A stretch of DNA of 64,000 bases, from assembly GCA_041651395.1 (NCBI GenBank), contig JBAZJI010000001.1, positions 25,169 through 89,168 of the forward strand, written 5' to 3'. Source of the stretch: Minisyncoccota bacterium. GTDB lineage: Bacteria; Patescibacteriota; Minisyncoccia; Minisyncoccales; JAGOPM01. The translations under genes were made by a program, and so were the position numbers. The notes below the pieces were generated by a model. The model worked only from the letters and a program-made list of their open reading frames with translations. It searched no databases and was not told the origin of the DNA. Of this stretch, positions 1-64,000 are shown in pieces (position 1 is the first letter of the stretch; each line of letters begins with the position of its first letter).

Positions 1-27
1 AAAAAGAGCCCCACCTGAGTGGGGCAT

Positions 28-492
28 TTACTTTAGATAAGTAACCATAATAGTCGGAATGTATTTTCCTGAGTGGTCAATATTGGTTATCTCGTATGAT
101 TGGGAATGATTTTTAAGCCAATCATTAACCGTGTCCTGCAAGCTGCTCACTGAGTACTGGTTGCAAAATATTTCCACTTGAGTCATTTTTGTTCGGGGCA
201 CGGATGACGGATTATAGGCAATCATCACCGAGGGGATATATTGACCAGATTGTCTGAGATAAACAATTTCGATGTTTTGGTAGTGGTTTTTCAACCATCT
301 ATTAACATCATCTTGGAGCTCATTGACCGAAATCTGATTACAGATTAATTCTACCTTAAGGCCAGCATTAGTGGTTTTCGGTGAAGCGGCGCTAACAGGC
401 CCCTCACTGATGCTCCATGGACTAATGGGCGTTTGGCCACAGCCGGAAAACAGCAAAAAGACTAAGGTAAACAGAATGGCGATATTTTTCAT
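28..492 (-). CDS. Lipoprotein of unknown function made of two tandem homologous ~50-aa domains
   Basis: Signal peptide with lipobox LFSG|C. Residues ~45-95 and ~103-154 align (VELICNQISVNELQDDVNRWLKNH vs VEIFCNQYSVSSLQDTVNDWLKNH; YIPSVMIAYN vs YIPTIMVTYL). AAGGAGG Shine-Dalgarno (plus 501-507) lies 8 nt before the ATG. Confidence 0.75.
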   Translation of the reverse strand: MKNIAILFTLVFLLFSGCGQTPISPWSISEGPVSAASPKTTNAGLKVELICNQISVNELQDDVNRWLKNHYQNIEIVYLRQSGQYIPSVMIAYNPSSVPRTKMTQVEIFCNQYSVSSLQDTVNDWLKNHSQSYEITNIDHSGKYIPTIMVTYLK

Positions 493-523
493 TTGTTAAT
501 CCTCCTTTTAGGAAACTTTTTAT

Positions 524-552
524 ATTATATCATAATATTATAGTAATGTCAA
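524..552 (-). promoter_or_regulatory. Consensus sigma70-type promoter for the lipoprotein gene
   Basis: Minus strand reads TTGACA (552-547), a 17-nt spacer, then TATAAT (529-524), with a TG one base upstream of the -10 (extended -10). Confidence 0.7.
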
Positions 553-559
553 TAATATA

Positions 560-590
560 AAAACTGCCCGCCAAGCGGCGGACGGTTTTT
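560..590. terminator. Bidirectional intrinsic terminator just after the uvrB stop
   Basis: Stem ctgcccgcc / ggcggacgg (564-572 / 577-585), loop aagc, A-run upstream and T-run downstream. Confidence 0.7.
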
Positions 591-2541
591 ATTCTTTGTG
601 AGACTCTTCCATTTTAGCTTTTACGGTTTTGATTTTTTCCGCAATAGAGGCGGCCTTGTCGAACTGCAGGTTGCGCCTGGCTAAATCCAGTTGGTTTTTA
701 AGTTTATGCAGATATTCTTTGAGGAATTCTTTTTTAGGCAAAGCTTTCTCGTCCTCGTCAAAGCGGAAAATATCAGTAATGGCTTTAACAATGGGTTGCG
801 GACTTACGTGATGCTTCCTATTATAATCCATCTGGATTTGGCGCCTTTTATTTGTTGTTTCAATGGCGGCTTTAATGGATTTGGTAAGGCTATCGGCATA
901 CATTATAACTCGGCCTTCTTCGTGGCGGGCGGCGCGGCCCATTATCTGCACCAGGGAAGTTTCGTTACGTAAAAATCCTTCTTTATCCGCATCTAAAATG
1001 GCAATTAAAGAAACTTCGGGCAAGTCCAAACCTTCGCGCAATAAATTGATACCCACCAGCACCTCGTATTTGCCGCGGCGCAAATCAGCCAAAGTTTTGG
1101 TGCGTTCAAAAGTTTTAACGTCGGAGTGCAGATAATTGGTCCGGATTTTTTTCTCTTTAAGATGGCTACTGAGCGCTTCGGCCATTTTTTTGGTCAAGGT
1201 CAGCACGAGCACGCGCTGGTTCTTTTTCTGCCTTATTTCGATTTCTTTAACTAAGTCTTCCACTTGGCCTTCGGTTTTGCGGATTTCTACTTCCGGATCC
1301 AAGAGATAAGTCGGCCTGATAACTTGCTCCACAATTTGGGCGCTTTGACTGCGCTCATAATCTCCGGGTGTAGCCGAAACATAAATGGTGCGTTTTTCGA
1401 TGCCCATAAACTCATTATATTTGAGCGGCCGATTATCCAAGGCCGAGGGCAGGCGGAAACCGTATTCCACTAAAGTTTTTTTGCGGCTTTGGTCGCCTTC
1501 GAACATCCCATGTAATTGGGGTACGCCAATATGTGATTCGTCTAAAAAAAGTAAAAAGTTTTTTGGAAAGTAATCTAAGAGGGTATAGGGCGGGGTGCCG
1601 GGTTTGCGGCCTTCAAGCTGGCGGGAATAATTTTCAATGCCATGGCACCAGCCGGTTTCGCGCATCATGGCCATATCATATTCGGTGCGTCTTTTTATCC
1701 TTTCGGCTTCCAAGAATTTGCCATCATTTTTCAGCTTAGCAGTGTGTTTTTCTAATTCTTTGGAGATTTCTTTCATGGCATCTATCGTCTTTTCGCGCTC
1801 GGAAATCCAAAACTTGGCCGGGAAAAGGGAGATGTCTTTTACTTTTTTGAATTCGCCAAAAGGAGCAGGACAGATTTCAATGCTTTCAATGGCTTCAGGG
1901 GTATTTTTTATCCTGATTATTTCATCCTGACCCGAGGGCCAAATATCCAAATAATTATGCCGGAGGCGGAATTTGCCGCGCCAAAGTTCATAATCATTAC
2001 GCTCAAATTGCAGCTCTACTAATTTATACATTATCTGTTTTTGGGTGAGCTTTTCTCCGACTTTTAGATTAAGAGCAAAGTTTTTATAAGAGTCGGGCTT
2101 GCCTAGGTTATAAATAGCCGAAACTGACGCCACGATTATAGAATCATTGCGGGAAAGGAGGTTTTGGACAGCGGCGTGGCGCATCTGGTCAATATCCTCA
2201 TTAATCTTGGCATCTTTTTCAATATAGGTGTCAGTATTGGGCAAATAAGCTTCAGGCTGATAATAGTCATAGTAGGAAACAAAATAACTTACTTTGTTTT
2301 CCGGAAAAAATGTTTTGAACTCTTCATAAAGCTGGGCGGCTAAGGTTTTATTCGGGGAAATTATCAGGGTAGGGAGCTGGGTCTTTTCAATAATTTTGGC
2401 CATTACATAGGTTTTGCCCGAACCGGTCACACCCCAGAGTGTTTGGAATTTATCATCACGCAAAACACCTTGGGACAGTTTGCTGATAGCTTCGCCCTGG
2501 TCTCCTGTTGGTTCAAACTTTGAGATAACTTTGAATTTCAT
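589..2541 (-). CDS. uvrB: Excinuclease ABC subunit B
   Basis: Walker A GVTGSGKT, DESH box (LDESH), helicase C-terminal motifs, C-terminal UVR motif (LQFDKAASIAEKIK). 650 aa. Start overlaps the uvrC stop by 4 nt. Confidence 0.95.
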   Translation of the reverse strand: MKFKVISKFEPTGDQGEAISKLSQGVLRDDKFQTLWGVTGSGKTYVMAKIIEKTQLPTLIISPNKTLAAQLYEEFKTFFPENKVSYFVSYYDYYQPEAYLPNTDTYIEKDAKINEDIDQMRHAAVQNLLSRNDSIIVASVSAIYNLGKPDSYKNFALNLKVGEKLTQKQIMYKLVELQFERNDYELWRGKFRLRHNYLDIWPSGQDEIIRIKNTPEAIESIEICPAPFGEFKKVKDISLFPAKFWISEREKTIDAMKEISKELEKHTAKLKNDGKFLEAERIKRRTEYDMAMMRETGWCHGIENYSRQLEGRKPGTPPYTLLDYFPKNFLLFLDESHIGVPQLHGMFEGDQSRKKTLVEYGFRLPSALDNRPLKYNEFMGIEKRTIYVSATPGDYERSQSAQIVEQVIRPTYLLDPEVEIRKTEGQVEDLVKEIEIRQKKNQRVLVLTLTKKMAEALSSHLKEKKIRTNYLHSDVKTFERTKTLADLRRGKYEVLVGINLLREGLDLPEVSLIAILDADKEGFLRNETSLVQIMGRAARHEEGRVIMYADSLTKSIKAAIETTNKRRQIQMDYNRKHHVSPQPIVKAITDIFRFDEDEKALPKKEFLKEYLHKLKNQLDLARRNLQFDKAASIAEKIKTVKAKMEESHKE

Positions 2542-3641
2542 ATTTGGCCTTTTAATTTCATCATTCGGCGCTTCTTATTATACCCGATAGCAAAACGGTG
2601 CGCCTCGTCCCTGATTTGCAAAAAAAATCTAGCCAGCTCCGGGGGCAAGGTTTGCAGGTTAAGCGCTTTTTTGGAAAACGGAGAGAATATTTTGGCCTTG
2701 TGCGGATTGCGCTCAATTTTTGTTATGGCTAGAACAGGTATATGTAAATCTCGAGCGGCCTTTAGCTGGCCCTTACCGCCGTCCAAAAGGAAAAGCTCAG
2801 GCGTGGGCCAACTTTTATGGTTAAGCCTTCTTTGCAGGATCTCGCGCAGACTGGAAACATCGTCTTGCCCGCTGACTGATTTTATTTTGAATTTTCGGTA
2901 CTGGGATTTGTCCGGTTTATTGTTTTTGAAAGCCACCATGGAGCCGACGCAAAGCGTGCCGCCCAAGTTGGAGATATCATAACATTCGCTGCGCCCGCCT
3001 TTACCTTCATAGAGTTTCAAGATGGCGCAAAGCATTTGCAGAATCCTTTGGTATTGGTTTTTGTATTGAGCGTTTATGCAATAACCCAAACACAGACCCA
3101 TATCATAATAGAGGCAGGTTTTTTTCGGGAAATGCTTGCAGGTCCGGAAGGGAAGTATTTTGCGCAATTCAGCCAAAAGTTTCTTTAATTCTTTGGCGCT
3201 GACAAATGGCCCGATATATTCAAACTCCTTGTTGTGCGTCTGATGGGTGACAAAAATCAAAGGGAAGTTTTCTTCGCCAATAGCTACATAGGCATAGTTT
3301 TTATCGTCTTTCCACTGAGTATTGTATTTGGGGCGATATTGTTTGATGAGTCTGTTTTCTAAAATTAAGGCTTCTTTTTCGGTTTTGGTGCCAATGGTTT
3401 CTACTCCGGAAACCTGGTCAATGAAATTTTGATCAGGGAAACTTTTTTTAAGGAAATGATCAGATACGCGCTTTTTGAGGTTTTTGGCTTTGCCGATATA
3501 CAAAATCTGCTCCTCGATATTACGGAAAAGGTAGACCCCGGGCTTTTGGGGCAGTTTTTCGACTTGTTCTTTTAGCTCGGCTTGCATGGCTTCAAAATAC
3601 GATATTTGTCGTGATTTTTCAATACTTTGGCCATTTGTCAA
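2538..3641 (-). CDS. uvrC: Short UvrC-like excinuclease subunit (GIY-YIG plus RNase H-like endonuclease domain only)
   Basis: GIY-YIG motifs (GVYLFRN...ILYIGKAKNLKKRV), Cys-rich segment, UvrC endonuclease region (ECYDISNLGG...YRKFKIK...DDVSSLREILQRR...LLDGGKGQL...IRDEAHRFAI). 367 aa. The 3641 start is TTG; ATG at 3587 is an alternative. Confidence 0.85.
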   Translation of the reverse strand: MTNGQSIEKSRQISYFEAMQAELKEQVEKLPQKPGVYLFRNIEEQILYIGKAKNLKKRVSDHFLKKSFPDQNFIDQVSGVETIGTKTEKEALILENRLIKQYRPKYNTQWKDDKNYAYVAIGEENFPLIFVTHQTHNKEFEYIGPFVSAKELKKLLAELRKILPFRTCKHFPKKTCLYYDMGLCLGYCINAQYKNQYQRILQMLCAILKLYEGKGGRSECYDISNLGGTLCVGSMVAFKNNKPDKSQYRKFKIKSVSGQDDVSSLREILQRRLNHKSWPTPELFLLDGGKGQLKAARDLHIPVLAITKIERNPHKAKIFSPFSKKALNLQTLPPELARFFLQIRDEAHRFAIGYNKKRRMMKLKGQI

Positions 3642-3645
3642 GAAG

Positions 3646-3674
3646 TTGACTCTGTCTTTAGCGCGCGATAGTAT
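3646..3674 (+). promoter_or_regulatory. Putative sigma70-type promoter for the amidase gene
   Basis: TTGACT (3646-3651), 17-nt spacer, TAGTAT (3669-3674), 21 nt upstream of ATG 3696. Confidence 0.45.
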
Positions 3675-3695
3675 TGCGGAAAGTAACTAAAAAAT

Positions 3696-4961
3696 ATGGA
3701 TAACAAACTCTTCTTTGGCGGAGGGCTTTTAGCTCTGGCCCTCTTGCTTTTGCCCAATGTTATTTGGGTTAATGGGGCTACAAGCACGGTAGCTACCACA
3801 ACGCCCACGGACAGTTTTCTAAAATCATTAGATGCGCCAAGCGCAGAGGTCACGATGTTTAATGAAAGATTAATCGCTATCGTGGACAAGGCGCAAAAAG
3901 CCAACAAGAATTGGTATGAATCTTTAGATATTGTTTCGCGCAAGGACTTCGATAAAAAATACATGGTTTCTATGGCGGCTAATTTGGAGGCTATTTTGTC
4001 TTTGAGGCGTTTGGAAATCCCGAAAAAATTAGCAACTTCTACCCGGGCGGTTTTGACTAATGTGCGCGATAACTACATCAAGATTTTTAGCATTAAAAAT
4101 GCGAATATTCAAAGAGAATATCAGGTCTTTAACGATTCGGGATTAACTATGTATTTGGCCTCGACCAATCTGCTCGGTGAACAAAATGCCAAATATAATT
4201 CTGCAATTTTGAAGGCATATAATTTAAGCACTGACGGGCAGGGGTATTACAAAAAAACCGACAAGAAGGGTAATGCGCTCAGCGCTGGCAGCGTTTCGAT
4301 TTTCAAACAGCAGGAGCTTTTAACCAAAACCGAAGCCAAGCCGGTAGTAATTAAAAAATTACTGAGCAAAGATTGTTATGACGATATCACTTCCCCGGAC
4401 AGATATTTTAAGAAATTAAATAATCCTCGGCCCATTGATACGGTTGTTGTGCATACATCTTTTTATCAGCCGGATAATGACCCCGCCATTAAGAGGATTT
4501 CCAATGATATTTATAGTGTGGATGGCATTATGGACGTCTGGAATTTTTATGGTGTCGGCCCGCATTATCTTATTGATCGCCAAGGAACGATTTATCAGAC
4601 CGCCGAAGAAAAAAATGTGGCTTGGCACGCGGGAGCCAGCTTGATGCCGGCCCCAGATGGTCGCACCGGGGTAGGGTTATTTTCTATCGGGATTGAACTT
4701 TTGTGCCATGAGACTGACAATCTGACCGATGAGCAAAAACTGTCTTTAGCTTGGTTGGTTAATGATATCGGCACGCGCCATCAGATAAAACATGTTTTGG
4801 GCCATAATGATATTGCCAATAAAGCGGAAGACGAATCTTTCCGTAATGAGGTTAATAAGCTGGGGACAATCGGTAATAATATCAAAACAGATCCTTGGGG
4901 TTTGGTTTGGCACCAGATAAACCTGATTATGAAGAAATTGGATACCCAATACGGACACTGA
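3696..4961 (+). CDS. Secreted or membrane-anchored N-acetylmuramoyl-L-alanine amidase (Amidase_2/PGRP type)
   Basis: N-terminal hydrophobic segment. C-terminal motifs VVVHTS, NVAWHAGAS, GIELL, HVLGHNDI are typical of zinc amidase_2 domains. Confidence 0.8.
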   Translation: MDNKLFFGGGLLALALLLLPNVIWVNGATSTVATTTPTDSFLKSLDAPSAEVTMFNERLIAIVDKAQKANKNWYESLDIVSRKDFDKKYMVSMAANLEAILSLRRLEIPKKLATSTRAVLTNVRDNYIKIFSIKNANIQREYQVFNDSGLTMYLASTNLLGEQNAKYNSAILKAYNLSTDGQGYYKKTDKKGNALSAGSVSIFKQQELLTKTEAKPVVIKKLLSKDCYDDITSPDRYFKKLNNPRPIDTVVVHTSFYQPDNDPAIKRISNDIYSVDGIMDVWNFYGVGPHYLIDRQGTIYQTAEEKNVAWHAGASLMPAPDGRTGVGLFSIGIELLCHETDNLTDEQKLSLAWLVNDIGTRHQIKHVLGHNDIANKAEDESFRNEVNKLGTIGNNIKTDPWGLVWHQINLIMKKLDTQYGH

Positions 4962-4968
4962 CCACCGC

Positions 4969-4992
4969 AAAGCGGCCATTTCGGCCGCTTTT
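4969..4992 (+). terminator. Intrinsic terminator after the amidase gene
   Basis: aaagcggcc / ggccgcttt stem with a 5-nt loop, followed by a T-run. Confidence 0.7.
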
Positions 4993-5037
4993 GCAGTTCC
5001 TTTTCAGAATGGTTTTTCTATGTTATAATATGCAGAT

Positions 5038-7935
5038 TTGGAGAATATGGAACAAGATTTCATCACGCTGACAAATTGCAGTGAAAATAATCTCAAGGGC
5101 GTATCGCTTAAAGTCCCCAAGAATAAATTGGTGGTTTTTTGCGGTCTTTCAGGCTCGGGAAAATCTTCCTTGGTTTTTGATACGATTTACGCCGAAGGGC
5201 AGCGAAGGTATCTGGAAAGCCTTAGCTCTTATGCGCGGCAATTTTTGGGCGGAATTAAAAAGCCTCAAGTTGAGCATATTGAAGGTTTGAACCCCACTAT
5301 TGCCGTGAACCAAAAAACAATTTCGGCCAATCCACGCTCAACCGTGGGGACGATTACGGAAATTTACGACTATATGCGGTTGCTGTTTTCCAATATCGGC
5401 AAGCCGTATTGCCCTAATTGTGATATTTTACTTTCTTCTCAGACCGATTTGGAAATCGCGGCCAAGATTTTTAACTTGGCCAAAGAAAATAAATCAGTGA
5501 AAATCTTGGGCCCGGCCGTGGCAGGACATAAAGGGGAACATAAAGGAACTTTAGAAGAAATTTGCCGTTCTGGCTGGCCGGAGGTGCGCATCAACGGAAT
5601 ATTTTATGCTTGCGAGGAAGCGAGACGCAAAGATTTGGATAAGAACAAGGTGCACAAAATTGATGTTTTGGTCGGCGAGTTTTTGCTCAAAGATGTGATT
5701 GAAAGCAATGATAGGGCTAATGCCAAAAGCAAAACAGAAAAGGAGGCGTTGAAAAATCGCGATAAAAAGCTGAAAGGCTACATGGACGATGAGAAAGAGC
5801 GTATTTTGGAGTGCGTCAAAAAGGCTTTGGAAATCGGCAAAGGCCGCATGGTGGCTTTAGTCAATAATGGCAAGAAAGATAATGAAATTGTTTTTTCCGA
5901 GTTAGAATCCTGCACTAACTGTAATTTTTCCATGCCCAAAATTGAGCCGAGGTTTTTTTCTTTCAATAGCCCTTTTGGCGCTTGTCCGACTTGCCAAGGC
6001 TTGGGCAATATTTTGAAAGTTGACCCAAAACTTATTTTGGCTCCGAGCCTTTCCATTGAAGAGGGGGCGATTGTGCCTTGGGCTTCGCTTTCCATGTTTT
6101 CTCGCCGGGTTTTGGCTGTTTCTTTCCAAGAAGCCAAGCTGCAGGAAATTTCTGATAAATACGGCTTCACTTTATCCATGCCTTGGCACGAGATTTCCGA
6201 GCCGGCCAAAAATATTATTCTTAACGGAAGCGAAATTGACGAGTGGGAGGGGGTTATCCCGCGAATGGAGCGGATGTATCACCAAACAGAATCAGAATAT
6301 GCCCGGGAGGAAATCAGTAAGTATATGACTAATTTGGTTTGCCCCGATTGCAATGGCGCCCGTTTACGCAAAGAGGCTTTGGCTGTTAAAGTGGCTGGAA
6401 AAAATATCGCCGATTATTGCAGTTTGCCAGTTTGTGAAGCTATCATCGCTCTTAAAGAGGTCGTGGAAAAAATAACTAAAGAAGATCAGAAGGTAGCGCA
6501 AAGCATCATTAATGAGATGGTTAAGCGCATGACTTTTTTGGAAGATGTGGGCGTGGAATATATTTCTTTGGCGCGGCAAGCCAATACTTTATCAGTCGGG
6601 GAGAATCAGAGAATACGCTTAGCTTGCCAGCTGGGCAGTGGTTTATCGGGGATTCTTTATATTTTAGACGAGCCGACCATCGGCCTGCACGAGCGCGATA
6701 TCGACAGGCTGATTATGTCTATAAGAAAATTAGTGGAGTTGAAAAATACCGTTTTGGTTGTGGAACATGATGCCCGGGTGATGGAGGCCGCTGACTGGAT
6801 TGTGGAAATCGGCCCGGCCGCCGGCATTAATGGCGGCAAAGTAGTTTTTGAAGGTACTCCCGAGCAGCTTAAAAAATCCAAAACCGTGACGGGTATGTAT
6901 TTTGGCGGCAAGGAGGCTGTGGCTTCTGGCGTTGATAAGTTGGAGGTCAGCAAGAATAATAATTGGTTGGAGCTTTTAGGAGCCAAGCAGTTTAATCTTA
7001 AGGGCGTGAATCTTAAAGTGCCTTTGGAACGCTTTAATGTGGTAACCGGTGTTTCGGGCGCGGGCAAATCTACTTTGGTTTTGGATATTTTGGCCAAGGC
7101 CATGCAGCTGGAAATCGGCCGTCAATTAGTGGTGCCCGGCGAATACAAGCAGCTAAATGGGAAAAACCATATCAATAAGATTATTGTTATTGATCAGAGC
7201 CCTATTGGCCGCACGCCTCGATCGAATCCAGCCACTTATACGGGGTTATTTACCTATATCCGAGGGCTTTTTCAGCAGACTTATGATGCTCGTGTGCGCG
7301 GTTTTAACCAAGGGCATTTTAGTTTTAATACCAAGCAGGGTCGGTGTCCATCCTGCCAAGGAGAGGGGTATAAAAAAGTAGAGATGTATTTTTTACCAGA
7401 TGTTTTTGTGCAGTGCGAGGTTTGTCATGGCAAACGCTTTACTCCCGAGGTTTTGAATGTGAAGTATAATGGTAAAAATATCGCTGAAGTTTTGGATATG
7501 AGTGTGGCTGATGCTTATAAATTTTACCAAGATATTCCACCTCTCGCGGCCAAATTAGGTTTACTTATGCAAATTGGTTTGGACTATTTGAAGTTGGGGC
7601 AACCCTCGACGGAGCTTTCTGGCGGAGAGTCGCAGCGGATTAAATTAGCCGAGGAGCTTTCACGACGGGATACAGGCTTTACTTTTTATATTTTAGACGA
7701 GCCGACTACCGGTTTGCATTTCCACGACGTCAAAAAACTAATGGTTATTTTGCGCAAGTTAGTGGAAAAGAAAAATACTGTTTTGGTTATTGAACATAAT
7801 CCTGATATGGTACGCGAGGCTGATTATATTGTTGAACTTGGGCCAGAGGGTGGCGCCAAGGGAGGCAAAATTATTTTTGAAGGTACATTGCAGGAAATGC
7901 GTAAAGCCAAGACCTGGACCGCCAAGTATATTTGA
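5038..7935 (+). CDS. uvrA: Excinuclease ABC subunit A
   Basis: Two ABC modules (GLSGSGKSS and GVSGAGKST Walker A; LSVGENQR and LSGGESQR signatures), Cys4 zinc modules. 965 aa. 5038 is TTG; ATG at 5047 (GGAG just upstream) is an alternative start. Confidence 0.95.
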   Translation: MENMEQDFITLTNCSENNLKGVSLKVPKNKLVVFCGLSGSGKSSLVFDTIYAEGQRRYLESLSSYARQFLGGIKKPQVEHIEGLNPTIAVNQKTISANPRSTVGTITEIYDYMRLLFSNIGKPYCPNCDILLSSQTDLEIAAKIFNLAKENKSVKILGPAVAGHKGEHKGTLEEICRSGWPEVRINGIFYACEEARRKDLDKNKVHKIDVLVGEFLLKDVIESNDRANAKSKTEKEALKNRDKKLKGYMDDEKERILECVKKALEIGKGRMVALVNNGKKDNEIVFSELESCTNCNFSMPKIEPRFFSFNSPFGACPTCQGLGNILKVDPKLILAPSLSIEEGAIVPWASLSMFSRRVLAVSFQEAKLQEISDKYGFTLSMPWHEISEPAKNIILNGSEIDEWEGVIPRMERMYHQTESEYAREEISKYMTNLVCPDCNGARLRKEALAVKVAGKNIADYCSLPVCEAIIALKEVVEKITKEDQKVAQSIINEMVKRMTFLEDVGVEYISLARQANTLSVGENQRIRLACQLGSGLSGILYILDEPTIGLHERDIDRLIMSIRKLVELKNTVLVVEHDARVMEAADWIVEIGPAAGINGGKVVFEGTPEQLKKSKTVTGMYFGGKEAVASGVDKLEVSKNNNWLELLGAKQFNLKGVNLKVPLERFNVVTGVSGAGKSTLVLDILAKAMQLEIGRQLVVPGEYKQLNGKNHINKIIVIDQSPIGRTPRSNPATYTGLFTYIRGLFQQTYDARVRGFNQGHFSFNTKQGRCPSCQGEGYKKVEMYFLPDVFVQCEVCHGKRFTPEVLNVKYNGKNIAEVLDMSVADAYKFYQDIPPLAAKLGLLMQIGLDYLKLGQPSTELSGGESQRIKLAEELSRRDTGFTFYILDEPTTGLHFHDVKKLMVILRKLVEKKNTVLVIEHNPDMVREADYIVELGPEGGAKGGKIIFEGTLQEMRKAKTWTAKYI

Positions 7936-7940
7936 TGTGT

Positions 7941-7968
7941 AAAACCGCCTTAGAAGGGCGGTTTTTTT
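7941..7968 (+). terminator. Intrinsic terminator after uvrA
   Basis: ccgcc(t) / (g)ggcgg stem, 5-nt loop, T7 run at 7962-7968. Confidence 0.75.
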
Positions 7969-7990
7969 GTTGTATAATTTAGAAAACATT

Positions 7991-8521
7991 ATGAAAATCA
8001 AAAAAGACTTGGCTATTGGTTTGCTGGCTGGTTTGACTATAGCCGTTATTGCCTTTATTTGGTGGTATTATGCCCAACAGCCGCCAAGCACTAAAGCGCC
8101 GGAAAATGTGGCCACTAGCACTAAACCCCAAGCCAAAAATGCTCCGCCTCCGGTTCAGAGCACCCCTAAAATCGCCACTCCATTGCCTTTGCCGACGGTT
8201 GATACCATTGATGTTTTGTTGGAAAATATTTTGTCCATCAATGGGTCGAAGTCTCGCGTCGAGAAATGGTCCGGCGCGGCTTGCTTAAAGTCCAAAGATA
8301 TTAGGGGCATAAAATTTACCGCCAAGACTAAATTTAATTTTACTGCCTACTTTCAAAATAAGGGTTTTGTGGCTGACAACCAATGTGCGGCTGATGGTAC
8401 AATTGGCGGTTTAGCTGGCTATATCCGGAAAAAAGATGGCGCTTATTGTTCGGTGGAATGGCTGAAAAATGATGTTATTAATGGTATAGAGTTTAAGATA
8501 GCTTGCGAGTATGCAATTTAG
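7991..8521 (+). CDS. Membrane-anchored hypothetical protein (TM helix, Pro-rich linker, Cys-containing extracytoplasmic domain)
   Basis: ATG at 7991 follows TATAAT at 7973-7978. The TTG at 7967 lies inside the uvrA terminator T-run. TM segment LAIGLLAGLTIAVIAFIWWYY. I recognise no family. Confidence 0.6.
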   Translation: MKIKKDLAIGLLAGLTIAVIAFIWWYYAQQPPSTKAPENVATSTKPQAKNAPPPVQSTPKIATPLPLPTVDTIDVLLENILSINGSKSRVEKWSGAACLKSKDIRGIKFTAKTKFNFTAYFQNKGFVADNQCAADGTIGGLAGYIRKKDGAYCSVEWLKNDVINGIEFKIACEYAI

Positions 8522-8529
8522 TTAAATAG

Positions 8530-8557
8530 AGCCGCTAGGCAAAAGCCTAGCGGTTTT
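8530..8557 (+). terminator. Intrinsic terminator
   Basis: ccgctaggc / gcctagcgg 9-bp stem, aaaa loop, T-run at 8554-8557. Confidence 0.75.
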
Positions 8558-8570
8558 GTATAATCCCGAT

Positions 8571-9830
8571 ATGAGCATTTTGCTAAAAAATGTAATCTTT
8601 AATGATAAAGAAACGGATTTATTGGTAGAGGGCAATCTGATTAAAAAGATTAGTAAGGGAATCAATGCTAAAGCTGGCGACAAAATAGATTGTAAAGGCA
8701 GCAAGGCAATAATACCCGGGCTTTATAATATGCATACACATGCCGCCATGTCTTTACTGCGCGGTTTTGCCGATGATATGCCTTTAATGGATTGGCTGCA
8801 GAACAAAATTTGGCCCTTAGAAGAAAAGCTGAGCGAAGATGATGTTTATTGGGGGAGCAAGCTGGCATTTTTGGAAATGGTGCGAACGGGCACGATATTT
8901 TTTAATGACATGTATTTTTTTCCCGAGGCCAGCGTTCGGGCGGCCGAGGAGATGGGCCTGCGCGCCTTGATTGGTTTGGTAGTTTTTGGCGGGTCAAAAT
9001 TGAGCAATCCTAAAACCGCGCAGGCTAATTTAGCAAAATTTCGCAAGATGGGGCTTAAGACTACGCAATTCGCTATCGCGCCCCACGCTATTTATACAGT
9101 CGGGGCCGAGGAGCTAAAGTGGTGTGCCCAGTTTGCCCAAAAAGAGAAAATTTTATTGCATACCCACTTATCAGAAACCAACACAGAGGTGGAGGACTGT
9201 CTGAAGCAGAACAATAAGCGGCCAGTTCAGTATTTAGATTCACTGGGGCTTTTGGGCGGTCAGAGTATTTTGGCGCACAGTGTGTATTTGGACAAAAAAG
9301 AAAAGGAAATTTTAGGTCAAAGAGGTTGTACGGTAATCAATAACCAAAGTAGTAATTTCAAATTAGCCGTTGGAGAAATAATGGACATATCCGGGCTAAA
9401 GGGGGCGGGAGCCAATATAACAATTGGTACGGATGGGGCTTCAAGCAATAATAATTTGGATATGATGCAGGAAATGAAAATATCAGCCTTGGCTCAAAAG
9501 CATAAACAAAAAGATGCGACGGCTTATCCGGCTAAAGAGGTTTTACAGGCAGCCACTAAAAATGGTGCTAAGGCTGCAGGCTTAAATGGGGGAGAGATAA
9601 AAGAAGGAAAATTAGCAGATTTTGTTTTGCTGGATTTGAATAAAGTTCCTTTAGTGCCCGGATTTAATATCGAGTCCGATATTGTTTATGCAGCAGCGGG
9701 AGATACGGTCAGCGATGTTATTATTAATGGGCAAGAAATTTTACGGGACGGATTTTTTGTCAGCGAGAATGAAAATTTGATTAAGAAAAAGGCCAAAATC
9801 GTGGCTCATAATTTAGTTTCAAAAAGATGA
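8571..9830 (+). CDS. mtaD: 5-methylthioadenosine/S-adenosylhomocysteine deaminase-type amidohydrolase
   Basis: NMHTHAAMSLLRGFADDMPLMDWL metal-binding motif, HLSET, GTDGASSNN. About 420 aa. ATG at 8571 lies 6 nt after TATAAT (8559-8564); the TTG at 8556 is inside the terminator. Confidence 0.85.
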   Translation: MSILLKNVIFNDKETDLLVEGNLIKKISKGINAKAGDKIDCKGSKAIIPGLYNMHTHAAMSLLRGFADDMPLMDWLQNKIWPLEEKLSEDDVYWGSKLAFLEMVRTGTIFFNDMYFFPEASVRAAEEMGLRALIGLVVFGGSKLSNPKTAQANLAKFRKMGLKTTQFAIAPHAIYTVGAEELKWCAQFAQKEKILLHTHLSETNTEVEDCLKQNNKRPVQYLDSLGLLGGQSILAHSVYLDKKEKEILGQRGCTVINNQSSNFKLAVGEIMDISGLKGAGANITIGTDGASSNNNLDMMQEMKISALAQKHKQKDATAYPAKEVLQAATKNGAKAAGLNGGEIKEGKLADFVLLDLNKVPLVPGFNIESDIVYAAAGDTVSDVIINGQEILRDGFFVSENENLIKKKAKIVAHNLVSKR

Positions 9831-10135
9831 AGTTTATTTTGGAAAACAAAACCGGATACTCCGCTGCCGTCCTGATGAAAAAGGTTGGTTATGTTTTTGA
9901 TCGGCAAGATGAAATAAAAGGGGAGATGAGCTTTGTCCGGGAACTGGGTGTGGCACGTTATCCACGCCTCCATATTTATTTTAGAGAGTCGGGGCAAAAG
10001 CTAGAATGTAATATTCATTTGGACCAAAACAGAAATTCTTATCACGGGACAACGGCGCACGCCGGGGAATATGATGGTGATTTGGTTCAAGAAGAGGTTA
10101 TTCGGATCCAAGGTATTTTAGGGAGTCTTGAATAA
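9827..10135 (+). CDS. Hypothetical 102-aa protein, start overlaps the mtaD stop (ATGA)
   Basis: ORF with 4-nt overlap to mtaD, followed by a strong terminator. No family recognised. Confidence 0.5.
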   Translation: MKFILENKTGYSAAVLMKKVGYVFDRQDEIKGEMSFVRELGVARYPRLHIYFRESGQKLECNIHLDQNRNSYHGTTAHAGEYDGDLVQEEVIRIQGILGSLE

Positions 10136-10164
10136 AAAAAGGAGGCGATTGCCTCCTTTTTTTA
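10134..10164. terminator. Bidirectional intrinsic terminator between convergent genes
   Basis: A7 run, aggaggc / gcctcct stem with gatt loop, T7 run. Confidence 0.8.
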
Positions 10165-10176
10165 TTGCGGAATGCT

Positions 10177-10962
10177 TTAGTCGTCTAGCTTGGTATTGAT
10201 TTTTTTATTACCAAATGTGTTCTTGAGTGTCTCGCGAGCTTTTTCGATCGCTGTTGAAAAAGCTATTTGAGCCTTATGTATAGCCTCGTTATGGGTATCT
10301 CTAGCATCCTCTAAATTTGAACCGATTTTTTCTACCGCCTTTTTGTCAGCGGAAAATTTTTGGTGAGCGGCTTTGGTAGCGGCTAAGAAGGCAGTCCTGA
10401 CAGTTTTGCTGTCCTTGCCGGCTTGGCAATCGGCTTTGGCTTTAGTAATGGCGTCACCGATAGCCTTTTTATACGCTTCTAATAAGGTGCTTATTTTGTT
10501 TTTGCGGGCAGTTAGAGCGGTATTAACGGCCTTGCGATAGGCTTCATTGGCAGTATCAATAGCGGCGCGCCTGGCGGTTACGGCCTCAGCTACAGCTTTT
10601 TGATAAGCAGCAATTGCATCTTTTTTGGCTTGGGTATCGGCCTTGCCTAAAAGTTTTTCAAATTTGCTGTCACTATTTTTATCCCAGTTTTTGCGTTTGT
10701 CGGCTAACTTCGTATCGTTATACGAGCGGCGCTGATCAAGTTTTTTTTGGTTTTCATTTTGGTTTTGCAGAGCGCGGTCATTTTTTTCCTGCAAACCATT
10801 TTGGATTTTGATATCCTGTTCTATAATTTTGGCACAAAAACTTTTGGCCTTGCCGGTCGGCGGGGTAGTGGTTGCTGTGGAAGTGCTTTGCGCTGCGGCA
10901 AAATTGCCCAGGGCAAAGGTTGTGATAGCGCCAGCAATAAGCGCTTTGTGTATTTTATTCAT
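10177..10962 (-). CDS. Secreted Ala/Lys-rich coiled-coil protein
   Basis: Signal peptide (ALIAGAITTFALGNFAAAQ). The rest is helical and repetitive (AAYQKAVAEAV..., EAYRKAVNTAL..., EAYKKAIGDAI...). Confidence 0.6.
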   Translation of the reverse strand: MNKIHKALIAGAITTFALGNFAAAQSTSTATTTPPTGKAKSFCAKIIEQDIKIQNGLQEKNDRALQNQNENQKKLDQRRSYNDTKLADKRKNWDKNSDSKFEKLLGKADTQAKKDAIAAYQKAVAEAVTARRAAIDTANEAYRKAVNTALTARKNKISTLLEAYKKAIGDAITKAKADCQAGKDSKTVRTAFLAATKAAHQKFSADKKAVEKIGSNLEDARDTHNEAIHKAQIAFSTAIEKARETLKNTFGNKKINTKLDD

Positions 10963-10969
10963 ATTTATT

Positions 10970-11701
10970 TTATATGGTTATTTCTTCGTATTGATTAAGC
11001 GATTGGTCTTGGGCAATTATGGCATCAATATAGGAGCCTTCTTCAGAAATTATCCCATCTTCAATATAAATATCATTAAGAAGATTATCTATTTCTGATA
11101 TTTCATCGGCTGAATATGGGCTTGGCGCCATGGCAGTCATTAGCATTTGGGGTGCGGCCTCGGAGGTAGCTATGCTATTTGCAGAAACGTCAGTCGGGGC
11201 ATCTTGGGCTGGTGAGGGGAACGCTTCTCCCGCGGACTTTTCCATTTTAGCCAGTGGCTCGATACTGGAAGTGTCTGCTTGGTCAGTAACAAAGTTATCG
11301 CTAACTTTTGGCAAAATCGGCCTTTGGGGGATATTTAATATCCATAAGCCGGCTACCACCAGGCAGAGAGCCAGTACAGGGGCCAACTTATACTGCCAGC
11401 TTAAATTCTGAAATCCCGCAGCTATGTTGGAAAAAATATCATCACCTTCTTTATTGGTATTACGGTTAGTTGTTTTGTTTGTGACAGGAGATTGGTCAAT
11501 CCCCAAAAGTATTTTTTTCAAGTGTTCTGGATCGGCTTTAGATTCTTGGGCCGAGGCCAAGATGGCCCGCGTAATGCGGCCCATCTCTTGGCACTCAGCT
11601 TTACTAATACCCAAAACAGAGGATATTTGATCCTCGGTTTTGCCTTGCAAATGAAGGGCGATAAACTCATCAATAATATTTTCGCGGTTTATTCCGGGCA
11701 T
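10970..11701 (-). CDS. Single-pass membrane protein with an N-terminal sigma-region-4-like HTH and an acidic C-terminal tail
   Basis: N-terminus IALHLQGKTEDQISSVLGISKAECQEMGR resembles a sigma70 region 4/LuxR-type HTH. TM segment YKLAPVLALCLVVAGLWIL. Only 7 nt upstream of the coiled-coil gene. Confidence 0.5.
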   Translation of the reverse strand: MPGINRENIIDEFIALHLQGKTEDQISSVLGISKAECQEMGRITRAILASAQESKADPEHLKKILLGIDQSPVTNKTTNRNTNKEGDDIFSNIAAGFQNLSWQYKLAPVLALCLVVAGLWILNIPQRPILPKVSDNFVTDQADTSSIEPLAKMEKSAGEAFPSPAQDAPTDVSANSIATSEAAPQMLMTAMAPSPYSADEISEIDNLLNDIYIEDGIISEEGSYIDAIIAQDQSLNQYEEITI

Positions 11702-11750
11702 GGAATCGTATAAATTAATACGTTAATTTCAGCCATTTGTGACAATTAAC

Positions 11751-11948
11751 TCAATTTTTTTGAAAGAGCATATAAATCCCCCAAAGGCCCGAGACGCCGA
11801 TTAGGGAATAGACGGCGGCTACCGGGATATAACCCATACACAGGGCGGGGATGAGCTTAATACTGATGACGGTTAAGCCGATATGCAGTGCGCCCAGGAC
11901 CATCAGAAATGTGGCAAAAATATTTATCAGTCTGATTAGCAATTTCAT
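11751..11948 (-). CDS. Small two-TM membrane protein (DUF378-like)
   Basis: 65 aa. VLGALHIGL and VYSLIGVSGLWGIY resemble the DUF378 pattern. 1 nt after the hydrolase gene. Confidence 0.45.
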   Translation of the reverse strand: MKLLIRLINIFATFLMVLGALHIGLTVISIKLIPALCMGYIPVAAVYSLIGVSGLWGIYMLFQKN

Positions 11949-11949
11949 A

Positions 11950-12714
11950 TCAGTTCAAAATAAAGTTTATCATCTTATCGAAATATTGGGCGAGCAATTC
12001 TTGCTCGAGCAGTTTATGGTCGCCATGGGCCACTTTGATTACTTGCTCACTAGGGAGGCGGTCATTGCAAGTAATAGGCACATCTAAGTCAACGTCGCCA
12101 TGCACTACCAAATATTGTTCAGGCTTCAGAGCCAAAATGGCATCTTGAAAATCATCTTCGCCATTTTCGATATTCAATTTTTTCGGGATACCCGAAATTT
12201 CTTCTCTGGTTTGGCGGATTTTTTGGTATTCTTCTTCGGGGAAGTAGGTTTGCCAATTTAGCCAATTAAGCTCCCGGCCATGGTAAAAGCCGCATCGCCA
12301 ACGTAAGATGGTTTTTATATTAAGCCCGGGAGCGTGCAAAAATATTTTGGATATTTTGCCGGGATTATCGGCCATATATTTGGCTGCCACAGCCGCACCC
12401 AGCGAGCGGGCAAAAACTATAATTTGGTTATTTTCGGGAACGAGATTATTGATGAAATATTCGACGTCGTGGGTCCCATTGGTGATGGTAAATTCGGAGA
12501 ATTTTCCCGAAGACATACCACAGCCCATAAAGTCGATTTTTAAGATATTGGCAGTCTCACCAATTTTTGCGCAGATTTTTTCTACCATCGGATGATTGGT
12601 AGAACTGGATTTTAAGCCATGAAGGAAAACGATGGTTTTAGCCGCGCCATTATCATACCAAAGGCTGCGGATTTCTGCGCCCAATTCGTTTTTGAAGAAT
12701 ATCTCTTTTTGCAT
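11950..12714 (-). CDS. Alpha/beta-fold hydrolase
   Basis: VFLHGL oxyanion region, nucleophile elbow ARSLGA, C-terminal HGDHKL. Confidence 0.65.
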   Translation of the reverse strand: MQKEIFFKNELGAEIRSLWYDNGAAKTIVFLHGLKSSSTNHPMVEKICAKIGETANILKIDFMGCGMSSGKFSEFTITNGTHDVEYFINNLVPENNQIIVFARSLGAAVAAKYMADNPGKISKIFLHAPGLNIKTILRWRCGFYHGRELNWLNWQTYFPEEEYQKIRQTREEISGIPKKLNIENGEDDFQDAILALKPEQYLVVHGDVDLDVPITCNDRLPSEQVIKVAHGDHKLLEQELLAQYFDKMINFILN

Positions 12715-12842
12715 GCATTAATTATAGCAGATAAGTGTATTCTTAAAATATTGTTTATGTTTAGAAAATATATTTACTAATGAGTCAATATGGTTGGAAG
12801 GGGCTGTTTTTGTTATTATTTTTGCATAACTATAAAGATATT

Positions 12843-15335
12843 ATGGCGGATTTTGACCATACAAAAATTGAGAAGAAATGGCAAAGAAAATGGGCGCAGG
12901 CAAAGATATACAAGGCTGCGGATAAATCCAAAAAACCCAAATACTATGTTTTGGATATGTTCCCGTATCCTTCCGGCTCAGCTATGCATGTGGGGCATTG
13001 CAAAGGATATATTGCCAGCGACGTCATGGCGCGCTTAAAAATGATGCAGGGGTTTAATGTTTTACACCCTATGGGTTGGGATGCTTTTGGTTTGCCGGCG
13101 GAGAATTTTGCCATTAAGAATAAAATTCATCCCGCTAAGGCCGTAGCACAGAATGTGAAAACCTTCAAAAAACAGTTAGGGCTTGTTGGTTTTACCTATG
13201 ATTGGGGCAGGGAGATAAACACAACCGATCCTAATTACTACAAATGGACGCAGTGGCAGTTCAAAAAAATGTTTGAAGCGGGCTTAGTCCGTTCGGTTAT
13301 GGACCCGGTTAATTATTGCCCAAGCTGTAAAACTGTTTTGGCCAATGAAGATGTTGAAGATGGCAAGTGTGAACGCTGTTCAACTGTTATTGAGCGCAAG
13401 CCCATCAGGGAATGGGAAATTTTGATTACCAGATACGCCGATCGTTTGCTTTCCGGCTTAGATAATTTGGACTGGGAGGAGAGTATTTTAGAAATGCAGC
13501 GTAATTGGATAGGGAAATCCGAAGGCGCAGAAATTGCATTCAAAGTAAAGCCAAGCGGAGAAATAAAGATTTTTACTACTAGATTAGACACGATTTTTGG
13601 CTGCACATATTGTGTGGTAGCGCCCGAACATCCAATTTTGGAGTCTGTTAGAAAAGAAATAAGTAATTTACCCCAAGTAGAAGAATATATTAAGGCGTCA
13701 AGGCAGAAATCTGACTTGGAGCGGACCGATTTAATAAAAGAAAAAACCGGAGTGGAGATTAAAGGCATTAAAGCCATTAATCCGTTTACCAAAGAAGAAA
13801 TTCCCGTTTTTGTCGGGGATTATGTTTTGGGTCATTATGGGACTGGCGCAATTATGGCTGTCCCCGCTCATGACGCGCGTGATTTTGAGTTTGCCAAGAA
13901 GCACAATTTGCCAGTTAAGGAAGTAGTTTTGGCTACCGGAGTTTCTAAACAAGAAGCGCTGAGTTTAGCTTTTTGTGATGACGGAATTTTATTCGATTCC
14001 AAGGAATTTTCCGGATTGAGATCAGTTGAAGCTAGGCAGAAAATGGCCGAATTTGCGCAAAAGAACGGTTTTGGGCAAAAGACGGTCAATTATAAAATGC
14101 GTGATTGGATTTTTGCCAGGCAAAGATATTGGGGCGAGCCTATTCCTTTGGTTTATTGCCAGCATTGCGCCGATAAAATTAAATCAGGAAAGTACAAAAA
14201 GGGAGAGTTTAGCATAGGTGAATTAGCCAACCCGGGGTGGATTGCGGTGCCAGATAAAGATTTGCCGATTAAGTTACCAAGTGTCAAAAGTTATGAACCG
14301 GCCGGGGATGGGCAATCACCTTTGGCTAATATTAAATCTTTTGTAGAAACCAAATGCCCCAAATGCAAAGGCAAGGCCAGGCGCGAAACTAATACTATGC
14401 CACAGTGGGCGGGCAGTTGTTGGTACTATTTGCGTTATATTGACCCGAAGAACCAAAAGGCTTTCGCTGATTTGAAGAAAGAAAAATATTGGTCGCCGGT
14501 TGATCTCTATATTGGAGGAGCTGAGCATGCTACGCGCCATTTACTTTATGCGCGGTTTTGGCACAAATTTTTGTTTGATATCAAAGCTGTAAATTACCCA
14601 GAACCTTTTAAGAAACTGCAACATGTAGGTTTGATCCTGGGCGCCGACAACCAAAAAATGAGCAAGCGCTGGAGCAATGTGGTTAACCCGGATGATGTGG
14701 TCAAGGAATACGGCGCAGATGCTTTGAGGCTCTATGAAATGTTTATGGGGCCATTTGGGGAATCAATTGCCTGGAGCCAGCAGGGCGTGGTAGGTTGCAA
14801 AAGATTTTTAGATAAGGTGGTGCGCTTTAAGGGAAACGTCGAAGTAAATAAAAAATTTAAGACAGGGGAGGAAACAGTCCGCAAGCTTCACCAGATAATC
14901 AAAAAAGTCAGTGAGGACATTGAACAATTTAAGTTTAATACCGCTATTGCCGGGCTAATGGGGTTCATGAACGATTGCGCTGACAAAAAAATTGCCCAGA
15001 GTGATTTTTTGGATTTCTTAAAACTTTTGGCACCCTTTGCGCCACATTTGACTGAAGAGTTTTTTCAAGAATCAGTTGGAGGCAAGAAATTCATTTCTAT
15101 TTTCCAGACTACTTGGCCAAAATATGATGCTGCTTTAGCCAAAGAAAGCTCAATTAAAATTCCCGTGCAAATTAACGGTAAAGTTCGCGCGACAATCGAA
15201 GTTTCTCCCGAAGCTAATCAGGCCCAGGTAGAGCTATTGGCAAAGAGTGATGCCAATATCAAAAAGTGGCTAAATCAGAGCATTATCAAGAAGGTAATTT
15301 ACGTCCCTAAAAAAATCTTAAATATAATAATTTAA
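12843..15335 (+). CDS. leuS: Leucyl-tRNA synthetase
   Basis: HIGH (HVGH) and KMSKS (KMSKR) motifs, CP1 editing domain. ATG at 12843 gives the canonical N-terminus MADFDHTKIEKKWQ; the ATG at 12780 would add a hydrophobic 21-aa extension. Confidence 0.95.
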   Translation: MADFDHTKIEKKWQRKWAQAKIYKAADKSKKPKYYVLDMFPYPSGSAMHVGHCKGYIASDVMARLKMMQGFNVLHPMGWDAFGLPAENFAIKNKIHPAKAVAQNVKTFKKQLGLVGFTYDWGREINTTDPNYYKWTQWQFKKMFEAGLVRSVMDPVNYCPSCKTVLANEDVEDGKCERCSTVIERKPIREWEILITRYADRLLSGLDNLDWEESILEMQRNWIGKSEGAEIAFKVKPSGEIKIFTTRLDTIFGCTYCVVAPEHPILESVRKEISNLPQVEEYIKASRQKSDLERTDLIKEKTGVEIKGIKAINPFTKEEIPVFVGDYVLGHYGTGAIMAVPAHDARDFEFAKKHNLPVKEVVLATGVSKQEALSLAFCDDGILFDSKEFSGLRSVEARQKMAEFAQKNGFGQKTVNYKMRDWIFARQRYWGEPIPLVYCQHCADKIKSGKYKKGEFSIGELANPGWIAVPDKDLPIKLPSVKSYEPAGDGQSPLANIKSFVETKCPKCKGKARRETNTMPQWAGSCWYYLRYIDPKNQKAFADLKKEKYWSPVDLYIGGAEHATRHLLYARFWHKFLFDIKAVNYPEPFKKLQHVGLILGADNQKMSKRWSNVVNPDDVVKEYGADALRLYEMFMGPFGESIAWSQQGVVGCKRFLDKVVRFKGNVEVNKKFKTGEETVRKLHQIIKKVSEDIEQFKFNTAIAGLMGFMNDCADKKIAQSDFLDFLKLLAPFAPHLTEEFFQESVGGKKFISIFQTTWPKYDAALAKESSIKIPVQINGKVRATIEVSPEANQAQVELLAKSDANIKKWLNQSIIKKVIYVPKKILNIII

Positions 15336-15337
15336 TT

Positions 15338-17146
15338 ATGTGTGGCATCGTTGCTTATGTCGGCAAAAGGCAAGCCTTTCCTATGCTTCTTTCCGGTTTA
15401 ATCCGGGTCGAGTATCGCGGCTACGATAGCTTCGGCTTTTATGTGCCGCAGGGTGATTCCGGCTTTTTATTCAAAAAAGTCGGAAAAATTTCTGCCTATC
15501 AGGAAGAACTTTCTAAAATGGAAGTTAAAGGCACTTGCGGCCTTGCGCATACCCGTTGGGCCACCACTGGGGATGTGACTGAAATTAATGCCCACCCGCA
15601 CCACGATTGCCACAAAGATTTTTTTCTGGTGCATAATGGCATTATTGAAAATTATAAAGAATTAAAAGACGAATTGCTAAAAGAGGGGCATAAATTTTAT
15701 GGCGAAACCGATACGGAAGTTATCGCGCACTTGATTGAAAAAAATTTTAAGGGAGATTTGTCTGAAGCGGTCAAAGAAACGCTTAAAGTTTTGCGGGGCA
15801 CATATGGTTTAGCCGTGGTTTCTAAAAAAGATCCCGATAAGCTTGTGGTCGCCCGGATTTCTAGCCCTTTGCTGGTGGGTATAATGCCTGATGGTTATAT
15901 TGCCGCTTCTGACCCTTTAGCTGTCATTTCTTATACGGACAAGGTTATCTATTTGGACGATTATGAAATGATGACTTTGACTCCTAACGGAATAATTTCC
16001 CAAAAAGAGAAAGTGGAGCATAAATTGGATATTAACGTGGAAAAAATTTCCAAGGGCGGTTTTGACCACTTTATGCTTAAGGAAATCCACGAGGAGCCGC
16101 AGGCCGTAGAAAATGTCATGCGGGGGCGTGTTTTGGAAAAAGAGGGGACATTCAAATTTGGCGGCTTGGAACTTATCGAAGAGAAACTAAGGGCCGTAAA
16201 GCGGTTGAAACTTTTAGCTTGCGGCACTTCGCACTATGCTTCGATTTTAGGAAAATATTTTTTAGAAGATTATGCCGGTTTACTGGCTGAGGCCGAATTA
16301 GCTTCAGAATTCCGTTATCGGCCCGGGATAGTTTCTCCAGATCTGGGAGCGATTTTTATTTCTCAATCCGGGGAGACGGCCGATACCCTAGGAGCTTTAC
16401 ACGAGCTGAAGAAAAAGGGCATTTTAACTTTGGGGCTTACTAATGTTGTCGGCTCCTCGCAGGCTCGGGAGGCTGATGCGGGAATATACTTTCATGCCGG
16501 CCCGGAAGTGGCAGTCGCTTCGACTAAAGCTTTTGTCGGCCAAGTGACGGCTTTGGCGATGCTGACCACTTTTTTAGCCCGGCAGAGGAAAATGGATTTT
16601 GTTCAGGGTAAAGAAATTGTCGAGGCAATGCAAAGAATCCCCAGCCAAATCCAAGAAATTTTAGAGCAAAAGGAGAAAATAAAAGAACTGGCGGGAAAAT
16701 ATTGCCAATATAAAAATTTCTTTTTCTTGGGACGCAAATACAGTTTCCCGGTAGCTCTGGAAGGCGCGCTAAAACTTAAAGAAATTTCTTATATTCATGC
16801 TGAGGGCGTAGCCGGCGGAGAGATAAAACACGGCCCGCTTTCCCTTATTGATCCTGATTTTATCTCTGTGGCCATCTGCCCCCAAGACAGTGTTTATGAT
16901 AAAATGTTGGTAAATATCGAGGAGATAAAAACACGCAAAGGAAAAGTTTTAGCTATTGCGACTTCAGGGGATAATAGAATAAAAGCTTCAGCCGATAATG
17001 TATTTTACGTGCCCAAAACTTTAGAATTGCTTAATCCGATTTTAAGCATTGTTCCTTTGCATTTATTCGCTTATTATATGGCAGTGAGGCTTAATCGCGA
17101 GGTGGACAAACCCAGAAATCTCGCAAAATCGGTAACCGTGGAATAA
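15338..17146 (+). CDS. glmS: Glutamine--fructose-6-phosphate aminotransferase
   Basis: MCGIV Ntn start, two SIS domains, C-terminal LAKSVTVE. Starts 2 nt after the leuS stop. Confidence 0.95.
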   Translation: MCGIVAYVGKRQAFPMLLSGLIRVEYRGYDSFGFYVPQGDSGFLFKKVGKISAYQEELSKMEVKGTCGLAHTRWATTGDVTEINAHPHHDCHKDFFLVHNGIIENYKELKDELLKEGHKFYGETDTEVIAHLIEKNFKGDLSEAVKETLKVLRGTYGLAVVSKKDPDKLVVARISSPLLVGIMPDGYIAASDPLAVISYTDKVIYLDDYEMMTLTPNGIISQKEKVEHKLDINVEKISKGGFDHFMLKEIHEEPQAVENVMRGRVLEKEGTFKFGGLELIEEKLRAVKRLKLLACGTSHYASILGKYFLEDYAGLLAEAELASEFRYRPGIVSPDLGAIFISQSGETADTLGALHELKKKGILTLGLTNVVGSSQAREADAGIYFHAGPEVAVASTKAFVGQVTALAMLTTFLARQRKMDFVQGKEIVEAMQRIPSQIQEILEQKEKIKELAGKYCQYKNFFFLGRKYSFPVALEGALKLKEISYIHAEGVAGGEIKHGPLSLIDPDFISVAICPQDSVYDKMLVNIEEIKTRKGKVLAIATSGDNRIKASADNVFYVPKTLELLNPILSIVPLHLFAYYMAVRLNREVDKPRNLAKSVTVE

Positions 17147-17159
17147 TATCAAAAATCCT

Positions 17160-18863
17160 ATGGCAACAAAAAAACAAAAAATGAATAAAAACAATACAAA
17201 GGCCAAAGAGTATAATGTTTTGGTCGGCGGCGCGGCCGGAGAAGGGTCGCGCATGGCCGGATTAATAATCGCCAGAATTTTCGATTCTTTGGGCTGGCAG
17301 ACTTCCATAGTTGAAGATTATCAATCTTTAATCATGGGTGGGCACAATTTTTCTAAAATTAGGGCGACTAAAAAATATAACAGTGCCCCGCGCGAGAAGG
17401 TCGATTTTCTTATTGCTCTTAATAAGGAAACGTTAGATAAACATTTGGATAAATTAGATGATGATGGCATAGCAATGTTTAATTCCGATGTTTCGCAGTT
17501 CGAATATGGCTTTGGTCTTTCCGCCAAAGAAATTTTGGAAAAATTCAAAGCCAAGCCGATTATGAAAAATACTGCTTTTTTGGGTGCCTTTGGAAAAGTA
17601 ATTGGCGTGGAATGGGAACATTTGGAAAAAGTTTTCCGCGAGGAATTCAAAAAAGAAACCGAATTAAATTTGCAGATTGCCAAGTTTGGTTATGATAGCG
17701 CTCAAGCGCTGGAAAAAATCGAAAAATTTCCCTGCGATGACGCGGAAATGTTTACAGGTAATGAGGCTATTGCTTTGGCCGCCTGCAAGTCGGGTTTAGA
17801 TTTTTATGCGGCTTATCCCATGACTCCAGCCACTAGTGTTTTGCATTGGTTGGCTAATCATAAAGACGAATATAAGCTTAAGGTCATGCAGGCAGAAAAT
17901 GAAATTGCGGTTATGTTGGCGGCTTTAGGCGCTTCTTACGCGGGTAAACGAAGTATGGTGGCCACTTCAGGAGGAGGTTTTGCTTTAATGGTTGAGGGCT
18001 TGAGTTTTGCGCATATGGGGGAATTGCCTGTTGTGATTGTGAATAGCCAGCGGCCGGGCCCGGCTACCGGAATCCCGACTTATTCAGCTCAAGCAGATTT
18101 AAGTTTTGCGCTTTCCGCCGGTCATGGCGATGCACCCAGAATCGTTTTGATCCCCGGGGATGCTAAAGAGTGTGCTGAGCTTACCGAGCTTTCGCTTAAC
18201 AGCGCTTGGAAATATCAAATGCCTGTAATTTTGTTGGTAGATAAAGATTTAAGTGAAGGCACGTATGCGATTAGCCCCAGTGTTTTCGCTAAAATGAAGA
18301 AAGGGCCGGCCTTGCTCTGGGACGGGCAGGGGCAGTATGGTCGTTACAAACTTACAAAAGACGGCATTTCACCCATGGCTTTTCCGGGTAACCCCCAAGC
18401 CACCGTGAAAGCTTCTAGCTATGAGCATGACGAAAATGGCATAACTATTGAGGAGGAAGTGGATATGATTAAGGCCATGCAAGAGAAAAGGCTTAAAAAA
18501 TGGGCCTTGGTAGAAAAAGAATTTTCTAAATTGCCTTTGGTAAAAGTTTATGGCAATAAAAATGCTAAAACAGCTTTACTCGCTTGGGGCGCGCCCACAG
18601 GAGCGGTAATCGAAGCGGCTCAGGCTTTTAACTATAAAGTAGTGCAACCTCTGGTGGCCAGCCCATTTCCTAAAGCACAAATGGAGAAGGCGCTTAAGGG
18701 CGTGAAAAAAATAATTTCTATCGAAGCCAACGCTACCGGCCAATGGGCCCAAGTAATGAAATGCCATGGCTGGCAAGTCGCGGATTGCCTCTTAAAATAC
18801 GACGGGCGGCCGTTTACAGTTGAGGAGCTGCAAAAACTTTTGGCGAAAAAAATTAAGAAGTGA
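17160..18863 (+). CDS. 2-oxoacid:ferredoxin oxidoreductase, fused gamma-alpha subunit
   Basis: N-terminal gamma-type domain (VLVGGAAGEGS) followed by an alpha domain (AAYPMTPATSV). 567 aa. Confidence 0.85.
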   Translation: MATKKQKMNKNNTKAKEYNVLVGGAAGEGSRMAGLIIARIFDSLGWQTSIVEDYQSLIMGGHNFSKIRATKKYNSAPREKVDFLIALNKETLDKHLDKLDDDGIAMFNSDVSQFEYGFGLSAKEILEKFKAKPIMKNTAFLGAFGKVIGVEWEHLEKVFREEFKKETELNLQIAKFGYDSAQALEKIEKFPCDDAEMFTGNEAIALAACKSGLDFYAAYPMTPATSVLHWLANHKDEYKLKVMQAENEIAVMLAALGASYAGKRSMVATSGGGFALMVEGLSFAHMGELPVVIVNSQRPGPATGIPTYSAQADLSFALSAGHGDAPRIVLIPGDAKECAELTELSLNSAWKYQMPVILLVDKDLSEGTYAISPSVFAKMKKGPALLWDGQGQYGRYKLTKDGISPMAFPGNPQATVKASSYEHDENGITIEEEVDMIKAMQEKRLKKWALVEKEFSKLPLVKVYGNKNAKTALLAWGAPTGAVIEAAQAFNYKVVQPLVASPFPKAQMEKALKGVKKIISIEANATGQWAQVMKCHGWQVADCLLKYDGRPFTVEELQKLLAKKIKK

Positions 18864-19645
18864 TTAACATGGAAAAAACATTAAACACAACGGCAAAAAT
18901 TACTTGGTGTCCGGGTTGCGGAAATTTTGGCATTTTGGAGGCAGTAAAGAAGGCTATTTTGAAACTGGAACAAGAAGGATATAAGAGAGAGAATTTTGCA
19001 ATTTTTACCGGAATTGGCTGCCATGCTAAAATTGTTGACTATATTAACACTAATACTTTTTATAGTTTGCATGGCCGCTCTATTCCGCCTGCCATTGGCG
19101 CTAAGTTAGCTAATCCCGATCTCAATATTATCGTTTTATCTGGCGACGGATGTTCTTATAATGAGGGCTTAGAGCATTTGATTTATGCGGCTAAGCGCAA
19201 TGTTAATATTACGACCGTGGTTCACGATAACCGCGTTTTCGCCTTGACGACCGGGCAATATTCCGGGGTGAGCCCTAAAGGCTTTAAGGGCAAAAGCACG
19301 CCGCAGGGTGCCACGGAGGACCCTTTTAACCCCTTAGATTTATTGTTAGCTTCGGGCGCGACCTTTATTGCACGGGGCTATTGCGCCAAGATAGATCATT
19401 TGGCAGACTTAATTGTTAAAGCCGTAAAACATAAGGGCTTTTCTTTTGTCGAAGCGTTACAATCCTGTGTGGCCTGGTTGAATACTTATCAGGATTATAA
19501 TAATCGGGTTTATGAGGGCGACAATTTGACCTTACAGGATAAATCTGCAGCTATGCAAAAAATCAATGAGTGGGATTATAAAAATGAGGCCAAAATTCCT
19601 TTGGGTGTTTTTTACGACATAGAAAAGGAGATATATAACGGATGA
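18860..19645 (+). CDS. 2-oxoacid:ferredoxin oxidoreductase, beta (TPP-binding) subunit
   Basis: WCPGCGNFG and TPP motif LSGDGCSYNEG. GTG start overlaps the alpha stop; ATG at 18869 is an alternative. Confidence 0.85.
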   Translation: MINMEKTLNTTAKITWCPGCGNFGILEAVKKAILKLEQEGYKRENFAIFTGIGCHAKIVDYINTNTFYSLHGRSIPPAIGAKLANPDLNIIVLSGDGCSYNEGLEHLIYAAKRNVNITTVVHDNRVFALTTGQYSGVSPKGFKGKSTPQGATEDPFNPLDLLLASGATFIARGYCAKIDHLADLIVKAVKHKGFSFVEALQSCVAWLNTYQDYNNRVYEGDNLTLQDKSAAMQKINEWDYKNEAKIPLGVFYDIEKEIYNG

Positions 19646-19652
19646 AAATTCC

Positions 19653-20627
19653 ATGGAAGCGGAAAATAAAAAAATCAAAGTAGTTTGTTTGGGAGGGGGC
19701 AATGCCATGCCTAAAGCTATTTTATCCGACCTTAAGCATCACCCGGTAAAAATTTCGGTTATTTGCGCTATGCTTGATTCGGGTGGTAGCGCTGGCCGTT
19801 TGCGCAAGGATTATAAGATTGTCAGCCCGGGAGATATTAGGCGGGCCTTTGTTGCTTTAGCTAATACTTCGCCGGTTTTTAATGAGCTTTTTGATTACCG
19901 TTTTGAGGCCGGGGAATTAAAGGGGCATAATTTTGCCAATTTATTCATTACGGCCTTGGAGCTTTCAAGCAAAAATTATAAAAAAACTTTAGGCGAGCTC
20001 AACCGCGTATTAAATATCAACCCCGACCATAAGGTTTTGCCGGCCACTCTAGATAAGGCCACTCTTTGCGCCAAGCTCGAAAATGGCAAGGTGATTTGCG
20101 GGGAGACTAATATTGATATTCCCAAGCATAACGGAAATTTGAAAATCGAAAAAGTTTTTCTCAAGCCCAAGGCTAAGGCCTATAAAGAAGCTTTAACCGA
20201 GATAAAGACGGCTGATATTATCACAATCGGTCCGGGGGATTTATACTCTTCTTTAGCCCAAATTTTATTGGTTGACGGTATTGCTCCGGCCATCAGGAAA
20301 AGCCGCGCTAAAAAAGTTTATATTTGTAATTTGATGACCAAGTTCGGGGAGACGAATACTTACGGCGTTTCAGATTTTTCCAAACAAATCGAAGATCTGT
20401 TAGGGGGCGACGTCGATTATGTGATTTATAATAAGGAAAAAATCAGCCCCGCCAGAATTAAAAAGGCCAAGAAAGACGGCGAATTGGCCCCGGCCGATTA
20501 TTGGGACAAAAACGGTAAGGAGCTAAACGGCGATAAATTTATCGGTGTTGATATTGTCAGCGATAAAGGCGAGATTGTTCATGATGCCAAAAAATTGGTT
20601 AATATTATTTTATCTTTAAGCAAATAA
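19653..20627 (+). CDS. YvcK/CofD-family (UPF0052, gluconeogenesis factor-like) protein
   Basis: VVCLGGGNAMP N-terminus and GPGDLYSSL motif. Confidence 0.8.
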   Translation: MEAENKKIKVVCLGGGNAMPKAILSDLKHHPVKISVICAMLDSGGSAGRLRKDYKIVSPGDIRRAFVALANTSPVFNELFDYRFEAGELKGHNFANLFITALELSSKNYKKTLGELNRVLNINPDHKVLPATLDKATLCAKLENGKVICGETNIDIPKHNGNLKIEKVFLKPKAKAYKEALTEIKTADIITIGPGDLYSSLAQILLVDGIAPAIRKSRAKKVYICNLMTKFGETNTYGVSDFSKQIEDLLGGDVDYVIYNKEKISPARIKKAKKDGELAPADYWDKNGKELNGDKFIGVDIVSDKGEIVHDAKKLVNIILSLSK

Positions 20628-20631
20628 AAAT

Positions 20632-21912
20632 ATGGCAACAAAATCTAACAATCCAATTTCCCAAGCGGTAATTTTGGCGGCCGGCCAATCCAGCCGTTTT
20701 TGGCCGCTAAACGAGGTGCACAAATCTTTAGTGCGGATAATGGGTAAGCCAATTATATGGTATACAATTGACAGTCTGGCCAAGTCCGGAGTCAAGGAGG
20801 TAATAATTGTGCAGGGTGCCAACAAAGCAGTAGAAAAAGAACTGGCGGGATTGCAATTCCCCAAGGTAAAAGTAAGATTTATCATTCAAGAACAGCCTAA
20901 TGGCAGCGGTGATGCTATCTTGAAAGCGGCGTCCTTGCTTAAGGGTAGATTTGCCGTGTTAAATGCCGAGCGGGCTGATTTTGCCGGTAATCTTAAGGCT
21001 TTGGCTGCTGTCAAAGCGGAAGTGGTTTTGGCCTGCTGCGAAACTAACCGCCCCTGGCTTTATGGAATTATTAAGGCTGAGAAGAACCGGGTTCTGGAAA
21101 TAGTAGAAAAACCGGAAAAGGGCAAAGAGCCGGGAAATTTGAAGGTAGTCGGAATTTATATATTCGATCAGGATTTTTTGCAAAGGCTGGCTAAAGAGGA
21201 AAATCATCCTTATTCTTTAATTTTTGCAATAAACCAATTAGCTCAAGAGGGGAAGGTGGCTAGTTGTAAAATCAGCAAACAAGAGGCTTTTACCCTAAAA
21301 TATCCTTGGGACTTGTTCGGAGTTCGGGATTTCATATTTGCTAAATATTTGAGCTCCAAAAAAGAAAAGGGTGCCATGATTTCCAAATCGGCGCAAATTT
21401 CCGGAAAAGTTTTTATCGCCAAGGGGGCTATTATTGGTGAGAATACGGTTATTCACGGACCTTGCTATATCGGAGAGGGTTGCGAAATAAGTCCTAATAA
21501 TTTAATAAGAGGCCCGGTGAATTTTGAGGCGCTCTGCCGAACCGGAGCTTTTATGGAAATTAAGGATTGTATTGTTGGGCCCAATAGTCATTTTCATAGC
21601 GGTTATTGTGGTAATTCTATTATTGGCCCGGATTGCCGCCTGGGTGCCGGGTTTGTCTCGGCCAATCGGCGGATTGATAGGGCCAATATCAACGCGGTTG
21701 TCAAAGGGGAAAAAATAGACACGAAGAGTACTTATTTTGGTTTTGCTTGCGGGCCACGCACGCGCTTTGGCATTAAAGCCTCAACAATGCCCGGAGTGCT
21801 TATTGGCAGCGATTGTGTAATCGGGAGCAATACGGTTGTTAGGGAAAATATGGAAGGCAAAAAAATTCTTTATACGGTTTTTGAACAACAAAAACAGGAT
21901 AAAGTGGGATGA
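20632..21912 (+). CDS. Sugar-phosphate nucleotidyltransferase with C-terminal left-handed beta-helix (GlmU-like)
   Basis: AVILAAGQSSRFWPL nucleotidyltransferase motif. C-terminal hexapeptide-repeat region (IGENTVIHGPCYIGEGCEI...). Confidence 0.75.
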   Translation: MATKSNNPISQAVILAAGQSSRFWPLNEVHKSLVRIMGKPIIWYTIDSLAKSGVKEVIIVQGANKAVEKELAGLQFPKVKVRFIIQEQPNGSGDAILKAASLLKGRFAVLNAERADFAGNLKALAAVKAEVVLACCETNRPWLYGIIKAEKNRVLEIVEKPEKGKEPGNLKVVGIYIFDQDFLQRLAKEENHPYSLIFAINQLAQEGKVASCKISKQEAFTLKYPWDLFGVRDFIFAKYLSSKKEKGAMISKSAQISGKVFIAKGAIIGENTVIHGPCYIGEGCEISPNNLIRGPVNFEALCRTGAFMEIKDCIVGPNSHFHSGYCGNSIIGPDCRLGAGFVSANRRIDRANINAVVKGEKIDTKSTYFGFACGPRTRFGIKASTMPGVLIGSDCVIGSNTVVRENMEGKKILYTVFEQQKQDKVG

Positions 21913-22847
21913 ATAAAAAAATGCCCAAAGCCTTAGTGCTTTTTTCTGGCGGCCTAGATTCGATGCTGGCTGCCAAATATTTAACAAGGCAAGGTTTCGA
22001 TGTAACCTGCCTTGTTTTTAAGAGTGTATTTTTTAGTGATGAGAATGCGCAAAAATCCGCTTTACGAATTGGCGCTAAACTATTGGTAGCGGATTTTTCT
22101 TTTGAACATTTAGCGATCGTCAAAAAACCGCAATATGGTTATGGGTCTAGTGTGAATCCTTGTATTGATTGTCATTTATTGATGATCAAAAAAGCCAAGG
22201 AAGTTTTAGAAAAAGAAGGGTTTGATTTTGTAGCTACCGGAGAGGTTTTGGGGCAGAGGCCCATGTCTCAAAATAAGCAGAGTTTGGAATTGATTAGAAT
22301 TAAATCCGGTTTAGGGGATAAATTATTTCGCCCCCTATCAGCCAAATTGCTCGACGAAACTATTGTCCAAAAGAACGGTTGGCTAAAAGACAGCGAATTG
22401 CTTGATATCAGCGGCCGCAGCCGCCAAAAGCAGATGGCGCTGGCCAAGGAATGGGGGATAAAAGAATATCCGACTCCCTCGGGTGGATGTATTTTAACTG
22501 AAAAAGAATTCGGTCAGAGATTGAAGGCTTTGGCTATTACTAAAGCCGATTATTCGGAAAATGATGCAGCCCTGATGCCTTTTGGTTTGCATCATTGGAT
22601 TGGGGGTAACTTGATAATTGTAACTCGCGATAAACTCGATGAATCAGGATTATTGAAATTTGTTGCTAAGGGGGATATTTGTATTAAAATGGAAAATATT
22701 CCCGGACCCTTGGCCTTGATAAGGAAATTTAACAGTGAGCCGAATGAAAATTTAATTGATTTGGCCAAAGAATTTATTTTGCAGCGTAGCCCGAAGGCTA
22801 AGAGCGCCAAAGAAATAAATTTTTCGGAAAAGAAATATGATTTTTGA
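21909..22847 (+). CDS. PP-loop ATP pyrophosphatase (ThiI/MnmA-like tRNA thiolation family)
   Basis: LVLFSGGLDS PP-loop, NPCIDCH Cys motif, ATGEVLGQRPMSQ. Confidence 0.65.
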   Translation: MNKKMPKALVLFSGGLDSMLAAKYLTRQGFDVTCLVFKSVFFSDENAQKSALRIGAKLLVADFSFEHLAIVKKPQYGYGSSVNPCIDCHLLMIKKAKEVLEKEGFDFVATGEVLGQRPMSQNKQSLELIRIKSGLGDKLFRPLSAKLLDETIVQKNGWLKDSELLDISGRSRQKQMALAKEWGIKEYPTPSGGCILTEKEFGQRLKALAITKADYSENDAALMPFGLHHWIGGNLIIVTRDKLDESGLLKFVAKGDICIKMENIPGPLALIRKFNSEPNENLIDLAKEFILQRSPKAKSAKEINFSEKKYDF

Positions 22848-23361
22848 CACTCAAATTGCTCAGTATTTTTCCCAAATTGTTGGTCAAAATCGAACCCTTG
22901 ATGTAGTCATGGTCTTTTTGGCGGAAATTTTGCCTTGGCTTTTGGTCGCCTTGGCTTTATGGTTTGTTTACAACAAATATCGCCGCCAGATTTTAGATTT
23001 TATTTATGTTGCGCTTTCTCTGGTTGTGGCGCGCTTTGGGGTGAATGAAATAATTTATTTTTTCTTCCAAAGGCCCCGGCCCATGGATTTGGGATATCCG
23101 GCTTTATTGGCTCAACAGCCTAACCCTTCATTTCCCTCCGGTCACGCTAGCTTCCTTTTAGCTATCTCTTGGGCGGTTTTTCTGTGCTGCGGCAAAAAGC
23201 CGGGGATTTCATTAATTTTTCTTAGTAGTTTATCGCTGGTGGCTCGGATGTATTGTGGGGCTCATTTTTTAAGTGACATTTTGGCCGGGGCGGCTATCGG
23301 GATATCCTGTGCTTACGTTTTGTGGAAATTATATTTTAGCAAAAGATGCGCCGTGTTTTAA
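22837..23361 (+). CDS. PAP2-family phosphatase (undecaprenyl-diphosphatase BcrC-like)
   Basis: Polytopic membrane protein with PSGHASF and ARMYCGAHFLSD (PSGH / SRxxxxxHxxxD) motifs. Confidence 0.75.
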   Translation: MIFDTQIAQYFSQIVGQNRTLDVVMVFLAEILPWLLVALALWFVYNKYRRQILDFIYVALSLVVARFGVNEIIYFFFQRPRPMDLGYPALLAQQPNPSFPSGHASFLLAISWAVFLCCGKKPGISLIFLSSLSLVARMYCGAHFLSDILAGAAIGISCAYVLWKLYFSKRCAVF

Positions 23362-24314
23362 GTTTTTTTTGTTTGCTGTTTTTAATCCCCTCTATTTGTT
23401 TGGGTGCGGAGTTTTCGGTCGGGAAGGGGCAAAATATTCTTCAAGTCAGCAAAAATCTCCAAACAGCCGGTTTGCTCGAGAATCGATTTTTGTTTATTTG
23501 GGAGGCATTCTTCAGTGGGCAATGGCGCAAAATAAAAGTTGGGCAATATGAAATTCGTAATGATTCTAGTCCGAAAGAGATTTTGGCCATTCTAGTAGCT
23601 GGTCGAGTGGCGCCTAAAAAGGTAACAATAATTTCTGGTTGGACCATTAAGGATATCGCCAAAGCCCTCAGCCGACAGGGAATTTGCAGCAGTGGAGAAT
23701 TTTTGGAATATACTTTGGCGACAAGCTCTGTTGAGGCGCTGATTGCTGATTTTGAATTTTTGCGCGAGTTGCCCCAAGGGGCTGGCCTGGAGGGGTATCT
23801 ATATCCTGATACTTATAATTTTGAGGCTAAGAGCCGGCCGGAAAAAGTTGTTCGACAGATGTTAGAAAACTTTCAAAAGAAAATTATTTTAGCGAAAAAT
23901 TTTTCTCTCCCAAAGAGCAGAAACGCTTTTTCCATTCTAACAATGGCTTCTTTATTGGAAAAAGAAGTGAGAAGTTTTGAAGATAAAAAAATAGTGGCGG
24001 GCATCCTTTGGAAGCGCCTAGATGCCGGCTATCCTTTGGAGGTTGATTCGAGCTTGGAATATTTCCGAGTGGGGAAGGGTTCTCTAAGTAAGAATCCACA
24101 GCTCAAAACAGAGGATTCCGGTTATAATACTTATAAGTATTCGGGTTTACCCTTGGGGCCAATATGCAATCCTGCCAAAGAGTCGTTTGAAGCCGCTTTT
24201 TCTCCGGCTCCTAGCCCTTATTGGTTTTATTTATCTGCCCCAGACGGCAAAACAATATTTTCAAAAAATTTGCGAGAGCATTTAATAAATAAAGAAAAAT
24301 ACTTAGTCAATTAA
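23346..24314 (+). CDS. mltG: Endolytic murein transglycosylase MltG (YceG family)
   Basis: Signal or anchor segment, then YLYPDTYNF, ASLLEKE, YNTYKYSGLPLGPICNP. Confidence 0.9.
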   Translation: MRRVLSFFCLLFLIPSICLGAEFSVGKGQNILQVSKNLQTAGLLENRFLFIWEAFFSGQWRKIKVGQYEIRNDSSPKEILAILVAGRVAPKKVTIISGWTIKDIAKALSRQGICSSGEFLEYTLATSSVEALIADFEFLRELPQGAGLEGYLYPDTYNFEAKSRPEKVVRQMLENFQKKIILAKNFSLPKSRNAFSILTMASLLEKEVRSFEDKKIVAGILWKRLDAGYPLEVDSSLEYFRVGKGSLSKNPQLKTEDSGYNTYKYSGLPLGPICNPAKESFEAAFSPAPSPYWFYLSAPDGKTIFSKNLREHLINKEKYLVN

Positions 24315-24315
24315 T

Positions 24316-27300
24316 ATGGAAAACGATTTTGTTCCACCAACCCCCGACGATTTTTCTTCGAAAAACGACCTTGTTTGGCGAATGGCGGCTATTGTCGGTC
24401 TGATTATTTTGGGATTGGGATTTATTTTTTTTCCTCGTTGGGGACTATTTATATCTAAAAAAAGTCCTTTTGATAATTCGTTCAACCTTTTACGAATTGT
24501 CCCCGAAAAGGTTTCTGTTTCTGCCGCCATCAGGGTGAATTTGCCCAAAGGCATGTCTTTTTCGGAAGCCAAAAATAACATCTCTTTTGATCCTCCACTG
24601 GAAGGCAGCTGGGGCAAGGGGGAAATTTCCTTTGTTAATGAGGCGGCCAGTGTTGCGCTAGCCGCAGAAAGTTCCCAGGTGGCTATTTTTAAGCCCAGTA
24701 AAAAATTGGAATCAAATCGCCATTACGCGGTTAAAATTAAACTTTCCGGCGGGCAAGAAATGTCTTCCGATTTTTTAGCCGTTGATGACCCGCGAATACT
24801 TTCGATTATTCCCGTTAACGGTTCGGAAGCGCCCGAGGATTCTAGAATTACCATTGCCTTCAATAGGCCGATGGTCGCCCTGACTTCTTTAGATGTGGCG
24901 GAAAAAAGGGAAGTGCCGGTAGAGATAATCCCAGTCACTAAAGGAGAATGGAAGTGGTTAGGAACCAATACTTTACAATTCAGGCCCCAAGCCGGGCTCG
25001 TCGCTTCGGCTAATTATAAAGTAAGAGTTAAACCCGGCTTTGTTTCTGAAGAGGGTTTGGCCGTGGAAGGCGCTCAGAGTGTTTTTACTACCAGAAATCT
25101 CCGCTACGTCCAAGAATATAATTACAGCGACAACTCTTTGGTTTATAATGAGCCTTTTAGATTATATTTTAACCAGCCTATAGATTTGCAAAAAACGATT
25201 AGAGAAATAAAGCTAACCAGTCAGGACGGCGGTCAGAGTTTGGAATTTGTCGCCAAACACCCCAAAATAAAATCTGACGGAAATAAAGCTGAATTTAAGA
25301 GCGGCGACATATTTTCCGGAGCCATTACCCAGCTCGCCAGTATTTTCGATATATTTTCTTTTTCTACGCAGGGCGGTGAGGAGGATAAAAGCATTGTGGA
25401 GATATATTTGGCTAAAGACAAGTTTGGCCGGGAAAAAATTTGGGATTTTGAAAAAAATTATTCCCTCTCCATTAATAAAGTTTATCCCCTTGCCGGTGAT
25501 ATAAATATTAAAGATTCCAAATTTGTATCCTTTAAGACTACCAATGTTGTCCAGTCGATAAATTTTCAATCCCCCAGATCAAATTTAGTTACCGCTGATT
25601 TATTTGACCCGCAAGGCCAAGTCATACTCAATTTCTACGAGGAAATAGATTTAAGCAAAAGTAAAATTTCTGGGCCTAACATCCGCAAAATAGAATATGG
25701 CAAGCATTGCGACCCCAATCAGCCCCAGTTTTCCGATTGCCAAAAGGTAGATAATAAAAAACAGATTTTGTTAAGCTTTACCGCCGAAAAATTTTCACCC
25801 GGAGATAACGTAATGATTACCTTGGACAGTTTATATAATTTCTCCGGTTTGCGCCTTTCCGACGATTCGATTGGCTATGTCCTGAAAGTGCCCAGTGAAT
25901 TGAAGATTTATAAGGTTGCAGAGAGCAATTTGCAGAGCCTGAAGATTTGTTCCAACAACCCAATAGCCGAACCGAGCAAAGAGGAAAAGAAAAATTGGAT
26001 AAGCAGTAATTTGGATTACGAGCTGGGCTACTGGTCTCATTCTTATCGGGAAGAAAATAGTGGGGAAGTTTGCCAGCTCGGCAATTATGTGACGGTCGTT
26101 GGCGTTGGTTTGATGCCCGAACAAAGGTATATTCTAGATTTGCGCCTTAAGGATGAATTTGGGCAGACTGGGCAAGGAAATTTTGAGGTTAAAACCGGCG
26201 CCATGCCAAATAACCAAACTTCATTATATCTTATTCAAAGCGGTTATAAGGTTGTGGCCCAACCTGGTAGCGCCAAATTACTTTACGCGGCGCGTAATTT
26301 GGATTACGTAAATGTGAAAGTTTGCTCGACGGTTTTTGATTTTATTAAAGGCAGGTATTCGGATGTCTGCTTGGATCCGAGCAGTAAAAAAATCGATTTA
26401 CCAAAAAAATATTGGATAACAAAGTATTTTGAAGTGGACCTCGATGAATTTACCGGAGGGCAGCAGGGATTCTACAAGGTTATCGTGACCAATCCGGACT
26501 TTATCGAGAAAAAATATATTTGCGAGAAAGGCAATAATTCTTGCACGGAGAAATCGGTGGTTGGCTCAATTGAGACCGATATTAATTTGACCAATTTGGC
26601 AGTTGCCCAAAAAGTGATTAATCCGGTAACAGCCGGCAGCTCTTTGGATGGGCTTTCCGAATCGCAGCTTTCTGATTTAAGGGATATTTTTTGGGTGACA
26701 AAAATAGATTCCCAAGAGCCGGTTGGGCAAGCTAAGGTTGAGCTTTTTGTATCCGGCAGCAGCCGGGCAAGCAGTTTGACCGATAGCCAGGGAATCGCCC
26801 AAATAAAACCAGTGCCCGGCGCCTCTTACGCCCTGATAACTTCTGGCAATGATTCGACGGTTTTATCCTTGAATGGCGAGAGTTTTAATTATGTTTCCGA
26901 TCAGGCGGGTAAAGCAAGGAAATTTTATCTTTACACCGATAAGCCGATTTATAGACCGGGCCAGACAATTAATGCCAAAGGTATTTTGCGCGTTGGCTTT
27001 GATGGTAATTACGAAATACTTTCTGGGAAAAATTACGATGTCGTCATTTATAATTCAAAAGACGAGGCGGTTAAAACAGAAAGTGTGCGGCTGAATGATT
27101 TTGGCACTTTTAATTTGTCATTTTTAATTCCAGCCGATGCACCTTTGGGCGGCTGGCGCATTTGCCTGGCAGCTTCTTCCTATGACTGTTCTTACCTTGA
27201 TGTTAAGGAATATGTGGCTTCACCTTTCCAAGTCAAGGCAGAATCCGACAAAGAAGAATATGTTTCTAAAGATAAGGCGAGAATAAGTATTAATTCCGAT

Positions 27301-30300
27301 TATTATTTTGGCGTGCCTCTGTCGGGTGCAAAATTCTCCTATACTGTTTCCAGCCAGAATTATTATTTTGACAAGTATGATGGCGAGTGGTTTACTTTTG
27401 GCGATTGGGGGCAGAATTATGGGGAATATTATTATGGTGATAGGTATTTGTATCGCAAAGAAGGGGTTTTAGATGAGAAGGGCAGGGCCAATATAGAATT
27501 TGATTCTGATTTAGCCAAACTCATTAAGGCTGATGACAGCTATTACAGTAAGATTATTAATTTTGATATCAATGTTTCTAATGCGCAGGGTCAAATGGTC
27601 TCTACCCAAAAGACCATTATTGTCCACGCCGGTGAGTTTTATTTAGGGGTGAAGGCCGATCCTTATTTTGCCGGCAAGGGACAGAAGTTGGCCATAAAAG
27701 CTAAAACTTTGGATTTAACGGGTAAGCCTCGCGGTATTGGTAATATTAGGGCCGAGATTTTCAGAGTTGAGTGGTTTGAGTCTAAGCGGCAAGAAGGTGG
27801 AATCTATTCTACTTCCTGGGAGAAAAAATTAACAAAGGTTAAGGAATTTTATTTTGGGACCGATAAGGATGGCAATGCCAGACAGGAATTTTCTTTAGCC
27901 CAAGAAGGTAATTATGAAATAGCAGTCAGTGCCCCAGATGGGAAAGGAAATGTTGTTCGCTCGCGCACAGATGTTTATATTTGGGGTAGTGGCCCATCTT
28001 CTATTAGGGAAGAGGCGGGAGCGGAGCTAAATTTGGTAGCGGATAAAAACGATTATAAAGTGGGCGATAAGGGAACAATTGTGATCCAGTCGCCGTTTCC
28101 TAAGGCCAAGGCCTTGGTGGCTATCGAGAGAGGGAAAGTTTTTGAATATAAAGTCATTGATGTGCTTGGCAATCTTTCCGAGTATTCTTTCGATGTCAAA
28201 AAAGAATATTGGCCGAACTTTTATGTCAGTGTTCTTTTGCAATCGCCGCAGCCCAGTGCGAAATATGCCATGAAATATTTTAATGTTGGAGGAGAGCTAA
28301 ATAAGCTCAATGTAGAGGTTAAGGCCTCTCAAACACAATATAAACCAGGAGATGAAGTCCAAATAGAAATAATCACTAGTGACAAAACCGGGGCGAGAGT
28401 TTCTGCTGATGTTTCTTTAGCGGTTATTGATTTGAGCGTGCTGGCTTTGGAGGGCAATCCCAAAAAGAATCCCCTGGTATTTTTTTACGATGGCTTTCCT
28501 TTGGGCGTTGCCACCTATTCTAATTTAGACACGTTTTTGGAGCCGGCCTCTAAGGCCTTGAGCCGGACAAAGGGTGGTTCCGGCGGCGGCGGGATGGCGG
28601 CCGATGAAGCGGCTAAGCCGCGGGGGGATTTTAGGGAAACGGCTTATTGGCAGGGCTCAATTATTACCGATAATAATGGGTATGCTAAAATTTCCTTCAA
28701 GCTTCCTGATAATCTTACGACGTGGCAAGCTGAATCTTTAGGTGTCAGTAAAGATACTAAGCTCGGAGTAGGCTATGCGCAATTTATGAGTAAAAAAGAC
28801 GTGATGGTGGTAGCCCTAAAACCACGTTTTAGCGTTCCCGGAGACCAGATGTTTTTAGGGGCGCAAATTTTCAATCAAACCAAAGAGAAATTGGATTTTG
28901 AGGTTGAGCTGTCGACGCAGGGATTGCAGATAAATGATAGCTCGTCGAAGCGAAGAGTAGCCATTGGGGCCGGCAAGTCCCAAACGGTTTACTTTAGTGT
29001 AAAATCTCCGTCAGAGCAGACGAGCGGTGCCAATTCTTTTACGATTATGGCCCGGGCGAAAAATTATTCCGATGGCGTTACACATCAAATCCCCGTTAAG
29101 GCCGATTTGACCTACGAGGTAGTGGCTACCTCCAATTATATTAAGGCTCGTTCGGTCACGGAGGTGATTTATTTGCCCGCCAACATCTCTAGTGAAGTGG
29201 GAGAGGTTTCCGTCGGGGCGGCCGCTACTTTGTCGGTTTTTATGAATAAGGCCCTAGAATCACTCATTAGCTATCCGTATGGCTGCACCGAGCAGGTTGC
29301 CGGCAAGCTGCAGGCTTTGGCTGTGGTCAAAAAATCTTTAGCCGCCGCTAATGTCGACTCGACCCTGCTAGCTAAAAAGTATCCCGGAGAAAATGGAAAA
29401 GAATATAGTGTAGAGGAAATGGTCCAAATTGGGTTGGCTAGAATATATAATAATCAACGTTGGGATGGAGGTTTTTCACTTTGGCCGAATTCCGAGGCGA
29501 GCGATTTCGCCACACTTTCTGCCTTGCAGGCTTTTAATAGTTTGAAATCTTCAGGCTTTGTGATTAACGAATCCGCCAGAGGCAAAGCGGCTGATTATCT
29601 TTACGCTAGATTGTTTAACAGTTCCGATTGCTCAAGTCAAAGCAATTTTAGTTCGTGTCAGTCGATAAGTGATGGGCATATAGTAGAAATTACTTCGGCT
29701 CTGATGGATGTCCCAAAATATGAATCGGATGCAAATCTAAAAGGGAAAATTTTGAACATCATTTCTAGTAAAGCCCGTTTACAGGATAAATTAGGTATGC
29801 ATTCTTTGGCTCAGTTGGGAATTTTGGTGAATTCTCGCGACTTTTCTCCTGAGGCTAAGAAAAAGGTTAATGATCTACTGGATAATAGTTTGATTATTGA
29901 TTCCCGCGGCGCCTTTTTGGAAGCCAGCCGTCAAGGTTACTATTACTATGACAATTCCATTTCAGATACGGCGCTTTATTTGAAATCTTTGGCTTTTGGC
30001 AAGCGCCAAGCGCCCCTATATGAGCGGGCCCTCCGCTGGGTATTAAATTCGAAAAATGCCTCCGGGGATTGGGGCTCGACGAGAAATAATTTGGATGTGG
30101 TTGAGGCCTTTGCCAGTATCATTTCTTGGCATAAAGAGAACGATGCCAAATTTGATTTTGAACTTTTAATCAATAACATTTCCCAAGCCCAAAAATCATT
30201 CGGGCCTAAAAATATTTTTGATCAGTTCAAGGCGCAGACAGCCATGAAAAAATTAAGAGTGGGCGATTATAATTTCCTAGACTTGAAAAAGAATTCCGAT

Positions 30301-30804
30301 GACGGAATGTATTATGATGTGGAGTTAAAATATTATTTGAAGGGGAGAGTTGCCCCTCGCGATGAAGGGTTTACGGTCACGCGCGCTTTTTATGCTGTTA
30401 CCGATAAGAAAAATGAATCGCCACTTTCGGATATTAAAGTTGGCGATATAGTTCGGGAACATCTGGCCTTAATTGTTCCGCAAACGCGTCGGCATGTTTC
30501 TATTGAGGATTATATTCCAGCCGGTATGGAGATTGTGGATTTAAGTCTCGCTACTGAGGATAAATCTTTACGCTTGGCCCAAAGTGAATTAAAGGGCAAT
30601 TACTTCTGGCCGGAATTCAAAGAAATCCGTGACGACAAGGCCTTTATTTACACTTCCTATTTGGAACCGGGCGAATATACGATCGATTACTTCTTACGGG
30701 CTACAAGTAAAGGTGAGTTTACCCAGTTACCGGCAATAGTTTCGGAAATGTATGAGCCGGAAGTTTTTGGCCGGACTGCTAGTGAAGTAATTAAGATACG
30801 TTAA
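24316..30804 (+). CDS. Membrane-anchored bacterial alpha-2-macroglobulin family protein with intact thioester (2162 aa)
   Basis: N-terminal TM helix (MAAIVGLIILGLGFIFF). MG-domain motifs (FYLYTDKPIYRPGQT). Gly-rich bait-like segment (SRTKGGSGGGGMAADEAAKPRGDFRETAYWQ). A2M domain (LPDNLTTWQAESLGV). Thioester GCTEQ at nt 29281-29295 (Cys ~1657). TED helices (GGFSLWPN). Starts 1 nt after the mltG stop. Confidence 0.9.
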   Translation: MENDFVPPTPDDFSSKNDLVWRMAAIVGLIILGLGFIFFPRWGLFISKKSPFDNSFNLLRIVPEKVSVSAAIRVNLPKGMSFSEAKNNISFDPPLEGSWGKGEISFVNEAASVALAAESSQVAIFKPSKKLESNRHYAVKIKLSGGQEMSSDFLAVDDPRILSIIPVNGSEAPEDSRITIAFNRPMVALTSLDVAEKREVPVEIIPVTKGEWKWLGTNTLQFRPQAGLVASANYKVRVKPGFVSEEGLAVEGAQSVFTTRNLRYVQEYNYSDNSLVYNEPFRLYFNQPIDLQKTIREIKLTSQDGGQSLEFVAKHPKIKSDGNKAEFKSGDIFSGAITQLASIFDIFSFSTQGGEEDKSIVEIYLAKDKFGREKIWDFEKNYSLSINKVYPLAGDINIKDSKFVSFKTTNVVQSINFQSPRSNLVTADLFDPQGQVILNFYEEIDLSKSKISGPNIRKIEYGKHCDPNQPQFSDCQKVDNKKQILLSFTAEKFSPGDNVMITLDSLYNFSGLRLSDDSIGYVLKVPSELKIYKVAESNLQSLKICSNNPIAEPSKEEKKNWISSNLDYELGYWSHSYREENSGEVCQLGNYVTVVGVGLMPEQRYILDLRLKDEFGQTGQGNFEVKTGAMPNNQTSLYLIQSGYKVVAQPGSAKLLYAARNLDYVNVKVCSTVFDFIKGRYSDVCLDPSSKKIDLPKKYWITKYFEVDLDEFTGGQQGFYKVIVTNPDFIEKKYICEKGNNSCTEKSVVGSIETDINLTNLAVAQKVINPVTAGSSLDGLSESQLSDLRDIFWVTKIDSQEPVGQAKVELFVSGSSRASSLTDSQGIAQIKPVPGASYALITSGNDSTVLSLNGESFNYVSDQAGKARKFYLYTDKPIYRPGQTINAKGILRVGFDGNYEILSGKNYDVVIYNSKDEAVKTESVRLNDFGTFNLSFLIPADAPLGGWRICLAASSYDCSYLDVKEYVASPFQVKAESDKEEYVSKDKARISINSDYYFGVPLSGAKFSYTVSSQNYYFDKYDGEWFTFGDWGQNYGEYYYGDRYLYRKEGVLDEKGRANIEFDSDLAKLIKADDSYYSKIINFDINVSNAQGQMVSTQKTIIVHAGEFYLGVKADPYFAGKGQKLAIKAKTLDLTGKPRGIGNIRAEIFRVEWFESKRQEGGIYSTSWEKKLTKVKEFYFGTDKDGNARQEFSLAQEGNYEIAVSAPDGKGNVVRSRTDVYIWGSGPSSIREEAGAELNLVADKNDYKVGDKGTIVIQSPFPKAKALVAIERGKVFEYKVIDVLGNLSEYSFDVKKEYWPNFYVSVLLQSPQPSAKYAMKYFNVGGELNKLNVEVKASQTQYKPGDEVQIEIITSDKTGARVSADVSLAVIDLSVLALEGNPKKNPLVFFYDGFPLGVATYSNLDTFLEPASKALSRTKGGSGGGGMAADEAAKPRGDFRETAYWQGSIITDNNGYAKISFKLPDNLTTWQAESLGVSKDTKLGVGYAQFMSKKDVMVVALKPRFSVPGDQMFLGAQIFNQTKEKLDFEVELSTQGLQINDSSSKRRVAIGAGKSQTVYFSVKSPSEQTSGANSFTIMARAKNYSDGVTHQIPVKADLTYEVVATSNYIKARSVTEVIYLPANISSEVGEVSVGAAATLSVFMNKALESLISYPYGCTEQVAGKLQALAVVKKSLAAANVDSTLLAKKYPGENGKEYSVEEMVQIGLARIYNNQRWDGGFSLWPNSEASDFATLSALQAFNSLKSSGFVINESARGKAADYLYARLFNSSDCSSQSNFSSCQSISDGHIVEITSALMDVPKYESDANLKGKILNIISSKARLQDKLGMHSLAQLGILVNSRDFSPEAKKKVNDLLDNSLIIDSRGAFLEASRQGYYYYDNSISDTALYLKSLAFGKRQAPLYERALRWVLNSKNASGDWGSTRNNLDVVEAFASIISWHKENDAKFDFELLINNISQAQKSFGPKNIFDQFKAQTAMKKLRVGDYNFLDLKKNSDDGMYYDVELKYYLKGRVAPRDEGFTVTRAFYAVTDKKNESPLSDIKVGDIVREHLALIVPQTRRHVSIEDYIPAGMEIVDLSLATEDKSLRLAQSELKGNYFWPEFKEIRDDKAFIYTSYLEPGEYTIDYFLRATSKGEFTQLPAIVSEMYEPEVFGRTASEVIKIR

Positions 30805-30805
30805 G

Positions 30806-32884
30806 TTAACGGAGGTAAATTTCGAGAGTTTCGCGCAAGTCAGAGGAAGAGGCCGAAATATCATAGTGGCCTTTTTCTTTCGGATAAAATTCCAGATTTG
30901 TTCCCGAGCCAAAAAATTTATCATTAATTTTCCATTGCGCGGGAAATTTAGAGGTAAGTTTAATAACCGTATTGTCTTCAAGGATATAAACGTCATTGGC
31001 GTGGGGGGTTAAAATCAGATCGCTGTCTAATTTAAGCATGATATTCTTTGCAAATTCAAAATTGTCACCCTTAAGACCAAAATCAGTATCTCCATTGATT
31101 TCAAAATTTTCAATGTCGGAATATTGGAAATTATCATTGGAGGCGTAGCGGCTATTGGCGAGCAGATCCATGATATCATTCCAAATCACTGCAGCCCCCT
31201 TGGCGCCAGAGAGTCCTTCGGTTTTGCTGTTATCGGCATTGCCAACCCAAACGCCCACTAAATAATTCGACGTATAACCGATTATCCAAGAGTCTTTATA
31301 ATCTTGGGAGGTGCCGGTTTTGAGCGCATAGTTTTTTGTTTGCAGGTTAAGAAGGGATTGGGCGCCAAACTGGTCTTGGGCGATTATTCTATCGGAAAGA
31401 ATTTTATTAATGAGTTGGACGTATTTTTTTTCCGCCACTTGTTTTTGTATTGGCGGAAAATATAAAGCGTTTGTCTTTGGGGATTGAAAAAGGCGGAGCT
31501 GGGAAAATTTCCCTTCATTGGGAAAAATCGTAAAATAATGAGCAAGTTTAATTAAGGGCATTTCGAGCAGACCCATAGCCATGCCTAATTGGTAATTTTC
31601 CAAAGACTGGACTGGGGGAAATTCTAATTTATTCTCTAAAAATTCAGAAAAATTATCTACGCCAACAAATTCTAAGGTTTTCAAAGCGGGAACGTTTAAG
31701 CTGTTGGCTAATGCATAATGGGCAGTGACGAGACCGTGGTATTTGTTGTCGTAATTTCTCGGGTAGTAGGGTAGGCCATCATTGGTTATGTATTTATATT
31801 CGCGGTCTTCAATTAGGGTGTAGGGCCTTTGGCCTTTTTCAAAAGCCAAAAGGTATATAAAAGGTTTAACCGTGCTACCGATAGCCCGGGGCTTTTGCAG
31901 CATATTTATTTGGTAACCCTCTTGCAGGGAATATTGATCTGGACTGCCAACCATAGAGAGCACTTCATTTTCTGGAATTTTTATCACTATTGCGGCGGCA
32001 TTTTTGGCTTTGGCGGTTTGGAGTTTAGTGATATTGCGGCTAACTATTTGGCGCACTTTATAGTCGATTTCCGCGTCGAGTGTCAGCTGTTGGCTATTTT
32101 TTTCCTCTTTCAAATAAGTTTCTAGTTCCAGCGGCAGCAAATTATTAGCATTAAATTTTTTATAATTAGCCGTGATTTGCCCAAGGTCGGGTGGTGCTTC
32201 CCAGGCTAAAGATGTTTTGTCTGCCCAGAATTTGGCGGTCGGCGCATTTTCGCCGGAAAGGGGATTAAAGTTAGAAGGATTACTAATTGTCGCTAGTAGT
32301 AAAGATATCTCTTCATCGCGAAGGTTATCGGGTGTTTTAGCAAAGTAGGCTTGGGAAGCAGTTTTAACGCCCTGTATTTGATTGCCGAAGTAAATACTAT
32401 TGCAATACATTTGAGCAATTTCGCTTTTAGGATTATAGAGGTCTAGGGCTAGGGCGAAAAATAACTCTTTGAATTTATTAGGGGCAGTTCTTTGGTTCTC
32501 TTGCGAGAGCAGAATTTTAGCTAATTGCTGAGTGATAGTACTGGAGCCCTTACGCTCTCCAAAACCAAATCTGGCGAGAAGGTCTTGTAGAGTGCTTATC
32601 GGGTTAAATCCCTTGTGCCAATAGAAATATTTATCTTCTTTGGCTACTAGGGCTTTAATTATATTTTCCGGGCATTTTCCATATTGGGTATAGTAGCCGT
32701 TTTTGTTTTTAATTAAAACGAGAGGCGTATTAAAACGATCAATAATACTGGGAGAGGAAAGTGATTGATATTCTTTAATTAGATTTTTATTGGCCATCTC
32801 CAAAGAAAATAGGAATAAGCAAACAATAATAATTAAGGCCCAGGCGAGATGGTATTGCTGTAGTTTTGGAAATAATTTTCCCAT
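30806..32884 (-). CDS. pbpC: Penicillin-binding protein 1C (bifunctional glycosyltransferase/transpeptidase)
   Basis: TM anchor. GT51 motifs EDKYFYWHKG and GSSTITQQ. Transpeptidase STVK, SLN, KTGTS. C-terminal PBP1C-type beta domain. 692 aa. Confidence 0.9.
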   Translation of the reverse strand: MGKLFPKLQQYHLAWALIIIVCLFLFSLEMANKNLIKEYQSLSSPSIIDRFNTPLVLIKNKNGYYTQYGKCPENIIKALVAKEDKYFYWHKGFNPISTLQDLLARFGFGERKGSSTITQQLAKILLSQENQRTAPNKFKELFFALALDLYNPKSEIAQMYCNSIYFGNQIQGVKTASQAYFAKTPDNLRDEEISLLLATISNPSNFNPLSGENAPTAKFWADKTSLAWEAPPDLGQITANYKKFNANNLLPLELETYLKEEKNSQQLTLDAEIDYKVRQIVSRNITKLQTAKAKNAAAIVIKIPENEVLSMVGSPDQYSLQEGYQINMLQKPRAIGSTVKPFIYLLAFEKGQRPYTLIEDREYKYITNDGLPYYPRNYDNKYHGLVTAHYALANSLNVPALKTLEFVGVDNFSEFLENKLEFPPVQSLENYQLGMAMGLLEMPLIKLAHYFTIFPNEGKFSQLRLFQSPKTNALYFPPIQKQVAEKKYVQLINKILSDRIIAQDQFGAQSLLNLQTKNYALKTGTSQDYKDSWIIGYTSNYLVGVWVGNADNSKTEGLSGAKGAAVIWNDIMDLLANSRYASNDNFQYSDIENFEINGDTDFGLKGDNFEFAKNIMLKLDSDLILTPHANDVYILEDNTVIKLTSKFPAQWKINDKFFGSGTNLEFYPKEKGHYDISASSSDLRETLEIYLR

Positions 32885-32965
32885 GGTTTTATTTTAGCAT
32901 TAACTTTGCTTAAAAAACGACCCCGGGGGGTTTGAGCCCCTCATCCTTCGGATTAAAGTTTTCAG

Positions 32966-33166
32966 GAGGGACTCGCCCTTCGGTCAAAGTCTGGTGACTT
33001 TGCCTCAGGGCCCGGCTCGCCGCCAGTCGCGGCTGCACCTTCTCGTCCCATCCTTCGTTTCATGCTAAAGCCTCAGAGGGACTCGCCCTTCGGTCAAAGT
33101 CTGGTGACTTTGCCTCAGGGCCCGGCTCGCCGCCAGTCGCGGCTGCACCTTCTCGTCCCATCCTTC
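32966..33166. repeat. Two identical 91-bp GC-rich direct repeats (32966-33056 and 33076-33166; 110-bp period)
   Basis: The two copies match base for base on direct comparison. About 66% G+C by hand count. Internal hairpins caaagtc/gactttg and gccgc/gcggc. A degenerate partial copy lies at ~32931-32965. Confidence 0.95.
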
Positions 33167-33175
33167 AGTCCCAAT

Positions 33176-33216
33176 ATAAATAAAAAATACTATTTATAAT
33201 AGTATTTTTTATTTAT
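33176..33216. repeat. Perfect A/T-rich inverted repeat (19-bp arms, 3-nt loop) abutting the tRNA-Leu 3' end
   Basis: ataaataaaaaatactatt-tat-aatagtattttttatttat. Likely a terminator or processing hairpin for the tRNA on the minus strand. Confidence 0.85.
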
Positions 33217-33217
33217 G

Positions 33218-33301
33218 TGCCGAAGGAGGGACTCGAACCCTCAAGGGCGAAAGCCCATACGATTTTGAGTCGTACGCGTATACCAGTTCCACCACTTCGG
33301 C
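33218..33301 (-). tRNA. tRNA-Leu (anticodon CAA), class II with long variable arm, CCA not encoded
   Basis: Reverse complement folds as acceptor GCCGAAG/CTTCGGC; a 3-bp D stem with GG loop; anticodon stem TACGA/TCGTA with loop CTCAAAA; variable arm TGGGCTTTCGCCCTTG; T arm GAGGG-TTCGAGT-CCCTC; discriminator A. Confidence 0.9.
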
Positions 33302-33393
33302 ATTATTAGCTTCAAAGGAAAATATAACAGCAAAAGCGAATTTTAGCAAGGCTGGGTATTGGGAATAATACTGAATAAATAAACTTGATTTAG

Positions 33394-34257
33394 ATGCGCG
33401 ATGTTGCTAAATTAAGAGCAATGGCGCGGGTTGTTTGCGTTATTAATAATAAGGGTGGCGTAGGGAAGACTAACGTCTGTGTGAATCTTTCTGCCTTTTT
33501 AGCCGCTATGGGAAAGCGTGTTCTTTTGATTGATTGTGATCATCAAGGCAACGCAACCTTTTCCGTGGGTATCAGGCCGCAAAATTTATCACTTTCCGTT
33601 TATAATGTTTTACTTGGAGAAATTAATGCTGAGGCGGTTATAAAAAGCACGAGCATTTTAGGATTTGATATCTTGCCCGCCAATCAAGCTTTAGCTGGCG
33701 CCAATGTTGAATTGGTCAGTGCGGAAAATCGGGAGTTTAAGTTAGCTGAGACTATTAAGGGTTTGGAGACTAGCTACGAATTTATTATAATTGACACACC
33801 GCCGTCTTTAGGAATTTTAACAGTGAATGCTTTATGCGCAGCTAATGAGGTTATTATTCCCATCCAAGCTGAATATTTGGCCTTGGAAGGAGTAAACCAA
33901 ATATTAGAAACTATTTCTTTAGTTCAGGATAATTTAGGGCATGAATTTAATTTTATCGGAGCGGTGTTGACTATGCATAGCCGGGGCAATGTTATTGCTC
34001 GGGAGGTTTCCAAAGAATTGACTCGAGATTTTGGCGGCTATGTTTTTGATGCCTCAATTCCGCGCCTTATTGATTTGGCAGCCGCGCCTAAATTCGGCAA
34101 ACCGATCGTGCAGTACGCCCCTAATTCTAAGGCGGCGCAAATATACAGATATTTTGCTCAAGAATTTTTACATGTTCACGAACGTTTGGCCGGCGGAGGT
34201 CAAGCGCCGGGAGAAAATATTAATAATGTTGAGACTTCTCAAACAACTCAAATATGA
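33394..34257 (+). CDS. parA: Chromosome partitioning ATPase ParA/Soj
   Basis: Deviant Walker A NNKGGVGKT, IIIDTPPS. ATG at 33421 (MARVVCVINNKGG) is an equally plausible start. Confidence 0.9.
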   Translation: MRDVAKLRAMARVVCVINNKGGVGKTNVCVNLSAFLAAMGKRVLLIDCDHQGNATFSVGIRPQNLSLSVYNVLLGEINAEAVIKSTSILGFDILPANQALAGANVELVSAENREFKLAETIKGLETSYEFIIIDTPPSLGILTVNALCAANEVIIPIQAEYLALEGVNQILETISLVQDNLGHEFNFIGAVLTMHSRGNVIAREVSKELTRDFGGYVFDASIPRLIDLAAAPKFGKPIVQYAPNSKAAQIYRYFAQEFLHVHERLAGGGQAPGENINNVETSQTTQI

Positions 34258-35144
34258 ACAATAAACCATTTTCGAAAGGGTTGGGTGCCTTGATACCTAA
34301 TAAGGTTAAAAAGATCGAGGTTCCTGGGGTAAAACACAGCGATGCGATTTATTATGTTGATATCGCCAAAATTACTCCTAATCCTTATCAACCTCGTAAA
34401 GAATTCGATTTGGAAGCTTTGAAATCTTTGTCGGAAAGTATCAAAGATTATGGCATTCTTCAGCCCTTGGTTGTTTCCAAAAACGAAAAAGTGAATTCTT
34501 TGGGAGCTTCCGTTGAGTATCAGCTCATTGCCGGAGAAAGGAGATTGACCGCGGCCAAGATGGCTGGCCTTAAAGAAGTACCGGTTATCATGAGACAAAC
34601 TTCTAGCCAAGAGAAGTTGGAATTATCCTTAATTGAAAATGTACAACGCGCCGACTTAAATCCGATCGAAAGAGCTTTGGCCTATAAGAGATTAGAAACA
34701 GAATTTCGTTTAGGCCAAAAAGAAATTGCCCGGGTAGCGGGAAGGAGCCGGGAGGGAGTAGCCAATACTATGCGCCTTTTGAGCCTGCCACCCAATATTA
34801 TTCAAGCGGTTCGCGACGGGAAAATATCAGAGGGGCACGCTCGGGCTATTCTGGGCCTTCAAGAAGTTGCAAAACAAGATAGGGTTTTCCAAGCTGTTTT
34901 AGCCCAAGGCTTGACCGTCAGGGAAGTGGAAGAGTGGGTCCAGAAAATCAATATTATAGATGAGACGGGAACGGTGCGGACAGCCAAACGATTGCAGGAT
35001 TTTGGCGAACTAGAAAATCGCTTAAAAGATTATTTCAAAATTGACAATATTAGAGTTAAAAACGAAATGGGCAAACCGAAAATTATGATTACCTTTGCCG
35101 ACAAGGCTGGTGTGGAAAGTTTTATAAAGAGATTAACGGCTTAG
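34254..35144 (+). CDS. parB: Chromosome partitioning protein ParB/Spo0J
   Basis: ParB box IAGERRLTAAK, HTH (QKEIARVAGRSREGVANTMRLL). ATGA overlap with parA. Confidence 0.9.
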   Translation: MNNKPFSKGLGALIPNKVKKIEVPGVKHSDAIYYVDIAKITPNPYQPRKEFDLEALKSLSESIKDYGILQPLVVSKNEKVNSLGASVEYQLIAGERRLTAAKMAGLKEVPVIMRQTSSQEKLELSLIENVQRADLNPIERALAYKRLETEFRLGQKEIARVAGRSREGVANTMRLLSLPPNIIQAVRDGKISEGHARAILGLQEVAKQDRVFQAVLAQGLTVREVEEWVQKINIIDETGTVRTAKRLQDFGELENRLKDYFKIDNIRVKNEMGKPKIMITFADKAGVESFIKRLTA

Positions 35145-35152
35145 TTAAAATT

Positions 35153-35184
35153 AAAACTGCCCGGAGAATATCCGGGCAGTTTTA
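35153..35184. terminator. Bidirectional intrinsic terminator between parB and relA/spoT
   Basis: 9-bp stem ctgcccgga / tccgggcag, 5-nt loop, flanking A-run and T-run. Confidence 0.8.
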
Positions 35185-35206
35185 TTATATTTGGCGAAAT
35201 TATAAT

Positions 35207-36937
35207 TTATTTCCAATCGGCATTGAGTACATTTTTCGGTTCTTGTTGTTTGGCCTTAAGAAATGTTTTGCACTGAGGATTATGGATAGCCACACCCTTA
35301 GTGCGCGTGATATAACCGATAATCGGCTCGCCATAGGACACGTTACAGCAGCGGGGAAAATAGGTAAGCATGCCCGAGGTCCCTTCTAAAACGACTTCTC
35401 TTTTTTTGCCATCGTTTTTAATTTTGGCTTTTTTGGGCAAAATGGCAGCTAAAATATCTAATTTATTCTCTTTTTTGTTATTATTGCCCTGTAAAATTTT
35501 TTTAATAGCGGAGCGGGCATGATGGGTTTTTACGAAGTTTAGCCAGTCTGGAGAGGGTTTGCGGTTTTTATCTGTTTGAATGTCGACAATATCACCATTT
35601 TTAAGCTCGGTATAGAGTGATTTAGCCTCTCCGTTTATTTTAGCCAAAGCGCAAGTGTGGCCGACTTGGGTATGGATAGCGTAAGCAAAATCTAATGGAG
35701 TGCTTTTTTCCGGGAGCTCAATAACGTCGCCTTTCGGGGTAAAAACGAAAATGCGATTTTTGAAGAAATCAATTTTAACATCACTCAAAATCTCCTCATG
35801 GGAAAGTTTTTTTATCTCGCTTTGCCAGCTGCGTAATTGTTTAATGAGTGCAAGATTTTTTTCCGGAGCTTTGACGGCTATTTTTTTGAATATTTTTTTA
35901 AGGCCCTTTTGTTCGGAATAGTACCAATGGGCCGAAATACCGTATTCGGCCTGTTCGTGCATTTCGGGTGTGCGGATTTGAAACTCGGTAATTTGTCCAT
36001 CGTCGCATAAGACAGTGGTATGGATCGACTGGTAGCCATTGGGCTTAGGAAGGGCAATATAATCTTTAACTCGGCCCACCAAAGGCGGCCAATATTTATG
36101 TATAGCTCCCAGAGCCGCATAACACTGCTCCACGTCGGGGACGATTATGCGCATGGCGACCAAGTCGTAAATTTTAGAGATATCGTTCTCGTAATATTTA
36201 AGTTTTTGGTAAAGCGACCAGTAGTGCTTGGCCCGAAAATCCATTTTTAATATTTTTATCCCTTCTTTTTTAAGAAGTCTTTCGACTTTGGGCGAGATTT
36301 TTTTCAAGTATCTCTGTCTTTCGCTAAAACGGTCCTTAACTTTTGTCATTAGCCAGGCGTATTCACCCGGATAAAGGTAGGGGAAGGCCAGATCTTCCAG
36401 CTCTCCCTTAAGCCAGCCCATGCCCAAACGGTTGGCGATGGGGGCATAAATTTCCATGGTTTCGCGCGCCTTGAGCTTTTGTTTATCACTGGGCATTGCC
36501 CCCAAGGTTTTCAGATTGTCTAAACGGTCAGCCAGTTTGATAAAAGCCACCCTCACATCCTCGGAAACCGCTAAAATCATTTTTTTGAGATTTTCCGCAT
36601 ATCTCTCGCGTCCCACATATTGGAGTTTGCCAATTTTGGTCACGCCTTGAACTAGGCTAAGAATTTCTTGACCAAACTTCTTTTTTATTTCGTCGGGGGG
36701 TAAATTTGTATCCTCTATGACATCATGTAAGAGGGCGGCACAAATAGTGGCTTCATCTTGGTTCATTTTGGCCAAAACAAAAGCCACGCGCAGAGGATGG
36801 TTGATATATTCCTCTCCGCTTTTACGCAGTTGTTCTTTGTGTGCCTGTAAAGCCAAATCGTAGGCCAGCTGGACCCTTTTCAGGTCAATTTCCGGATTGC
36901 GTTCCCTTATTTCTTGGAGCAGGCCTTCGATTTTCAT
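35207..36937 (-). CDS. Bifunctional (p)ppGpp synthetase/hydrolase (RelA/SpoT homologue)
   Basis: HD domain (HPLRVA...LLHDVIEDT), synthetase domain (YQSIHTTV), TGS domain, conserved-Cys region (FPRCCN). 576 aa; the C-terminal ACT region seems absent. Confidence 0.9.
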   Translation of the reverse strand: MKIEGLLQEIRERNPEIDLKRVQLAYDLALQAHKEQLRKSGEEYINHPLRVAFVLAKMNQDEATICAALLHDVIEDTNLPPDEIKKKFGQEILSLVQGVTKIGKLQYVGRERYAENLKKMILAVSEDVRVAFIKLADRLDNLKTLGAMPSDKQKLKARETMEIYAPIANRLGMGWLKGELEDLAFPYLYPGEYAWLMTKVKDRFSERQRYLKKISPKVERLLKKEGIKILKMDFRAKHYWSLYQKLKYYENDISKIYDLVAMRIIVPDVEQCYAALGAIHKYWPPLVGRVKDYIALPKPNGYQSIHTTVLCDDGQITEFQIRTPEMHEQAEYGISAHWYYSEQKGLKKIFKKIAVKAPEKNLALIKQLRSWQSEIKKLSHEEILSDVKIDFFKNRIFVFTPKGDVIELPEKSTPLDFAYAIHTQVGHTCALAKINGEAKSLYTELKNGDIVDIQTDKNRKPSPDWLNFVKTHHARSAIKKILQGNNNKKENKLDILAAILPKKAKIKNDGKKREVVLEGTSGMLTYFPRCCNVSYGEPIIGYITRTKGVAIHNPQCKTFLKAKQQEPKNVLNADWK

Positions 36938-36943
36938 AATTTT

Positions 36944-38995
36944 TTATTCAGATTCTTCTGGCGCTAAAGCCTCTTGCTTATGGTCGCATTCTTTATTGGA
37001 ACATTTGATTTGGTTTTTGCCAGCATAAACTAGAAGTGATTGGCATTTAGGACAAGTTTCTCCGGTCGGTTTATTCCAAAGGGCAAAATCGCAATTAGGC
37101 CAGCGTGAGCAAGAATAAAATACTCGGCCCCGCTTGGAGCGTCGTGGCATTATCTCTCCTTCGTGGCACTTGGGGCATTTGACGCCTGTGCCCGGTATTT
37201 CCATAGGTGCAGTATATTTGCATTCGGGGAATTTGGAGCAGGCATAGAATTTTCCAAAACGTCCGGATTTAATAAAGATTTGGCCGCCGCAATCAGGGCA
37301 AATTTTTTCAGTAGGCTCTTCGATTTTTTCCTTTTTGATTTCCAAATACTTACTCTTGAGCGTTTCTTCGAAGGGAATATAGAAGAGCCTTATTAGTTCC
37401 ACCCAGTCTTGGTGGCCTTCAGCTACATCATCGAGCTGGTCTTCCATTTTGGCGGTAAATTGCAGGTCAACAATAGCCGGGAAATGTTCTACTAAAAGAG
37501 CTGTAACGCGCTCGCCGATTTCCGTAGGTTCAAATTGGCGGGATTTTCCTCTTATGACATAATTGCGCTTCAAAAGTACAGCAATAATCGGGGCATAGGT
37601 GGAAGGTCGGCCAATGCCGAGTTCTTCCAAAGTTTTAATAATGGAGGCATCGGTATATCGGGGTGGCGGCTCAGTGAAATGCTGTTCCGGCTTAAGCTCC
37701 TGCAAATTGAGCTTTTCACCTTTTGCCAGTAAAGGTAGCTCCATTTCTTTGAATTTCAGCGGATTGATTTTTAGAAATCCGTCGAATTTTAGAGTTTGAC
37801 CGTTGGCGCGGAAAACGCAATCTGCCACTTCAATGTCGGCGCGGACGGCATCAAAAATCGCTTCTTTGGCTTGAGTGGCTACAAAGCGTCGCCAAATGAG
37901 TTCATAGAGTTTAAGTTGTTTAGCCTCGAGTTTGCTGCTTAAAGATTCTGGGGAATTATCAACATAAGAAGGCCTGATGGCTTCGTGGGCCTCCTGGGCA
38001 TTTTTAGATTTTGTTTTGTAGACCCTGGGCGTTTGGGAGAGGTAATTGGGGCCGTATGTTTGGGAAATAAAGTTTCGCGCTGCCTCCATGGCTTGAGCAG
38101 AGATATTAGTGGAATCGGTACGATGATAAGTTATCAAACCTTGTTCATAAAGTTGCTGAGCTAGTATCATGGTAACCTTGGATGGCAAATGAAGCCGGTT
38201 AAAAGCCTCTTGCTGGAGGGTGGAAGTAGTAAAGGGAGCGGCAGGACTTTTATGAGAATCTTTGCGCTCAATGTTTTTTACGAGCCAAACTCCGCCCTCT
38301 AAAGACTTGGTGATATTTTCCGCCTCGGTTTTATTTTTTATCTCCAGCTTATCAATGGCTTTGCCCGCCTTTTGGGCTAGTTTAGCCTCGAATATTTTTT
38401 CGCTATCGGCTTTTTTTAGGGCAGCCGAGATACTCCAGTATTCAAGCGGTTGAAATTTACGGATTTCGTTTTCTCGTTCGCAAATCAGGCGCAGGGCCAC
38501 GGATTGGACGCGGCCAGCCGAAAGGCCCTTGGCCAATTTGCGCCATAAAAGGGGAGAGAGTTTGTAACCCACCAGGCGGTCCAAGACGCGGCGAGCTTGT
38601 TGAGCATCGACTAGATGCATATCGAGTTGGCGTGGGTGCTCAATAGCTTCACTTATAGCTCCTTGGGTAATTTCATGAAAAGTGATGCGCTTGTAGTCTT
38701 TCAATTTTAATGCCTCGGCCACGTGCCAAGCGATTGCTTCGCCCTCACGGTCAGGATCAGTGGAAAGATATATCTCATCAGCCTTGGCCGCCGCTTTTTT
38801 TAATTCAGAGAGATGAGCTCTAGACTTAGTGGGTATAACGTATTTTGGCTGAAAATTATTTTCAGTGTCGATGCCTAGGGCACTTTTAGGTAAGTCTCGG
38901 ATATGGCCAAAAGAGGCCAAGACTTTGTAGTCTTTGCCAAGGAATTTTTCAATGGTTTTGGATTTTGTTGGGCTCTCAACAATGACAAGTTTCAT
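36944..38995 (-). CDS. topA: DNA topoisomerase I
   Basis: Toprim (VESPTK, DPDREGE), catalytic Tyr region GLITYHRTDS, C-terminal Cys4 zinc ribbons. Confidence 0.95.
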   Translation of the reverse strand: MKLVIVESPTKSKTIEKFLGKDYKVLASFGHIRDLPKSALGIDTENNFQPKYVIPTKSRAHLSELKKAAAKADEIYLSTDPDREGEAIAWHVAEALKLKDYKRITFHEITQGAISEAIEHPRQLDMHLVDAQQARRVLDRLVGYKLSPLLWRKLAKGLSAGRVQSVALRLICERENEIRKFQPLEYWSISAALKKADSEKIFEAKLAQKAGKAIDKLEIKNKTEAENITKSLEGGVWLVKNIERKDSHKSPAAPFTTSTLQQEAFNRLHLPSKVTMILAQQLYEQGLITYHRTDSTNISAQAMEAARNFISQTYGPNYLSQTPRVYKTKSKNAQEAHEAIRPSYVDNSPESLSSKLEAKQLKLYELIWRRFVATQAKEAIFDAVRADIEVADCVFRANGQTLKFDGFLKINPLKFKEMELPLLAKGEKLNLQELKPEQHFTEPPPRYTDASIIKTLEELGIGRPSTYAPIIAVLLKRNYVIRGKSRQFEPTEIGERVTALLVEHFPAIVDLQFTAKMEDQLDDVAEGHQDWVELIRLFYIPFEETLKSKYLEIKKEKIEEPTEKICPDCGGQIFIKSGRFGKFYACSKFPECKYTAPMEIPGTGVKCPKCHEGEIMPRRSKRGRVFYSCSRWPNCDFALWNKPTGETCPKCQSLLVYAGKNQIKCSNKECDHKQEALAPEESE

Positions 38996-38996
38996 A

Positions 38997-39866
38997 TTAT
39001 GCGCTTATTGTGTAAAGGCCTCCGCCTAAGTTTTTAACTTTACTTTTAATTTCTAGATTGGCAAGAGAGGCCAAAATTTTTGGGGCCGCCAAGCCGGTTG
39101 TTTCGATTAGCTCGTCAATGTGCCGAATGCTTCCGGATAATTCATGAAGGATCAAATTTTCTTCATGGCAGTCACCTTTTAGTTTAGCATTTTTTTGTAT
39201 CTCTTTGCTAATGCCGATCTTTTCCAAGACAAAATTAATATTAGCAGCCGGGAGCGCGCCATTTTCTAGAAGTTTATTTGTCCCTTTTGATTGCGGAGAA
39301 GAGATATCGCCCGGGACGGCAAAAATAAGACGGCCGTATTTTTTGGCCCACCAAGCCGTATTAAGGGAACCGGATTTGAACCGGGCTTCCACCACCATAG
39401 TTGCCTTGCTTAAACCAGCGATGAGGCGGTTGCGACTTAAAAAATTCGATTTGAATCCGGGAGTTTTCGGGGCATACTCGGAAATTAGGCAGCCGCCGGA
39501 TTCTAAAATTCTTTTGGCCAGTTTTTTATTTTCTTGAGGGTAAAGCGTTTCCTCATCTAATCCTGAGCCCAAACAGGCCACAGTTTGGCCCTGGGCTTCC
39601 AACGCGGCCATGTGTGCAATAGAATCAATGCCGGCAGCTATGCCCGAAATTATACAGAGTCCGTTTTTAGCCAGCGAAGTAACCATTTCCAAGCAGACCT
39701 GCCGCCCATAGGGGGAGGGCAGACGGCTACCAACTACGGCAAAATTATTTTTTCCGAAGTCTAAATTTCCCCGGAAATAAATCTCCCGCACTTTCGGGTC
39801 AAGGCCCAGAAGAAGCGCGGGAAAGTTTTTTTCAGCTGATGAAATTTTTTGGATTGGGTGTAGCAC
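38997..39866 (-). CDS. dprA: DNA processing protein DprA/Smf
   Basis: VVGSRLPSPYG and SGIAAGIDSIAH motifs, C-terminal wHTH-like tail. GTG start. Adjacent to topA, as in many bacteria. Confidence 0.85.
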   Translation of the reverse strand: MLHPIQKISSAEKNFPALLLGLDPKVREIYFRGNLDFGKNNFAVVGSRLPSPYGRQVCLEMVTSLAKNGLCIISGIAAGIDSIAHMAALEAQGQTVACLGSGLDEETLYPQENKKLAKRILESGGCLISEYAPKTPGFKSNFLSRNRLIAGLSKATMVVEARFKSGSLNTAWWAKKYGRLIFAVPGDISSPQSKGTNKLLENGALPAANINFVLEKIGISKEIQKNAKLKGDCHEENLILHELSGSIRHIDELIETTGLAAPKILASLANLEIKSKVKNLGGGLYTISA

Positions 39867-39870
39867 TGGT

Positions 39871-40413
39871 TTATTCCCAAGAGATTTTATTATTGGCTAT
39901 TAATTGTGTGGCGGCCTCCACAGCTTTTTTAATTCCGTCTTCAAAAAGCGTTTGTTGGTTATTGCTGACGTTTTTCAAAACGTGTTGCGCTTCTGAGCCT
40001 TTTTCTTCCGGCCGGCCCACGCCAATTCCCACCCTTAAAAAATTATGACCGACGTGGGCGATGATGGATTTTAATCCGTTATGCCCTTTGGCAAATTCCC
40101 CATTGCGCAATTTTATCTCTCCGGGGTTTGTATCCATATCATCGCAAATTACAATAAGGGTATTTTCTGCCAAACCACCGCGTTTGGCCAAAACCGCTTG
40201 GACGGCCCGTCCAGATTCATTCATAAAAGTTTGCGGTTTACAGAGCAAAACCAGCTGTCCGCCGATTTGCGCTTTGGTCAAAAGAGAATCGGAATACTTA
40301 TCGTTTTCCCATTTAGCCCCGGTTGCCATAGCTTCGAGAGCCAAGAAGCCCGCATTATGCCGGGTTTTTTCGAATTTTTCGCCCGGATTTCCCAGGCCAA
40401 CAATCAAATACAT
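39871..40413 (-). CDS. pth: Peptidyl-tRNA hydrolase
   Basis: MYLIVGLGNPG...TRHNAGF N-terminus from ATG 40413. The longer ORF to 40569 adds a non-conserved hydrophobic extension. Confidence 0.9.
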   Translation of the reverse strand: MYLIVGLGNPGEKFEKTRHNAGFLALEAMATGAKWENDKYSDSLLTKAQIGGQLVLLCKPQTFMNESGRAVQAVLAKRGGLAENTLIVICDDMDTNPGEIKLRNGEFAKGHNGLKSIIAHVGHNFLRVGIGVGRPEEKGSEAQHVLKNVSNNQQTLFEDGIKKAVEAATQLIANNKISWE

Positions 40414-40482
40414 ACTTATATTATAGGCATATCCCAAAAAAGGGGAAGTCTTTAAGGGGAAAAAGATTGAAACCTCCAGCCC

Positions 40483-40511
40483 TTGCGTCAAAGGTATTTT
40501 TTTGATATAAT
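40483..40511 (+). promoter_or_regulatory. Sigma70-type promoter with extended -10 for lepB
   Basis: TTGCGT (40483-40488), 17-nt spacer, TG-n-TATAAT (40503-40511). ATG at 40525 is 13 nt downstream. Confidence 0.6.
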
Positions 40512-40524
40512 TAGACGTATTTTT

Positions 40525-41247
40525 ATGGAAGAAAACAAGCCCGATTTGCAAAAAAGTGAGCAAAATCAATGGTCTTTTGCCTCCAAGGAATCGGAGGGAA
40601 AAGTCTCTAAAGCCAAAGGGTTTTTTAGCTCGCTTTGGGAGTTAATCCAAGTAATCGTTTTGGCTGCTTTAATAGTTTGGCCGATCCGGACATTTATTTT
40701 TCAGCCCTTTATCGTCCAAGGATCTTCTATGCAGAACAATTATTGGAATGGTGATTATCTGATTATTGATGAGCTTTCTTATAGGTTTTCCGAACCACAG
40801 CGGGGCGATGTCATTGTTTTTGAATTTCCCGGTGAGTGCGCTAAAAGCGAAAGTGAGGGGGTAGATAAGATGGTCTGCGGAAAAAAATGCCAATTCAAGC
40901 TCGGGCAATGGAAAGTTTTTGAATATCAATGCGGAGGAAAGCAGATGTTTATCAAAAGGATTATCGGTTTGCCGGGGGAGAAGGTTGAAATGAAAAATAA
41001 TCAGATTCATATTACCGATAAAACGAATAAAACTATTGTTTTAGACGAGAGCAAATATTTATCTCCGGGAGTTTTAACTATTATGGATAAGGGTGTGACT
41101 TTGGGGCAGAGCGAATATTATGTCTTGGGGGATAATAGAATCGTCTCTTACGATTCGCGAATGTGGGGAGTTTTGCCGCGGGATTTTATAATCGGAAAGG
41201 TTTTTGTCAGACCGCTTTCGCCCAAGTTGATTTTTAATTCGAAATAA
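40525..41247 (+). CDS. lepB: Signal peptidase I
   Basis: TM anchor. S26 motifs GSSMQNN (Ser), FIKRIIGLPGEKV (Lys), GDNRIVSYDSRMWG. Confidence 0.9.
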   Translation: MEENKPDLQKSEQNQWSFASKESEGKVSKAKGFFSSLWELIQVIVLAALIVWPIRTFIFQPFIVQGSSMQNNYWNGDYLIIDELSYRFSEPQRGDVIVFEFPGECAKSESEGVDKMVCGKKCQFKLGQWKVFEYQCGGKQMFIKRIIGLPGEKVEMKNNQIHITDKTNKTIVLDESKYLSPGVLTIMDKGVTLGQSEYYVLGDNRIVSYDSRMWGVLPRDFIIGKVFVRPLSPKLIFNSK

Positions 41248-41254
41248 GAAAAAT

Positions 41255-42580
41255 ATGAACGAAGAAGAAAAAAAAGATATACAACCCCAGCCGCAAAAAG
41301 CTAAGCTGAAGTTTCAGACGCCGACCGGTATGCATGATGTTCTGGGCGAGGATATGCTTTATTTTGCCAAAGTTCAGAATATCGTCGATGATATTGCTGA
41401 ATTTTATGGATTTCAAAAAATTGATACTCCGATTTTGGAGGATGCTCAGATTTTTGAAAAAAGCACCGGCTCCTCCAGTGATATCGTGGAAAAGGAGATG
41501 TACTTGGTGAAAACCAAGGGCGGTGACGTACTTTGTATGAGGCCGGAATTTACCCCCGGCGTAGTGCGGGCTTATTTGCAAAACGGCATGTGGGTTTTGC
41601 CTAAGCCGATTAAATTGTATTCTTTCGGGCCTCTGTTTAGATATGAAAAACCTCAAACCGGCCGTTATCGCCAATTTAATCAGTTTAATTTTGAAATGTT
41701 CGGGTCTAAAGACCCGGCTATTGATGCCCAATTAATCCAGATGTTTTGGGCGATTTTAACTGAATTGAAATTCAAAAATTTGGTTGTAGAAATAAACAGC
41801 ATTGGCTGTTCTGAATGTCGCCCGAATTTTCGTAAAGCTTTGGTGAGATTTTTGAAGAGTAAAGAGAATCTCCTGTCCTCCGATTCCAAAGAGAGGCTAA
41901 AAAAGAATCCTTTGCGCGTTTTAGATAGTAAAGATCAGCGCGATAAGGAAATAATTGCCAATGCTCCGCAGGTTATTGATTATCTTTGTGATGACTGTAA
42001 GGGGCATTTTAAGAAGGTTTTGGAATATTTGGATGAGATCGGGTTGGCATATAAGCTTAACCCTTATTTGGTCCGTGGCTTAGATTACTATACTAAAACT
42101 GTTTTTGAAATTTACGAAGATAAGGGGGAGCAATCCAGCACCGCGACTTTGATCGGCGGCGGAAGATATGACACTCTTATTAAAAGTATCGGCGGCCAGG
42201 ATACTCCGGCTTTGGGCGGTGCCGGCGGGGTAGAGCGCATTATTGAAAAGCTTAAAGAGCGCGCTAAAGAACCTTTGAAACCCAAGCATCAGGCGCACGT
42301 CTTTTTAGCTCCCTTGGGGGAGGTGGCCAAGAAAAAAGCTCTTTCCTTATTTGAACAATTCCGACAGGAAAATATCAGGTGTATGGAAGCGTTTTCTAAA
42401 GATGCTCTAAAAGCCCAGTTGGGAATTGCGGACAAATATAGTGTTGATTATGCTTTAATTTTGGGGCAGCGTGAAGTGCTTGATGGGACGATTATTATTC
42501 GGAATATGAAGACGGCCAAGCAAGAAACGGTTAAGCTGGCCAAGGTGGTGCAGGAAGTAAAAAAGAAATTAAAAAAGTAA
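41255..42580 (+). CDS. hisS: Histidyl-tRNA synthetase
   Basis: Class II motifs (FRYEKPQTGRYRQFNQF; IGGGRYDTL), C-terminal anticodon-binding domain. Confidence 0.95.
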   Translation: MNEEEKKDIQPQPQKAKLKFQTPTGMHDVLGEDMLYFAKVQNIVDDIAEFYGFQKIDTPILEDAQIFEKSTGSSSDIVEKEMYLVKTKGGDVLCMRPEFTPGVVRAYLQNGMWVLPKPIKLYSFGPLFRYEKPQTGRYRQFNQFNFEMFGSKDPAIDAQLIQMFWAILTELKFKNLVVEINSIGCSECRPNFRKALVRFLKSKENLLSSDSKERLKKNPLRVLDSKDQRDKEIIANAPQVIDYLCDDCKGHFKKVLEYLDEIGLAYKLNPYLVRGLDYYTKTVFEIYEDKGEQSSTATLIGGGRYDTLIKSIGGQDTPALGGAGGVERIIEKLKERAKEPLKPKHQAHVFLAPLGEVAKKKALSLFEQFRQENIRCMEAFSKDALKAQLGIADKYSVDYALILGQREVLDGTIIIRNMKTAKQETVKLAKVVQEVKKKLKK

Positions 42581-42586
42581 TGTAAT

Positions 42587-42922
42587 ATGGAGCAGTGTTT
42601 ATTCTGTAAAATCATAAACAAGGAGATTCTCTCCAGTATTATTTATGAGGACGAGAGATTTGTGGCCTTTAAGGACATCAATCCTAAAGCTACTATTCAT
42701 GTCCTCATTGTCCCTAAAAAACACATTGGTAGTGTTGACGAAATCGTGGAATCTGATAAAGAATTGATGGGAGAATTTATGTTAATTATTCAAAAGGTCG
42801 CCGAAATGCTTGGCGTGTCGGGCAATTATAAAGTAGTTATCAATGTCGGAGCGGGAGGAGGACAACAAGTCAATCATCTGCATGCCCACTTACTTTCCGG
42901 GGAAAATATTCAGCTTCCCTAA
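42587..42922 (+). CDS. HIT-family nucleotide hydrolase (HinT-like)
   Basis: CLFCKI N-terminus and histidine triad HLHAHLL. Confidence 0.9.
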   Translation: MEQCLFCKIINKEILSSIIYEDERFVAFKDINPKATIHVLIVPKKHIGSVDEIVESDKELMGEFMLIIQKVAEMLGVSGNYKVVINVGAGGGQQVNHLHAHLLSGENIQLP

Positions 42923-42963
42923 CAGATAAAACGCCAGTTAAATAAAATTCAAATCAAATTAAT

Positions 42964-43179
42964 ATGCCAATTAGAATCGTAAAACAGAAAAAAGAAAATT
43001 CTCAAGATATTGCCAAAAGATTTATTAAAACCGTCAAGAAGAGCGGCGTGCTTTTGGAAATGCGCAAGAAAGCCTACAATAAGAGAGAGAAGAGCCGTAA
43101 TTTGCTTAAACGTTCGGCTTTAGTCAGGATAAAGCGCAGACAGGATTTTGAGGAACTCAAAAAAATGGGGAAAATCTAA
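42964..43179 (+). CDS. rpsU: 30S ribosomal protein S21
   Basis: 71-aa basic protein with an S21-like pattern (FIKTVKKSGVLLEMRKKAYNKREKSR...). Typical rpsU-yqeY-ybeY context. Confidence 0.75.
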   Translation: MPIRIVKQKKENSQDIAKRFIKTVKKSGVLLEMRKKAYNKREKSRNLLKRSALVRIKRRQDFEELKKMGKI

Positions 43180-43180
43180 A

Positions 43181-43687
43181 ATGTCCTTGAAACAAAAAAT
43201 CCAAGAGGATTTCAAAATAGTTTTTAAGGCGCAAAAGCAGCAAGAAACATCTACTCTAAAGATGCTTCTGGCTGCTGTTTTGTTAAAAGAAAAGGAGAGG
43301 CAATTTAAGCTCGCCAGCCAAGAGAAATTAAGCGAGGCGCAAATAAAGGCCAAAGGAGAGTTGTTAAGCGACGAGGAAATCTTGACGATTGTTCAGAGTG
43401 AGATAAAAAAGTTAAAAGATGCCCTCGCCGATGCCCAAAAATCTCAAAGACAGGATTTAATCGCTAAAGCCCAAGAAGAGATTTCCATTTTGATAAAATA
43501 TTTGCCCCCACAGTTAAGTGATGAGGATTTGCGTGCCCTTATAATTGAGGCTATTAAGGTTGTCGGGGCTAAAGATCAAAAACAGATGGGGCGGGTTATC
43601 AAGGAGGTGATGCCTAAGGTTAAGGGTCGGGCAGAAAATTCCAAAGTTTCCGAAATCATTAAGGAGGAAATTTCCAAAGCACAATGA
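43181..43687 (+). CDS. GatB/YqeY-domain protein
   Basis: MSLKQKIQEDFKIVFKAQ... with the LSDEEILTIV / MGRVIKEVMPKVKGRA pattern of the YqeY family. ATG at 43181 is 1 nt after the rpsU stop. Confidence 0.8.
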   Translation: MSLKQKIQEDFKIVFKAQKQQETSTLKMLLAAVLLKEKERQFKLASQEKLSEAQIKAKGELLSDEEILTIVQSEIKKLKDALADAQKSQRQDLIAKAQEEISILIKYLPPQLSDEDLRALIIEAIKVVGAKDQKQMGRVIKEVMPKVKGRAENSKVSEIIKEEISKAQ

Positions 43688-44121
43688 TAGAGATTGCTAA
43701 CCGCACCCGCGAAAAAATCGCTAAGCCACTTTTGAAAAAAATCGGTGAAAAAATTCTCGCTTGGGAAAAGTGCGAGGATTTTTATTTTTCTCTCGCTTTG
43801 GAAAATTCGACTAAAATGCGCCAGATAAACTTTAAGTATCGCCATAAAGACAGTGACACCGACGTCCTGTCTTTTGAAAGCAAAGGGGACAAAAATTTTG
43901 CTTTAGATAAAAAGTATTTGGGCGAAATTATCATTTGCCCTCAAAGAGTTAAGGCCAATGCCAAAGAGCAGGGTAGAGCTTATTTTGACGAGCTGCGGTT
44001 GGTTTATATCCACGGTATTTTACATCTCTTGGGCTATGACCACGAAAAAACCGAGAAAGAGGCAAAATTGATGGAGAAAAAGCAGGAGAGTTATTTGGCC
44101 AAAGTTAAAGCTATTTCTTAA
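43684..44121 (+). CDS. ybeY: rRNA maturation endoribonuclease YbeY
   Basis: Zinc motif HGILHLLGYDH. Confidence 0.9.
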   Translation: MIEIANRTREKIAKPLLKKIGEKILAWEKCEDFYFSLALENSTKMRQINFKYRHKDSDTDVLSFESKGDKNFALDKKYLGEIIICPQRVKANAKEQGRAYFDELRLVYIHGILHLLGYDHEKTEKEAKLMEKKQESYLAKVKAIS

Positions 44122-44177
44122 CAGTTTTTGAACATTGCCAGTTAAGCCCCAGTCGTGGTAAAATAGAGCATTCTCAT

Positions 44178-45413
44178 ATGAGCAAGGCCCATTTTGCTAT
44201 CGGTCTAGATATTGGCAGTGGAGGCATTAAAGGTATTTGTGCAACTAGAAAAAAGGAAACGGAGCAATACGAGGTTTTTGCCACTTCGGAAATTGCTTCT
44301 TTTGGCGTGCGCAAAGGCGTCGTAGAAATACCCGAAAAGGTTTCGGAAAAAATTAGGTTGGTAGTCAAGGAATTGGTTACTACCACTGGGGGCAAAATTA
44401 GCAGTGCCTGTATTAATATTAACGGGTCAAGGATATTTGGTAAGCAGTCCAAAGGCAATGTTGTCATTGCTAATGCCAATGAAATTATAACTGAAGATGA
44501 CATGCTTCGGGCTCTAGAAGCGGCTAAGGCCATTTCTTTGACTCCTAATCATGAAGTTTTAGATGTCTTTCCCAATGAGTATATCGTGGACAATGAAAAC
44601 GGAATTAAAGATCCGGTAGGGATGAAGGGTACGCGCCTGGAAGCCGATATCATGGCGGTTTGCGCTTTTAATCCGCATAAAAAATATTTGACCGATGCGG
44701 TGCTTGATGCCGATGTGGAAGTCGACGATATTATTCCCAGTCCCTTGGCAGCCGCCTCGTCGGTTTTAACTTTGGAACAAAAAGAATTGGGAACTATTTT
44801 AATAGATTTTGGGGCAGGCACAACCAGCTTGGCTGTTTTTGAGGAGGGAAAGCTTTTACATGTAGCCATATTCCCCATTGGCTCAAATAATATTACCAAT
44901 GATATCGCCATAGGTTTGCGCACCTCCGTGGAAATGGCCGAAAGGGTTAAGCGTGATTATAAGACTAAGGCACCCAAAAAGACGGCTAAAGCTAAAAAAT
45001 CCAAAGTTATTGTTTTGGAGGATGATGACTCCCTTGTGAAAGAAGAACCGATAATTTCCTATAATCATAAATTTTTGGAAAAAATAATTAATAGCCGGAT
45101 GGCGGAAATTTTTTCCCTTATTTCCGAGGAATTGAAAAAGATTGGCCGCCAAGGGCGCCTGCCGGGCGGGGCAGTCTTGGTGGGGGGGGGCTCTAAACTC
45201 GCCGGCATAAGTGAATGTTGCAAAAAGTATCTTAATATACCTACAAGAATAGGCTATCCACAGGGTTTTGTGGGTATTGACCCCGACCCCACCCTTGCCG
45301 TATTATGCGGATTAGTAATGGATAGGGACGTAGAGGTCGTAAAATCTGGCCCGGGAATATTTTCAGCAATCGGGAAGGCAATCGGCCGGGCACTAAAATT
45401 TTTCATTCCCTGA
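44178..45413 (+). CDS. ftsA: Cell division protein FtsA
   Basis: Actin-fold phosphate motifs (GLDIGSGGIKG, IDFGAGTTS, VLVGGGSKLAG). C-terminal amphipathic helix (GIFSAIGKAIGRALKFF). Confidence 0.9.
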   Translation: MSKAHFAIGLDIGSGGIKGICATRKKETEQYEVFATSEIASFGVRKGVVEIPEKVSEKIRLVVKELVTTTGGKISSACININGSRIFGKQSKGNVVIANANEIITEDDMLRALEAAKAISLTPNHEVLDVFPNEYIVDNENGIKDPVGMKGTRLEADIMAVCAFNPHKKYLTDAVLDADVEVDDIIPSPLAAASSVLTLEQKELGTILIDFGAGTTSLAVFEEGKLLHVAIFPIGSNNITNDIAIGLRTSVEMAERVKRDYKTKAPKKTAKAKKSKVIVLEDDDSLVKEEPIISYNHKFLEKIINSRMAEIFSLISEELKKIGRQGRLPGGAVLVGGGSKLAGISECCKKYLNIPTRIGYPQGFVGIDPDPTLAVLCGLVMDRDVEVVKSGPGIFSAIGKAIGRALKFFIP

Positions 45414-45416
45414 TAT

Positions 45417-46388
45417 ATGACAGCCAAAAACCCTCTTGAGCAGGGTATCAAAAAGACAAAGATCCGGATTGTAGGCGTTGGCGGCGCTGGCGGTAATGCT
45501 GTGTCGCATATGGCCAAATGGAATGTTCGGGGCGTTGAACTAATTGCCGTTAATTGTGATATTGTCGATCTGAAAAAAATTGATGCGGATAAAAAAATTC
45601 AAATCGGGAAGAATTTGACCCAAGGCTTGGGTGCGGGCATGAAGCCGGAAGTCGGCCGAAAGGCGGCCGAAGAAGGCCGCGAAGAAATTTCCGAAGCCCT
45701 CAAGGATTCCGATATTGTATTTGTTGCTGCCGGAATGGGTGGCGGAACAGGGACGCTCTCGGCTGGAGTGGTGGCAGAAATTGCCAAAGCGATGGGTGCT
45801 CTAACGATTGGTATCGTAATTTTGCCTTTTGTTTTTGAGGGGCAATACCGAATGAGATTAGCCAAACAGGGTCTGGCTGATTTGAAACAAAAAGTTGATG
45901 CTATTATTGTTATTCCCAATGACAAGATAATAAACCGGAATTATAAGGAACAAACGGTGCAAGAAGCTTTTTCTTTGAGTGATGATATTTTGCGTCAAGC
46001 CGTGCAGGGCATTTCTGATCTGATAGTTGTTCCCGGATTGATAAATTTGGATTTTGCCGACATTAAGGCCATTATGCAGAATTCCGGCCCAGTACTCTTC
46101 GGGGTGGGGCAAGGCCGCGGCGAAAAACGGGTAGAAGAGGCGGTGGATATGGCCTTAAACAGTCCATTTTTGAATGCTAGTATTAAAGGGGCGACTGGTT
46201 TGCTTTTTAATATTTCTGGTGGAGATGATCTTTCCATTGAAGATGTCAAAGAAACAGCTAAACTGGTAACTCAAAGTATTAGCCCGCAGGCCAAAATCGT
46301 TTTTGGCGCCATCCAAGACGGGAAGGCCTACAAAGACGGGACGATCAAGCTCACCGTGATTGCGACAGGCGTTGAACAAAATGACTGA
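45417..46388 (+). CDS. ftsZ: Cell division GTPase FtsZ, core only (323 aa, no C-terminal linker or conserved tail)
   Basis: GVGGAGGNAV, tubulin signature GMGGGTGT, NxDxxD (NLDFADI). Ends ...KLTVIATGVEQND. Confidence 0.95.
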   Translation: MTAKNPLEQGIKKTKIRIVGVGGAGGNAVSHMAKWNVRGVELIAVNCDIVDLKKIDADKKIQIGKNLTQGLGAGMKPEVGRKAAEEGREEISEALKDSDIVFVAAGMGGGTGTLSAGVVAEIAKAMGALTIGIVILPFVFEGQYRMRLAKQGLADLKQKVDAIIVIPNDKIINRNYKEQTVQEAFSLSDDILRQAVQGISDLIVVPGLINLDFADIKAIMQNSGPVLFGVGQGRGEKRVEEAVDMALNSPFLNASIKGATGLLFNISGGDDLSIEDVKETAKLVTQSISPQAKIVFGAIQDGKAYKDGTIKLTVIATGVEQND

Positions 46389-47886
46389 AAGTGACGGCCT
46401 CCTTTTTTGTTGTTTAGCTTTTATTGGTGGGATTTTTTGTGGTTCCATACTCAATGTATGGAATTTTTTATTTTCTCCTAATATTTTATGGTGGCTTATT
46501 ATCTTGGCCTTTATTATTGGAATTATTTTATGGTGGCAGAGTAACAAAAGGTTGCCAATTCTATTTTTCTTTTTAGCTTTTATATTTTTGGGGATATTGT
46601 TTTTTACAAATCGAATTGGGCAAATCGCCAAAAATCAGATTACCCAAATTGCGGCGCGAGGAGAATTTTGTATTATCCGTGGCATTATTTGCGAAGAGCC
46701 GGTTGCCCGGGAATTTGGGCAACAAATCAAGCTTTGTGCTGCTCAAATTACTAAGAAAAATGGCACAGCCTCAAAACTGCAGGGAGGGGTGCAATTTTAC
46801 ACAACGGAAAAACTTGCCTTTGGGGACAAGGTGGAAGTTAGGGGAATTTTAGAGGAGGCGCCGATATTTGAAACATTTAATTATCGTAAATATTTGCAAA
46901 AGGATTCAATTTTTGGTCAGATGAAGCGCCCGCAAATAAGAATTATTGCCCGTAATCGAGGCAATATTATTTATACCCTTATTATTGATCTGCGCCGAAA
47001 AATGCGCAGTTTTATCCAAGGGGCATTTGGCGGGGAAGCGGCGGGAATCATGCGCGCTTATATTTTGGGAGACAAAAATTCTTTAAGCCAGGGTTTTCAA
47101 GAAAATTTGTCAGCGGCGGGGCTCTCCCACATAATTGCCATTTCCGGGGCCCATATCGTAATGTTTGAATCCATGATTTTTGCTTTATTTTTAACTTTGG
47201 GTTTTTGGCGCAAGCAGGCCCTGCAGGCCACCTTGCTGTTTGTTTTATTCTACGTTATCCTCACCGGTTTTTTAGTTTCAGCGGTCCGGGCTGCGATAAT
47301 GGCTTCATTTTTTATCTTTGCCAAATTGCTTGGCCGGCTTTCGCAAGCTATTAGAATTTTGATAATAAGCGCGGCAATAATGTTGGCCTTTAATCCTTTG
47401 CTTTTGTTTTATGATATTTCCTTTCAGCTGTCGTTTTTGTCGGTTTTGGGCATGTGTCTGCTGCAGCCGTATTTTCTGAAAAAGCTGTTAATTTTCCCGG
47501 AAATGGGCTTCTTGCAGCTTCGGACAAACTTGGCCACGACTTTTTCGGCTCTAATTTTTACCTTGCCCGTTGTTTCGTTGGGTTTTGGCAGGATTTCCCT
47601 CATTGCTCCATTGGCTAATCTTTTGGCCCTGCCCATTGCCGGGATAATGCTGGCTTTAGGGGCTTGTGCCGTCTTTTTGGGAGCTTTTTGGCCAACGGGG
47701 GGCTGGGTGTTAGCTTTGCCGGTTTTTCCTTTGGTTTCTTATTTGCGTTTAGTAGTGAACTTTTTGGGCGGTCTGCCCTTGGCCAGTATTAATTTCCGTT
47801 TAGGCGTAATTTTGACAACGCTTTATGCTTTTGTTTTGGCAGTTTTTGTTTTACATGTGAGAAAAACGATGGCATTTGACCCTTAA
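46381..47886 (+). CDS. comEC: ComEC/Rec2 DNA-uptake channel (DUF4131 plus competence TM domain, no metallo-beta-lactamase domain)
   Basis: Polytopic membrane protein with N-terminal OB-like region and the GLSHIIAISGAHI competence motif. ATG at 46381 overlaps the ftsZ stop by 8 nt. Confidence 0.8.
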   Translation: MTESDGLLFCCLAFIGGIFCGSILNVWNFLFSPNILWWLIILAFIIGIILWWQSNKRLPILFFFLAFIFLGILFFTNRIGQIAKNQITQIAARGEFCIIRGIICEEPVAREFGQQIKLCAAQITKKNGTASKLQGGVQFYTTEKLAFGDKVEVRGILEEAPIFETFNYRKYLQKDSIFGQMKRPQIRIIARNRGNIIYTLIIDLRRKMRSFIQGAFGGEAAGIMRAYILGDKNSLSQGFQENLSAAGLSHIIAISGAHIVMFESMIFALFLTLGFWRKQALQATLLFVLFYVILTGFLVSAVRAAIMASFFIFAKLLGRLSQAIRILIISAAIMLAFNPLLLFYDISFQLSFLSVLGMCLLQPYFLKKLLIFPEMGFLQLRTNLATTFSALIFTLPVVSLGFGRISLIAPLANLLALPIAGIMLALGACAVFLGAFWPTGGWVLALPVFPLVSYLRLVVNFLGGLPLASINFRLGVILTTLYAFVLAVFVLHVRKTMAFDP

Positions 47887-47914
47887 AATATGATATAATT
47901 TAGAGACAAACTTT

Positions 47915-49207
47915 ATGGAAAAGAAAGCCTGGATTATTGATGTAAATATGGGTTATGGACACCAAAGGACGGCCTACCCGCTTTTGCCCATGGCGCAGGA
48001 CGAGAAGAATATTAATGCTAATTCTTATCCGGGAATAAGTTTGAAGGATAAGAGTATTTGGAGTCAATCCCAAGAATTTTACGAGTTTATTTCTCGATTC
48101 AAAAAAATTCCCTTTATTGGCGAGGCCGGGTTTGCTTTGTTTAATGAATTTCAAAAAATTCAACCGTTTTATCCAAAGCGGGATATGTCGGGGGCTAATA
48201 TTTTTTTCCGAGCAACTAATATGTTGATTTGGACTGGCTGGGGCAAAGATTTGATTAATCAATGTGCCAAAACGCCAGTGCCCTTTGTGACCACATTTTT
48301 CGTGACTGCCTTTATGGCTGAGCATTTTAATTATCCTAATGAGATATATTGCATTGTTTGCGACACTGACATTGCCCGACCTTGGGCGCCGCTTAATCCC
48401 AAAAAGTCCAGAATAAAATATTTTGCTCCTACGCGACGGGTAGTGGATAGGCTAGTCATGTATGGAGTGAGAAGGGAAAATATTTTTTATACCGGTTTTC
48501 CTTTGCCCTTGGAAAATGTCGGCATTGGCAATTTGGAAATCCTTAAGGGTGATTTAGCTAATAGATTGGTTAATTTGGACCCTAAAAAAGTATTTTACAA
48601 AAAATATAAGCCTTTGATCGATGAATATGTCGGCCCGCTGCCAGAAAAATCCGACCATCCTTTGACCATGCTTTTTTCCGTGGGCGGAGCGGGTGCGCAA
48701 AAAGAAGAGGGGATGATGTTGGTGGAGCAATTCCGCAATCAACTCCAAAAAGGAGAGATGAAGATAATTTTATCTCCGGGTATCAGAAAGAATATAGCCG
48801 ACTATTTTACCGCCCAGATAAAAAAACTTGGCTTGAGCGAGCTTATCGGTAAGAGTCTGGAAATTTTATATGAGCCAGATATCGTTAAGTATTTTGACAG
48901 ATTCAACGCTTGTTTGCGTAAAACCGATATTTTGTGGACTAAGCCCAGCGAGCTTTCTTTTTATTCTAATTTGGCTGTTCCGATTATGATTTTGCCGACG
49001 ATCGGTTATCAGGAAGATTTTAATAAGCGTTGGCTATTGCGTAATGATTTTGGTTTTGAGCCCGAGGATATGCGCTATGCCTTCCAATGGATTTATGATT
49101 ATTTAGATGCTGGGCTTTTGGCCGATTGTGCCATGCAGGGTCTGGTTGAAGGGGAACAAATGGGAGCATTTAAGATCAGGGATATTATTTGGGGTAATTC
49201 AAAATAA
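47915..49207 (+). CDS. Putative glycosyltransferase (MGDG-synthase/GT28-like architecture)
   Basis: N-terminal VNMGYGHQRTA (GxGH-type motif). Mid-region YFAPTRRVVDRLVMYGVRRENIFYTGFPLP resembles the MGDG synthase linker. Weak call. Confidence 0.4.
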   Translation: MEKKAWIIDVNMGYGHQRTAYPLLPMAQDEKNINANSYPGISLKDKSIWSQSQEFYEFISRFKKIPFIGEAGFALFNEFQKIQPFYPKRDMSGANIFFRATNMLIWTGWGKDLINQCAKTPVPFVTTFFVTAFMAEHFNYPNEIYCIVCDTDIARPWAPLNPKKSRIKYFAPTRRVVDRLVMYGVRRENIFYTGFPLPLENVGIGNLEILKGDLANRLVNLDPKKVFYKKYKPLIDEYVGPLPEKSDHPLTMLFSVGGAGAQKEEGMMLVEQFRNQLQKGEMKIILSPGIRKNIADYFTAQIKKLGLSELIGKSLEILYEPDIVKYFDRFNACLRKTDILWTKPSELSFYSNLAVPIMILPTIGYQEDFNKRWLLRNDFGFEPEDMRYAFQWIYDYLDAGLLADCAMQGLVEGEQMGAFKIRDIIWGNSK

Positions 49208-49209
49208 CT

Positions 49210-50118
49210 ATGTTGTGGTTAATTATTGCCATAGCGGCTTATTTTTTACTAGCCGTTACCAATACCGGAGATAAGTTACTGATTAGTCATGTAGTTTCCG
49301 ATCCTAAAGAATATGTTTTTTTGGTTGGATTGCCTTTGGGATTTTTGGCGATATTTATCCCGTTTTTTGGCTGGCCAGAGCCCAAAATTGCACTCTTGGC
49401 TCTGGTGGCCGGATTTATTTTTAACTACGGCCTTTATTGGCTTTATTTGTCATTAAAAAATTTCGACTCCTCACAAGCTATTCCGGCTATTTCCGGCTTA
49501 GTCCCGGTTTTCACTACCTTGCTTTCATTTTTATTTTTGGGCGAGATTATTAATTGGCATCAAGGCAGCGCCCTTGTTTTGCTTGTTTTGGGCAGCGTTC
49601 TTATTTCTTTATCGCCAAAATTCCGGCTAGATAAAAAAGCGTTAGCCTATGCGGCTACCGCCGCCTTCCTTTTTGCCGCCGCTTTTGTTTTAAGCCGAGA
49701 GGTTTTTCGCGCTAGCGGGAGTTTTTGGCAAGCCTTGCTCTGGATAAAATTTGGAGGATTTTTTATTTCTTTGGCTATTGGAGTTTTTTGTCCGCAAGTT
49801 TTGAAAGGCTTGATCGGCCGGCCCAAGGCCAATGCCCAAAAAGGGTTTTGGCTTTACTTAAATCAATTTATCGGTATTGTCGCCAATATTTTACAGAATT
49901 TTTCTATTTGGCTTTCCTCCCAGATTGCCGTCGCCTTGCCAATAATTAATGCGCTGCAAGGCGTACAATATATTTTTATTATGTTGTTTGCGTGGATACT
50001 AAGAAAGCGCTTTCCTAAACAAATAGATGAAGATTTTTCTTCCCATGCGCTTCTCCGAAAAATTTCCGGTTTGGTTTTACTTTGCTCTGGTTTAATAATT
50101 TTTGCCTCTTTGACATGA
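49210..50118 (+). CDS. Polytopic membrane protein, DMT/EamA-like transporter
   Basis: About 10 predicted TM helices in two similar halves. 2 nt after the previous stop. Confidence 0.5.
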   Translation: MLWLIIAIAAYFLLAVTNTGDKLLISHVVSDPKEYVFLVGLPLGFLAIFIPFFGWPEPKIALLALVAGFIFNYGLYWLYLSLKNFDSSQAIPAISGLVPVFTTLLSFLFLGEIINWHQGSALVLLVLGSVLISLSPKFRLDKKALAYAATAAFLFAAAFVLSREVFRASGSFWQALLWIKFGGFFISLAIGVFCPQVLKGLIGRPKANAQKGFWLYLNQFIGIVANILQNFSIWLSSQIAVALPIINALQGVQYIFIMLFAWILRKRFPKQIDEDFSSHALLRKISGLVLLCSGLIIFASLT

Positions 50119-51113
50119 CAAATAATAAGCATAAAATTCTTTTTATGGTTTTAGTTATCCTCTTAATTATTTTTATATTTTTCTTTGTCGGGGCAGCCAG
50201 AAAACCGGCGAAAATATCTTGGGGCCTGAATTTTTCCCCAAAATTTGCCCAGAGCTTGGGCCTAAATTGGCGCGAGACTTATTTGGCAATGTTAGATGAT
50301 TTGGGCGCGAAAAATATGAAAATAGCCGCCCATTGGGATAATTTGGAAAGGGCTGATGGAAAATTTGATTTTTCCGATTTGGATTTTATGATGGATGAAT
50401 TGGCCAAAAGAGAAGGCAAGGCTATTGTTGTTTTTGGCTTAAAAACAACCCGTTGGCCAGAGTGCCATATGCCCGATTACGCCAGCAAACTTGAGAAAGA
50501 AAAACAACAAGAAAGAATAATCAGGCTTATCCGGGAGGTAGTTTTGCGCTACAAGGATCATAAGGCTTTGGCTTATTGGCAGCCGGAAAATGAGGCGCTT
50601 TTCCCATTCGGGCAATGCCCTTGGGTTGATGAAAGTTTTTACAAAAAAGAATTGGCCTTGGTTAAGGAACTTGATCCAACGCATCCCACTATTATGGCTG
50701 ATAGCGGGGAGGGATCATTTTGGTTCAAGGCGGCCCAAAACAGCGACCTGCCATCAACTACTTTATATCGGAAGGCCTATTTCGAGCATTGGAAGGTTTA
50801 TGTCAATTATCCTTTCCCGCCGGTATTTTACTATCGCAAAGCCTTATTGGTAAAATGGTTTTTTAATAAAGAGGTGATTTTAGGCGAGTTACAGGCTGAG
50901 CCTTGGGGGCCAAAATTAATACCCCAAACCCCTTGGGCTGAGCAGGAAAAAGCCTTTGATTTTAAGCAATTTAAGGCTAATATTGACTTTGGGGCCAATA
51001 CTGGGTTTAATAAAGTCTATCTTTGGGGGGCAGAATGGATGTATTGGGCTAAAACCCAACAAAACCACCCAGAGTTTTGGGAGTATGCTAAAACGATAAT
51101 AAATAGCAAGTAA
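50115..51113 (+). CDS. Membrane-anchored clan GH-A (TIM-barrel) glycoside hydrolase-like protein
   Basis: N-terminal TM helix. WQPENE (Asn-Glu acid/base motif) and a second Glu region (ADSGEG). The ATG at 50115 overlaps the upstream stop (ATGA). Confidence 0.5.
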   Translation: MTNNKHKILFMVLVILLIIFIFFFVGAARKPAKISWGLNFSPKFAQSLGLNWRETYLAMLDDLGAKNMKIAAHWDNLERADGKFDFSDLDFMMDELAKREGKAIVVFGLKTTRWPECHMPDYASKLEKEKQQERIIRLIREVVLRYKDHKALAYWQPENEALFPFGQCPWVDESFYKKELALVKELDPTHPTIMADSGEGSFWFKAAQNSDLPSTTLYRKAYFEHWKVYVNYPFPPVFYYRKALLVKWFFNKEVILGELQAEPWGPKLIPQTPWAEQEKAFDFKQFKANIDFGANTGFNKVYLWGAEWMYWAKTQQNHPEFWEYAKTIINSK

Positions 51114-51116
51114 ACA

Positions 51117-51821
51117 ATGGAACTAAGTATTATTATTCCGACTCTTAATGAGGAAAAACGTTTGCCGGCCCTCCTGCATTGTATCAAGGCCGACAATTAT
51201 AATGATTACGAAATTATTATTGCCGATGCCGGGTCAAAAGACGCAACTCGGGATATTGCTTTGGCTTTCGGTTGTCAAATCGTCAAAGGCGGATTACCGG
51301 CTAAGGGCCGCAACGAAGGCAGTAAAGTTGCCAAAGGAGAGTTTTTGCTCTTTTTAGATGCTGACATTCAGTTGCCTGAGAATTTTCTATCTATAGCTAT
51401 GAAAGAGAGAAAGGAAAGGAGCTTAGACGTGTCTTCTTTTCCTATCCAGCCCATGGAAGGAAATTTATTATTAAATAAAGCGACCCTAAATGTTTTTTAT
51501 AACATTTGGATGGAGCCCATGGTTTGGGGCGCAATGGCTATTATGTGTCGTAAAACTTTATTCCAAAAAGTCGGGGGATTTGATGAGGCTATTACTTTAG
51601 CTGAAGATCATTATTTTATGAGCCAAGCCGCGAAGATTGGAACTTTTGGGATAATCCAAGGCACGAAGTTTTATATGCCGACCAGGCGCTTCGAAAAGGA
51701 TGGATACATGAGCACTTTTTGGAAATATTTGATCTGCGGGATAAGGCTTAAAACTATCGGTCCGGACCGCGGAGGAAAGTTTAAGTACGAATTCGACCAC
51801 TACGACGAAAAGGGTCAGTAA
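51117..51821 (+). CDS. Family 2 glycosyltransferase
   Basis: LSIIIPTLNE, ADAGSKD, FLDAD (DxD) motifs. Confidence 0.8.
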   Translation: MELSIIIPTLNEEKRLPALLHCIKADNYNDYEIIIADAGSKDATRDIALAFGCQIVKGGLPAKGRNEGSKVAKGEFLLFLDADIQLPENFLSIAMKERKERSLDVSSFPIQPMEGNLLLNKATLNVFYNIWMEPMVWGAMAIMCRKTLFQKVGGFDEAITLAEDHYFMSQAAKIGTFGIIQGTKFYMPTRRFEKDGYMSTFWKYLICGIRLKTIGPDRGGKFKYEFDHYDEKGQ

Positions 51822-51843
51822 TAAAAAATAATAATTTACGACC

Positions 51844-54540
51844 ATGCTAAATCCGGGAGGAAATTTTACCAACAAAACCCAGGAGGCGCTTTTCAATGCG
51901 CAAGAAATTGCCCGCGAGCGGGGGCAACAGCAAATTGACGCGCTTCATTTACTTTTTTCTTTGCTTTCTCAAGGAGACACTATTGTCCTCAAAACCTTGA
52001 GGCGTTTTACAGTTGATTTGGAGGCTTTAAGGATGATGTGCGAAGACGCCATCTCCCGTTTGCCTTCCAGTAATGCTAAAGCTAATTCTCAATTTTTTCT
52101 TTCCCCGGATATGGCCAAATCTTTGGAATTTGCTAGAGAAGAGGCTTTATCTATGGAGGATGAATTCATTTCCGTCGAACATCTTCTTTTGGCCATCTTA
52201 AAAGTCGGCACTAAAGCCCGGGCGCTCTTGGAACACGCTCCGATCAGTGAAAAAATGGAGCAAGACGGAAAAGCTGCAGTCTTAAATTACCAAACGGTAC
52301 GGGAAGTGGTTTTACAGCTGCGTGCCGGTTCAAAAGTAAACGATCCCGATCCGGAAACAAAATTACAGGTGATTGAAAAATATTCCCGAAATCTGACAGC
52401 CTTAGCTGCCGAGGGTAAACTTGATCCGGTCATAGGTCGGGAGGAAGAAATTCGGCGTGTAGTTCAAATTATCAGCCGCCGAACCAAGAACAATCCTGTT
52501 TTGGTCGGAGAGCCGGGCGTGGGCAAGACCGCCATTGTTGAGGGTATTGCTCAGCGTATTGTTTCTGGCCAAGTGCCCGAAAGTATTAAAAGTAAAACCC
52601 TTTTGGAATTGGATTTAGGCGCCTTGGTGGCTGGGACCAAATATCGCGGAGAATTTGAGAGTCGAGTAAAAGCCTTACTAAAAGAGATTTCGCAAGCCAA
52701 AGATAAATATTTGCTTTTTATTGACGAGCTCCATACTGTTGTGGGCGCGGGTGCGGCCGAGGGTTCAATTGATGCGGCTAATTTATTAAAACCGGCTTTG
52801 GCGCGAGGGGAATTGCATGCCATTGGCGCAACTACCTTAAAAGAATTTCAAAAATATATCGAGCAGGATGCGGCCTTGGAGAGGCGATTCCAACCTGTTT
52901 ATGTGCAAGAACCAAATATCGAGGATACGATTTCTATTTTGCGGGGGTTAAGAGAGAAATATGAATTACACCACGGGGTGCGCATCAAAGATTCTTCTAT
53001 AGTGGCTGCCGCTAATTTGTCGGCCCGCTATATTACCGACAGGCAGCTCCCGGATAAAGCTGTAGATGTGATTGATGAAGCCGCTTCAAAACTCAGATTG
53101 GAGATAGAAAGCGAACCCTTGGAGGTTAACACTTTTAAGCGTGATATTCAGCGTTTAGAAATTGAAAAAGAAGCGCTTAAAAAGGAAAATGACGCTAAGA
53201 GTAAAAAGCGTTTAGCCGAAGTGGACGCCGAACTTTTGAGCTTCCGTTCCAAAGAAAACGACTTGGAAAAAAAGTGGATCAATGAAAGGACGCTTATTAA
53301 AGAGATAAAAGATCTAAAACGCAAGATTGATGAGCTGAATTTTGAGGGCGAAAAAGCCCAGCGTGAGACTAATTTTCAAAGGGTCGCGGAAATAAAATAT
53401 GGAGCCATTCCCGAGGCGCAAAAAAAGCTTGAGGATGCAGAAAAGAAATTAGCCAGATTTCAGAAACAATACCGCACGCTCAAGGAAGATGTCGACCCCG
53501 AGGATGTAGCCAATGTCATTGCACAGTGGACGGGTATTCCGGTCAAAAAACTTATGACCGAGGAAGCGGCTAAATTGGAGAATTTGGAGGATATTTTGCA
53601 TCAGCGCATCGTAGATCAAAGCGATGCCATTAAGGCCATCGCTAATGCCATCAGACGCTCTCGCGCTGGTATCGCCGAAGAAAATCGTCCGATCGGTTCC
53701 TTTATGTTTTTAGGTCCGACCGGTGTTGGTAAAACCGAAACCGCCAAAGCTTTGGCCGAGGTGCTTTTTAATGATGAAAAAGCCATTGTGCGGCTGGACA
53801 TGTCCGAATACATGGAAAAGCATAGTGTCTCCAAAATAATTGGTTCTCCTCCCGGCTATGTCGGTTATGAAGAGGGTGGACAGCTTACCGAAAAAATCAG
53901 GCACAGGCCTTATAGTATTTTGCTTTTGGATGAAATCGAAAAAGCCAATCCCGACGTGTTCAATATGCTTTTGCAGATTTTGGAAGATGGCCGCTTAACT
54001 GATGCTAAAGGCCGTTTAGTGTCTTTTAAGAATACGATAATTATTATGACCTCTAATCTCGGCTCGGAATACATTTCTCAGGGGGACACATTGGGCTTTT
54101 CCAATATAGCAGGGGATTTATCCCAAAAAGACAATGCGAACGAGAAGATTTCCAGTGTGTTAAAAGAATATTTTCGTCCGGAATTCCTCAACAGGATAGA
54201 CGAGATTGTAATTTTTAATTATTTGGGTAAAAAGGAAATCCGCCAGATTGTAGATTTGGAGATTTCTAAAGTAGCCAAGAGATTATTGGCTAAGGGAGTG
54301 CAAATAGAGATGACTGTGAAGGCGAAAGAGTTTTTGGCCGAAAAAGGCTTTGATAGGCACTTTGGTGCCAGACCGCTTAAGCGGGTAATCCAAAATTTAA
54401 TTTTGAATCCTTTAGCGCTTAAGCTTGTTTCCAGCGAGATTATCGAAGGTCAAAAAATTTCTATTGACGATAAGGGCGGAGAGATAGTTTTTGTGAGCTT
54501 GGGAGCGTCGAAAAAAAATATTAAGGAAAAGAAAAAATGA
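51844..54540 (+). CDS. clpB: Chaperone disaggregase ClpB
   Basis: Clp N domain, two AAA+ modules (GEPGVGKT; GPTGVGKT), long coiled-coil M domain. 898 aa. Confidence 0.95.
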   Translation: MLNPGGNFTNKTQEALFNAQEIARERGQQQIDALHLLFSLLSQGDTIVLKTLRRFTVDLEALRMMCEDAISRLPSSNAKANSQFFLSPDMAKSLEFAREEALSMEDEFISVEHLLLAILKVGTKARALLEHAPISEKMEQDGKAAVLNYQTVREVVLQLRAGSKVNDPDPETKLQVIEKYSRNLTALAAEGKLDPVIGREEEIRRVVQIISRRTKNNPVLVGEPGVGKTAIVEGIAQRIVSGQVPESIKSKTLLELDLGALVAGTKYRGEFESRVKALLKEISQAKDKYLLFIDELHTVVGAGAAEGSIDAANLLKPALARGELHAIGATTLKEFQKYIEQDAALERRFQPVYVQEPNIEDTISILRGLREKYELHHGVRIKDSSIVAAANLSARYITDRQLPDKAVDVIDEAASKLRLEIESEPLEVNTFKRDIQRLEIEKEALKKENDAKSKKRLAEVDAELLSFRSKENDLEKKWINERTLIKEIKDLKRKIDELNFEGEKAQRETNFQRVAEIKYGAIPEAQKKLEDAEKKLARFQKQYRTLKEDVDPEDVANVIAQWTGIPVKKLMTEEAAKLENLEDILHQRIVDQSDAIKAIANAIRRSRAGIAEENRPIGSFMFLGPTGVGKTETAKALAEVLFNDEKAIVRLDMSEYMEKHSVSKIIGSPPGYVGYEEGGQLTEKIRHRPYSILLLDEIEKANPDVFNMLLQILEDGRLTDAKGRLVSFKNTIIIMTSNLGSEYISQGDTLGFSNIAGDLSQKDNANEKISSVLKEYFRPEFLNRIDEIVIFNYLGKKEIRQIVDLEISKVAKRLLAKGVQIEMTVKAKEFLAEKGFDRHFGARPLKRVIQNLILNPLALKLVSSEIIEGQKISIDDKGGEIVFVSLGASKKNIKEKKK

Positions 54541-55199
54541 ACAATTTTTCAAAAGTTTTATTAATTATTTTACTTTCAGTGATTGGGGGTATTATCGGTT
54601 CGCAAATTTTTGCACCCAAGGAGCAAGAGGAAGTCGGAGCTGTTAAGACCCAAATGATAGAAAGAAAGTATTATATTCAAGAAAACGAAGCCATCGCGGA
54701 AGCTTTTTTGAAGGCCAAAAAATCAGTGGGGTCGTTCTCCTGTGAGGTTTTTTATCAAAAATTTTCCGGGGAAGCGGTAGTTTTGACGCGCGACGGTTTG
54801 GCGGTTGCCTCTTTGCCGGGCATGCCTTCAACCTGCAAAGGAAAGATTAAATTGGACGGCAAGGAATACGATTTTAATGTAGAAAAGCAAGAGCAGAATT
54901 TATCGCTCTTAAGAATCCAAGCTAAGGATCTTGTTTCGGCTGATTTGGCTGATATCGAAGCTAAGGATATCGGCAAGAATATTTTTAGCCTTGTAGTTCA
55001 AGAAAACTCCGCTGATTCAGATTACGCAATTACTTATGGTTATATCCGATACATATCAGCGCAGGATATTTTAATTTCCAAAGATTCTGCCAAGGATAAT
55101 TTACCGGTTTTTGATGCGCGCGGTCGGCTTCTGGGAATAAATAAGGGCGAAGGCTTAATAGTCGCTTCGACCTTAAAAGCGGTTTTGGATGCCAAGTAA
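54537..55199 (+). CDS. Membrane-anchored trypsin-fold (HtrA-like) protein lacking the catalytic triad
   Basis: TM anchor. Colinear with the S1C pattern but His, Asp and Ser positions read LAVAS, NLSLLRI and KDNLPVFDARGRLLGIN. ATGA overlap with clpB. Confidence 0.45.
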   Translation: MNNFSKVLLIILLSVIGGIIGSQIFAPKEQEEVGAVKTQMIERKYYIQENEAIAEAFLKAKKSVGSFSCEVFYQKFSGEAVVLTRDGLAVASLPGMPSTCKGKIKLDGKEYDFNVEKQEQNLSLLRIQAKDLVSADLADIEAKDIGKNIFSLVVQENSADSDYAITYGYIRYISAQDILISKDSAKDNLPVFDARGRLLGINKGEGLIVASTLKAVLDAK

Positions 55200-55211
55200 T
55201 TTGTAATTATC

Positions 55212-55244
55212 AGTCGCCCGGCTTGAATGCCCGGGCGACTTTTT
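55212..55244 (+). terminator. Intrinsic terminator between convergent genes
   Basis: 10-bp stem agtcgcccgg / ccgggcgact, 9-nt loop, T-run at 55240-55244. Confidence 0.75.
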
Positions 55245-55246
55245 GG

Positions 55247-58200
55247 CTAAATTTTGGGAGTTTCACTAATAGTGACCATTGGCTCGGTAACGTTGATAAT
55301 GTTGGTGTAGGGACTGCTAGTGAGCCCGTTAGAGTCGATAACAATTAATGAGGCATTATATTGCCCGATTTGCAGGTAGGAATAATTGGCTTGGGGCAGA
55401 TTAGTTGTCTGTTTTAGGCCTGAGCCAAAATCCCAATCGTATTGAATGATAGTCCCAGTGGCGCAACTCGAGCTGGAAGCATTAAATAAAACTCTTTTAG
55501 GCAAGATTTCGAAGGTAAAGAATGCTGTCGGTGAATCAAAGATTTGTGCCAAGGTAGTGGTAGTTTGCAACTCTGAGGAGCTAGCGGTTGTTATTGGGCT
55601 AGAAGTGGGATTTAGGATATTTGTTTTGCTATTAGGGAGGCCGGGCGTGGGCAGTGATTCAAACCAGCCATCTTCAAAATATTGCAACGAATCACCATTG
55701 CCATTAGCGCCTTCTATCGCCAAATAAGTTTTTTCGCTGGCTTGCGAATCATTACACCGCAAAGAGATTTTTTGCGTTGTATTGGGTAAAGAAAAATTGG
55801 CCCGTAAGAGCAGGGATCTGAACTCCGGATATTGGGCGAGAAAAAGCGAAGGATCTTTATCATTTAAGATTATGGCAAAGTCCCTAGCGCCCAGAGAAGA
55901 CGTCGGCGACAAATAATAAAGATTGTGGCTGGATTCTTTGTCAGATTGCCAATCAAGTATTTTACAGGCCTCAAGATTAACTATTTCTCCGGCGTTATAA
56001 ATTTCTATCCATTCTTTTTGGCTATCCGATCCCGAAGCGTCATACATTATTTCATTTATCCTTAAATCATATTGAATCGGCGGTATTAAGGTATCAAGAG
56101 TACTGCTCGCGGCGCTGGAAGAAGAAGCTACTTGAGTATTTTGGGGCAAAGAATCAAAGACAGAACTTTGTATACTAGTGGTTGAGAAAGTATTTTTTTC
56201 ATTGGGGGTAGGCACAGATTCTAACCAAGAGCCGTCGAATAATTGCAGCGAATTACCATTGCCATTAGCGCCGCTGCTACTGGCGTAAGAGAAACTGTCG
56301 ATTACGATCTCGTCTTTTTTTAGATAAATAGTTGTGCCATTATTGGGAAGCGAGAGGGCGCTCTTTAGAATTATTCCACTATCGCTACCACTGGCAAAAG
56401 CCGCCTTAAAGGTAAGAGGATCGGGCGAAAGGATGGCATATCCATTGGGGGCAATCTCGGAGCTACTGCTCGCTAAAACTATTTTGTGGTTATTTTCATT
56501 GACGGCGATTTTATATTCAGTCAAATTGCAGGCAAAATTACTGTTATTATAAATTTCTATCCATTCTTTGCCTGTATCGCTTCCTGAAAAGTTATACATT
56601 ACTTCATTAATTTTGAGCTCGCAGGAAGGGGGCGGAATTTTTTCTGGGACGCCGCCACCCGAGGAAGGTTTTTTATCGGTCGTTATATTTTTCCTGATTT
56701 TTCTCTCTTCCGTTTTATTCTTGGGGGAAGTGCAGGAAGTTTGGTTGCGGGAATTCTTGGGACAAGCTTGTTCCACTAAAGAAAAATCTTCTTGGTTATT
56801 ATTGGAATCATGCAATAAATAATCAGCGCTTTTGCGCCGCAGGCAGTAATCGGTTTTAAGCCCGCCGCCGAGAAAATAAAAATTTTCTTGGGCGCAGGGG
56901 AGAATTTTTTCTCCAAAAGATAGGGTATCGCAAATATTATTGAGGCAAATTTGGGTGCAGCCGATTTTGGAAAGCCCGGAAGCGTAAGTAGCATCCGGCT
57001 CGATGAGACTGGCCCCGATTTTAACCGCTTTAGGTGATAAGAGGAAAGATCCTTTAGCGGGGATTGTTTCTTGCAGAAATTTAAGGCGTTTTTCGGAGAA
57101 TTTTCCCGCAGAATTGGCTATTTTCAGGACAAAGCCCGAACCAAGGCTGATGGGAAAATTATTGGGATTATAAACGGTGAGGTATTCATTGTCAGCAGTA
57201 TCAATGCCGGCACAGAGTTCATTTATCAAAATCGGGGAGATATTTTCAGTTTTACTTTTTTCCGGTTTTTCTTTGCCGGCCTTGGGCGGCTTTTCCTTAA
57301 TTTGTTTGGCTGTCTCTTTAATGCTGGCGCTCAAGACTTTGCCTTTCTGAAGCCGAGCCGTAAGAGCGTTTGAACTTGTTGTGGCATTTTTCCCTAAGTC
57401 GAGAGGCAGGACTTTTTGGGGATCGTCGAGCCGCTGGACAATATTAGCTAAAGAGACTGGCTCTCCGCCCAAGGGAATATATATTTCCTCTTCGATTTTA
57501 ATCAAAAGCAAGTCAATTTTGATTGGAATATAAATGCCAAGTTTAGGCGATTTAATCAGTCTGCTGTGGTTGGCCAATTTTTCTTGAAGTGATTTGATGG
57601 GGGTCAATTTATAGATTTGATCGCCAAAATTGACCCTTGTCCCGCTTTTTGCATCATTGATGCTCCAACCGGTAATGCCGTAAGCATTATACCAGTTGGC
57701 CAGCTCCTGCGCGTCAGGTAAGCCATTGGCGTTAGCGTCAGGGAAAATGGCATGCGAGCCTGCTTCAATAAGGAGAGTAACATGTTCCAAATTTGCATCT
57801 CTGATTTCATTATTAGCCGCAATTATTTTGGTATCACTACCCAGATGGGCGCTGCCGACAAATTTTAAGGCCTGTCCCGTTTTGCCGTCAAGAAAAACGG
57901 TAAAAACTTCCGCATCGCCAAAATGTTTATTGAGGAAATCATTAAAAATATAAAATTGCCAATACTGTATCGTGTAGTCACCCTCAGGGGACATTTTTAC
58001 TTCATAAAATATTTCAAAGTCCTGCAACTTTTCAAATTTTGTTTTTTGGCAATATTTTGCTAGCGCTTGGCTGCCTGTCACTTCTTGACCGGTTTGGTCA
58101 AAGTAATATTTACTATAATCGCAGGGAAAGTATTTTTCTTGGGCCGCAAATAAAAAATTAGGCGCAAATTTTTTTACTAGTAAATCATTTTCCGCAGCCC

Positions 58201-58279
58201 GATCATCGGTTGGGCTAGCCCATAAAAGACCCGCACAAAAAATCGCAACGAGAGTTGCGAATAGTATTCTAAGCTTCAT
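55247..58279 (-). CDS. Large secreted protein: Vps62/DUF946-like N-domain, three lamin-tail (LTD) domains, C-terminal PKD domain
   Basis: Signal peptide. Vps62-like motifs (KKFAPNFLFAAQEKYFP, YWQFYIFND, HFGDAEVFTVFL, GSAHLG). LTD signatures at ~nt 57215-57240 (LINELCAG...YLTVYNP), ~56550-56630 (LKINEVMYNFSGSDTGKEWIEIYN) and ~55995-56070 (LRINEIMYDASGSDSQKEWIEIYN). PKD-like YDWDFGSG...YNASLIVIDSNG. Confidence 0.7.
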   Translation of the reverse strand: MKLRILFATLVAIFCAGLLWASPTDDRAAENDLLVKKFAPNFLFAAQEKYFPCDYSKYYFDQTGQEVTGSQALAKYCQKTKFEKLQDFEIFYEVKMSPEGDYTIQYWQFYIFNDFLNKHFGDAEVFTVFLDGKTGQALKFVGSAHLGSDTKIIAANNEIRDANLEHVTLLIEAGSHAIFPDANANGLPDAQELANWYNAYGITGWSINDAKSGTRVNFGDQIYKLTPIKSLQEKLANHSRLIKSPKLGIYIPIKIDLLLIKIEEEIYIPLGGEPVSLANIVQRLDDPQKVLPLDLGKNATTSSNALTARLQKGKVLSASIKETAKQIKEKPPKAGKEKPEKSKTENISPILINELCAGIDTADNEYLTVYNPNNFPISLGSGFVLKIANSAGKFSEKRLKFLQETIPAKGSFLLSPKAVKIGASLIEPDATYASGLSKIGCTQICLNNICDTLSFGEKILPCAQENFYFLGGGLKTDYCLRRKSADYLLHDSNNNQEDFSLVEQACPKNSRNQTSCTSPKNKTEERKIRKNITTDKKPSSGGGVPEKIPPPSCELKINEVMYNFSGSDTGKEWIEIYNNSNFACNLTEYKIAVNENNHKIVLASSSSEIAPNGYAILSPDPLTFKAAFASGSDSGIILKSALSLPNNGTTIYLKKDEIVIDSFSYASSSGANGNGNSLQLFDGSWLESVPTPNEKNTFSTTSIQSSVFDSLPQNTQVASSSSAASSTLDTLIPPIQYDLRINEIMYDASGSDSQKEWIEIYNAGEIVNLEACKILDWQSDKESSHNLYYLSPTSSLGARDFAIILNDKDPSLFLAQYPEFRSLLLRANFSLPNTTQKISLRCNDSQASEKTYLAIEGANGNGDSLQYFEDGWFESLPTPGLPNSKTNILNPTSSPITTASSSELQTTTTLAQIFDSPTAFFTFEILPKRVLFNASSSSCATGTIIQYDWDFGSGLKQTTNLPQANYSYLQIGQYNASLIVIDSNGLTSSPYTNIINVTEPMVTISETPKI

Positions 58280-58886
58280 AAATTGTTAATTGCCTTTTTT
58301 CGCCTGTGGCTAGCCCGAAAAATATCGCCAAACAGACAAAAGTTATTATTTGGGCTGCTAGCTGACTACTCGTGATTAGGAAAATAAAATTACCAAAAGC
58401 CGGGGCGAAAAATGCAGCCGCGGCAAAATACAGTCCGGCCCGCAATGTATTTCTCCAAGAAAATTTGCCGCTTAAAAGACCTAACAAGCCAAGATAGCTG
58501 GCGCTGAAAATAAAAAATTGCAGCCAGAGGTCCGCAAAATAATAATTTTCAAAATTTACAATATTGCCGGAAAGTGCATCGGAAATATTTAGAGCGCGAA
58601 AGGGGATTCTCCAGATCCGCGACAGCTGCAGGGAGGAAATTGTAAAAGCCTGAGCCAGAACAAAGGAGGCCCCAGCGCAGAAAATGCTTTTTAAGATTTG
58701 AACTCCGGTGGTTTCCTGGCGCAAGAAGCTCCGCAGTATGGCTAAAAGTAAAATGGGCAGGATAAGCGAAAGCGGGGAAATGGCCATTGAGCTTTGATTA
58801 AACGACCGAGCCTGCCATGCCCAAATCAAGCCCAAGGAAGCATACCAGAGTAAAGGAAATTTTTGTTTTAAGAGGACATTTTCCAT
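58269..58886 (-). CDS. Polytopic (~6 TM) membrane protein of unknown function, overlaps the start of the LTD protein gene by 11 nt
   Basis: Hydrophobic profile only. No motif recognised. Confidence 0.55.
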   Translation of the reverse strand: MENVLLKQKFPLLWYASLGLIWAWQARSFNQSSMAISPLSLILPILLLAILRSFLRQETTGVQILKSIFCAGASFVLAQAFTISSLQLSRIWRIPFRALNISDALSGNIVNFENYYFADLWLQFFIFSASYLGLLGLLSGKFSWRNTLRAGLYFAAAAFFAPAFGNFIFLITSSQLAAQIITFVCLAIFFGLATGEKRQLTIYEA

Positions 58887-58891
58887 ACCTA

Positions 58892-58973
58892 ATTTTAACG
58901 CATTTTGACCCGGAAAAGCAAGTAAATAAAGGGGTCAATGCCCCTTGATTTATGGGTCAAAATCTGGTATCAT
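58892..58973. promoter_or_regulatory. Divergent promoter pair with a 10-bp inverted repeat (attttgaccc / gggtcaaaat) in both spacers, plus a central hairpin
   Basis: Plus strand: TTGATT (58945-50), 17-nt spacer, TATCAT (58968-73). Minus strand: TTGCTT (58921-16), 18-nt spacer, TAAAAT (58897-92). Repeat arms at 58902-58911 and 58954-58963. Central aagggg/cccctt hairpin at 58929-58946. Confidence 0.55.
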
Positions 58974-58988
58974 TAAGCAATCCGGAAT

Positions 58989-59672
58989 ATGGACAAAAAC
59001 TATATTCTTCAACTTACTCTTGGCCTCTATAAGGTCACGGAATTGTTTCCGGAAAGAGAGCCCTTGAGGTATAAAATAAGGGAAAAGGCCAATGATATCT
59101 ATGCGGGTATCGCTACCTCCAATTTTTGCGAGAATCGGAATAATTGTGAGGTGATTTTGAATGACCTTGGTGTCCTTAATGCGTTTTTAGAATTGGCCAG
59201 AATGCATAATTGGGCCAATGAACGTAATTTTGTTGTTTTATCACAGGGTTATTTAGCTTTAGAGCAGGATATCCAAAAGAAATTATTAGAGGACAAAATT
59301 GTTAAGGGGACAAAAGCCTATGTTATGTCCGCTAAGCCAGTCACTGATAATCAACCGATGTCCCATATCCAATCAGTTGGCCGCAGTATTCCCATTAAGG
59401 ACAAAGTAGTAAAAAAGAAAGAAACGCCCAAGAAGAAAAGCGATAGTTCCCTAAGTGGCGCCAAGAAAGCTAATGGGAACATAACGCGCAAATCTGATAT
59501 TCAGAAAATTTTAAGTCAAAAGGGCCCAATGAGATTGGTTCAATTAGTGAATAATTTTTCAGCCGTTAATAAGAGAACTTTGCGCCGCGACGTAGCTCGA
59601 TTAGTGGAAGAAAATGTTTTGGAACGCTACGATGTCGGGAAATTGACTTTTTACAAAATTAAATCCGTCTGA
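58989..59672 (+). CDS. Four-helix-bundle (23S rRNA IVS-protein-like) domain fused to a C-terminal winged-helix DNA-binding domain
   Basis: N-terminus LYKVTELFPEREPLRYKIREKAND resembles the four-helix-bundle family motif. Lys-rich linker. C-terminus KRTLRRDVARLVEENVLERYDVGKLTFY resembles a DeoR/wHTH domain. Confidence 0.5.
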   Translation: MDKNYILQLTLGLYKVTELFPEREPLRYKIREKANDIYAGIATSNFCENRNNCEVILNDLGVLNAFLELARMHNWANERNFVVLSQGYLALEQDIQKKLLEDKIVKGTKAYVMSAKPVTDNQPMSHIQSVGRSIPIKDKVVKKKETPKKKSDSSLSGAKKANGNITRKSDIQKILSQKGPMRLVQLVNNFSAVNKRTLRRDVARLVEENVLERYDVGKLTFYKIKSV

Positions 59673-59718
59673 TATTATATTTAGATGCAGGGGGAATTAA
59701 TTTTCCAGTCCTGATTTA

Positions 59719-60240
59719 ATGATTGCTGTGTCTATTAAATTTGATCCTAAAATTGAATTTGAGAAAAATTACCAAGAATACCTAAACAGTATTTTCCGTT
59801 TTGCATACATAAAGACTAATTCACAGTTTGAAGCCGAAGAAATCACCTCAGATGTTTTTGCCAAATATTGGCAAGAACTTACTAAGGGAAAGGATATCAA
59901 AAACCCGCGCGCCTTTTTATATCAATGTGCCAGAAATACGGTTATTGATTTTTATCGTAAGCGCGGTCGCAGTAATGTAGTTTCTTCAGAGGTGGTCAAT
60001 GAGCCTATCGACGAAAATCAGAATTTGGAGGGTCATGCTCAGACCGTCCTCAATATGGGACAAATTATTAATGTTTTGTCCTCATTGAAGGATGAATATC
60101 AGACCATTGTCGTTTGGTATTATTTAGACGAGTTGAGCATTCCCGAGATCGCTCGTAATTTGCATAAATCCGAGGGGGCGGTGCGCACTACCCTTAGCCG
60201 GGCTATGGAGCAGGTTAGGACCAAGGTCCAAAAGGCTTGA
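59719..60240 (+). CDS. ECF-type RNA polymerase sigma factor
   Basis: Region 2 (IFRFAYIKT...AEEITSDVFAKYW...ARNTVIDFYRKRGR) and region 4 HTH (LSIPEIARNLHKSEGAVRTTLSRAMEQVR). Confidence 0.85.
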   Translation: MIAVSIKFDPKIEFEKNYQEYLNSIFRFAYIKTNSQFEAEEITSDVFAKYWQELTKGKDIKNPRAFLYQCARNTVIDFYRKRGRSNVVSSEVVNEPIDENQNLEGHAQTVLNMGQIINVLSSLKDEYQTIVVWYYLDELSIPEIARNLHKSEGAVRTTLSRAMEQVRTKVQKA

Positions 60241-60272
60241 TTTTATTAGTAAAATATGGTACTGTAACAAAA

Positions 60273-60297
60273 GTGACGTTTAGACGTCATCTTTTTT
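60273..60297 (+). terminator. Terminator-like hairpin between the sigma and putative anti-sigma genes
   Basis: (g)tgacgt / acgtca(t) stem, ttag loop, then cTTTTTT. Confidence 0.5.
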
Positions 60298-60327
60298 GAA
60301 AGGTCAATCATTTTTCACCAAGATTAC

Positions 60328-61077
60328 ATGATTTCCGAGAATCAAATCGAAAATCAAATAAGGGCTATTAAGGACATCAAACCAAGGCAAGATTGGGCGG
60401 TTTCGCTTAAGTCCCGCATTATGAATGGGGACATTGTTGCCCAACCCAGCCCGGTTTTTAGATTAAATTTTGTCCCGCGTTATGCCACAGCGGCCTTATT
60501 TGTTGTAATCTTTGGTTTAGGGATTTCGATTTTGTTTTCTCAGAATGGGAAAATAATTTCTATTAACCAAGTTTCTAAAAATTCTGATTATTATTTGGAT
60601 GCGGCCCAACAAAAAGCACAAGAGGTTAAAGAAATTGCCAAGGCCGGAGATCAGAAGAAATTGACCGCTGCTATTAACGATAGTACGCAATTACTCCAGA
60701 AAGCCGCCCAGAACATGCCCAGTAAAATCGCTTCCAAACGGGAAGGGGAAAAACTAGCCAAGAAAGTGCAAAATATTGCCGTAGCCCTTGAAGCTGCGCG
60801 CAAGGAGGCTGGGACCCAATTTGCCACTACTGAGCAACAAGTGTTGGCTGCCAAAGCTACGGAGTGTATCCAGAATACTATTAATGATGCCCAGAGCCAA
60901 TTAGAGCAGATTGTCAAAAATGAGATTGCTAACCTTTCTAGCTCCACTCTAAGCACTTCCCAAGAAAAAACTTTTAGCGAGGCGAAACTTGATTTTGCTA
61001 AATACCAAGAGGAGGGCGATTGGCAATATTTACAGAGTGCTGCCGAGAAGATTTATTTCTTAAGTAATAGTCAATAA
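60328..61077 (+). CDS. Single-pass membrane protein, putative anti-sigma factor (DUF5667-like helical ectodomain)
   Basis: Short cytoplasmic N-terminus, TM segment YATAALFVVIFGLGISILF, helical Ala/Lys/Gln-rich C-terminal domain. Positioned directly after the ECF sigma gene. Confidence 0.5.
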   Translation: MISENQIENQIRAIKDIKPRQDWAVSLKSRIMNGDIVAQPSPVFRLNFVPRYATAALFVVIFGLGISILFSQNGKIISINQVSKNSDYYLDAAQQKAQEVKEIAKAGDQKKLTAAINDSTQLLQKAAQNMPSKIASKREGEKLAKKVQNIAVALEAARKEAGTQFATTEQQVLAAKATECIQNTINDAQSQLEQIVKNEIANLSSSTLSTSQEKTFSEAKLDFAKYQEEGDWQYLQSAAEKIYFLSNSQ

Positions 61078-61091
61078 TAAATTAATAATTA

Positions 61092-61175
61092 TTCCATTTC
61101 CCACTCGGGAGCACGCTAAGCGCGTTTCTGAGCGGGCAATGGAAAATTCCATCGTCAGGGCGAGAGCCCGGCGAT
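61092..61175 (+). other. Two stable hairpins in the 208-nt gap upstream of the surface-protein gene
   Basis: Hairpin 1 at 61092-61144: 14 Watson-Crick pairs plus one G-U wobble over 17 outer positions, with an inner acgc/gcg stem. Hairpin 2 at 61151-61175: 10 bp, one bulged A, GAGA (GNRA) tetraloop. Confidence 0.6.
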
Positions 61176-61285
61176 AAAAGGTCGAGCCAATATTCAGTTA
61201 GCCGAAAAAATTTAACTTAATCGACTTGTACTGGACGGCTATAAATATTCCAGTGCAAGCGAGTAAAAGATTATAAATAACTAAA

Positions 61286-63235
61286 ATGAACGCTAAGAAA
61301 GTTTTAGCCGTTGCTGCCACAGGCGCAGTGTTGCTCACCAGCATCGCTTTCGCCCAGGTAGACACGAATACACTTATCGCCCAGCTCAGCCAGCTTTCAC
61401 CTGCTCAATTGAGCGCTGTGATCGCTGCTTTGCAGGGTTCCGCTCCTGCTGCCACCCCAACTGGTTTTGTCTTCACTAGGACATTGACCGTGGGTGCTAC
61501 TGGAGATGATGTTAAGGCTCTTCAACAGATCCTTAACGCTGAAGTCGGTGCCAATTTGCCTATTACTGGCTACTTTGGCAACATGACCAAGGCCGCCGTC
61601 GTCCTTTTCCAAGAAAAGTACGCCGCTGAGGTCCTTGCTCCGGCTGGTCTCGTCAAGGGAACCGGTATCGTTGGAAACATGACTAAGGCCAAATTGAACA
61701 GCCTTGGTTCTGCTACCCCTGTTACCGAGCCTACCACTGAGCCCACCACTGAACCTACTACCGAACCTACCACTGAGCCCACCACTGAACCTACGGTTGG
61801 CACCACTGGTGAGGAAGGTACTCTCACTGCCACCCTCTTCGGCAGCCCTTCAAACGGCACCGATATTAAGGAAGGCAATACCGACAAACCGATTGTCAAC
61901 TATCAAATCAAAGCCACTGGCTCTGATATTGAACTCAAGAGGATCTCTTTTGATTTCAACTCCAAGATTTGGAGGAATATCAACAAGCTCTCTTTGATGG
62001 ATGGCACCACTGTTGTTAAGACCATTGATCTCTCTTCAGACGTTTTTGAAGAGGTGACCGTTGGCTCTCAATACAGGCTTACTATCACTGGTATCTCTAT
62101 CATTATTCCTAAGGGCCAGAAGAAATCCATTCAATTGGCTGCTTCTGCTCCTTCTTTGACCAGAGCTGTTGCCGCTGCCCGCGTCTGCATTCCTGTTAAT
62201 GGAGTCCGCGGTGTTGATGGTACTGGCTTGTCAGTCTATGCTGGCGCTGGTGAATTAGTCACTTCCGCCTACAGGACTTTCAATGTTATTTCTGCTACCA
62301 CTGGTTCTTTCGATGTTTCCATCACTCCTACTTTCAAGGATCAGAACAAGCAGACTTCCGAGACTGCTGAGACCGACAATGTCATTGTTAGCAGCATGGA
62401 TGTTAAGTCCAGGTATGCTGATATGACTCTCAAGGCTTTGACTGTCACCGTTACCACCAGTGATGCCACTGTGGCCAATATTGTCAGCACTCTTTGCCTC
62501 TTTGATGGCGAAACTGAGCTCACCTGCAATACTGCAGCTGCCTCAACCGCCTTCACTGATTTTGCCGTCTCTATTCCTAAGGACACCACCAAGACTTTGA
62601 CCATCAAGGGCAAAGTTAAGACTGCCACTACCGGCTATGCTGTGGAAGGTTCTTGGGTCAAGGTCAGCTTTGAAAACGCTGCCAGCTCACTTAGCGCCGA
62701 GGATGCTAATGGAAATTCCATTACCACTGCCGGCAATAACTATGCTGCCGCTGCCAATGCTAAGACCACCCACTTCTACACCAAGTTCCCGCAGTTGGCT
62801 TATGTCAGCGCCACTGGCTTAACCGCCACCCAGCTCATTAGCACTGCTGCGAGCACGACTGGTGCAGGTACTCTCACCTTCACGGTGACTGCTCTTGGCG
62901 GAGATATCTACATCAACACCATGGCTACAACCACCAAAGGCGTGAATGCCACCTCGGTTAAATCCGATGGTACTTATACCTCTGGTTCCAACTCATCTTT
63001 CAGCTATGGATGCTCAGCTGACGTCAACACCTTTGGCGATCAATACGTTATCAGGGAGGGAACTACCAAGACCTGTGTCGTATCCTTCACTACTTATCCT
63101 GGTGCTGCCGGATACTACTATGGCCGCGTAAACTCCTTGGTTTGGGATTCTACTGCCATGGGTGCTACCTACACAATGACTTGGCCTGATATTGCCAGCA
63201 CTTGGAAGACCAGCCAGGTCAACCTCACTCCGTAA
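61286..63235 (+). CDS. Secreted cell-surface protein: PG_binding_1 domain, (TEPT)n linker, Thr/Ala/Ser-rich beta-type C-terminal region (S-layer-like candidate)
   Basis: Signal peptide ...SIAFA|Q. PG-binding motif GATGDDVKALQQILN...ITGYFGNMTKAAVVLFQ. Repeat EPTTEPTTEPTT. Markedly C/G-ending codon choice. Strong terminator downstream. Confidence 0.7.
   Translation: MNAKKVLAVAATGAVLLTSIAFAQVDTNTLIAQLSQLSPAQLSAVIAALQGSAPAATPTGFVFTRTLTVGATGDDVKALQQILNAEVGANLPITGYFGNMTKAAVVLFQEKYAAEVLAPAGLVKGTGIVGNMTKAKLNSLGSATPVTEPTTEPTTEPTTEPTTEPTTEPTVGTTGEEGTLTATLFGSPSNGTDIKEGNTDKPIVNYQIKATGSDIELKRISFDFNSKIWRNINKLSLMDGTTVVKTIDLSSDVFEEVTVGSQYRLTITGISIIIPKGQKKSIQLAASAPSLTRAVAAARVCIPVNGVRGVDGTGLSVYAGAGELVTSAYRTFNVISATTGSFDVSITPTFKDQNKQTSETAETDNVIVSSMDVKSRYADMTLKALTVTVTTSDATVANIVSTLCLFDGETELTCNTAAASTAFTDFAVSIPKDTTKTLTIKGKVKTATTGYAVEGSWVKVSFENAASSLSAEDANGNSITTAGNNYAAAANAKTTHFYTKFPQLAYVSATGLTATQLISTAASTTGAGTLTFTVTALGGDIYINTMATTTKGVNATSVKSDGTYTSGSNSSFSYGCSADVNTFGDQYVIREGTTKTCVVSFTTYPGAAGYYYGRVNSLVWDSTAMGATYTMTWPDIASTWKTSQVNLTP
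61727..61795 (+). repeat. 12-bp in-frame tandem repeat (~5.75 copies) encoding (E-P-T-T)n
   Basis: gagcctaccact / gagcccaccact / gaacctactacc / gaacctaccact / gagcccaccact / gaacctacg. Confidence 0.9.
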
Positions 63236-63268
63236 TTTCCTTACTAAAAAAGGTTATTACCAAAAAAA

Positions 63269-63297
63269 CTCCCCCGCCATCTGGCGGGGGTTTTGTT
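63269..63297 (+). terminator. Strong intrinsic terminator after the surface-protein gene
   Basis: cccccgcc / ggcggggg 8-bp GC stem, atct loop, T-run at 63291-63294. Confidence 0.85.
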
Positions 63298-63311
63298 TGT
63301 GCAAAATATGG

Positions 63312-63339
63312 TTGACAGCGCTATTAGACGGATTATACT
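63312..63339 (+). promoter_or_regulatory. Sigma70-type promoter for the AbrB-family gene
   Basis: TTGACA (63312-17), 16-nt spacer, TATACT (63334-39). ATG at 63348. Confidence 0.6.
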
Positions 63340-63347
63340 TATCAAAT

Positions 63348-63596
63348 ATGAAAAGTATGAATGGGCATTTCGGGCATGCCTTCGGAATAAGCCCTATGGG
63401 GGAGCGCGGGCAAGTGGTAATCCCCAAAAGGATTAGGGAATTACTCAACCTTAGGACCAAAGAAGATTTGATTTTTTTCTGCCAAGGCAAGGCGATAATA
63501 GCCATGCCGGCGAGCAAATTCCAAGGCTTGGCTAAAGCTATGGTCAATCACACCAAAGACATTGAAAAGATGGCAAAAAGAATGAAAAAGAAGTAA
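63348..63596 (+). CDS. AbrB/MazE/SpoVT-family DNA-binding protein (82 aa)
   Basis: GERGQVVIPKRIRELLNL swapped-hairpin motif. The longer ORF from 63192 overlaps the upstream gene, the terminator and the promoter, so ATG 63348 is preferred. Confidence 0.7.
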   Translation: MKSMNGHFGHAFGISPMGERGQVVIPKRIRELLNLRTKEDLIFFCQGKAIIAMPASKFQGLAKAMVNHTKDIEKMAKRMKKK

Positions 63597-63602
63597 AACA
63601 AT

Positions 63603-64000
63603 ATGAATTTCAAATTTTCAAAAAAACAGATAATTATCGGCATAATCGTTTTATTAATAGTGGCGATCGTAGCCAATAATATTATTATTAATAACAAAAA
63701 ACTCTCCCAAATGAAGACCGTGAAAGTTGAACGGGGTAATTTGGAGCAGGTTGTCTCGGTAACTGGTAAAGTTAAACCGGCCAAAAGCATTGCTATGGCT
63801 TTTGATCGCGGGGGTCGGGTGCAAGGCATAAGCATAAAAACCGGCCAAGAAGTAAGGGTTGGTCAGTTATTGATAACCTTGGAGAATTCCGAGCTCTTAG
63901 CGCAAAAAAAGCAGGCTAAGGCCGCTTTGGACGCCCAACTGGTGCGTTTAGACGAACTGAAGCGCGGTGCCAGAACTGAGGATGTGCAGATTACTCAAAG
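63603..64000 (+). CDS. HlyD/membrane-fusion-protein family efflux adaptor (5' partial, runs off the window)
   Basis: My translation: MNFKFSKKQIIIGIIVLLIVAIV (anchor)...VKVERGNLEQVVSVTGKVKPAKSIAMAFDRGGRVQGISIKTGQEVRVGQLLITLENSELLAQKKQAKAALDAQL. This is the typical MFP barrel-sandwich and coiled-coil start. It is absent from the ORF track because no stop lies in the window. Confidence 0.75.
   Translation, partial: MNFKFSKKQIIIGIIVLLIVAIVANNIIINNKKLSQMKTVKVERGNLEQVVSVTGKVKPAKSIAMAFDRGGRVQGISIKTGQEVRVGQLLITLENSELLAQKKQAKAALDAQLVRLDELKRGARTEDVQITQ

Follow-up and report, generated by a model that had tools for sequence, protein, structure and literature searches.

The window analysed here is a 64,000-nt stretch of a 951,739-nt contig from a very gene-dense Patescibacteria genome (Paceibacteria-type, 0.95 Mb), and its largest non-coding gap contains an array of short, GC-rich repeat units attached to a tRNA-Leu(CAA) gene. 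The array is non-coding and belongs to no described RNA family. Sequence comparison shows its units to be foldbacks of the tRNA 3′ end closed around foreign hairpins, not duplicates of the tRNA, and the array seems to be restricted to one Patescibacteria genus. The reading that we favour, with slightly less than even confidence, is that of a genus-restricted hypervariable foldback repeat arising from recombination and palindrome-templated mutation at a tRNA-gene junction, in which a perfectly identical pair of units would be the product of recent gene conversion or unequal crossover.

Genomic setting

The array lies between pbpC (30,806–32,884, minus strand; Transgly and Transpeptidase domains) and parA, which starts at 33,394 on the plus strand. 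The interval of 509 nt exceeds all other non-coding gaps in this gene-packed window (the next in size span 208–248 nt), in agreement with a first-pass annotation that had placed the repeats in the only real gap. ARAGORN and Rfam searches of the 64 kb found a single RNA gene, tRNA-Leu(CAA), in the same interval (33,217–33,301, minus strand; RF00005, 54.4 bits). Read in the tRNA sense (minus strand), a promoter-like site is followed by tRNA-Leu, an A-U hairpin (T1), unit 2, a linker and unit 1, and then by a diverged linker, a truncated third unit, a T-run, TGCTAAAAT, 6 nt and the pbpC ATG. The G+C content of the unit is 65.9%, matching an earlier hand count of ~66%, compared with 42.5% for the window; the genome is moderately, not extremely, AT-rich.

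Repeat units and their predicted fold

Unit 1 (32,966–33,056, minus strand; model R1, 133.6 bits) and unit 2 (33,076–33,166, minus strand; 129 bits), the latter nearest the tRNA, are 100% identical over 91 nt and spaced at 110 nt, as first reported, with a 19-nt linker between them (UGAGGCUUUAGCAUGAAAC; 33,057–33,075, minus strand) that is homologous to the linkers of a sister species (CUGAGGCUUUA(A/G)UAUAUAUCC). A 23-nt core occurs in the window only at these two units, and none is expected from shuffled sequence. The decayed partial copy noted alongside the pair does exist (32,931–32,965, minus strand), but comparison with unit starts of the sister species identifies it as a diverged linker plus the start of a truncated third unit in the tRNA sense, not a copy of the plus-strand start with which it had been aligned; what remains of this unit is its 5′ clamp only (AUCCGAAGGAUG; 32,942–32,953, tRNA sense). 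Identity ends abruptly at the clamps, the short paired sequences at the unit ends, with 91 nt identical on one side and linkers ~60–70% alike (by eye) on the other, and such sharp limits fit conversion better than simple duplication of 110 nt.

The self-complementary segments named in the first-pass annotation are real, and the whole unit folds closed as a three-way junction on both strands (plus, −39.8 kcal/mol, z −3.2; minus, −45.6 kcal/mol, z −4.4). GGGAC/GUCCC together with GGA/UCC makes up the closing helix P1, and the other two arms of the junction are the hairpins P2 and P3. Unit 2 is laid out as 5′ clamp GAAGGAUGGGAC, junction GAGAA, P2, GG, P3, GA and 3′ clamp GUCCCUC. Terminal inverted repeats are present, the 5′ clamp pairing with the 3′ clamp in all five unit variants.

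Unit ends match the 3′ end of tRNA-Leu

The source of the clamps is the last ~13–18 nt of tRNA-Leu, GGGTTCGAGTCCCTCCTTCGG. A likeness of the repeat to the tRNA T-arm had been proposed over 10 nt; it is real and larger than claimed, with 12 nt (AGGAGGGACTCG) exactly shared between copy 1 and the tRNA. Over 12 nt the 3′ end of unit 1, GAGUCCCUCCU, copies the T-loop/T-stem/acceptor segment of the tRNA without a mismatch; the longer unit 3′ end, AGGG--CGAGTCCCTCCT, agrees with the tRNA at 16 of 18 positions and requires one 2-nt gap (shuffle p ≤ 0.008). At its opposite end the unit reads as the tRNA 3′ end in reverse complement (13/13 positions plus one inserted base; p = 0.0012), and the 5′ clamp matches the tRNA 5′ end less well (p = 0.046). 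The 5′ clamp (13–14 nt) thus has the form CCGAAGGA(U)GGGAC and the 3′ clamp is a direct tRNA copy, CGAGUCCCUCC; once paired, they enclose GC-rich hairpins that bear no relation to the tRNA. Duplication of a whole tRNA was rejected because the unit interior is unrelated to the tRNA (p = 0.84), as was a further tRNA gene or pseudogene, ARAGORN and RF00005 calling one tRNA only and the likeness being limited to the unit ends. CGAGTCCCTCC(T) is found again 150 and 260 nt downstream of its occurrence in the tRNA, so that direct copies of the tRNA 3′ end lie downstream of an intact gene, as at att-type sites.

Directly after the tRNA is T1 (33,176–33,216), a hairpin of 19 bp, nearly all of them A-U (−15.5 kcal/mol, z −6.8), which is probably a bidirectional terminator; its energy is comparable to those of tRNA-Leu terminators in relatives (−13.9 and −22.6). 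Together with its flanks T1 makes up a palindrome with 34-nt arms (inverted repeat I1), pairing the beginning of the array with the tRNA 3′ end. This palindrome, centred on T1, is extended by the first 5′ clamp immediately past the hairpin, and the T1 loop is inverted in the sister species.

Variation in a sister species

The sister species shares 95% PbpC identity with the window genome and 92–94% nucleotide identity over 11 kb of flanks, and its tRNA-Leu(CAA) differs by 1 substitution. It is represented by four independent assemblies from different samples, in which the array is identical and the gap differs by one substitution upstream of the tRNA. The gap measures 699 nt, compared with 509 in the window, and holds at the same place an array of three units (A, B and C) that share the clamps. 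Unit A is orthologous to unit 2, with 5 differences in ~93 aligned columns, equal to the genomic background rate. The interiors of units B (~125 nt) and C (~45 nt) are unrelated to the window unit and include a GC-rich hairpin, UCCCGACAGGUCGGGA, and a 27-nt tandem containing UCCCGAUUUAUCGGGA; both units start with AUCCGAAGGAUGGGACGAGAA and end with AGUCC(C/A)UC, and all sister unit variants fold closed by the common P1. The two arrays show opposite patterns: the sister species combines different cores with nearly identical linkers, the window identical cores with different linkers. In this comparison of arrays from two species, the reversal implies that blocks of sequence exchange at the clamps.

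Variation extends beyond the array to the other side of the tRNA. Upstream of the gene the sister species carries a 99-nt insertion in which the first ~25 nt of the tRNA are copied, followed by the hairpin UCCCGACAGGUCGGGA of units B and C and other GC-rich sequence, and the hairpin TCCCGACAGGTCGGGA is found in three different contexts in this species, including the one upstream of the tRNA. In a third species (ParA 93%) a 13-nt fragment of the tRNA 5′ end is followed by different GC-rich sequence, at which the contigs end, 132 nt upstream of parA. At least three large indels fall in the 0.7-kb gap, compared with 0 and 1 gaps in the flanking alignments of 6.9 kb and 4.4 kb.

These comparisons also bear on the idea that the perfect duplication is an assembly artefact, to which we assign next to no probability. 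The genome is a short-read metagenome assembly, and a Logan contig from this organism has a break within the tRNA. However, the form of the contig name (k141_...) suggests k = 141, longer than both the 91-nt repeat and the 110-nt period, in which case the copies would have been spanned together with unique flanks; the two copies do have different flanks, and a multi-unit array recurs in the four independent sister assemblies.

Synteny break and possible origin

Three further relatives (ParA 82%, 69% and 68%; loci L199, L200 and L201) keep the parA/tRNA-Leu(CAA) arrangement. None of the three has the array: an ordinary GC-rich terminator alone separates the tRNA from the next gene, and the genes found downstream of the tRNA are PAP2, ThiI and NTP_transferase. 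In the window CofD, NTP_transferase, ThiI and PAP2 are at 19,653–23,361, split from the tRNA by yceG/mltG, A2M, pbpC and the array. A segment of ~9.5 kb, yceG(mltG)-A2M-pbpC (23,346–32,884; delimited by Pfam domains and by synteny with the three relatives), thus lies between PAP2 and the tRNA-Leu 3′ end in this genus and is missing at the site in the three relatives, which places the array at the junction of segment and tRNA. Additional members of the PbpC cluster are fragmentary C-terminal pieces that do not reach the array, and a search with the N-terminal 200 aa of PbpC gave no close fragments.

Ends of tRNA genes are classical targets of integrases. Under the favoured reading, the clamps would have arisen by palindrome-templated copying and/or recombination at the tRNA end, when the yceG-A2M-pbpC segment joined the tRNA. 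Once present, such short repeats could act as recombination points for unequal crossing-over and gene conversion, a process that may have homogenised two cores to 100% in the window genome, leaving the linkers diverged, and have had the reverse effect in the sister species, with homogenised linkers and different cores. The array would then be expected to have no dedicated conserved cellular function, and any transcription of it would be read-through from tRNA-Leu. Counted in favour of this reading are the common clamps around differing cores, the match of both unit ends to the tRNA, the palindrome I1, the clustering of indels, the insertions upstream of the tRNA, the limited distribution, the synteny break, the mosaic identity, the background-rate divergence of the orthologous unit, the precedent of tandem accretion at tRNA and tmRNA genes and a viral integrase beside the same tRNA end.

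Several observations at the locus count against this recombination reading. The G+C richness and the origin of the interiors are left unaccounted for. No integrase, recombinase or transposase domain was detected in the 48 ORFs of the window, and no repeat of the tRNA end was found at the far end of the ~9.5-kb segment. Finally, a gene-dense genome keeps 300–500 nt of array DNA in two species, which hints at either function or constant regeneration.

A possible structured RNA

Rfam searches of both strands of the window and of the sister array, at gathering thresholds and at E ≤ 10, returned tRNA only, in line with the initial impression that the repeat matches no known RNA family; the best score of a unit at E ≤ 10 was 15.1 bits for S4-Bacteroidia, compared with a threshold of 34.7 (Rfam 15). 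Cores of hammerhead, twister and other ribozymes, k-turns and purine-riboswitch-like junctions were compared by eye and none fits, and Rfam is likewise negative for them. The first-pass annotation had argued that a GC-rich, hairpin-dense island in an AT-rich genome is usually a structured RNA. The island is indeed structured, but the rule fits palindromic repeats acting at the DNA level equally well.

That the array is a functional structured non-coding RNA transcribed from the tRNA-sense strand, as a 3′ trailer of tRNA-Leu or as a separate small RNA, is possible but rather unlikely. Each unit would form a three-way junction closed by a helix resembling an acceptor/T-stem, and recognition or processing in the manner of a tRNA minihelix can be envisaged. 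In keeping with this, the closed folds are well below those of shuffled sequences and are more stable in the tRNA sense than in the opposite one (−45.6 versus −39.8, −51.7 versus −44.0 and −61.1 versus −55.7 kcal/mol). G-U pairs arise in the tRNA sense only (U26-G47, and the change of C18 to U in the sister species), and tandem G-A internal loops can be read from the sequence. The array has the same orientation as the tRNA, and with T1 nearly all A-U, read-through into it is conceivable; non-coding DNA is otherwise scarce in this genome.

The differences between the unit and sister unit A can be read in the same light. Two of the five make up a compensatory double change in P2 (C-G to G-C), with a chance of ~0.03 among five random substitutions; of the others, a C-to-U change creates a G-U pair, a second shifts the P1 register (GGAUGG/CCAUCC) and the last lies in a loop. 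Four of the five are tolerated by the tRNA-sense fold. However, this covariation comes from a single pair, a shuffle control on three sequences was uninformative (167/500), and the orthologous unit has diverged at the background rate. Mutation templated by the palindrome itself would yield the same compensatory pattern without selection. The compensatory double in P2 is what would be expected of a selected RNA and counts to that extent against the recombination reading, under which palindrome-templated correction gives the same result.

Further points stand against an RNA gene. No promoter or terminator belonging to the array was found, there is no Rfam match, the interiors differ in two of three units of a 93%-identical genome, and the array is absent from three relatives of the same synteny. 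The suggestion of a duplicated novel sRNA is not borne out, given the lack of its own promoter and terminator, the different interiors in the sister species and the absence from the three syntenic relatives.

Search for further copies and possible mobility

No other copy of the unit was found in the remaining 63.5 kb of the window, in the 12-kb sister locus or in the other Patescibacteria loci searched (blastn-short, nhmmer, motif search and covariance model with filters off). Distant blastn searches gave nothing in phages and nothing relevant in plasmids, and in viral contigs the clamp gave chance matches only and the core none. A scan of genome contigs (596 Gb) used a pattern, GAAGGATGGGAYGAGAA, that was too short, and the matches listed (at least 119) were all chance single hits. 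A longer degenerate pattern, run against metagenome contigs, gave 32 chance hits in coding regions and is a weak test, as it missed JGI contigs L006 and L007, which hold three matches. One viral contig (L208) encodes a tyrosine integrase (PF00589, E = 2.7e-22) 85 nt from a fragment of a tRNA-Leu 3′ end that is identical to the window tRNA end over 27 nt.

A miniature mobile or foldback element (MITE-like or CIME-like), non-autonomous but site-specific and with inverted termini that mimic the tRNA-Leu 3′ end, is a doubtful though conceivable identity for each unit. Such an element would depend for its movement on a recombinase acting in trans and directed at the tRNA end, and its copies would pile up beside the tRNA and each other. 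The 13–14-nt inverted termini around variable interiors, the presence or absence of units between near-identical genomes and the appearance of the hairpin TCCCGACAGGTCGGGA in three sister contexts are consistent with this, as are the different GC-rich insertion after the tRNA 5′ fragment in the third species and the use of the same tRNA end by integrases, as in the viral contig. Against it, no target-site duplication was seen at the units, the ORFs of the window have no recombinase domain, and no copy was recovered elsewhere in the 64-kb window or at other loci, even by the covariance model with filters off, or in collections of phages, plasmids and viruses; scans of genomes and metagenomes, both weak tests, gave chance hits only. 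An integron attC site was rejected since there is neither an R-box (GTTRRRY) nor any cassette.

A broader proposal, which we regard as possible but clearly under even likelihood, is that the units represent an undescribed type of 'tRNA-end-clamped hairpin cassette', either a miniature site-specific mobile element that targets the 3′ end of tRNA-Leu(CAA) and bears it as inverted termini, or a family of three-way-junction RNAs derived from the tRNA trailer, whose closing helix, resembling an acceptor/T-stem, would allow processing or binding in the manner of a tRNA. In both cases the cassette would be retained in a streamlined Paceibacteria genome.

Relation to known repeats

Tandem accretion at tRNA and tmRNA genes is known to leave behind series of direct repeats of the gene 3′ end that begin in the T-loop (PMC3146451, PMC5704250), examples being decayed 'cis-mobilizable elements' (PMC5704250) and the ssrA islands of Dehalococcoides (PMC3146451). 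The present array is similar in that it sits at a synteny break, its content is highly variable between close relatives and, in the viral contig, an integrase lies beside the same tRNA-Leu end. It differs in that its units are 50–140 nt rather than kilobases long, with no genes in them and no integrase nearby. Its direct repeat is only 12–16 nt, and each unit has in addition the tRNA end in inverted form and is self-folding.

Similarities to other classes of repeat are likewise partial. Palindromic repeats and MITEs, such as REP/BIME, Correia elements, Rickettsia palindromic elements and the GC clusters of yeast mitochondria, are dispersed in tens to hundreds of copies. The array shares with them GC-rich, non-coding hairpin modules in a genome of lower G+C content, inverted termini, variable interiors and presence or absence between close relatives; unlike them, all copies found are at one locus and their termini derive from the adjacent tRNA. 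Among tRNA-like or tRNA-derived RNAs are mascRNA, bacterial YrlA, tRNA-derived SINEs and the 3′ external transcribed spacer of the E. coli leuZ operon. The array resembles this group in that it adjoins a tRNA gene, has the orientation of that gene and is closed by a helix like an acceptor plus T-stem, but its units have no cloverleaf or T-loop (the T-loop UU is missing), are negative with ARAGORN and RF00005 and have an unrelated interior. Tandem structured RNA repeats are also known from the ToxI antitoxin arrays of type III toxin-antitoxin systems and from tandem riboswitch aptamers. Here, too, structured tandem units lie upstream of a gene on the same strand; however, that gene encodes PbpC, a transglycosylase-transpeptidase and not a toxin, the unit sequences are not conserved in the sister species and there is no Rfam match.

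Given a narrow distribution and with no function demonstrated, the significance of the array is modest. If it is a by-product of recombination only, its value is limited to marking a structural hot spot beside a tRNA in a rigid, compact Patescibacteria genome and to cautioning that an island of GC-rich hairpins is not necessarily an RNA gene. If it is expressed or mobile, it would be among very few lineage-specific non-coding elements described in Patescibacteria, with an unusual borrowing of a tRNA end as closing helix or terminal repeat.

Adjacent genes and coding potential

The promoter region of pbpC (32,885–32,930, minus strand; delimited by eye) comprises a T-run, an extended −10 (TGCTAAAAT, 32,899–32,891) and 6 nt before the ATG at 32,884. 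The extended −10 is conserved in the sister species. Most window genes have no Shine-Dalgarno sequence, and several first genes have TGnTAnAAT a few nt before the start codon; with an extended −10 at 6 nt from the ATG, as in these other first genes, the pbpC mRNA is probably leaderless. An orthologue of pbpC (52% identity) has an upstream gap of 47 nt with TATAGT 7 nt before the ATG, and from the −10 box next to the pbpC ATG and this short gap it follows that the array is located upstream of the probable pbpC promoter.

The first-pass annotation raised the option of a tandem minus-strand leader regulating pbpC in cis. We regard such a role for the array, whether as riboswitch or as attenuator, as very improbable. 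The array is upstream of pbpC on the same strand and is followed by a T-run, as such a leader would be. The −10 box 6 nt from the ATG nevertheless implies a leaderless mRNA, the orthologue makes do with a gap of only 47 nt, and two species whose PbpC proteins are 95% identical have arrays of different content. The terminator scan calls none in the T-run region, whose fold is weak; a terminator after the array was rejected for its poor fold, the T-run belonging to the pbpC promoter region. A ToxI-like type III antitoxin was also rejected, the downstream gene being pbpC (Transgly and Transpeptidase) and not of the ToxN type.

On the other side of the gap, the nearness of parA (~230 bp from the array) brings up a centromere-like (parS-type) repeat bound by the adjacent ParB, which we consider extremely improbable. 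In F-plasmid sopC each of the tandem repeats contains a 7+2+7 palindrome, and the sister species has palindromes of this form; also in its favour, no canonical parS was found within 4 mismatches in the window or in the parAB loci of relatives. However, the 7+2+7 palindromes are absent from the window genome, although the ParA proteins of both species belong to a single 90%-identity cluster, and relatives with parAB have no array. A CRISPR array was rejected, with only two to three units, 'spacers' of 16, 66 and 97 nt, two of them identical, and no cas domain in the window.

As stated in the initial annotation, the repeats contain no ORF of ≥60 aa. Two 33-aa ORFs are present on the minus strand and are not conserved: a small protein was rejected, because the 33-aa ORF ATGGGACGA... 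reads ATGGGATGA (stop) in the orthologous unit, where ATG GGA TGA places a stop at codon 3. A GAAGGA motif directly abuts the ATG of the 33-aa ORF.

Sequence variation around tRNA-Leu

In the sister species (contig L004; ~93% nucleotide identity), a 99-nt insertion (4391-4489) lies immediately 5′ of tRNA-Leu, and the window has no counterpart of it at the corresponding position (~33302). It consists of a copy of AATAA and the initial ~25 nt of the tRNA, and then a hairpin (TCCCGACAGGTCGGGA) and other GC-rich sequence; in the tRNA precursor, the insertion would be part of the 5′ leader. In a third species (ParA 93%; contig L196, 1-45), the 13-nt start of tRNA-Leu (GCCGAAGTGGTGG) passes into unrelated GC-rich sequence (CCGCGCCCGCCTCGCAAGCGAGCTTGCT), and three independent Logan contigs all stop here.

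In a viral contig (L208, 10285-11370; IMG/VR 3300023435_001447), a tyrosine integrase gene and a fragment of a tRNA-Leu 3′ part are separated by 85 nt, and this fragment is identical over 27 nt to the end of the tRNA in the window. This fragment is likely to be the attP or attL site of an element with a G+C content of 51-60%.

Directly after tRNA-Leu, the A-U-rich terminator hairpin has its loop and closing bases in opposite orientation in the window (33193-33201) and in the sister species (L004, ~4607-4615), where they read ATTATAAAT and ATTTATAAT, respectively; this difference is a hairpin-loop inversion.

The scan of the metagenome_contigs collection with a longer degenerate array pattern missed two JGI contigs (Ga0116242_10009860 and Ga0248168_1003249) that contain three exact matches to that pattern, so a negative result in this collection is not proof of absence.

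Neighbouring genes and other features of the window

Between PAP2 and tRNA-Leu, this genus carries a cell-envelope block (23346-32884 in the window) consisting of yceG/mltG, an alpha-2-macroglobulin gene (2162 aa) and pbpC, which is not at that position in three relatives with otherwise common synteny. The G+C peak of the window (28517-28672; up to 72% over 90 nt) falls within the alpha-2-macroglobulin gene.

The longest parA orf of the parAB locus (33394-35144) begins at 33394, with an in-frame ATG at 33421 giving MARVVCVINNKGGVGKT (region 33394-33423). ParA homologues beyond the closest are mostly 250-270 aa, and the true parA start is probably downstream of 33394. Neither the 64-kb window nor the parAB region of any of four relatives contains a canonical parS (TGTTTCACGTGAAACA), allowing up to 4 mismatches, and the centromere site of these organisms may be different or distant.

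Across the whole window most genes are missing a Shine-Dalgarno motif, and in several first-in-operon genes TGnTAnAAT precedes the start codon by a few to ~15 nt (e.g. 12715-12730, 32885-32899 and 47890-47914), a sequence pattern suggesting that leaderless or very short-leader mRNAs are widespread. Close to the end of the window, a 134-aa orf (63192-63596) contains a MazE-type antitoxin domain.
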